NCBI GenBank assembly: GCA_964035545.1
Contig: OZ037765.1
Span: 27,031,504-27,095,503 of the forward strand
DNA length: 64,000 nucleotides
DNA from: Bugula neritina
Lineage: Eukaryota; Animalia; Bryozoa
Direction: 5' to 3'
The notes beneath the pieces were generated by a model that saw nothing but the letters and a program-made list of their open reading frames with translations, was not told where the DNA came from and did no database searches. The translations under genes and the position numbers were made by a program. Shown piece by piece: positions 1 through 64,000 of the stretch (position 1 is the first letter of the stretch; each line of letters begins with the position of its first letter).

Positions 1-1918
1 CTACTATCTGTGATGGAGTGAGTATCATCAGTGAGAGCTTCGCTAGACAGAGACTGACGCTCTGAGTCGATAGCTGATATAGGTAAGTATGAGGTATTGT
101 AAGTATGATATGGGTGGGGTGGTAAGGCACAGTCGTCCCGGCTAGCCTTCTGAAGGTAGTAGCTGCAACAGAATAACCAGCATACTAACAGCTACTTCCA
201 GTCCCTTACATGACACACCTCTTACTTCCACATCACTCATACCAAGAAGATAAAAGGCAGCGCTTTGGCTGCCTATATAATATTTTGTTTCTAATGAAAG
301 GCAAAGAGAATATATTGCACTATATAGTCTAACATCATAAGAGCTTAAATACTTTCATCTTGATTTCATCCATTTACAAAGAGAATCTACAAGTATGACC
401 ATTGATCAAAACTATGAGAAATCTTTTGATTTCAAAGCTCTTCTACTCAACCCATATGTATCTTAATCAAGCAGGTTTGAAAGAGAAGGTAGAAACCTAT
501 CAATACAAAACAAAATTCGGATAGGTTTAATGATTGGCTGCTTACTGGCTTTCATCTGCTGAAGCCTTTATTTTCTACATCAAATAAAGAATTGTTAATT
601 AAGAGTTATACAAAATGCTAATCAGTACAATTTAAGTTAACTTTCCGAATTAGGAAGTCTCTAGCTAGGTGTCTCTCCACCTAACTAGCCCTATACCATG
701 TTTATTACAATACAAATGTAAGATAAGAACACAATAACCAGATAACGCTAAGCAAACATTCCAAACAGAAAATACAAACAACTATAGCAATAAATATCAA
801 ATAACATTCAACTTAATGGAAGCATTTGTACGAGTACTAGAGGATATGAATGTTGAAGGTAGATAACTGCAGAGGATATTACTTCGCAACCTGGCCAGAC
901 ATAGTGCATGTATAAGCTGTGTATATGCTTACCCTGCCTGGTCTTCAGGCTTTATCTTAGATTCCTGCCGCAATCTCTCTGTCATCTTCATATTCTTTGC
1001 AGTTAAAGAGAGAACCGGGGCATCTGAAGTGAAATTGTCAATGTTAGAAGAGACTGGGTGGAGATCTAGCTCTGAGTCTTCATGCACAGTTGGTAATGCT
1101 GTGCTCAATGGACGGGCACTGGTAGAGCCACTGGAATTCACAGAATCCTTTGGACTCTCTTCTAATGACTGAATATATTGCAGATAGATATTTGATTTAA
1201 AAAATGGTAAATAGAATTCTCTCCGTAAAATCTCCAAGACCTGGTCCTTGACAGGATCAAATATAGACTTAGAATACTGTTTAGAAGCCACTTGGCTTGC
1301 AATAGCCTCCTCGGACTCTTTGGCTATCATGGTTAGCTTTTTATCCTTTTTATCACCTTTTATATAAACTCTATTCATTGTTTTTACTAAATAACCAATA
1401 TCTTTCACAGCTTCGCTATCGAGAGCTTGAAGATATTTCCAAGCAAAATAAAATTCAAACAAGTTTACATTGTTCTCCTCTGTTAAGTATTTTTTAAATA
1501 AGTTTACGCCTTCAGCATCGTCAAGCAAATAGTCCAGGTCCTCAGACCATTTAGCATATATAGGGCTGCCGCTCTCCGTGAACTCCAACTTTCCATCCAC
1601 GCTGCCTTCAGGTTCAAATCCCAGCGGAGCCTCGTGCTCCCCAGCATGCTGAGCTGTGGCTGGTGGTTGTGAAACAGCGGCAGCTGTGGGTGGCAGTTTT
1701 GCTGGTTTCTGAACCTTTCTAGGAGTAGCTCCTCCAGCTCCAGAACTGTTACTCCGATTTGAATTAAGTGACTTGTGAGATCCTGAACTCTTATTGGAAT
1801 GGCCACCGGTGGACTGTTGCTCATTTTCTTCCCCTGGACCAACAGGTGGACGCGGTGTGTTTTCTGTGAAATTGCTTCCCCCTGAGTTATCCAAGTATCG
1901 GTGAACATCCACACTCAT
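1..1918 (-). CDS. Axin: Axin (Wnt destruction-complex scaffold), N-terminal part; gene continues beyond the left edge
   Basis: Coding exon 1918..933 has the tankyrase-binding segments (FTENTPRPPVGPGEE, LGFEPEGS) and an RGS domain (KWSEDLDYLLDDAEGVNLFKKYL...FYLPFFKSNIYLQYI), with a GTAAG donor at 932. Next exon 162..1 (phase 2, TTGCAG acceptor) reads YYLQKASRDDCALPPHPYHTYNTSYLPISAIDSERQSLSSEALTDDTHSITDS, matching the conserved Axin DSEQQSLSSDA motif. An acceptor at 1972-1973 implies an upstream non-coding exon. Confidence 0.95.
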
Positions 1919-4279
1919 AACTCATTAGCATAGCTATACTCCACTTGCAACCATTTGACAGCTTCGACTTTCTAAAATCACAGCAAGTTTGAATATGTAC
2001 ATGATCATAGCAATAGCCAATAGCAACTAAAACAGGACAGGCTTAATGATAGTGAGACAAACATAACAGCTGAGGCCATCCTATTAATCTCAAGAGCAAT
2101 TGGAACATTCCCAATAACACAATCTGCACAAAATTCTCTTTGATCATTGAAATCAATTTCAAAGGATTTCCCTTTGAAGTCTGCACTCGAATGACTAATT
2201 AAAGGAAGATGATACAATTGAAAAAGAGGCTATATGTAACTAAAGCTGTTACGACTGATTCTCCATCAGTCATGGTCCCAAGGAAATAACTTATTCTAGA
2301 AATAGGTTCAGATGGAGGGCAGTTGTGCAAGTTTTAAAACTCAAAACATCAAAGGTTTACAACCAATATTATAAAAAACTGCAGATCTGAATTGTTGAAG
2401 CCTACATAGAACTGGCAAGACTTAAAACTGACATCTAAGATTAAAGATGTTGGCATGACTGCCCCCTCCCTTGTGAAGATTAATAGAAGCCTTACATAGT
2501 TTTGGGTGCACAAGTGTTCAACACATTTAGATGTATGGCATATTTTAAATAAGTTGAAATACTAAACAAAAAAGATTAATGGCTCCCTTTGTGACTAGAG
2601 ACAGGCAAACAATGGCCTTTCTCAACAGTAAGTAGATTATTATCATCTGGTGTTCGAATGGAAGATTAGTAATTCCCATGCCTTGTATGAATTAAATACT
2701 TTTTAAAGTTTCAGCAGTAATGTATGCAGGCCACTGCTGTATAACAATTGGCACTTCTAGGTGTGAGGTGAGGTTTTCAATTTCTTTTCAAATCTGGCAG
2801 TAGTTGAACATAATATAATATATGAAACCAAAATATATAAAACTTTAATTACATAGTGGCCCAAAAAAGTCTTTCTTCAAAATAAAACAGAGTAGGTAGT
2901 AGCTTTGTAGGAAATGCAGACTGAGTCCACCAATATCATATATACACCACTGGTGCATGTAATCAACACCTTGAATATAAATTATATTAATTATAGATCC
3001 ATTAGACAGTGTGGATAAAAAAAGTTAGTTAGAGGGCAACTTTAATACCTAAAACTGCAGTCTAAACCACTCACCAAAAGAAGCATATTTAAGAAGCTCT
3101 GATGCCTATTTATAATAATTACATTTGTCTATATAGCAGTTTATGCATGTCATATACAACTGTTTTAGACCACCCAAGAAACTTGGTCAACAGCTTTACA
3201 TTATTAAAATGTATCTACAACTTTCAAGAATGCAGATGAAACACAGAGTTTATTTACGTGCAAGTTATATCTATTTAGTCATAATTCAGCAGAAAGTGCA
3301 ACTTACCAGGCTAAAAAATATATACTTCAAAATAGCTCCTAAAACTGGAGATGTGAATTGCAAATTCACAATTTTCAATAAAAAATTTTAAATTAGTTTC
3401 TCTCGATTTTAGCTTTTATATAACTTCTTATTTTGTTGACAGTAAAGAATTTACAGAAGTCATAATTACAAATAACATAACTATTTAAATAAACACTAAA
3501 TTCATTCAATAATTAAAAATATACACATTTGAGAGTAATTATTGTTGTAATTTATATTTACATATTGGACATATATTATTATAAGCTTCTGGCCACTTTA
3601 AGTTGATCCTTATTAGAATTCTAACCGTGCTAAATAATTCATATTGATTGTTTTTTCCACAATTACCATTCATATGATATTAATTAAATAGAATATCAAT
3701 ATAAATCATAAGTTTAATTACAATTCAATAAGCACCTACTAGTACTACTATTGAAATACTAGGAGTATCTACTCATATACTTAAATCACTAACACTATTA
3801 GTAATAGTAAAACCTACGATGGCTTATGATTATTATACCTATTAAATACAGTAGTTTTCATAGTTATACTTGTACTAATTCTAAAATATTTGTACTAATA
3901 TGCATTTAGTCATTCCACTTCAACCTTTACTTTTAAAAAACTGTGTTAATTACATTAACCTTACATGATAAGGCTTTTACTTTCAGTTCCACCAAGTTTA
4001 AAACTTTGGTGATTCACCAACAGTACACCTGGTGACTCACAAAAACACTGACATCTGACAATCAAGCTGAGAATCACTAAGAGTAACTGTAAGTTAGAGG
4101 CTGGGAAGTCCAAAATGGAAACCAAAACAGACACAATAAGATTGAGTGTAACTTGAATGGAATAAATTTAATCATCATTCATTCTGTTGGACATTTTTGA
4201 TTTTACAATTTATATTTCGATTTTAATTTTCTATGCTAGTGTTACCAAGTAAGAGTAAGAGTAGTTGTAAGAAAAAGAT

Positions 4280-5190
4280 GAAGATAAAATGTAACTAGTA
4301 GTACCAGTAGTAGCAGGTAGTAATTAGTGGAAATAGTATTACTAATAGTAATAGAGTATTAAATCTAATAAGTAATTGCAACTCGGTAGTAGTACTACTA
4401 GATCTAATAAACAATACCTACTCAATAGTAACTCAAACTGCAATTCATATCAGCATCAGTAATAGGTAATGATTATCATTATCATTATGATCATCACTTC
4501 ATGAGTTCATCATCATTTATTTCTTATCATCGTGATAATACTTATAGTTATAATTATTATAATTTGAATATCATAATGATATTGACTATCAACTTCAAGT
4601 AATTACTAATAGTAATTCAAATTGACATTGTGATTTAAATTGTGATCGTCAGTATCAATCTATCACTGTCGCTATCGGTATGACTATGAGTATCACTTTA
4701 TCAGTATGAGAATCAGTATAACTATGACTATGAGTATGACTAATACTACAATTATCAAAATGATAATCATAATGACTATGAGTATCAGTATGAGTATAGA
4801 CTATCACTATGACTATGTCTATAGTATACTCTAACTCTAAGTCTATACTTATACTATAACTTATAGTCTATACTATAGCCATAGTCATAGTGATAGTGAC
4901 AGTCTTAGTCTAAGAGTAAGTATCAGTATCACTATGGCACTGACAGCATCACTATTAGTATTACTATTACTATTAGTATTACAGTATTAGTATTAGTATC
5001 AGTATGAGTATGACATTGAGTTTGACTATTAGTATTACTATTACTTAGTATTACACTAACACTAACACTAACAGTAACACTATAAGTATTAGTATGACTA
5101 TGAGATTGAGTATCACTATGACTATCACTATCAGTATGACTATGTTTAAGGCTATCAGTATCATACTAATACTAATAGTAAACAGCTAAA
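4280..5190. repeat. Degenerate hexamer-periodic low-complexity tract (ACTATG/AGTATC/AGTATT)
   Basis: Runs such as actatgactatgagtatgact and agtatgagtatagactatcactatgactatg, with orientation switches. Boundaries approximate. Confidence 0.8.
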
Positions 5191-5379
5191 CTATGTAATT
5201 TAAATTGAAATTCAAATTGTATTTCAATTTGTATGACCAAATCCAATCGCCAACGGCAACTCCAAGTCAAACACCAACGGCAACAGACCTACAGTAACTA
5301 CAAAGCGTAATTAAGAAATTGGATTAGCTCACACATTATAATAATAGATACATGTATATTGTATATGACTTATACTTAC

Positions 5380-5901
5380 AAACTTTAATCAAAGATTACA
5401 GGCTCGTGCACTTATTTGTGATGACCGTGCCAAGTTCATGGTTCAAGTTCACGGTGGAATAATTAGAAGAAAATTTTAGGATGCAACTAGCTAAAAGTTT
5501 ATCGGCATTGAAGATACTAGAAATATGTCATTTTTTTATTCACTGTTTTTTAGTTTAAACAATTTTTTTTCATTAGTTTTCAACCTAAATAAATATTTTT
5601 GTAATGAAGAAAACAAATTGAAAAAAACACAAAGTAAGAACTTAAGATACAGAGTTATTCTCCCTTGAGCTCCGTGGTTATAATTCCAAACATACGCAGG
5701 AGGAACCTGTAAAAAGCATCTACATGACTCGAGCCAATCTGAAGTACAGATTCAAACTTCAGTGGTTGAAGATATCGTATAGCTGTTTGATGAGAATGTG
5801 ATAGAACTTCAACTTCAGACAGAAGAAAAGTAATTTGCTGTAGTGTTAAACTAGCAGAGTTTTATCAAATTGGCGACCGTGCCTTTCATCAATTAGAATA
5901 G
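5380..5901. promoter_or_regulatory. Putative divergent promoter and non-coding first exons of Axin (-) and FGFR1OP2 (+)
   Basis: Minus-strand GTAAGT donor at 5379 and plus-strand AG|GTATAAG donor at 5902. Both genes have a splice acceptor just upstream of the ATG (1972-1973 and ~7551). Start sites not observed. Confidence 0.45.
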
Positions 5902-5924
5902 GTATAAGTATTGATGAGTTATGG

Positions 5925-6560
5925 ACTAATAGTAATACTATTAGTATTAGTATTAGTATTACTATTACAGTATTAGTATTACTGTATTACTATTACTATT
6001 AGTAATACTATTACTATTAGTATTAGTATTACTCTATTACTATTAGTATTAGTAATACTAATACTAATAGTAATAGTAATACATTTATACTAATAGTAAT
6101 ACTAACGTCTAATAGTAATACCAATAGTAATACTAATACTAATACTATTAGTATTACTATTAGTATTAGTAATAGTAATACTAATAGTAATACTATTACT
6201 ATTAGAGTATTAGTATTACTATTAGTATTACTGTATTAGTATTACTATTGGTATTACTATTAGACGTTAGTATTACTATTAGTATAAATGTATTACTATT
6301 ACTATTAGTATAAGTATTACTATTAGTATTACTATTAGTATTATTATTATTACTATTAGAGTATTACTATTAGTATTACTATTAGTACTACTAGTACTAC
6401 TACTACTAGTAGTAGTACTAGTAGTACTAATACTAATAGTTATAGTTAAACTTAAAGTTAATGTTTTACTTAAAGTTATGATTTTAGTAATACTCTAATA
6501 CTAATAGCTATAGGAATACTAATGCTAATAGTAATGCTAATAGTATAACTATAACTGACT
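5925..6560. repeat. (AGTATT/ACTATT/AATACT)n degenerate tract containing internal inverted repeats
   Basis: Visible tandem hexamers. Inverted arms at 6061-6139 and 6233-6311, plus a hairpin at 6381-6431. Confidence 0.9.
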
Positions 6561-7575
6561 TTGAGTGTCAAATTGATTTTGATTTTCAGTGTTCATAATG
6601 ATAATGAAATTATTTTTGTTACTGTCACACTAAATCAGTAAATGATAAGTAAATGTTGCATCAACATTTTGAAAAGTAAACTATAACTATAAATTTGACT
6701 TTAAATTTCTATTTTACTTTTAGTTTTACTTTTAGGATAAGCATAAAACTAAAAGTAAAGTTGATTTACTAAATTATTAAATATATCATTGTGATTATGA
6801 TAATAATCATAATCATAATGATAATCATGTAATAATAGTGACTATGAATTGAAATATGTCAAAAACTAAAAGCAATCATGACATAATTTAAATTAGTGAT
6901 AGTTATTAATTTATTAGGTTATTCTTGTAGTTTTAAACTTTTTGTTCAGCTTTTAACTTTGTTTTTTTATACCCTCTTAGTCATAACCAGAATGAATCCT
7001 GGAACTTGATAGAATGATTCATTGATCATAGCAAAATTTAAATTATAAAATTGTGAATATTCTGATATCCAAATTATTGTTGATACAGTACTGATGGCCC
7101 ATATTTTAATAGCAACCAGCTATATTGTGCTGCTACTTTCAATATTAGATTCAGTTCTCAAGTTTAGCAGAAACATTAGTTGTAAGGTTGAGTAACTTAT
7201 ACTTAGTAATAGTATCTTTCATCTGTTGTTGATATAATAGTTGAAATTAGTGCTGTTGTAAGTGAAAGTAAAGAGTTTAATTAATAGACTGAGTTACTTA
7301 CCGCTTAGCTAGTATTCTTATTAAGGTAAATTTACATAAACTGTAACTAAAAAATAAATCTAATTGAGTTGCTTATTCAGTATTAAGTTACTGCAACTGC
7401 TACTCTACAGTCTACAACTACTTTTTAGAGTTTAAAGTATCAACTAGCTATAGTGCAACTTTTAATGGGTCAGCCGCTAAACAATAGCTATCAAAACCAC
7501 TGCTGGGTTACAGATCTTCATTTGAAAAGTAGATAGTGTTTTTATATTTCAGAACGTGGTTTTAAAAGATTTTTG

Positions 7576-8470
7576 ATGGCCTCACTTGAGCATCTAATAT
7601 CTGAAGCTAGACTTCTTGGTAACAGACTAAGGGAAAATGAATCTTTTGCGGACACACTGATTAGCCAGTCTAGCAACATTCAAGAAAGACTTACTGCAAT
7701 GAAAGAGGTATATTTTTTCATATTAAATTTCATTTGATTGTAATGTTAGCGCTATTATATAATTTTTGCCGACGCTAGCATTCTTCCTGTCCCATTTTCT
7801 TTTAATGACCATACAACTAGTTGCTACATACATGAAATTTCTTTAAAGGGATGTAATTGAATACAACCATTTATTTGTCAGCATGCTATACTGTATAGGT
7901 TAATGTATGGCAATAAACAGAGAGTTTTCAGTTAATCATTGTCTTAGCAATTTCTCTTATATAAAGTTGAAATCCATTCTTGTATTCTAAATATGAAAAC
8001 TCTGAGCACATGTCTTATTGTAGTATGAAGAAGATTTAAATAAACTAAATGACATTCCTAAAAGAAAACCAAGACAGAAACTTATAATGGAAATTGCCCA
8101 GGAGAGTAAGCAAATCCGTGATTTGAAAACAGAAAATTTAGAATTGAAGGCATGCTTAGATGAACACCAGACTACTCTAGAGTTAGTAATGAATAAGTAC
8201 AGGGAGCAAATCAGACAGTTTATGATGACCAAAAAGTTAGAAGACAACATATTGCAGGTGTTGCAAGAAAATAATGTAAGCAAATTAAAACATTATTTCT
8301 TAACTGTACAGATTGCCTAAGTTTATGTGCTTCATGAACATTTTTCAGGCTTCTGTGAGATTCTGACTGTTTTGAAAAGTTCCTCAAGTTAATATTAGTT
8401 TAGTTTGCATTTTTTCCAAAATGCTTTTTGGCCGTACATATAATATACACAGATAATATTTCCAAATATA

Positions 8471-8538
<68 letters not shown>

Positions 8539-9165
8539 CTTGTCAGTATGGCAACCAGAATTTCTGCATTTCTATCTAGGAGCTATTTTGTGCCAAAATG
8601 GCATGAAATTGTAACAATACCTAAAAATTCAGGCAAGCTTGTGAAGCTTTATTTTTTATATAAATAAAGATTGTTATTTAGCTGTGTTTTGTTACTGTTA
8701 GGAGCTGCAAAAATTGCACTATTTTTATTTGTTCTCTTACCATCATATTTTTCAAACACCTCACTCTCGTCCCTAATTATGTTTCAGTGTTCAGAAGGAA
8801 AAATGAGAGAGAAGATATGTGAGATGGTTTCCGTTATGCGTAAAGCAGCCACTGTGGATGACGAATGTGCTGACCAAGAACAGGAGAAGGTTACTCAGTT
8901 ACAAATTGAGAACGATGGTCTCAAGGAAATGTTGAGAATTCATAAAAAGATTGGTGTTGGATTTCATTCAGATGTAGTGACATGTGACCAAGCAATGCAA
9001 ACAGAGGGAGTTGAAGCTGACAATCAAACACAGGAAGAGGAAGCACCAGCTGCCTCATCTGATGGGAACACAACTCCTACATACCATGACCTTGACATTG
9101 ATAGAGAAAGGATGAAAAAGGCAGTTGTAGCAGTAGAAAAAGAATTTAGGAAAACTAATGTTTAG
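7576..9165 (+). CDS. FGFR1OP2: FGFR1 oncogene partner 2 / SIKE family coiled-coil protein (STRIPAK-associated), ~253 aa
   Basis: Exons 7576-7707, 8024-8275 and 8788-9165, all phase 0 GT-AG. MASLEHLISEARLLGNRLRENESFADTLI...AMKE|YEEDL...QESKQIRDLKTENLELKACLDEHQTTLELVMNKYREQ...KICEMVSVMRKAA aligns by eye to FGFR1OP2/SIKE1 ([37 protein letters not shown]). Confidence 0.92.
8478..8536. repeat. (TA)n microsatellite
   Basis: Perfect TA run in FGFR1OP2 intron 2. Confidence 0.95.
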
Positions 9166-9388
9166 TAACTCGCATGTTGGTGCTAGCATTATGACTGTTA
9201 CCAAATATTTTGCTTTCACTTTTTTTATTTTGATGCACAAAAACAAAACAGGTTGTAATTAGACTCAGTTATAGTTTGTTTGTATATTTTAAAATTTTCT
9301 ATCTGTGAGAAATGCAGAACATAAAAATATAAACACTATTTTTTAAAAAAATAAAAAAGTTACAAAATTTACAATTGTACAGCTTTAT

Positions 9389-11835
9389 TCATATTAGGTG
9401 TACACTACCATTCATTAGTAAATTCTGGATTGTTTTATATGGCAAGAGCTGTTGATCATCTTCATCAAAATCTACTACTTCATCTTCTATTCCACCAGGC
9501 TCACTTACTGTCACGCCTGTTATTGGTTTCTCGACTTTTATGAAGACGTATTTGTAGTATTCTGGCTTGATCACTGCAACAAGCAAAATATTAAAATTAG
9601 TATGTAATTATCAATTTATATATATATATATATATATATATACCATACTTCACTAAAAATTTGCCCGTTCATGAGTTAAGACACTGAATGTATACACAAT
9701 GCTGATGAATTGAAAGATGTTTGCACTAACTTACAAATCATTAAATAAAGCAGACAAACTGGAACTAATTTCTGTCACTAATTGTTAATCAACTATGAAG
9801 TTATCTTTTCATAACAGCTTTAAACTATTTACTGAGTTCAACATGTAATAATCTTAAGCAAAAGCTTTCGGCTGTTTATGAATAAATAATATGTGTAGGT
9901 AATATTCCCTAACCTCAGCTATTATACAAGTATAATAGCTGGGCAGAGTAGGGGGGGGGGGGTAAAATACCAATTAGGGTAAATTTGCTTGCAGTTGAAT
10001 ATTTCCTTTTAGCATGTATATTTAAATGCCACTGATGAACTTACATGACTACATTTAATGTTAAATTACAAGATGTTAGTATACTTATTTTAGGCGCTAG
10101 AAAAATTGTTTGACAACAATGGCTTTACAGTATATGCATTAGTAATGAGTCAAGAACTCTAAAAATTCTGAATCCATAAGACTAGAAGCTCATAAACCAT
10201 AATAGTGGAACTTACTCATTTTATCCATGTTGATTTTTCGAACATTTTCAGGCATATTTTTTCCAGCACTTTCTTCCAGATGTGTTTTCATGTTAGACCA
10301 AAATCTACAAGATGAAACATGATGGGTGCAAAAAACTCAGACACACAATAGTGGAATAGCAAATTGGTATTGTTTAGCTAAAAGCCAATATATGAATAAG
10401 AAACTTATTTGAGAGTTGTCCATCCATAACATAAGATCTTGTACAGTTTTCCACTAAGAAAAATCGGCACAGCTTTTTGGGGATGCAGCTGATTGGTTCA
10501 CAAAAACAATATTTTATATATAAAATGTATTATAATTAAAAATAGTCAGCACATGATGTGCATTATATAAAAGTAGAAAGAACCATCATTTACCCGGTAA
10601 CAAAAGTTAGCTCGTCATCCGTTAGTTTAGTTTGTTCAATTGGATCTGAGGCAATTAATTGCGCAAATTCTTCCAGCTACAATTTTAGGAGTAAAATAAA
10701 ATACAGAATATAAATATGTGCAGGAATACAGCCAGCTCCAAAGTCTAGCAATGAGTAAAACAGCAATCAACTCAATCACTGAGACCTGACGGTGTGATTC
10801 CCAACACAAGAAATAGAGCATTAGTTATCAACACAAGCTGTTGGCAAAAAACTACTAACATATATAGATATATGATCATATGGTTATATGTATATGAACA
10901 TATATAGATACTGTAAATCAGTATATGTATACATATTATTGTACAATATAAATTTTACCTTTTTAAGTCGGCATCTAAGATAATCTGAAATAATGAATTT
11001 TATTCTGTCCATCTCCATAACATGTGCAGCCACTCGGATGTCTGCCTTAGAAGTTGCCTGACTAATCATCACCTCCAGCTCTTTCAGCTGCTCCAACATC
11101 ACATCAACAAACTCCATATGGTGTTCCAGCAGCTCTGGGCACATCTTCTCATCCATCCATGCCTAAAACAGATATGTGGACTGTTTGAAGCATAGTCAGC
11201 AATGTGTTGTAGCGTTCAAAGATAACTCTTTTAAATAAATAAATTTTCAACACTTCTGAAAGCATAGCATAAGCACACATCAAATTCTTTTCAAGAAAAG
11301 TATTTGCTAGGGCAGGTTTTTCAGGAAATATCAACTGTACATCTATGAATGTGAAATAGTTTAAGTTAATTTCCCTTACAGTAAAATCCTACTAACTATC
11401 GAAAAACCAGTGTTGGGTCATTTTCAAGGCAACAGTGAAGCAAAGAGTAATTGTGCAGCAAAAGATCATAAACGTTCTATGTAAATACCTCAATAACAAA
11501 TATAAGTTGTGTTCTTTAATAATGGATTATAAACAAGTTTCACTATAATCTACAAGTTATGTTTTTTCTCTTCCACGCACGAGAGAGAAAAAGTGTGCGC
11601 GCGCGCGCGTGTGTGTGTGTTGGTGTGTGCGTGTGTTATAATTCTAACAGAAATTTATTAGGTTACTATTATGTCAATAAACAAATGTAAAAATTCTTAC
11701 TCTCTCCAGTTTATCCAACACCTGCGCTGCTGAATAACTTTCAGTCTGGCTCTCTTCACGTGTTTCAGACAAAATCTCTTTGTCTAAAAAGCTGCTGTCT
11801 TTTTGAATTCCAGAAAGTGAAATATCAATGTCCAT
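9389..11835 (-). CDS. GINS4: DNA replication complex GINS subunit Sld5, ~231 aa
   Basis: Exons 11835-11701, 11162-10959, 10676-10594, 10304-10216 and 9573-9389 (696 nt, phases consistent). Motifs LERAWMDEKMCPELL, MEMDRIKFIISDYLRCRLKKLEEF, YVFIKV and QQLLPYKTIQNLLMNGSVHLI are typical of Sld5. Confidence 0.93.
11593..11634. repeat. (CG)n(TG)n alternating purine-pyrimidine tract
   Basis: gtgtgcgcgcgcgcgcgtgtgtgtgtgt in the GINS4 intron after the first coding exon. Confidence 0.85.
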
Positions 11836-12034
11836 TATAGAAAGATAGACAAGTCATTAGTGAACCTGGAAGTATAAATTTGTGTCCTTTAAAGGATTGC
11901 TCTATCTTGTCTAATAAATGGCCATTTAGGTCAAACACACATAATATTGTGTTTTTCTAAGCATGCATTGACAAAAAGCATTTGACCAAAGGTAGAAAAA
12001 GTTAGTTGAAGTTGAGGGTGTAGATTGGTAACAG

Positions 12035-12110
12035 CCAAAACGCCGATTTTGAAATGAGCTGGGAAATGTGACGTAACAGCGCCAGCATTCCTGCTGGTCA
12101 CGTGACTATA
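12035..12110. promoter_or_regulatory. Candidate cis-element cluster upstream of GINS4 (CHR-like TTTGAA, E2F-like GCTGGGAAA, CRE-like TGACGTAA, palindromic E-box GTCACGTGAC)
   Basis: Motifs read directly within a locally CpG-richer patch. Function inferred only from motif similarity. Confidence 0.35.
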
Positions 12111-13709
12111 CAAATGAATAACTATAGAAATATGACTGTGAGATGTGATCTTTCAGCTCGTAATTTGTATATTTACAGAAGTGCAAATGTGAATTATCTC
12201 AATCTATAGTTTTTTGACATGTTAAATAAAATGTATGTGATAACATTAGGCTATATTTTGCTTGTAAACATAGAAAAAAGCATTGCAAAAACATGCATTC
12301 TTTAGGATGAATGCCTGCGATCGATCTAAACTAGGTCAGATTGTGCAATATTACGGGCGCACCAAAGCTGACCTATATAGCGCACTGTAACTGCTTGAGC
12401 GTTATTGGTTAATGTTGCGCTCAGCAACCTTGAATACTAGCGTTATAGTTAGCACGTGCAGCATAGTTACTGGCGTTCACACGTCACGTATTAGGCTATT
12501 CTTTTTCATGGCTGAAAATTTTACCTCCCTCAAAATTGGAATTTTGAAAAGCTGTTTTCTAGGCATATATCCCTTTGCAAAGTCACAATTGTTTGCATAC
12601 ACATTAGATTATAGTTCATAATTATAATGTGATTGTAATAAACTAAGATAGAGCAATCCTTTAAAACTATTCACGAGAATTACTGAATATCAAATATTCA
12701 GTAACAGACAGTATAACAGTGTTAAATAGCATTTTGCATTCAAGTGACCAGGTATAAAGTCATTATAGGTCTCCCTGAAGAGCTTTTTTTGTACTTTGTT
12801 CTCAGCCTCAGATTATATTATTATGTCATCTGCATAGAGACTGACTTTGAATGTCTTAGATTTGGGAGATCAATGATTTAATTGAATTATTGCGTAAATA
12901 TAACAAATAATTTAAAAATTAAGTTCTACAATCAAAGCCATTAGAACAATAATTATTCTTATAAAATTAGATATACCAATTTTAAAACTAAATAATTATA
13001 AATACACGTAAATATCACTATTATCATAATAACATTTTTATTAATCATAATATTAGCTAAAGCTAAGTTTGAGCCTAAACTAAAAGTTAATATAAGTTAT
13101 ACTAAGGCCTAAGACTAATGAGTAAAAAGCAATGACTGTGTGTGAGATGACTGAGACTAATCAGTGAAAATGAAAGACTACAACTTATATTCATATTGGC
13201 ATTGATAATTGTATACAATATGTAAGACTATAAGTATCAGTATACTCCTACTGTATAGGATTAAGTATAATTAAACTATATAATAATTGTAATAGACAGC
13301 ATTAATAATAGTATTACTATTAGACTATTAGTATTACTATTAATATTAGTATTACTTACTCAAAGTGATCATCACACTGGACCGCCCTAGAGGGAGGAAG
13401 GGGTGTGCCGCATATGGGTAAAGCGTAATGTGTTGTACAGTCATTGGTCAATAGTCACACAGTTAGTACTGTTTGGGCTGTGTTACTGTCTATCACTATG
13501 TGGAGATTTCTAAATTATTGCTTTGGTTATGACCAATTTTTAGGTCCTGAATAATCATTGGGAGAAAACTGTTCAGTTGCTTGGTACTGTTAGCACCCAC
13601 TAACCGGGAGTATCCCCATGCTTGGGAGCAAGTCTGTATGGTGCTGTTTGTTGATTTGTTCGGCAGGTCATCATAGTGATAGGCAGAGCTGAGAGCCAGA
13701 TGTTGATCT

Positions 13710-14100
13710 ACTATACTAGTAGTAGTAGACGTAGCATTACTATTAGTATTAGTGCTAGTACAGTAGACGTAGTACTAGTAGTAGTTTCTACTCACTGGTA
13801 GTCTACTGTAGTAGAACTTCAACTTACAACTTGAACTAGAAGTCGAAGTCGATACTCACACTCACACTGATACTAAATAGTTGTTTACATTATGATTATG
13901 ATTACATTTTGATTTAGTTTTACTGATAGTGATACTGACAGTGACTCTGGGTGATACCTCAGGGCTCAGGCTCATTATCAATATCATAATCATTATGATT
14001 ATCATTATCATACTAATACTAAGTCTTTAATAGTAATAGTAATACTAATGTCTAATACTAATAGTAATACTGAGTAATAGTAATACTTGAAGTAGATAAA
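13710..14100. repeat. Degenerate tri/hexamer-periodic tract upstream of tankyrase exon 1
   Basis: tagtagtagacgtagcattactattagtattag and tagtaatagtaatactaatgtctaatactaatagtaatac, the latter resembling 6098-6135. Confidence 0.7.
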
Positions 14101-14274
14101 ACATTAAAAATAACATCAGATTAGCGTTACAATAATAACAATCATCACCATTATTAATCTGGCATTATGATTCAGATTAGGATCATCATTGAATTCAAGT
14201 GATTATCATAATGAATATCAATGTTATGTTTAGAATTAAGTGTAACTGATCGTCTTTATTATAATTCACAACTA

Positions 14275-14481
14275 AACGCAAATCCGAAAGCGTTCCCGCC
14301 TAGACACTTTCATTGGTTGTACAAAATAATTTTAGCCAATGTTGTATCAATGTTGTATATTGTTTTTCTTTGTACGCTTTAATTCACGATTCTTTCATTT
14401 TCCCAGACGTCATGTGATCATAATAATTATCGCGAGCTGGGCGATAAATGACGGCACACCTCCGCCAAGTAAATAATCACA
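14275..14481 (+). promoter_or_regulatory. Putative tankyrase core promoter / 5' UTR
   Basis: CpG-richer patch with E2F-like TTCCCGCC, CCAAT boxes on both strands and CRE-like GACGTCA immediately before ATG 14482. Confidence 0.4.
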
Positions 14482-17400
14482 ATGGCGACTGGTAGTGGCA
14501 CTAGGAGGTCAGCTGTTGTAGACAGTTTTCCTCAAAATTCCGAGTCAGGCAGAGAATTGTTTGAAGTATGTCGAAGTGGCGATTTGACCAAAGTAAAAAC
14601 TTTAGTCAACAGTGTAAACGTCAATTCTAGAGACACTGCAGGAAGAAAATCAACACCACTACATTTTGCTGCAGGTACCCGTAGCACTAGGCCTAGCTAG
14701 CGGTAGCAGTAGCTCGATGAAAATAAAACACAAAACAAAAATAATTTTCTGTATGTAAAGTTAATCGGGAGGATTTCTCCTCAACTGAGATAGATGCTAT
14801 TATTTATATCACAACTATTATTAAGTAAGTCTGTCAGTTTTACTATTAGTATCAGTATGATTATCGGTATGACTATGAGCATCAGTATGAGACTACACTG
14901 ACACTCACTCTCAGGACTACAGTATCAGAGTATGACTATGAGTATACTCACTCTCGGTCTTGGTATAACATTAAGGATAAGTTAAATTTAATATGATTTT
15001 AAGTTTAACAAATAACTTTGAATTTAAGTTAATGTTAGAAGTCAGAATATTATCATATTCATGATCATTATCAATTATGATTATCATTATTATTAACTAT
15101 CACACTCAGTTTTTAATTTCACTATGATATTTATATTCATATTGAATGTCGTAGGGATATTGAATTTGATATTTATGCTCATTCTATTCTGATTGATATT
15201 GATACTAATACTAACAGTAATAGTGATACTGATAGTGAGCTTTTGATACTCACTACTAACAGTAACTACTCAGTCGTACTCTGACGCTCACACTGGTGTT
15301 ACTGTTAGTATCAGTGTGAGCACAACTATGAGTACAGTGATATGTTATACTTAACTTATAGTTATAAGTTATACTTAGTCTTATAGTTATACTAATAGTA
15401 TTGGTTATAGTTTTCCTGTTAGTATTACTGTTACTATTAGTATTAATATAAGTATATCTATTAGTATTAGTATTACACTTAATTTTACAGATTGAAATAA
15501 GAATTATAGTAATAACCATCATTATAATAGTATAAGTACTTGTACAAATCTTCAAAATTGGTAAGTAAAACCAAATGTTAAACTGAATGCAATAATTTTA
15601 TTGAAAGTTTATTATTATAGTAATACTCATATTTTTACTCATTCATAGTTGTATTGTTAGCCTATTACTAGTAATATGACTTATGAGTAGCTTGGTAAGC
15701 TTCTGAGAAACATTGTTTACAATTTTAAAGGCATATGTAAGACTAAGTAGGTTAAGTTGAACTTGAAAAGTTTAGTTTCAGTTTAAAAATGAATAATTTT
15801 GATTTTTAATAAAGACAACGCAAATCTATTTTGGATCTACACTTTTCAACATCATAATGGTGTTTGGCGTAAGAGTGACAACACTGTTTTAAATTTCAAT
15901 TTTTTGAAAACAGTTGTAAGACTAAGCTACTCTTTAGGGTAATCATGCATTGCTGCCTAATATTCATAATTAAAAATATTTTAGGCCAATAGTTTAGTGA
16001 TGAAGCTGTTAACTATGGAGATAGCCACAGTTATGGGGAAATAGTTCATTAGTTTTAACTAATTACTTAACCGATAACAATGTATTTTTATTGTTTGAAT
16101 TTTTTATAATTCTCAAATTTAGTAAATCATGCCATAATAATAAAAAGTCTGGTGAAATGAATATATAAATTTTGTATTTTATCTAGACTGTTGGTGCTCA
16201 CCCTTATTTAAAATTATTCACTGGACATTATGATAAATTTTAATATCAGTATGTTGTTCACTAACCCACTTCGTCCAGCCATTTAGTCTAGTTGTTGAAA
16301 ACACAATGTTTAATAAATACTCGCCCTGAACATTATTTTGTATCTGCTGCAGAGCAACATTTTTCTAGTAAATAGGGTCTGGCACGCATTGTATGAACTT
16401 CAGTTGTTGGAGTGTCATGAGAATTGTTGGTAATGTCAAAATAGGCACATTTATCTGCTGAATTAGAAAAGTCCTTAAGCTATGTTTTTCTAAGTATAGT
16501 TTAAAGCTGAATTAGAAAAGTCCTTAAGCTATGTTTTTCTACGTATAGTTTAAAGCGAAACTCTATTGCCTCCCTCCCGAAATTTGGCAGACCCTAATGT
16601 ATTATATAGCTATTGTGTAACTATCTTTCACATTTATTGGTAGAGACTAGCCTATTTTAGCCTTGGTTTTACAGTATTTGAATAAGCCGCTTAGGTATAA
16701 ATTTAGTTTTAGTCTAAAGTTTTATTTGAGATTGGTGGTAGATTTATTCAATGATAGATTTGTAGTTATAAACATAAACTAAGTATTAAATAGCTAAAAT
16801 TGCGGTAAAAATCATCCTCACTAGGCTGAAGCTACTAGGCATTGCAAGGGCTTGGTTTAGACCAATGGTTAGAGCACAGATTTCTGCATTGACTAAAAAG
16901 TTTATTTTGTTTCTTGTGGTGAAATTGACTAAACTTAGCTCATCAGATGTAAACCATTTGTTTTTAGTTATGTTATGAATAAACATTAATTTTGATTAAT
17001 TCAGTTGGCCAACAGCCCATTATTGTGAATAAACCCTCCCATAGACATATCATCCTCCTTGTAAATTCCATATTTACCAACAACAAATTTAAATTCTAGG
17101 CTATTGTTCCAACATTATAACGTTGTTGAAAGCTTGTTGAATTTACTTTTGTTTGGTTAGATTAATTTGCATGAACACAAAGCTACTTGAATAATAAATT
17201 TGATACACTTTGTATTATAATTTTTACTGTCTATTGGTTTTGTTTATACTACTTGTGAAAATTTTCTTTCATTAGGTTTTAGTTACCTATTTGTCTTCAT
17301 GTAGCTATCAGTAAGTTTAACATATTATTTGCAAAAGCATGAACGAGTGTTTGTTGTTCAAAGTAAATGGTCTCAATAGCTAAGTTATTAGTTGATAAAA

Positions 17401-20400
17401 TATTGAATCATAATGTTAATTTTCTCAAGGATTTGGACGAAAAGATGTAGTGGATCATTTGGTGGAGTGTGGAGCTGATGTGCATGCTCGAGATGATGGT
17501 GGTCTCATACCTTTACACAACGCCTGTTCATTTGGGCACGCAGAAGTTGTCCACCTTTTGTTATCACAAGGCGCTGATGCAAACTCTAGAGATAACTGGA
17601 ATTATACTCCATTGCACGAGGCTGCAATCAAAGGAAAACTAGATGTTTGTCTGGGTATGTTACTTTCTTGCTTATAATAGAATAGTGTGAGTAAGTTGAT
17701 TCTGTCAACAACAAAACCCAGTTTTTTTTTATTGAAAGAAATGCTGGCAGGTCATCATTGGGAAATTTTCCCTTTTTGTGTTTTTATATGTGTATGAGAT
17801 AATAGTTGTTCCTTTGGCCAGTAAATCAGTCTATCCTTATTGAAAATATATTTTCTGCTGCAGTCTTGCTTCAACACAATGCAGATCCTCTGGTGAATAA
17901 CACGGATGGGAAGACACCACTAGATCTAGCTGATGCTTCTGCCAAACTTGTTCTCTCAGGTACAATAGAATTTATTAAAAAGTACTTTTCTAAAGCTTAG
18001 TATCTAATACTTCCTTTGTTGTCAAAGGTTTTGTTACTTGCATAGTTTCTTAGAGTGATTTTTTTTTTAGAGATTTTGATAACATTTCATTACCATTGTG
18101 TGTTCTGAGGTGCTGTTCAGAGAACCTGCTGTGTATACTGTATACTGTTTAGATTACCCTGTGTATTGGTAGGTGAATACAAGAAAGATGAGCTGTTGGA
18201 AGCTGCCAGAAGTGGCAATGAAGAGAAATTAATGTCTCTGTTAACTCCACTGAATGTCAATTGCCACGCATCTGATGGTAGAAAGTCCACACCATTGCAC
18301 CTAGCAGCTGGCTACAATAGAACGAGGATAGTGCAGTTGCTTCTGCAACAAGGAGCGGATGTGCACGCTAAAGATAAGGGGTGAGTGTGCTGCCGTAACT
18401 GTGACTCAATATTTTTGGTGGAATTGTTGATATATAAATAATAGACTGGTAGGCAGCAAATAGTCCTGTTGCAATAATACAATACATTAAGGAGAGTTAT
18501 ATGAATCGCGTATAGTCAGGTTTCTAATAATTTCAGAGGTTTGGTGCCCCTGCACAACGCCTGTTCCTACGGGCACTTTGAAGTCACAGAGATGTTGCTG
18601 AAAGCTGGAGCCAACGTCAACACTATGGATCTGTGGCAGTTCACACCTTTACATGAAGCTTCATCCAAATATAGGGTGGAGGTCTGTGAATTCTCTGATA
18701 GGTTCTGTTCTGTTCCAGTGATATAAGAATATACATAGTTTATTGTAATTAGTAAATCCTTGCAAGTCTGTATTGAGATAACTGGATGTGGCATATATGT
18801 TTTTCTTGCTTTGATCTCATAATGTTTATGTTTTGGTAAGCTATAGTGTAAACATATGCCAAGTATTGGTTGTATATTATGCTGTCATTAACTCTCTGTA
18901 CATCTACCTAGGTGTGCTCATTGCTGCTTGCTCATGGCGCTGACCCAACACTTCCAAACTGTCATAACAAGGCAGCAGTAGATGTAGCGCAAAGAGACTT
19001 GCAGGAGCGGCTCCATTATGAGTTCAAAGGTCATCAGGTGTTGGAGGCGGCCAGACAAGCAGACTCGCAGAAACTCAAACGCAGCATCAGTGGAGATAAC
19101 TCCAGCCTTCTTAGTTTCAAACATCCTTTCACTGGTGACACAGCTTTGGTATGTGTTGGTGCAGTGTGCTTACTGTATGATGACTGTTCGCTTATATAGA
19201 ATGATAACATAGTTACTATGGGCATACAATTCCTAATCAGTTAGCAAATATTGTCCATTTGAATTTTACTATTTCTTGTTATGTAGCCTCAAAAAGGATT
19301 ATTGAATGTTTTGCAGCATTGTGCAGTTTTATCTCCCTTTCCTAAAAAGAAACAAGTTACAGAGCTGTTGATAAGAAAGGGACAAACGTTGATAAACGAA
19401 AAAAATAAAGAGTGAGTTATGGTGACATCTGCTGAACTTTCTGGTGGAAGTGTTTCACCAGCGTACACATAACTGTATTAGTATTTCAACATAATAATTA
19501 ATCACTAATTTGATTTCAATATTATCAATAGAGTTGCAACAGCTTCCATGATTGTGTGCGGAATGGTTGTGTGGGCTTTTAGTTCCTTATTGAATGTGCT
19601 GTGCTGGTGTCTCTCCATTACAGGCTGTCCTGTCCATGGAGCATGATAAAACATGTAAGCTGCACCTCAGAGCTAAAGTATATATCTATTGCGTAATATT
19701 GTAGGTTTTTGACAGCTCTGCACCTGGCTACAGATAAGTGTAGCTACGATCTGATGGAGCTGCTGCTAGAGAAAGGAGCTAAAGTGAACGCACTTGATAA
19801 TCTAGGTCAAACTGCTCTACATAGAGCAGCTCAACAAGGCAATGTCCAGGCCTGCAAACTTCTCATGACATACAATATCGGTCAGTGTGCGCTACTCTGC
19901 TTTACTTTGGTGTATATGCTGTCTTTAGTAAATATGCTGACTAGTGAATATATCGCTACTAGTTCTCTGTCACACACTTACATAATACACACTCATACAC
20001 CTGTGCCTACTATCTGTAGATATTAGCATAGTGTCCCTCCAAGGTTACACAGCTGCTCAACTGGCTACTGAACCAGTACAGGAGTTCCTTAGGGAGGGCC
20101 CGCTGACTGGGGGAACAGATGTGGACAACCAGCTTCTGGAGGCAGCTAAAACTGGTGATCTAGATCTAGTGAAGGTATTCAGTAGAGGTCCTCTACCACC
20201 TAGCACTGTATGTTGTATCCTAGCACTGTATGTTGTATCATTAAAAGGTCGAAGCTTGTTGGCTCTGGTAACCTAGTTTTATGCGCACTGTGTGGGGGAA
20301 ACAGGCATTTTAAATATTTTTGCTCCTGTATCATGGAATTTTGTTTTCCTGCGTGCAAACCACCATGTTATTTTGACTCACCCTCAGTCTTTTTACATAT

Positions 20401-23400
20401 GTAACAAGTGACGGAAGACCCTTACATATATTTCATCAGCTTCAAAACTCAAAGTATTCAAGAAAACTAAGATATCAGTTGAACTGAAAGATTTTGCAGT
20501 TTTGAAGTTCACTATCTGAATAATTTCATTAATAAAATGGGGTTTTTAATGCAGCAAAATTGTCAGTTATCTTATTAGATTGGGTAAATGTATAGCCATT
20601 AATCTATTGTTTTAGTAACTTGTAGAACGTGGCACGTATTGACCTTATTAGTGTAGCTTTGCCAATTGTTAAAAACAAAAACAAATTTTTGAATTTCATT
20701 TCAAATACTTGGCTCTGAAGACTGGGATTATTTCAGCCTGGTGGATTAGTTGTGTTAAGTAAGCCATGCCGCACAGTTCTCTCTCTCTCATCCATCTAGT
20801 TGAGGTGATGGTGTGAGGCTGGTAATCCAAAGTCCACTGGTGACTTCCAGGTCACTGGTCAAAGTCTCTTCAAAGTAAACAATGTCAACCAGTTGCCAAT
20901 ATTCAGAATCTGTAGAAGAAATTATCTAGTCCTCGTAGAATATTACCATATTGGTAGATGTCTGCTGTAATTCTCCCAGTTTTAAGGATGTTTATTAATT
21001 ACTATATGATAATTGTGTGCTCATACTATAATAGACTGATATTGCTGCCTCCAATTTGACACATGTTGATCTGTTACAGAAATTAGTTGCTTTGCACACT
21101 GCCGCTGTCAACTGCAGAGATTTGGACGGGCGTCACTCAACTCCTTTGCATTTCGCTGCCGGTTACAATAGACTTACAGTTGTGAAACATCTGTTGGAAA
21201 ATGGAGCTGATGTGCATGCTAAAGATAAGGGGTAAGAGTTGTCTACCCGCTATATATTCACCAACTGTTACCCCCCTCCTCCCTTGCAACTCGTAATGAT
21301 TACTCTGTACATGGCTTGTATAGAGCTGGTTCTACTACACCACATACCAAGTGCTGTCTGAAGTCTCTCTCTAGCAAATGCAGCAGCACATAGTATACCA
21401 ATTCAACCACTGTACTGGTTTTAGATGTGTCACGTGGTAACACCTTGACAGCTAAGAATCAAAGCTGTTATTTAATTGCATACAAAGCTGCTTGAACTTG
21501 CCTACAACCACTATTACTCATTGCCACTACTTCAGTTGTTATTTGGATATATAATTCATGTTTGGCTTAATAGATTCAATTTATTAAATCATAGTCACAG
21601 TTATTATAATTGCCATTTCAGTCAGTATCAAACAATTTGATGAATATTGACTGCTATTGAAATAGATTTGGGCTCATGCAAAGGTTGGCTAATCTTGGAA
21701 TATTGGGTTTTCTAGTTTAAAATAGCATGACAAAGCACTTGATTGTAGGTAGTTGAATCCGTTACACATATGTTATCTATTTAATTGAACTGTTTGTGTG
21801 CCAATAGTTCAATTGATGTCATTGGGCGGAATATTAAAGCTACTTTATATTCCAACTTATTTTCTCAAACATAGTTTTTTGTGACGCTTAATTTTTATTG
21901 ATAAATGCAAAAGTAAGACTCAAATTGCATTTACAGCTGATTTTTTTACATAATGAACCAATCTCTCAACGTTAAAATAAAATGAAATACACTTGGAAGG
22001 TTTTATACAGTTGAGGGTTTTACTGTCTGAATGTCAAAGGTATTTCATGTAATATCTTGTATCCCATGATCTCTACAGTCCTTCATTTGATTTGGTGGAA
22101 ACTGACAGGCTGTTTAAGCATTTATTAATGTTGCATGAAATTCATCTCATTTTTGTCGTTTTTATCATACTTCGTTAGAGTAGAAATACCACGTGAAGTG
22201 TAACGAGTTGTAATGTCAAAACAATTGTCTTTTCTTTTTTTCAAGACACACAACTCCTAAATAGAAAAACGTACTACAGTATGCCACCCCTCAATCGATT
22301 TATTTACATTACATTCAGAACTTTCTTCTAGTCGGACAATATGTTTAAGAATGTACTGACAGCATTAGATTTCTTGACTCTACTTTCATATCTAGAGATA
22401 CTAGCTAGTTGATGTCTGCAAAATTTTGTTTAAAATTATGGCCTTTGCCATTCCACTGTTCTGAAACTAATGATCTAAGTTTAGTGTTTCAATTATTTTT
22501 ATGTGATATAATTTAAATATATGACTAGTAAACTGCCCAAATCTTTAATAGCAATTGTAGTACAATAGACAGCCACTTGCTAGGTTAGAGTTAATTAAAG
22601 ATTACTCATAATGTTTTAAAATGCTGTTGATTTTTTTTACATGCATGTACCTGTTTTAGAGCAGTGTTTATTTATGATGAAGTTTTACACATATTTTATA
22701 TCTAAAATGTGTTTATAGGCAAAATGTTTGTAACGGCATACATAAATACATTTGTATGTTATATAAATGACATAAAGACACATATATTTTGCAGAGGTCT
22801 TGTACCGTTACACAATGCCTGTAGTTATGGTCATTATGAAGTAACAGAAATCCTACTAGAGCATGGTGCTTGTGTCAATGTAGCTGACTTGTGGAAGTTT
22901 ACACCATTACACGAGGCAGCTGCCAAAGGGAAATACGAGATCTGTAAACTACTGTTAAAGGTACGTCTATGATGTTACATTATGTCAGCATGTTGCATCA
23001 TTCTGGTGTCTATAGCCTGACTTCCCAGAACACAGAGTGTTGAGCATCTAAAAGGCTCTTTGGAGTTGCCTTCTCTTAGCGTAGTCTTGTGTACTTGCAG
23101 CACGGTGCTGATCCTCAGAGACGAAACCGGGATGGCCATGACCCGCTGGACCTGGTCAAAGTCGGTGATATTGATACGGCTGACCTACTCAGAGGTGATG
23201 CCGCTCTGCTAGAGGCTGCCAAGAAGGGAGAGCTGCTGAGAGTGCAAAAGTTGGCCACCTTCCAAAATATTAATTGTAGAGATACTCAGGTTTGTGGTTC
23301 TTGTCTGTGCAGATTACTGTGATGTAAAAGTTCATCTCCAGGAAGTCGAGCTGTTGCACCACTAAATGCTGTAGCAGACATGTGTAATATTTTAAATGCG

Positions 23401-26400
23401 CTTCACTGAAAAACTTGTAAAATTAATTGTATCTTCCCAGTTAAGCATAGGTGTAAACTCCCCCCCCCCCCTATTAAATTACTTTTCAGATAATTTTTTA
23501 GCAGCAGAAACTGTGTATTTGTATGTATTGGGAGTTTTCTGTGTAGGGAAGTTGTTTATTAGCTGTTCGCTGGTTGCACATTTCTGTACTGGTTACAGGG
23601 TCGTAACTCCACACCCCTCCACCTAGCTGCCGGCTACAATAATGTCGAAGTTGCCGAGTTTCTTCTTCAAAATGGTGCAGACGTCAACGCTCAGGATAAA
23701 GGAGGGCTCATACCGATGCATAATGCTTCTTCATACGGGGTTTGTGTGCCAAAATGTTCTTTATTATACATGTGTATTTTCTATATTCCAGTTTTGCGGT
23801 ACACTGTATTGTTATGTTGTAGCACGTCGACATTGCCGCTCTCCTAATCAAGTACAGCACGTGTGTCAATGCTGTGGACAAGTGGGGCTTCACTCCACTC
23901 CACGAAGCTGCCCAGAAGGGCCGCACGCAGTTGTGTGCTTTACTTGTAAGTACTCAGCTTTTAGCCAGTTACTTTTCCTTGATATGCAACTGTACTAATA
24001 GTAATTCAATTGTATTGTAGTAATACTTAATTTGACTGAAACCTTCAGTTAAATTTTCTAAGGTAATGCCAAATTTTGTGGTTTTAAAAGCCAATCTAAA
24101 ATGTATTAACTACTGGGTATGAAATTCAATGCTCCAGTAATTGCTGCCAGTTCACCTGCAATTAATGTATGTCTGGTTTGACTTGCAGTTGAATCATGGT
24201 GCTGACCCAACTATGAAAAACCAAGAAGGGCAGACGCCGTACGATCTGACCACAGCCGAGGATGTTAAAGCTCTCATAGAGGCAGCCATGCCGCAACACG
24301 TGTCGCTGCCAACTATCAACAAGCTGTCACTAGACCCCAACTCTAGTCACCTCTCCAATGGGTGAGCAGCGTATCTGTACCAGTGTTACTTTGCTTTTTT
24401 TCAGTCTTACCGCATTTATCAGTCTGTAAAATAAATATTTCTCTGAAAGGCATCGTTACTGTCTTTCTTTCACTGTTGATGTTGTCCATTTCTAGCACTG
24501 TGTCTGATGGTGGATCTGACAGCACATCCTCTCTCGCTGACGTGACGGGCAACACAGCATTCATAGACTATGGTTCTACCCCAGGTGGCCAGGGAGATGG
24601 CAGTCTGGACAGGGAGGAGGGTGAAGGCATCCTCATTGACATGAGTGTCAGCTCCTTCCTTGACGAGGTGGGTTGATATGTAGCAGCGCTATGGTATACA
24701 TTCCACTGTATATTATCAGTTTACCCCTTTAGTATACTTCACTGAGTTGTATATAGCCGACACGCGAGTTGCAGGTCTATAAGTTTGTTCTAACGGTGCT
24801 ATGGTATGCTGTAGATTGGACTGGGGCACATGATGGACATGTTCACTGCAGAGAGAGTCTCTATGGACGTTCTGGTGGAGATGACTCATGAGAGTCTCAA
24901 GGACATTGGAGTGAGTGCATACGGCCACCGCCATAAGATTCTACGCGGTATAAAGGATCTGCAGGCTAGAATACCAGAGAGGAAGAAACAGAAACCCACA
25001 GGTTCGTGCAGAGTGTTTTTCTTCTATTGTGAAGTGTCTGTTATCTTTCAGTCACAGCTCTATTTCTCTGTATACAGTTTATTAGTTCAAAGACTTTGGC
25101 ATTGTAATTTCATGTTTGCTGTATGTTTCCCTCTAGAAGACGGTATGTAGCGTTTCTCATTGTCATATGCTTGTTGGTGAGACACAGCTGGTTATACTTT
25201 ACTAATCGGTTGGCATTTTCTAAGTTTTGGTTTTCATTTCTCTACTCACATTCTCAGTTTGCTTCTTTAAATTTTATTGGTTGTTTTTCTTGAAAGTTAT
25301 GGTTAGTTTTAATTATACTAAGATGATAAGTCAGGGGAAATCTGCAGAGAACTGATATAAACAGTTCCCATTTATCTCAAAGTATGGAGTTATCTGCACA
25401 TTCACTGCAATAAATTTATTATCTAAGCTTGAAATATTCTCATAGAAGTTGAGCCAAAGTTTAGTTTTTATGGCCCACATCATTGAAACAGCTGTGGGTT
25501 TCCAGTTGCTTTGAATGTACATCCAGTCAGGAATCAATCATCAGTGTAAAGGCTCTGATGTTTATGTTGTTAATTTTGTCCTATGAGTAGAAGATGTTAC
25601 GTGTTAGATGTATTGTGTACTTTTAGACTCTGAAAGATCTTTCGATATGCTGGTGCGGCGCCCCCTGGCAGCCAGCACCACCCTCTATGCTCTGGATCCC
25701 TCCGACCTGGAGTTTGTCAACGTAGCCGAGCAAATGCAGAGCACTGTCAAAGAGCACAAGGACAGTGTTGGCGGTGTCTTCACCAGATATAACATTGTAA
25801 AAGTAAGGTTTAAGGACTTGTTTCAAATTTTTTACAAAACATTTTTTAAATTTGGAAAAAATGTCATAAATTTCCAATTTTAAGTAACATTATACATATC
25901 TAGTAAATGCAATGCTCAGTATTCATGACAGTTTTATAGTAATATCATACATGTTACAGATAATGATGATATAATACCGTAATATAGTGATAATATCATA
26001 TATGTTGCAAATAAAGTGAGAGTTTCATAGTATCATACTCATTACAGATAGAGAGAGTTATCAATGAGCGGTTGCTTGAGAAATATGAGAGGAGGCGAGC
26101 GGAAGTGGCGGAGGAAAATAACAATCATCCGAACGAGAGGTCGTTCTTTCACGGGTCACCATTTGTGCAAACTATAATACAGAGAGGCTTTGACGAGCGC
26201 CATGCCTATATGGGTGGCATGTTTGGAGCTGGTACTTACTTATATACTCACAAGCTTATTGCAAAAATATCTTTTGGGGATTTTTTTTTCAACTGAAAGT
26301 GTGGCTTTCTTCTATCATAAAATTTTGTTTTGCAGGCATATATTTCGCGGAAAATTCATCAAAAAGTAATCAGTATGTTTATGGAATAGGAGGTGGCACG

Positions 26401-27332
26401 GGCTGTCCGGCTCACCGGGACAAATCCTGTTACAAATGCCACAGGTAAATAAACCTGCTTATCATTTAACTTATCTGTTGAATTGTAATGTGATTCTACA
26501 TGCGTATGATTTTCTTTGTAATAAGCCATAAGTGAAATTATCAACATTTTGGTGAATGCTATTTGAAAATAAGCAAGATTTTTATTGGAATAAGTATATT
26601 TAGAAGTTATCGTCCCCATTTTCAGGCCGTTCACTTGTAGCAAAAGGTACGACAATTACTAATAAGACAATACTGCTCTCTTGTAGGCATCTAATATTGT
26701 GTCGCGTCACTCTCGGGAAGTCTTTCTTGGTGTTTAGTGCAATAAAGATGGCGCATGCTCCGCCAGGCCACCACTCTGTCACCGGACGACCTAGTGTGGG
26801 GGGTCTTGCATACGCCGAGTATGTGGTGTACAGAGGAGAGCAGGTTCGCACTGTGTGATACGTATATGCATGTTTGTGGTGTTGATGTAGTATTTTGTGA
26901 TTTATACACAGTATGTACAGTGTTGGTTGTTTCATGTGTTGTTGTTTGTAGAAAAGCTAAATGTGACCCAGGCAGTCAGAAAAGCACTTTGTGACAAAAT
27001 TCACATTTTCAGTTAATGCTTGATTCTTATTTGCCTCTTTATACTGATTGATTTGCACTTAAAATTTTTGAAATCGGACCACTATTATAATAGTAGTCCG
27101 ATTTCAAAAATTTAAACTGCAAATCAATCAGTATAAAGAGGCAAATAAGAATCAAGCATTAACTGAAAATGTGAATTTTGTCACAAAGTGCTTTTCTGAC
27201 TGCCTGGGTCACAAATTTTACTTTTATAATACTTTTCTGCTACAGGCATATCCAGAATATTTGATAACCTACCAAATCATGAAGCCAGATATAGATGAGA
27301 AGACGGAAGGCGCAGCTGCTATGGTGCCATGA
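14482..27332 (+). CDS. TNKS: Tankyrase poly(ADP-ribose) polymerase (ankyrin repeat clusters, SAM, PARP), ~1181 aa
   Basis: 22 phase-consistent exons: 14482-14674, 17430-17654, 17864-17959, 18173-18380, 18537-18681, 18912-19148, 19317-19411, 19705-19880, 20020-20174, 21080-21231, 22795-22960, 23101-23289, 23599-23739, 23823-23945, 24189-24361, 24496-24667, 24815-25001, 25627-25802, 26048-26231, 26336-26444, 26687-26843, 27246-27332 (3546 nt). Shows [12 protein letters not shown] and [14 protein letters not shown] ankyrin motifs, SAM ([15 protein letters not shown]), catalytic FHGS / [14 protein letters not shown] / YAEYV, and the Zn motif [12 protein letters not shown]. Confidence 0.98.
14820..15560. 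repeat. Degenerate hexamer-periodic tract at the start of tankyrase intron 1
   Basis: actattagtatcagtatgattatcggtatgactatgagcatcagtatgag and similar runs. Gives rise to the spurious I/T/N/S-rich ORF 15256-15555. Confidence 0.75.
16457..16554. repeat. 49-bp tandem duplication (2 copies, 1 mismatch)
   Basis: gctgaattagaaaagtccttaagctatgtttttcta[a/c]gtatagtttaaa starts at 16457 and again at 16506. Confidence 0.95.
26962..27213. repeat. 252-bp near-perfect palindrome (126-bp arms, no spacer) in the last tankyrase intron
   Basis: tgtgacccaggcagtcagaaaagcac... pairs with ...gtgcttttctgactgcctgggtcaca. Centre is actattataatagt at 27087/27088, with about 3 mismatches near the centre. Confidence 0.97.
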
Positions 27333-30300
27333 TAGTTGAGTAGTGGAAGAGTGGGTAGTTGGCCGTGCTGTCAGCCTGTCCTAGCCCAGCTCTGGTACGG
27401 CAGCTACCCCCATGACCAGGCCTAGTCAGATAGAAGTCATGTAATGACTGTATATATAATACATGTAACCTTTGGCTAGTACATGTGCATGAAATGATAA
27501 GAGTTATTAGTAAATAACTGAGTAGATGGATTTGTTTTACATAATTTATTCTAGTGCTTAGACAAAGCGGCTCTTTGTGTAACTCTGACATTAGTTGAAG
27601 GCTATGAGTATACATTTGTCTTCCCATGGTTCATACTTTGTCACTGAAAGTCAACTCTCTCAATATTGAATAGTCATAGTAGATTCAGTTATGTAACGTT
27701 TTAGTAATAAGAGATTTTGTACTAGGTCCATTTTTCCTGCCTGTGTCAACTAATTGTTGACATTGACAATGCATTTCTGGTAGGTTGCCTTTCAAAAGGT
27801 TGCATCTTCAGAGTATTAAGTATCACAAATGTCATATTTTTCTTTGCAATCGTAACCCTTTGGTAAAAAGAGCATGCAAGCATGCGTGCCCATTTTTCTA
27901 TGTGTGACTGGTAAATTACCTGTGGTTTCACAGGACTCATTAGATGTGCTAATATTGCCCTCCCTGCACTGGTTTCCATGTCGAGTAACTAGAATTATTC
28001 AGTGATTAATATTAGAATATTTGATGAGTGTTGCTCTATGAATTCTATAAACCTATACCTACCATTCTATTCACATTAATACCATTAAGTTATTATTATT
28101 CTTATTCTGAATTTCCTGTGCATGACATAAGATCTGTGAGATCTAACATTAGTATTTATCATAGTTGTTGATCAGTGTATTGAAATATTCTAAAATGGTG
28201 CAATAAGAATGACTGTGTATCGTATTAATTAGTATATATCTTTATTTTATCTCAACTTGGTAACAACTGAGTTGTCTTCTATTTTTACTGGTTGACAGAA
28301 ACCAAGTATTTTACAGATACTGCATTCAATGTCAGATTATAATGTTTGGTTAATGTGTCATTATGCTTACTTTGTGGAGTTAATAAAATGCTTACACCTA
28401 CTATATTCATCTTTCTTTTGTTGGTAAATAAGAAGATATTGAATCAGATGCAACTTATCTCAACTGCATGAGCTTGTAGTGGAAGAGGGGAAGCAGCTTA
28501 GAAACTACAAATAACTACCTAAAATCCATATTAGCCCTTATTGGTACCAGATATTTCCTAAGTTGATGGTAAATGTTTACTTGGAAAGGAACTGTTTGCA
28601 GATGTGTTTTCTGTTATGCTGAGTGGTTAGGTACCAACTAATAAATAAAATATTCTGCTAATGCATCTGTTGGGTTAATTAGCCAGTAGATAGCTGCTGC
28701 TAAACCTGACTCTGGTAATCTATGGATGTTTATCTGGCAGCTTACGGTTGCCTTATCATAATTTATGGCTCACTTTTCACCAGCTCAGATATAAAATTGC
28801 ATAATCATCTTCGAATGTATCTACTGAATGGTTGCACAGAGTTAACCACTAGAAACCTTCCACACAACTTGGCACTCCATTTTGTTGCTGTGCAGGGAGT
28901 AAAGACGTATTAGGAACGGGTTGTGAAACCATCTACAATAAAATCGAGGGTAGGGAGGAGTGGATGCTCTCGCTGGCTATTTACTTTAACTTAAGAGATA
29001 AGCCGCGCAGATTGCTGTTGGAGTAATAACTGGGGTACATACCCTGGGAGTTTTTAAGCCACAAAATGATTGCTGTGAACCTCTACAACAGTTACCCTTT
29101 TGAAATGGTAATTGTGTCAAAACCAAACATAATTGTATGAAAACTTAGATAACTGGCATAAAGCTTAGAAATCAGACATAATTCCAGGGTCCCAGTGCCA
29201 TTCTTGATATTTACTAGTGTAATAATTGATCTTTGGAACTATAGCACCAATTTTCATGAGTTGCAAAATATATTATTCTCTGCTAGAAAGTATTGCTATT
29301 TAAAGATGAGAAATCATGCACTCAATGTAAGCTTTTATATATTAAATTTAGGAAATTCTTGCTCATCTAACCAAGAAGAATGTACACAAACAATATAAAC
29401 ATATTAACTGCATTTGGCCAAAGTAGTTCAGTGTTATAATACTGGAATATTTTAATCCTGCCTGGAATTTGAATGCATACTTCGTGCATTCTCCATGCAT
29501 GAAAACTTCTTCTTCGTCTTTTACCTCAAAATTCAGATTAACTGTTGAATTTTCAAATTTAAGCTTCACTTATTCTTATAGCTGTATTGAGAGTGTCATT
29601 AATATTTCTGCCTAAGGCTTGCCATCTACTCATTCACTCTATTGAAAAATTAAACAATGTTTTAATCAGAAAGCTGACACTCAAACTTATGCATCATAAA
29701 AACCTGCTCTGCTAACTTAAATTTCAATATTATCTTTTGTTATGGCATAACATGTTTATCATTGCATATGTTGGCGGCAACAGCAGCATCTGAAATAGTC
29801 AAAGTTAGTTGTAAAAATAAGCATTGAAGCTGTCAGGGTGCTGCCACTGCTATAGCCAAGTTTGTTTTAGTTAATTGCATGTGGCTTACACATCAAAGAT
29901 GTCCAGCACTTTAGAGTTATTTGAAGTTCTCATATATATCTCTTTCTGCTAAGTTTTATGGTTTGCATACGCACCAACTTCTAGCAGCTAGTGCTCATAG
30001 TTTAAAAGCTTTTAGCAACACCAGTCTATTCAGCGTTATTCTATCACAGGACTGGCACAGTTCATAGGTTAAAATTGGTTAATTAAGTTCGAGCATCAGC
30101 CCAGTACTTGTAAGCTTGTTTTTTAGTGAGGCTACATTATGGAATATTCTCTTTCATATAATAAAAACAAAACAAATAATAGTAAAAAAACTGAAAATAC
30201 AAAAAAGTTGCAAACTATATTCCTACCACAACTGAATTGAACACTTTGCGATTGTTTAGCTTAACTTTCAAAAACAGTTGTCAAAGCTGCAGCTATTTAA

Positions 30301-32184
30301 AGCATAATATGTCTATGAAAAGTTTTATAAATGTTAAAGACTCTCATACTTTATAGAGGTAAATGTAAAACATTGTTTCTTTTGAAAAAGTTCCTTTTTT
30401 ACAAATGATTGTAGCGAAGGGAGTTGTTTGCCCACTCAGTAAAGTAACTGAGCCTGGAACCAAAACTCTAATGTTGAAATCTCAATGCAACAAAAAATGG
30501 AATCTTTACTCATAGCGGTCTTTTTGATTTGCAGCTTCAGTTTTTCTTGATTCATGAATACAGCAGGTACTTGCACCCACTGCAGTGTGCCAGTCACGTG
30601 ATGTAATGGCAGGACTTGTATGCTCATTCACACCTTGCAGGTGGTGAACACTTCTCAATACAATTAACTATAAATTATAATATTTGCATTCGAAATAACC
30701 ATGATTTACCTGATAGGTTATTATGTAATATGCAGTGAATTTAAATATCAATAGCAACAATACAATTGAAGACTGTTGAAGTGGACAAAAATATCATTTT
30801 TTTAGAAGTTTAAAGTGATAGTGTCACACAATGTTACATAGTCTTTTTATTCTAAACATGCAAAGTTGACCTTTTTGAAAGAGTGATAGAAACTTGGTTC
30901 AGTCTTGCTAATAGTACTGTAGTTGAGTTACTAGTTCAGTTTCTCAGGTATAATGATTCCTAATCATCAATAGGCCTATAGAGTCAGTGAGTACACTAAC
31001 GTCCTGCAATGGTTAACAGTTTTCTCAACAAGCAAGGTGATGGCAGCCATTGTTGTGGAAGACACCTGATTTTTAAAATTCCTAAACATCTGTTGATAGT
31101 ATAACTGTACAACAACTGAAGAGACAATAGGATCTATCTAGGCATATGCTGTAGAATAAACAACAGCCTCTGATTTATACAGCTTCACAAGCCAAAGTCA
31201 CCATCAAGGATTGTTTGTATTATCAGCACAAAGCAAAACTTTGTTGTTTAAGCATTTTAATAAATGCCTAATTGTATTAGTTTTAATTAGGAGACAAACA
31301 GAACCCTGTGTGCTTTCCATAAAGTGAGTGAGTACACAGTGGATGTACATTCTAATAGCTGTGTGTTTATCAAGGCCAGTCACTGGCTTCTAACTAAATG
31401 GGTTCTTAATATTTGCATTAAATATGTGCAGCAGCACTATGACTACCCTGAGTGTCTACTGCAGCCAGTAGCTGTGGCAGTAGAGGACAGCATGTTCTGT
31501 AAAATGGCTAAATAAACTAATACCTTTTTTTTCTCTGAATAATAAGAAACCAGAGTTTGTAAATCACTGATAGAATGTGTAAAGTGTCCTCCTCAATTAC
31601 AATATAGGTGCTATGACACCCTTAAAAATGCTAAATTTTACAGCACGATAAACCCTCTAAAACCATAATAATTCTTTCGTTTTTTCAAGCCCTGTCTAAT
31701 AATGAAACTCTCACTTTGATGATAAAACCCAAAAGGCAGTCATTAGATCCTCATGCAATGTACTTGCTCTCTAAGACACTAACATAACTTTTGTGTTGGT
31801 CATCTATAAGATTTTCCACAAAAAGGTACTAAAACTAGGTGACAACATTAATGCAACTGTTTAGCAGGAACAAATCTATTTATAAACAAAGCAAGTCTGT
31901 TATTAATTTTAGAAAGATTTTTTCCTTGAATGGGTGAGTGAATAGAAGGGAAAAGCTGACTTCCTTTCACAAACCTGCATTCTATTAGAATCACCTACTC
32001 TATGTGTAGAGTATTTGACGTAGCATAAGTCACATGTTTGTGTTTCAGTCAAGACTGTCAAATGTTTATACATGTTATAAACTTTTTTGTATGACAAATT
32101 GTGTTCACTTTTTATGGTTTTGCAATATAATATTAGTGTAGCTTGCAGTACAGCACAGTGTCATGTACTGCAATATAACATAAA

Positions 32185-32815
32185 ACAATGCAATGCAGTG
32201 AAGTGTAGTGTAGTGTATAGTACAGTATAGTGCAGTGTAGTACAGTACAGTGCAGTGTAGTATAGTGCAGTGTAGTACAGTGGAGTGCAGTGCAGTACAG
32301 TGCAGTACAGTGCAGTATAGTGCAGTGCAGTGCGATGTAGTGTGGCATAATGAGGTGTAGTATTTAGTGTAGTGAAGTGTAGTGTAGAGCAGTGAAGTGT
32401 AGTGTAGAGCAGTGAAGTGTAGTGTAGAGCAGTGAAGTGTAGTGTAGAGCAGTGAAGTGTAGTGTAGAGCAGTGAAGTGTAGTGTAGAGCAGTGAAGTGC
32501 AGTGTAGAGCAGTGAAGTGCAGTGTAGAGCAGTGAAGTGCAGTGCAGAGCAGTGAAGTGCAGTGCAGAGCAGTGAAGTGCAGTGTAGAGCAGTGAAGTGC
32601 AGTGTAGAGCAGTGAAGTGCAGTGCAGAGCAGTGAAGTGCAGTGCAGAGCAGTGAAGTGCAGTGCAGTGCAGTGCAGTGCAGTGCAGTGCAGTGCAGTGC
32701 AGTGCAGTGCAGTGCAGTGCAGTGCAGTGTAGCGTAGCGAATTGTAGTGTAGTGTAGTATAATGTATAGTAAAACTTAGTGCAGTGCAGTGTAGCATGGT
32801 GCTCTGTAGTGTAGA
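32185..32815. repeat. Pentamer satellite (AGTGY/AGTAY) with a 20-bp higher-order repeat
   Basis: 14 copies of AGTGAAGTGYAGTGYAGAGC at 32371-32650, then pure (AGTGC)n to ~32725, with degenerate flanks. Confidence 0.97.
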
Positions 32816-35800
32816 GTATAAAGTCTAATAAAATTACTCAACTAGATTTTTCAAATCACTTTAAATTCTTGTCTCTGTTTATTGAGTTTAGCAGACTCTG
32901 TGCTGTTTTGATTTTTTGTGTTTATTTATCATTTAGTAGACTTGTATCCTGTAAATTTAAAGACAGAATTGTCTTGTTAGGAGGTCTACACATGTTCTCA
33001 ACGCACCAGATAAAGGAGTATATTGTAGGAACTGTGTGAAGGCAGAGCTTCAAATACATAATTGATTGTAATTTGAAGATACACGTGCATTAATAAACAT
33101 TAAAAGGCTTAATGCGTGGTGTGCTGTCAGGTAGGTTTTTGGTATAAAGAAAGTGTGGCAGCCATATGGAGAATACATCACAGCCACCAGCTTCTCTTTG
33201 TGCCTTAATCAATCACATCTGGACAATCGTGGGCCTTCTGCATGTTTAATATTAGTTATAATCAAATAAAACAGTGTCCTGTCTAAACAACGCATCTTTC
33301 ACTCATCCTGAGAGATCAAGCTGTGAGGTTCCTGTTGGTAGTCGCATCTTCCTGCTTTCACTAATATACTCGGCAAACAGAAATATCCTTCATACAACTG
33401 GCTAGACAGTATTGTAGCTTAAAGACCCAAAACAATATGTTAGTATGTATATAGCAAGGGCCAAACATTTATTTACTGTATTTCTATTGCACTTCCTTAT
33501 ATTATTATGTCTCTTGGTGTTCACAGTTTAGATTTTAGAGTAACTATGCTGATTTTAAATTGATGCTAGAATAAGGTCTTTTCTAGAAATGCCAAACTTA
33601 TGTAAACACTACATCTATTTACTAACAAATGATTCACCAGTGAAATACTGATTTTATATTTGATATTTATAGTCATCTGTAGTACTATTCCTTTAAGTAT
33701 ACCACGCATAAACCTTGATGCATGTGTAGGCCTACTGTAAATATATCAGTAGGAATATGCTATAGCTACCACCATTACACTATAATTTCATTATTTTTTT
33801 CCAGCCGGCCTGTTGTATGGAAATTTGGTGAGTCACCTGCAGAAATCCCTCCCTGACCCATAATTGAACTTTGTTCCTAAAAACAGCAATCTAGTTTTTG
33901 AATGTCAAGTAGTTGCTCCCAAAAAGAATGAAAAATCGTTTTCTGAAGAATTACGACATTATTAAATGTGGTTTATACATTTGTTTTGAATAGAGTCAAC
34001 AATATACCACATATATGACTATAACAGACCTCACAGTTATTAGCAACTATTTTTACGATCAATCTATTTGCCATTTTTATATCATTTTACCAAAGTTGAA
34101 CCTCATAAATCTCCAACAATGGCAGCCTCCCTGGATATTTTTATTGACATACCAAAACCGCCAAAATGGTTTTGAACTGTTTTGAAAAGGAAAAAAATGT
34201 CATCCTCCACCCGCTCAATAGCTCAACCAGGATAAATTTCAACAACTCTCAAATGATCAACTTCAAAGAAAAACTTTTAGGACTGCTTCCTTTCTACTTT
34301 CTACTTGTAAGTTCCAAATAATAAACAAAGTATGAGAAATGATAAAGGATAAATTTTCACTAGTTAGGGCAAAGATGTAAAGCTGGGAGTTAGCTGATGA
34401 ACTAGTTCTAGCACAGTCTGGTAGCATATACAGCTGTCGGAGTATAAAATAATGCAACCTTGCTCCAAATTCAAACACCAAATTACAAATATTAAAACTG
34501 AGTTCAGCAAAAATCTGCACCTCTGCACCTAATAGTAAACTTTCACCTCATTTTAGCATTTTAGTTCAGTGTTGAGATATGTTTGCCTCATTTCATGGGC
34601 AGACAATGTTTTAAGCTACAAAATTTCATCAGATGGAACTACATTAATTGTGCAGATGAAAAGAGAGATTTTAAATTCTACTACTGCTATGAAAAGTCCA
34701 CGGCAATGTTTATAGAGTATTTATATAATTCATTTCATGAATTATATGGAAGAAAGGAAATCTAATTGTAAATCTTACTGAATTTAAATATTGTGGTTTA
34801 TTCATGGGTTTCTTTTGCCTGGTTACTGTACGCACTCGCCATCCGGAGAGAAATTCAACTGCTGCTACATAATATAACAACCTATAGTAGCTCTAAGTAC
34901 ATGTCAGCCACTGACATATTTACTTTACCCAGTATCCCAGAGACCAATGGATTACAGGAAATAACTTGACTGTTATTCTTCAACAAATTAGTGATTTCTA
35001 GTGAATTCCAATGCATAGCCACACATACTTATATTACCAAAGTAATTGTGTTTGAACAGTTTTCCAATCTAAAGCAGAGGCAAGCTTTCTTACTGTTTCG
35101 CAATCTGGTTTATTGCTGTGATTCAGGGAAATTCGGAGTGTGTTGTTTGTGAAGATAGATAGAAGTCGCCAGTTGTTTGACCCTCCAAGTACACAACAGT
35201 GTTATCACCAGCATACACAAAGGCCAGTTATCTGCATTACTACAGTTTGCATTTGATGATGCGTAATAATTTAGTGTTAGGTGCAGAGCCAAGATATTGG
35301 TTTATTAGCAGGTTATGTCATCAATGTCAGATAAGGCAGTGCAGTTTTGACATGAATACAAAGAGCATTAAAATAGACTGACACTGGGTTAGGTCTAGAA
35401 ATGAAAATTCTCCAATACATAATATAACTCAAGTGTGTTTATAAGTTTTGAAGTGCTTAAAAATGGAACAACCCACAAAAAGCAGATGTTGTGTTTCCAC
35501 AACTAATTTCTATCTTATGATATGCATAACTGAACATTTTCATAGAACTGATATTTATTCATAACCATGGAGAAAAAAAATATATAACTTTGAGTATGTA
35601 TAAAACCCACAGCCAATAATAAAAATAAACTTCACATCTAGATTCCAACATAACATAATCTAAGATGATATCTACAGTGAAACTATGTACAAAAACTAAT
35701 AATAACTACCCTGGCAATGATTGCTCAGTAAAGACTAGATATCCTAAATGGGCTCTTCTACTTTGATGAAGTTCTTCACAGTAAGAAGCTGGCCCAGTTT

Positions 35801-36213
35801 AAAAGATTCGACAATCTTACTAATTTGTAATGAGTTAGAAATGTTCAGCACCAAGATGCATATATTATAATATATTGATTTGAGACTAAAAAAATACATT
35901 TTTCAGAAATTGTTTAAAATAATATGTACAATAATATTTGAGTTGTAGTAAGAATTCAATAATACGTGAACACACTTGAAATGACACAATGATAATATAT
36001 ATAAACTTTTAATTATTTACAAGAACAAGTTGTAGGTTAGTATGGATCAAAATGATCGGTAGGTTGCATCTCAAATCTAAAAACTTCTCTTGAACCACAA
36101 TACAAAAATATACAATCCATCATAGAAGTTGAATAATGGGCTGCAGCAGTAGAAGAGGTCTTTGAGGAAATCTTAGCAGCTTCAATTGATTGGTGAGCCA
36201 GAAGTTTGGGGAC

Positions 36214-46859
<10,646 letters not shown>

Positions 46860-48478
46860 ACTGACACTGTCTGCAGGAGATTACTAAAATTAGAATAAAT
46901 TTGGTAAACATAGCTTTACACTAAGCTGTCTTTTGCATTTTCATTTTGTGAAAAAGCCAGCTGTGTTATGATTACTGCAACTAGTACTATATGCAACGTC
47001 AAATGTATATTCATATTGTATAGACATAGTTATCTAAATGTAATCTAAATCTACATTAAAATTACTATCAAAAAATACTTGAAAAAAAACATAGTACATT
47101 TTGAACTTTATTGGAAGTTTGAAAACCTAGAGTATTTATTCAAAGTTAAGCTTGAAATAGAGGTTTTGGAAACGTTAAAACAAAGCAAATATTTATTAAT
47201 AAAGAATATATGTTTTGCAATTAAGCCAGTATAAAATTCTTGCCAGAAACCAACTATTTGTCTTGAATATGCTAAACGCATTGAACACCTAAAATCTTTA
47301 TACTATCATAATCATGCTCTTGTCTATGCTCTTAATCCATGAGCAAGTAATGTGAACACGTTACACTTACTTTATGCTTCTAATAGAAAGGTTTTTCAGT
47401 ATATTTTTATTATTTATTCATACAGTATAAGATTATAAGCTCCCAAACTAAATTCTATTCAGACACAACTAGTAACTTATAATACAACTATAATTAGTAG
47501 CTATAAGACAAACTCTACAGTTTGAACTTATTCAGATTAAAAAGTAGCACAAACTTATATTTTTTAAGTTGTTGAAATATAATAATTATAACAATTAAAA
47601 CTTTAACTTACCTTAAATTATTGATTGTTATATGAAAAAGTGCAGTAAAATAATCCTCTAGACGTATATAAGATTAGTTGCTGATACCATCATAAAGGAA
47701 CCTGCGCCAGCAGTTGTCAAATCAAGAATAAACTGTTTGTTTACCAACAAATCAAATTAACTTGATGATATGAGTGCTGTCACATTTATAAATGGTTGCA
47801 TATTTAACAGTTCACCAATAACGGATAGTAATCTAGGCTCCACCCATTAAAAAAGAGAAGACAACTCAAAATTTAGATTATGCTCAATAATTCAATTTTA
47901 GCTTGCAGCTCGTATACTATATGTATAGTAATTGGGCAAGAAAACACGCATAATATTATTATATAGCTGGTATATACTATATACCATGTGTATGTTTTTG
48001 CACAATTACTATACACTTGCAAGCATATTTTGACAGAGCCTCCAGTGTTATAAACAGAGAAACTCTGAGGCAAGATAATTTTAATGAGAATGTTATACCT
48101 CATTCCATGCCTCCAGAAGATACTTTAAGAAACTTATCATTTTGCCTAAATGACTATTGAGAATATTATATATTTATTTTAATAAATTACTTGTTTGTTT
48201 CAGAACATGACTTCAGTAAATGTAATCAAATCCAATTATAATTAGTACAGATACGACAACAGGTCTAACTAATAAAACTATCAAATATGCTTTGCCATAT
48301 TTTTGCAATTTCATCATATTTTATTGTTATTCAATTAACCAATCGTATATACATTGAAATTACTATTTAAAAAAATTACATTCTAAACAAAAATCAAATA
48401 TTTTGCAGCCATAGAATACAGGAAAACAGCATAACATATTTAAAATATCATGTATGAAAACATGCATTACAATGCCAT

Positions 48479-49024
48479 TCACTCCACAGGGTCATGAACC
48501 AATTCTTGTTTGGATTTATCTGGTACAACAACATTTAGAATCTGGTTGACTAAACGATTACACACAAATATAGCTATAGGCATGCCAATTGCCCCTGGTA
48601 TTCCACTGGGAAATGAAAGAACGTAAGCAAATATGTTTACAATAGGGTTCTCTAAATAATCCTCAATGTCAAAAAACAAAACTGGCTCATATTTATAAAA
48701 CCAAATTAGTAGGAATGATAACACATATACAGCTACTCTACTGATCCAATATGCTTTCATGCGCATCCATGCTTGATTGGATTGCAGGGATTTTAATGTT
48801 TTAGTTTTTGTAGTAATTTTTCTTCCTAGTTTGGCGTGCTTCGCAAACTCATCTACCATGCTAATTTCAGACTGATGTTGTTTCAAATCTTTAATTTCTA
48901 GTCGTAAATCTGATATTTCCTTTATTTTTCCCTTCAGTTTCAGCCATATATTAACACATATGCCAGGAAGAATCTTGGAGCATATTGGTAACAGTATACA
49001 CAATCCTAGAAGTATTGTGATCAT
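48479..49024 (-). CDS. GET1: GET1/WRB tail-anchored protein insertion receptor, 181 aa, intronless CDS
   Basis: N-terminal TM, then a coiled coil with the signature SMVDEFAKHAKLGRKI (human WRB MDEFARYARLERKI), and two further hydrophobic segments ending LSFPSGIPGAIG...VCNRLV. Confidence 0.9.
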   Translation of the reverse strand: MITILLGLCILLPICSKILPGICVNIWLKLKGKIKEISDLRLEIKDLKQHQSEISMVDEFAKHAKLGRKITTKTKTLKSLQSNQAWMRMKAYWISRVAVYVLSFLLIWFYKYEPVLFFDIEDYLENPIVNIFAYVLSFPSGIPGAIGMPIAIFVCNRLVNQILNVVVPDKSKQELVHDPVE

Positions 49025-49619
49025 TGTGAACTACAAAATTAATGCAGATGTAAAGTTGTGTACACATTCACAATCATGATATGATAACTCCAAAGATCTT
49101 ATAATGAAATTTGAACATCTCTGCTCAACTAATTTAGTGCAATACAAATTACTACAGAGTGCAGTGTTTCTTCAGGGCAAGTTTGAATAATATTGGTATC
49201 AAGATCCAACCTGATTAAGTTAAAATCAGAAATATTGAGAGTGGGTATACAGCATAATTCTTTAGGGTGCTCAAAAGCTATCACCATCAACAAAAATTCA
49301 AGAATCACTGTTAAGCGCATAAAATTCTAATTAATTATAATGATATACAGCTGCACAGGGTAAAACATAGATGATAACAAAAATATACCAACTATTTTAA
49401 TGAGAAAACTGCTCAGCAAACATAGTGCTTAATCACTTGAAAAAATTATTTTCCTTCTTGAGCAAACACGCTATAAACATTGTAAACGCATAAAATGTCA
49501 GTGGTTCATGCTGCTACTTTATATATACCCAGTGATAAAATAAAGTAGTAATAATAAAGATTAGCATTACTAAAGTATAAAGTATAAACTACAAATTATG
49601 TCACAAAACAATCTACTAA

Positions 49620-51050
49620 AGCAGCATAATTATATTGCCTACCAATACTACTATTAGACTATCACTCAAAACTGTTGGTTATTGTATCAGGTTATACTTA
49701 TTGTTATACTTATAGTTATTGTAGCATAAATTGTGACACCGTACAAAGTTAAACTTATTCGTGCAGTTAGTGTTACTTTTAGTGTTGCACATACTAAGAG
49801 TTATAGTAAATAAGTAATACTCATAGTCATACTGATACTGCTCGTGTTGCATTAACACCTATACGGCTATACTGATTACTATACGTACAGTTACACTTAC
49901 ACTTGGAGTTAATCTTATTGACTGAATTATTATTATAATTATATTTAATTTCATCAAACTTGAAGAAACATCAATTATTATATAATATATTAATTATATT
50001 TTAGTTTATAATAACCAAATTTAATATAAACTAGAACTTAAAGTTAAAGTAAAACTAAAAGTAAAAGTTAAATTGAAGAGCCAAAAACTGAAAAAAGTTA
50101 AAAACTGAACTCTAAATTTATCCAATATTACAATTAATAGAGCTTTAAGATTATCTTGGATAAAACTATCACCTGATCTAAATTTGAAGTAGAGTTGAAC
50201 CTGAACGTTTCAAAATAACCTTGATCTGGCACTCTCACACTCACACTCACACTCACACTGTAGTAGAAACACAGATCAAAATGAAAATGAAGATTTGTAT
50301 GTTAGTCTGACCTTGACCGCTGCTCTACGAATACACTGGCATTAAAATGCCAACTAGTCACCGCCGAAGCCAATAATATATTTATTACTAGACCTCATTG
50401 GTCTTCATCAAAACAAATCCATATCTAGTTTCACTTTCATTGTTGATAGCGTCAACAGTATTTATAATAATTGATGGTGGTAGTTCTAAAGTAATTAAAA
50501 ATAAATGTGACTATAATTGTAATTATTGTACTGAAAGCTTTACGAAACTGACAAATCATGTGTGCTACGCCATGATAATGATATATAACTGTAGGAAAGC
50601 TTAATGATGCTCATAACGATATTTATAATTATTAATTATAATATAGAAAATCTTTGTGGTTGTCAATACGACAATAGACATAGTAGTTAGTACTCAGTTA
50701 GCAGTACTAGTATTAATAGTAGTAGTACTCGTAGGTAGTAATTCAATTTGTAATCTGTAAAACCAAGTACCAACAGTAACTCTAGGTAGTTTAACCACGT
50801 ACTTAGTACTAATATCAATTCTACTATTGATTTACTTTTAGTAAACTAGTAAAACAAGGAACTAGTAACTGTAACTTGTAAGTGTAGCACGATTAAATTT
50901 AAATTATAATAATTCCTTTGCAATCTTTCAGTAAGTTCATACGCTAAACCGTACTGGTACTGATACCGATCAACTTGGAGTGATAGTAATACTGATAGTA
51001 ATAGTCAGTGTCACTATAAATATCCATGGTGATTATTATTATCTTGATAA
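49620..51050. promoter_or_regulatory. Putative divergent promoter region of GET1 (-) and NT5C2 (+) with periodic low-complexity tracts on both sides
   Basis: Genes are head-to-head. Periodic tracts lie at ~49620-50110 and ~50680-51050, with (CACACT)n at 50231-50260. Start sites not observed. Confidence 0.35.
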
Positions 51051-52969
51051 GTTTTACAAAGCAAACTGAAACGTTAATGTTACTGCTTCCTCGTGAATTT
51101 ATGTGGATGAACAGTAAGACCAAAGTAGAAGGATAAGAATTAAACACTACAATTTAAGTTTTGGCTTTAATTATTTAATGTAATAATAAAAATAATTATA
51201 ATTAATTTACTCAACTAACACCTCTCCTTCTAGTTTGAAATTATAGTAAATTAGAACTCTTTTCACATTGCTGGGCAAGTAGTTATCAAAAGAGTTCAAA
51301 CTGCCTCGAAATAAATATTGGTGTGTATATATAGATAAGAAAACTCAGTAAAAAATATTTGCAGTTATATAGGAAGTAAAAAAGACCAGTGGTATAAAAA
51401 AGAAAATAACCAAAAGTTATGTTTTTGCAAGAATTTCAACCTGCAGAAATTGAGTAATTTAGGCTATTGAAATTTCTTAGTTACTGCAGGTAAATGGGTA
51501 AAAAAATTAATTTTAGTTTAATTGACAAGTTTTTATATACAACAAAAATGCTTCTCATTGTCTTTAAATACTGAGGATCTTTTTTCACTTTAGACTTCAC
51601 TATATTATTAAATGCTTTATATGAAGGTAGAGTCTCAAAGCAGGGGGAAGTAGAGGCCTTCACGTAAAAGTATTACAAATATGTGAACTCAGATAATCTT
51701 TAGTCTATGACTGTCTATACGAAAAAAAAAAACAAACGGAGTTTATTTATTCTACATGATGCAATATATACTGCAAAAGTTTCTGCACCACTGTAGGTAA
51801 ATTGAATTACCTTTTAACAGGTATTATTAAAGCATTATATCCCCCTTACATCATGATTTCATAAGAAAATTGAAATGTTTTTAGTGGTCACACCTTTATG
51901 CTTGGTAATTTAATAAATTGCAAGCATTCTAATAATTTATATACATAGTATGGTGGAAAACTTAGAAATCAAAATAGTTGCTGTACAATCTGGGTTATCA
52001 ATATAAATGGTATTAATATAATTTCAAATATAGCCCTAGATGTAGCAATTTAGACTTATCAGTATAAATATCATTATAGAATAACATTTTCAATTCTACT
52101 ATTACGAATGGACATATTAACCTGCTATGTATGACTCATTGCAATTAAATGCCATGGAAGTATGGTTCACTATAGAAAGCATAATTATTGATTAGAAAGC
52201 ATATGGATGCAACTTGATAGTTCATTTTCCATGTGTTTACTGAACAATTGAATGTCTATACAAAGGTCAAGCTCAAGCCTGTTACTTTGCAACTGTAACT
52301 ATAATTGCACTAAAAGCTCATATTTTTTGGCTCAATAGTGTGAATTATGTGGAACTAGTATATCTAGTTTGAAGGTTTTAAAACCTGTTTATTATTAATT
52401 ATGTAAAAGCTTTAAATTACTTTGCTTTTTGAAGGATACTTTATGAGCTACAATTTTTTATTGCAGCTTGTTGTCTGTCTCGAAATTATTAGTTGATTTT
52501 ATTCTTTAATATTTTCCATAGAATAAGAATACACTAAAAAAATCCATAAAAATAATATTTAAATTTTTAATTACAAAATACATTTAACAATACTAAAACT
52601 ATACTTCCACATTTCTCCTTAGAATTTCCCATTCTTGTGCATTAGCAAGTCACCATTAATAGTAAAGTAGTCACAACACTGAATAAACTAAGTTATGTTA
52701 TTATCATTTTTTTATTTTCATACAAAAAGGTTAGTTTACTTTTAAAATGAATTAATCTCTGTTGTAACTATTTTATAATGCCATGAACTAGTCTAGCACA
52801 GGTTTTTCTATAAACTTATAAGATATATTTCATTAAATGGAGTTGTTTTACCCTGTCGGATTCGCTTCACTGCACCTGCGTGTATATATCATTATTGTGC
52901 TATCTTATGCAAGATATGATATTATTATGTTGACTAGTGACTGGAGCAGTGAGTATATAAAGCCCAAGC

Positions 52970-61814
<8,845 letters not shown>

Positions 61815-62493
61815 GTGTATTGGTTTTAGTGAGCTTATTGTAACTAGAGTTCACTTTCCACACTAATCTACGTTATTAGAGGGCTTCAATGGCAATTGAG
61901 AATTATTTAATCTATTAGTTTACATTATATTTCAAACTATATTGAGTTTTGGAATCTCCATTAATGTCTTCATTTAGGACATAGATAATGTGTTTACTTC
62001 TCAATGCTTAATACTCGCTTTCATAATTTTTTTCTGTTGAATAGTTATATATATTTTTATACTGTAGAACAGGCTATCAGCTACTGCTTTATGTACGACC
62101 AGCTAGAGCCGCGATAAAATGCTTCATTATTATATTTGTTACAGATTTCTGTTCATATTATTATAATTTCTCATTGCAGTCATGTTACCTTATATTTAAT
62201 TTTTATTTTTTATAAGTGATAAACTAAAATTAAAAATTAAGGAATCTGTAACTTGTAGCAAGCATACTATAGCTATAACCTCAGAATCTGTTTTATATTC
62301 ATAGAGCATACATCGGTTGTGTTTATTGCATATATTACTTTAAAATTTCTTTTATAATAATAAAAACAATCCGTCTGGTCAACACAAAATCTAAACAAAA
62401 TTTATCAATGTGGCATAAACATGTTGTACTACTGAGCACATGTACAGAGAAGCGAGTGGAGACAGGCGCAAGGCCAACAAACTTGAAGCAAAC

Positions 62494-63667
62494 TCAAGCT
62501 GCGAGTTCATCTTGGTTCCCTCTCTTGATAAGTGTAACAAATGCATCGTAATCGAATAACCCGCCAGATATGGGCGCCTCTTTCCACACTTGTCGGATTT
62601 CATCTTCCTTGAAGTTGTCTCCCATGTTTTGTAACAAATCCTTTATGCTAAAATTAGCAAATAATGTAAAGCAACATTGTAGTGTGTCAAAACAAAGCTA
62701 AAGCAAACTGAACAGCATAAAAAGAATTGTTTAATATTTAACTAACTATTCTTCTGGTAGTTTTCCTTTTCTGTCAGGATCAAACTGTTCAAACGCCTGT
62801 CTCAGTGTATTCTCAGGATCAGTACCTGTATGTAAGACACAGATTGAGTACTAAACATGCCATTAGTTGACCTTGAAAACTCAATTAACAGTTCAGATTG
62901 TTGTTTTTACGACATATTGGCTTGTGCGTATTCTGGTGCAAAAGCCACATTTTTGTAGAAAAAAAATTTGAAAACTGAAGATCCAAAACTGGGGTAATGT
63001 TTAAGGAAGGGTTTACATGAAACAGGCGACCTTCAAGGGTGGGTAACTGAATAGGGGCACTCATTCCATGCAATAGGTCTGATTCACCTGCATTTCTATA
63101 AGTATACGTGTTAATTTTTTTTAAAATAGTGAGAAATGCATACCTTTATTGAAAAATAAATGGTGATACCATTTTAAAGAGTGCTAATTTATCTACACAT
63201 CTCACCTTTTTAACTATCAATTGTTATCTGCAAAAATCATATAATGTTTTAATTTTCAATCATCATCTAAATTTTGGTATCTGCACTTTTTATAAAATAT
63301 ACGTAAGCACATTGTATAACACCCACATTATTAATAGAGAAAGACAGCATTAATTGTACGTATCAAAAACTTTGTAGTTAAGAAAAGGTTGCTTGAGTGT
63401 TTAGTTAAATATCAACTGTCAATTATATAACTAAGAAGTAAAAGCATGGTTATAAGAGAATCATCATTTAAACCTTGCTTAGTTCTCACCATGCATCTTT
63501 TCTCCAAATAAAGTTAGAAAGGAAGTAAAATTAAGCTGGCCGGGACATTCTGCAAGCATCTTTTTCAAGTCAGCTTCAGATGGTTGCCTTCCTAAGTTCA
63601 TGTGAATATCTCTCAAGTCATTTTCACCAATAAAGCCGTCACGATCAGCATCGATCATCGAAAATGC
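62494..63667 (-). CDS. Myosin regulatory light chain (invertebrate muscle type), 3' exons; 5' exon(s) not found in the window
   Basis: Exons 63667-63490 (AFSMIDADRDGFIGENDL EF-hand, LNFTSFLTLFGEKMH), 62825-62747 (GTDPENTLRQAFEQFD) and 62647-62494 (YIKDLLQNMGDNF...KEAPISGGLFDY), resembling molluscan RLC. Confidence 0.93.
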
Positions 63668-64000
63668 CTGCACCAAAACAAAGTAATGGTGAGAGAAAAT
63701 ATCATTCCCTGTAGATGCTTTCACAAAATATGTCTGCACTAAACTTTCTGATGAGATACCAAGAATATTCCATGAATTATTTAGCCGCTTTGGCCGTCAA
63801 AATTTCTATTCATAATACAAGTACTACTAATAAATTAATCATGTGCAATATGTCAAGTGTTGTGTTGAATAAAAAACAAAGCAACTAGCTACAATTTACT
63901 CCTGGGAAGAACTTTCACAGCCTGTCATACATATTTCATGCAGTTTTTAATTGTATCAAATAATGTTTTGCATTATTATAATAAATTATTTTGTGTTTGA

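Follow-up and report, generated by a model that had tools for sequence, protein, structure and literature searches.

Promoter-proximal tracts of odd palindromes in a 64-kb stretch of a bryozoan genome

What are the tracts of degenerate hexamers that lie around gene starts in this DNA, and what could have made them? An earlier note on the window (the whole 64-kb stretch of DNA analysed here) placed seven of them between or just inside head-to-head gene pairs and read them as something other than ordinary microsatellite scatter, tied to promoters or first introns. All seven are present approximately where they had been placed, with lengths of 0.3–1 kb; the extents given were roughly right, except that the tract at 49.6 kb continues to about 50260. 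In the list, scaffold refers to the model described below it.

T1, 4280..5240, Axin intron 1 (gene on the minus strand): core scaffold 4536–5181; ASTATS, ASTATT, ATWATS and AAWTTS units
T2, 5925..6850, FGFR1OP2 intron 1: the strongest tract; mostly TA-S-TA-W units in both orientations, with long imperfect inverted repeats
T3a, 13010..13360, likely GINS4 intron 1: weak save at 13300–13357
T3b, 13710..14240, GINS4 side of the GINS4/tankyrase promoter: scaffold and lag-6 signal
T4, 14820..15560, tankyrase intron 1: scaffold; approximately equal length in a diverged lineage
T5, 49570..50260, upstream of the GET1 acceptor (49031), in a likely 5' UTR intron: AA-S-TT-W and ACACTC units
T6, 50680..51057, upstream of the NT5C2 acceptor at 52937: weak scaffold

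Tracts and gene starts

Using 300-bp bins over the whole window, a lag-6 excess greater than 0.1 is seen in 13 of 213 bins, of which 12 are inside tracts and the thirteenth is (TA)36 at 57.1 kb. Pooled identity at lag 6 is 0.52 in the tracts and 0.31 in control introns; at lags 10–11 the values are 0.27 and 0.29, which lends no support to nucleosome positioning in its usual 10-bp form, one of the roles that had been proposed. The tracts are also labelled by a Viterbi scaffold model in which alternate bases match A.T.T. in either orientation; this was built from the tracts themselves, and what truly tests it is whether it stays silent elsewhere in the window. Every one of the 2,685 bp that it labels falls in one of the seven tracts; one local shuffle of the window gives 0 bp, and nothing is labelled in the 59 kb outside the tracts, which take in numerous internal introns, 3' ends and the 9-kb convergent gap, regions from which the tracts had been said to be missing. 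Scaffold strength differs tenfold from gene to gene (T1, 646 bp; T2, 823; T3a, 57; T3b, 265; T4, 658; T5, 151; T6, 85). The literal A[CG]TATN put forward as the motif suits the tracts at 4.5–5.2, 5.9–6.6, 13.3–14.1 and 14.8–15.5 kb, but it is weak at 49.6–51.0 kb, where the period is carried by other units.

Domain matches in Pfam were obtained for 15 of the 19 translated stretches, and agree with the gene-pair names proposed earlier: Axin (RGS and AXIN1_TNKS_BD) with FGFR1OP2 (SIKE), GINS4 (Sld5) with tankyrase (Ank/PARP), and GET1 (CHD5) with NT5C2 (5_nucleotid). Also supported by Pfam are an EF-hand gene and a receptor tyrosine kinase with Ig domains; the latter, which we take from its architecture to be FGFR, provides a seventh gene start in the window that the earlier note lacked. 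The splice evidence for the features below comes from contigs presumed to be RNA, of a lineage several percent diverged, which cannot show start sites.

5380..5440, minus strand: probable Axin 5' UTR exon 1; donor GTAAGT at 5379, acceptor near 1972
5803..5901 (start approximate), plus strand: FGFR1OP2 5' UTR exon 1; donor 5902, next exon from 7553
14250..14674: GINS4/tankyrase core and tankyrase exon 1 (plus strand); CpG observed/expected (o/e) 1.04; donor 14675
50270..50670: probable GET1/NT5C2 promoter core; CpG o/e 0.94
46893..47611, minus strand: FGFR intron 1, a tract-free counter-example; exon 1 from 47612 to about 47774

Tracts lie within the first introns of FGFR1OP2 and tankyrase, as located by RNA joints, and of Axin, as located by depth arithmetic. 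The FGFR1OP2 joint (5899 to 7560, 9 letters intervening) is present in one of two RNA runs, and the tankyrase splice 14675–17429 (joint 14672 to 17428) in both. One Axin RNA contig extends 61 nt past 1971, and the depth of bin 5287–5827, 7.17, equals 59 nt × 65.7 / 541; Axin exon 1, placed by this arithmetic and not by a listed joint, probably adjoins the donor at 5379. Scaffold starts 198, 35 and 156 bp behind the donors of Axin, FGFR1OP2 and tankyrase and ends 843, 925 and 813 bp behind them, in introns of 1.7–3.4 kb. Intronic positions are probable for T3, T5 and T6. Contigs extend 5' of the known exon by 23 letters for GET1 and 4–15 for NT5C2, and an upstream exon (or leader) therefore exists for each. 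At the GET1 acceptor (49032) exactly 23 further 5' letters are found in RNA contigs of two studies; these are either a short first exon, with candidate donors at 50172 and 50311, or a trans-spliced leader.

Of the four first donors named earlier, 5902 and 14675 are borne out by RNA contigs and 5379 by depth arithmetic, and 13359 stays a candidate. The suggestion that tracts mark first introns holds for Axin, FGFR1OP2 and tankyrase, the three of six tract-associated genes whose first exons are mapped, but fails for FGFR: its exon 1 joint is seen in all three RNA runs (X9, X10, X11), and no tract is present in its first intron or in the DNA upstream. The FGFR upstream region retains little CpG (o/e 0.36). 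CpG o/e is 0.73–1.04 in the three cores between paired tracts versus 0.13–0.36 in control introns; the tracts, at 0–0.71, are not CpG islands. Two motifs in the GINS4/tankyrase core are presumably E2F-like (TTCCCGC, 14293) and CCAAT-like. When tracts were placed at random, none of 200,000 trials brought all six main ones to within 150 bp of a core, and the value for one tract per pair (three tracts) is 0.0003, two of the three cores in this trial having been chosen partly by eye. Scatter regardless of gene starts is contradicted by the tract positions in this one 64-kb window, and the tie to promoters and first introns holds both here and at one distant orthologous locus (L005, below).

Some other features of these genes may be recorded. 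FGFR1OP2 and GINS4 are convergent, and their 3' ends overlap at 9389–9573, both under one RNA contig. Upstream of the GINS4 acceptor, 11890–12520 is a CpG-retaining, low-copy repeated stretch with low-depth RNA contigs; intron RNA might explain these, as might an alternative GINS4 start. Axin (929–5440), which has a tankyrase-binding domain, and tankyrase (14480–27330) are separated by 9 kb, probably by chance.

Unit grammar and variation

The tract unit is a grammar of odd palindromes rather than a single motif, and its centre flips between C and G at close to 50:50. An S base is the lone centre of A-S-T or T-S-A in 736 of 1,186 cases in the tracts, compared with 1,066 of 3,342 in controls. 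Tracts show no enrichment of even palindromes whose arms have two or more bases. Counts of C:G in the oriented units are 65:64, 31:33, 31:33, 17:16 and 19:23, with 5:9 and 6:3 in two small families. All four hexamer families with W-only arms are present, with 93, 19, 5 and 6 matches in 4,572 bp of tract and 7, 6, 4 and 3 in the 59,428 bp outside, the last two being small numbers. AP-1-type TGASTCA sites number 0 in the tracts. SS dinucleotide o/e is 0.29–0.68 (comparison sequence, 0.78–1.01), AA/TT o/e is 0.56–0.93, and A4/T4 runs occur at 2–23 per kb versus 25–48.

The spectrum of variation is dominated by complement swaps. In-phase neighbours show 133 single differences, made up of 84 C/G, 21 A/T, 22 transitions and 6 other, and S-to-W differences are rare (28 versus 84 C/G); among 518 differences between lineages (DNA run X2, some tract noise included), 30 are C/G and 323 are transitions. 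At lag 6 in matched context, complement swaps occur at 100 of 196 palindrome centres versus 5 of 129 non-centre positions (p 6e-22). Successive S centres alternate in 83 of 120 cases (p 3e-5), an order that gives a fold-back stem. A pentamer/20-mer satellite in the convergent gap (32197–32766) has a variation spectrum unlike that of the tracts, with C/G accounting for 1 of 39 differences.

Simulated slippage with the observed point-mutation spectrum yields 47–84% C/G differences from a young alternating 12-mer, dropping to 7–12% with age, and 3–6% from a single-unit start. Ordinary slippage thus reproduces the spectrum of a young array, and the spectrum is no proof of selection; since the simulated signal fades, what is needed is alternating near-palindromic seeds together with either renewal or selection, and no exotic mutation. 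An ordinary one-unit microsatellite was rejected, given the several unit families and 84 of 133 C/G differences in place of the simulated 3–6%.

DNA folding compared with dinucleotide shuffles is strong in T2 (mean z −5.4, with z below −5 in four of six windows) and in one of six windows of T1 and one of four of T4; in T3b, T5, T6 and the L005 tract it is no better than in shuffles. Shuffling only C and G leaves folding undiminished, and the order of these two letters is not tuned to folding.

Abundance and related loci

Summed depth in two DNA runs is 1,200–31,000 in tract-holding bins versus about 45 in unique bins, a quantity that is not copy number and from which the T2 core was skipped as repeat; bins flanking the tracts have single-copy depth. 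Tract-like sequence is thus common in the genome of the DNA runs. T4 is spanned by one contig in each run (X2, X3), and the spanning stretch has almost the same length as in the window (2,050 against 2,073 bp). Three other repeats lie in the window, the first of them between two tracts.

13400..13700, between T3a and T3b: dispersed multi-copy element, some tens of copies; depth 750–2,050 versus about 45
53508..53921, NT5C2 intron: very high-copy, MITE-like, with long inverted ends; depth about 215,000 (DNA run X3)
46620..46660, FGFR intron: short high-copy sequence, with a weaker match near 51414

The 13400–13700 element is also found in RNA contigs and has an 11-bp inverted pair (about 13490 and 13672), with the donor-like site 13359 alongside; it gave 0 Rfam matches at gathering score and 0 tRNAs, and its fold z is −1.4.

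The single-exon GET1 protein was used to look for relatives, and 8 were found among 127 candidates, the only named one being the bryozoan Watersipora subatra (60%), which makes a bryozoan source of the window likely. A scan with the GET1 alignment gave 10 loci, five of them (L001–L005) at 47–59% identity. L004 and L005 are likely bryozoan, in a GET1 tree that holds no non-bryozoan animal.

In L005 (GET1 50%) a similar tract occupies about 4130–4870, with a candidate promoter on one side and the GET1 acceptor on the other, and its dyad ratios of 3.88 and 3.76 are the top two of 157 bins in L001–L005 (median 1.0). Its period is 4, not 6, with AGT:ACT at 24:23 and TGA:TCA at 32:11; it was missed by the period-6 test and found only by the dyad measure, which was devised on the window. 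Place and dyad rule are retained in L005, unit and period are not, a combination more in keeping with a process than with a motif. At 5521–5630 the L005 GET1 has a coding intron lacking in the window's GET1, and the partner gene is different, presumably Sp-like from its translation. In L004 (GET1 47%) NT5C2 faces GET1, as in the window; only short AGTATA/AGTATG repeats are present (4557–4640), and tandem donor-like repeats lie near both genes (1–60 and 4557–4640). L001–L003 (59%) have no tract in the 0.65–1.3 kb upstream of GET1, in contigs that stop before a recognisable first exon, and in L002 the 1.3 kb ahead of the next gene has neither a tract nor a CpG-retaining core; evidence from these three loci is uninformative to mildly negative.

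Origin of the tracts and known systems

The reading that we prefer, with a probability of about 0.5, is that the tracts arise by promoter-proximal expansion and renewal of hairpin-prone near-palindromes through slippage and fold-back copying. Underwound or single-stranded DNA beside active CpG-retaining promoters would permit units to expand, with TA-S-TA-W, AT-S-AT-W and AA-S-TT-W units growing as alternating 12-mers; transcription from both divergent promoters would favour slippage and fold-back copying, and template switches would flip blocks and swap palindrome centres. Selection would act only to exclude tracts from exon 1 and the core promoter, and later co-option of tracts is possible. 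Passages of three papers report that quasi-palindrome template-switch mutations in yeast occur only under high transcription (PMC3820800), that transcription predicts STR mutability (PMC5814968), and that template switching homogenises arms and inverts spacers (PMC8604942). Expansion accounts for the orientation flips, the centre swaps, the alternation, the missing motif and the other unit in a relative, and the neutral mutational process that the earlier note allowed for explains the internal grammar at least as well as that note's main reading, through centre swaps and simulated slippage. It leaves unexplained the common period of 6 and the unit families shared across tracts, the ASTATS family, which is dominant in T1 and a poor hairpin former, and the near-constant length of T4 in the diverged lineage, which is unlike a fast-turnover repeat; these keep a selected element alive as an explanation. 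The confinement of strong folding to T2 and single windows of T1 and T4 also counts against expansion of hairpin-prone DNA. The evidence base is three promoter pairs, one counter-example (FGFR) and one distant locus (L005).

A promoter flank maintained by selection is a serious but less probable alternative. It could be an array for a DNA-binding or chromatin protein, or a matter of selected mechanics (flexible DNA with no A-tracts and no adjacent G/C), and would set the +1 to +5 nucleosomes or shield CpG-retaining promoters; exchanging C and G at a dyad centre keeps strand-symmetric dinucleotide content and would therefore be neutral under such selection while other changes were purged. Consistent with it are the sharp placement on both sides of three cores, the single period and shared unit families at independent loci, the balanced C:G with rare S-to-W differences and low SS dinucleotide o/e, the retention of T4 in the diverged lineage, the analogous tract in L005, and the absence of a tract at FGFR, where upstream CpG is low; the C. 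elegans PATCs are a precedent, being described in passages of two sources as intronic repeats co-opted as chromatin elements (PMC4947018; 10.64898/2026.08.08.743475). Yet there is no fixed motif, AP-1-type site or 10-bp period, tract strength is tenfold variable between genes, the C/G pattern is obtainable without selection, and the stretch holding T4 (114 differences and 66 gap letters in 1,305 bp) is conserved no better than plain intron (34 in 428 bp). Nearly as probable is the extension in which bryozoans mark broad CpG-retaining promoters with a selected flank of S-centred odd palindromes, its place and dyad grammar persisting while the period shifts (6 here, 4 in L005); if true, this flank would be a phylum-level counterpart of PATCs or of CpG-island shores.

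Remnants of mobile elements (a MITE or a Helitron minisatellite) that carried promoters or inserted beside them are an unlikely source. The T3 region does contain a multi-copy element with a strong donor-like site and a tract after it, the DNA runs are very rich in tract-like contigs, and PATCs stem from Helitron minisatellites according to part of one source (10.64898/2026.08.08.743475); but blastn of six tract regions with flanks gave low-complexity matches only, with no shared ends and no match of tract regions to L004 or L005, which lends no support to one degraded transposon family inserted at random, the flanking bins are at single-copy depth, and units drift inside each tract. A role in nascent RNA, as U1-like or branch-point-like decoys or as a polyadenylation-signal-poor zone guarding the first kilobase of the transcript, is if anything less likely still: AWTAAA is low (1.5 per kb versus 3.4 in control introns), 5'-splice-site-like hexamers are sense-biased overall (13 versus 4 antisense), branch-point-like sites are in excess (11 per kb versus 1.8), and tandem GTAAGT-like repeats lie upstream of GET1 in L004, but the two strongest tracts, T1 and T2, have 0 sense U1-like sites, the branch-point-like sites and the depletion of polyadenylation signals are the same on both strands, and tract orientation relative to the transcript is mixed, with no consistent strand bias. 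Nor is there a match to a known RNA family (0 in Rfam at gathering score, 0 tRNAs). Low-complexity coding sequence or an assembly artefact is very improbable and largely refuted by the splice joints, although tract frames do give Ser/Thr-Ile/Met or Asn-Ser dipeptides for up to 77 aa, and similar 27-mers in giant-virus-type contigs fall in reading frames (three of four as Asn-Ser/Thr repeats); RNA contigs splice over T2 and T4, the phase shifts constantly, and T4 is at the same place in independent DNA runs. The degenerate tract pattern matched 0 viral loci and one bacterial contig, which is not a tract by context; a second pattern matched four viral loci, three of them Asn-Ser/Thr coding repeats, and these are unrelated to the tracts.

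The tracts are thus real, non-random and apparently undescribed, being promoter-proximal simple sequence with an unusual dyad grammar. A search of the openly accessible literature, over listings and abstract openings, gave no account of such tracts, and passages of three bryozoan genome papers (PMC13326412, PMC11789643, PMC7576161) leave promoters, introns and microsatellites unmentioned, while their supplementary repeat tables may list the units as simple repeats. If the tracts are mutational, they are an unusually clear natural record of promoter-localised repeat making, with a near 50:50 C/G flip that is measurable in populations; if selected, they are a new signature of a promoter class, in a phylum where regulatory DNA has hardly been studied. 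Either way, unannotated 5' ends in bryozoan genomes might be found by means of the tracts, which promoter analyses will miss wherever repeats are masked.

C. elegans has MITE-derived bidirectional promoters, which likewise place repeat-like sequence at divergent promoters; the bryozoan tracts differ in having no shared motif pair or element ends, and they flank the core and do not form it. C. elegans PATCs are reported, in passages of the same two sources, to have arisen from repeats that transcription-coupled mutation reshaped and that were co-opted afterwards (PMC4947018; 10.64898/2026.08.08.743475). Like PATCs, the bryozoan tracts are degenerate, periodic, AT-rich, intronic and non-coding, with no fixed motif; unlike PATCs, which have a period of 10 and are defined by A-tracts, they have a period of 6 (4 in L005) with A-tracts depleted, are confined to the first kilobase behind exon 1, and yielded no transposon source. 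PATCs also protect against germline silencing. The tracts share short period, nearness to transcribed regions and a likely origin by slippage with the general class of promoter-proximal short tandem repeats, or cryptically simple sequence, but here several unit families follow one another in phase, in both orientations and for as much as 1 kb, and the main variation is complement swaps at dyad centres. Repeats of the CNG type form hairpins, and hairpin-forming quasi-palindromic repeats fold back with a regular T-T or A-A mismatch and show arm homogenisation and centre inversion. The tracts differ from these in being a species-wide, promoter-tied array with strong folding in some members only, and resemble them in that variation falls at self-opposed centres, where complements alternate.
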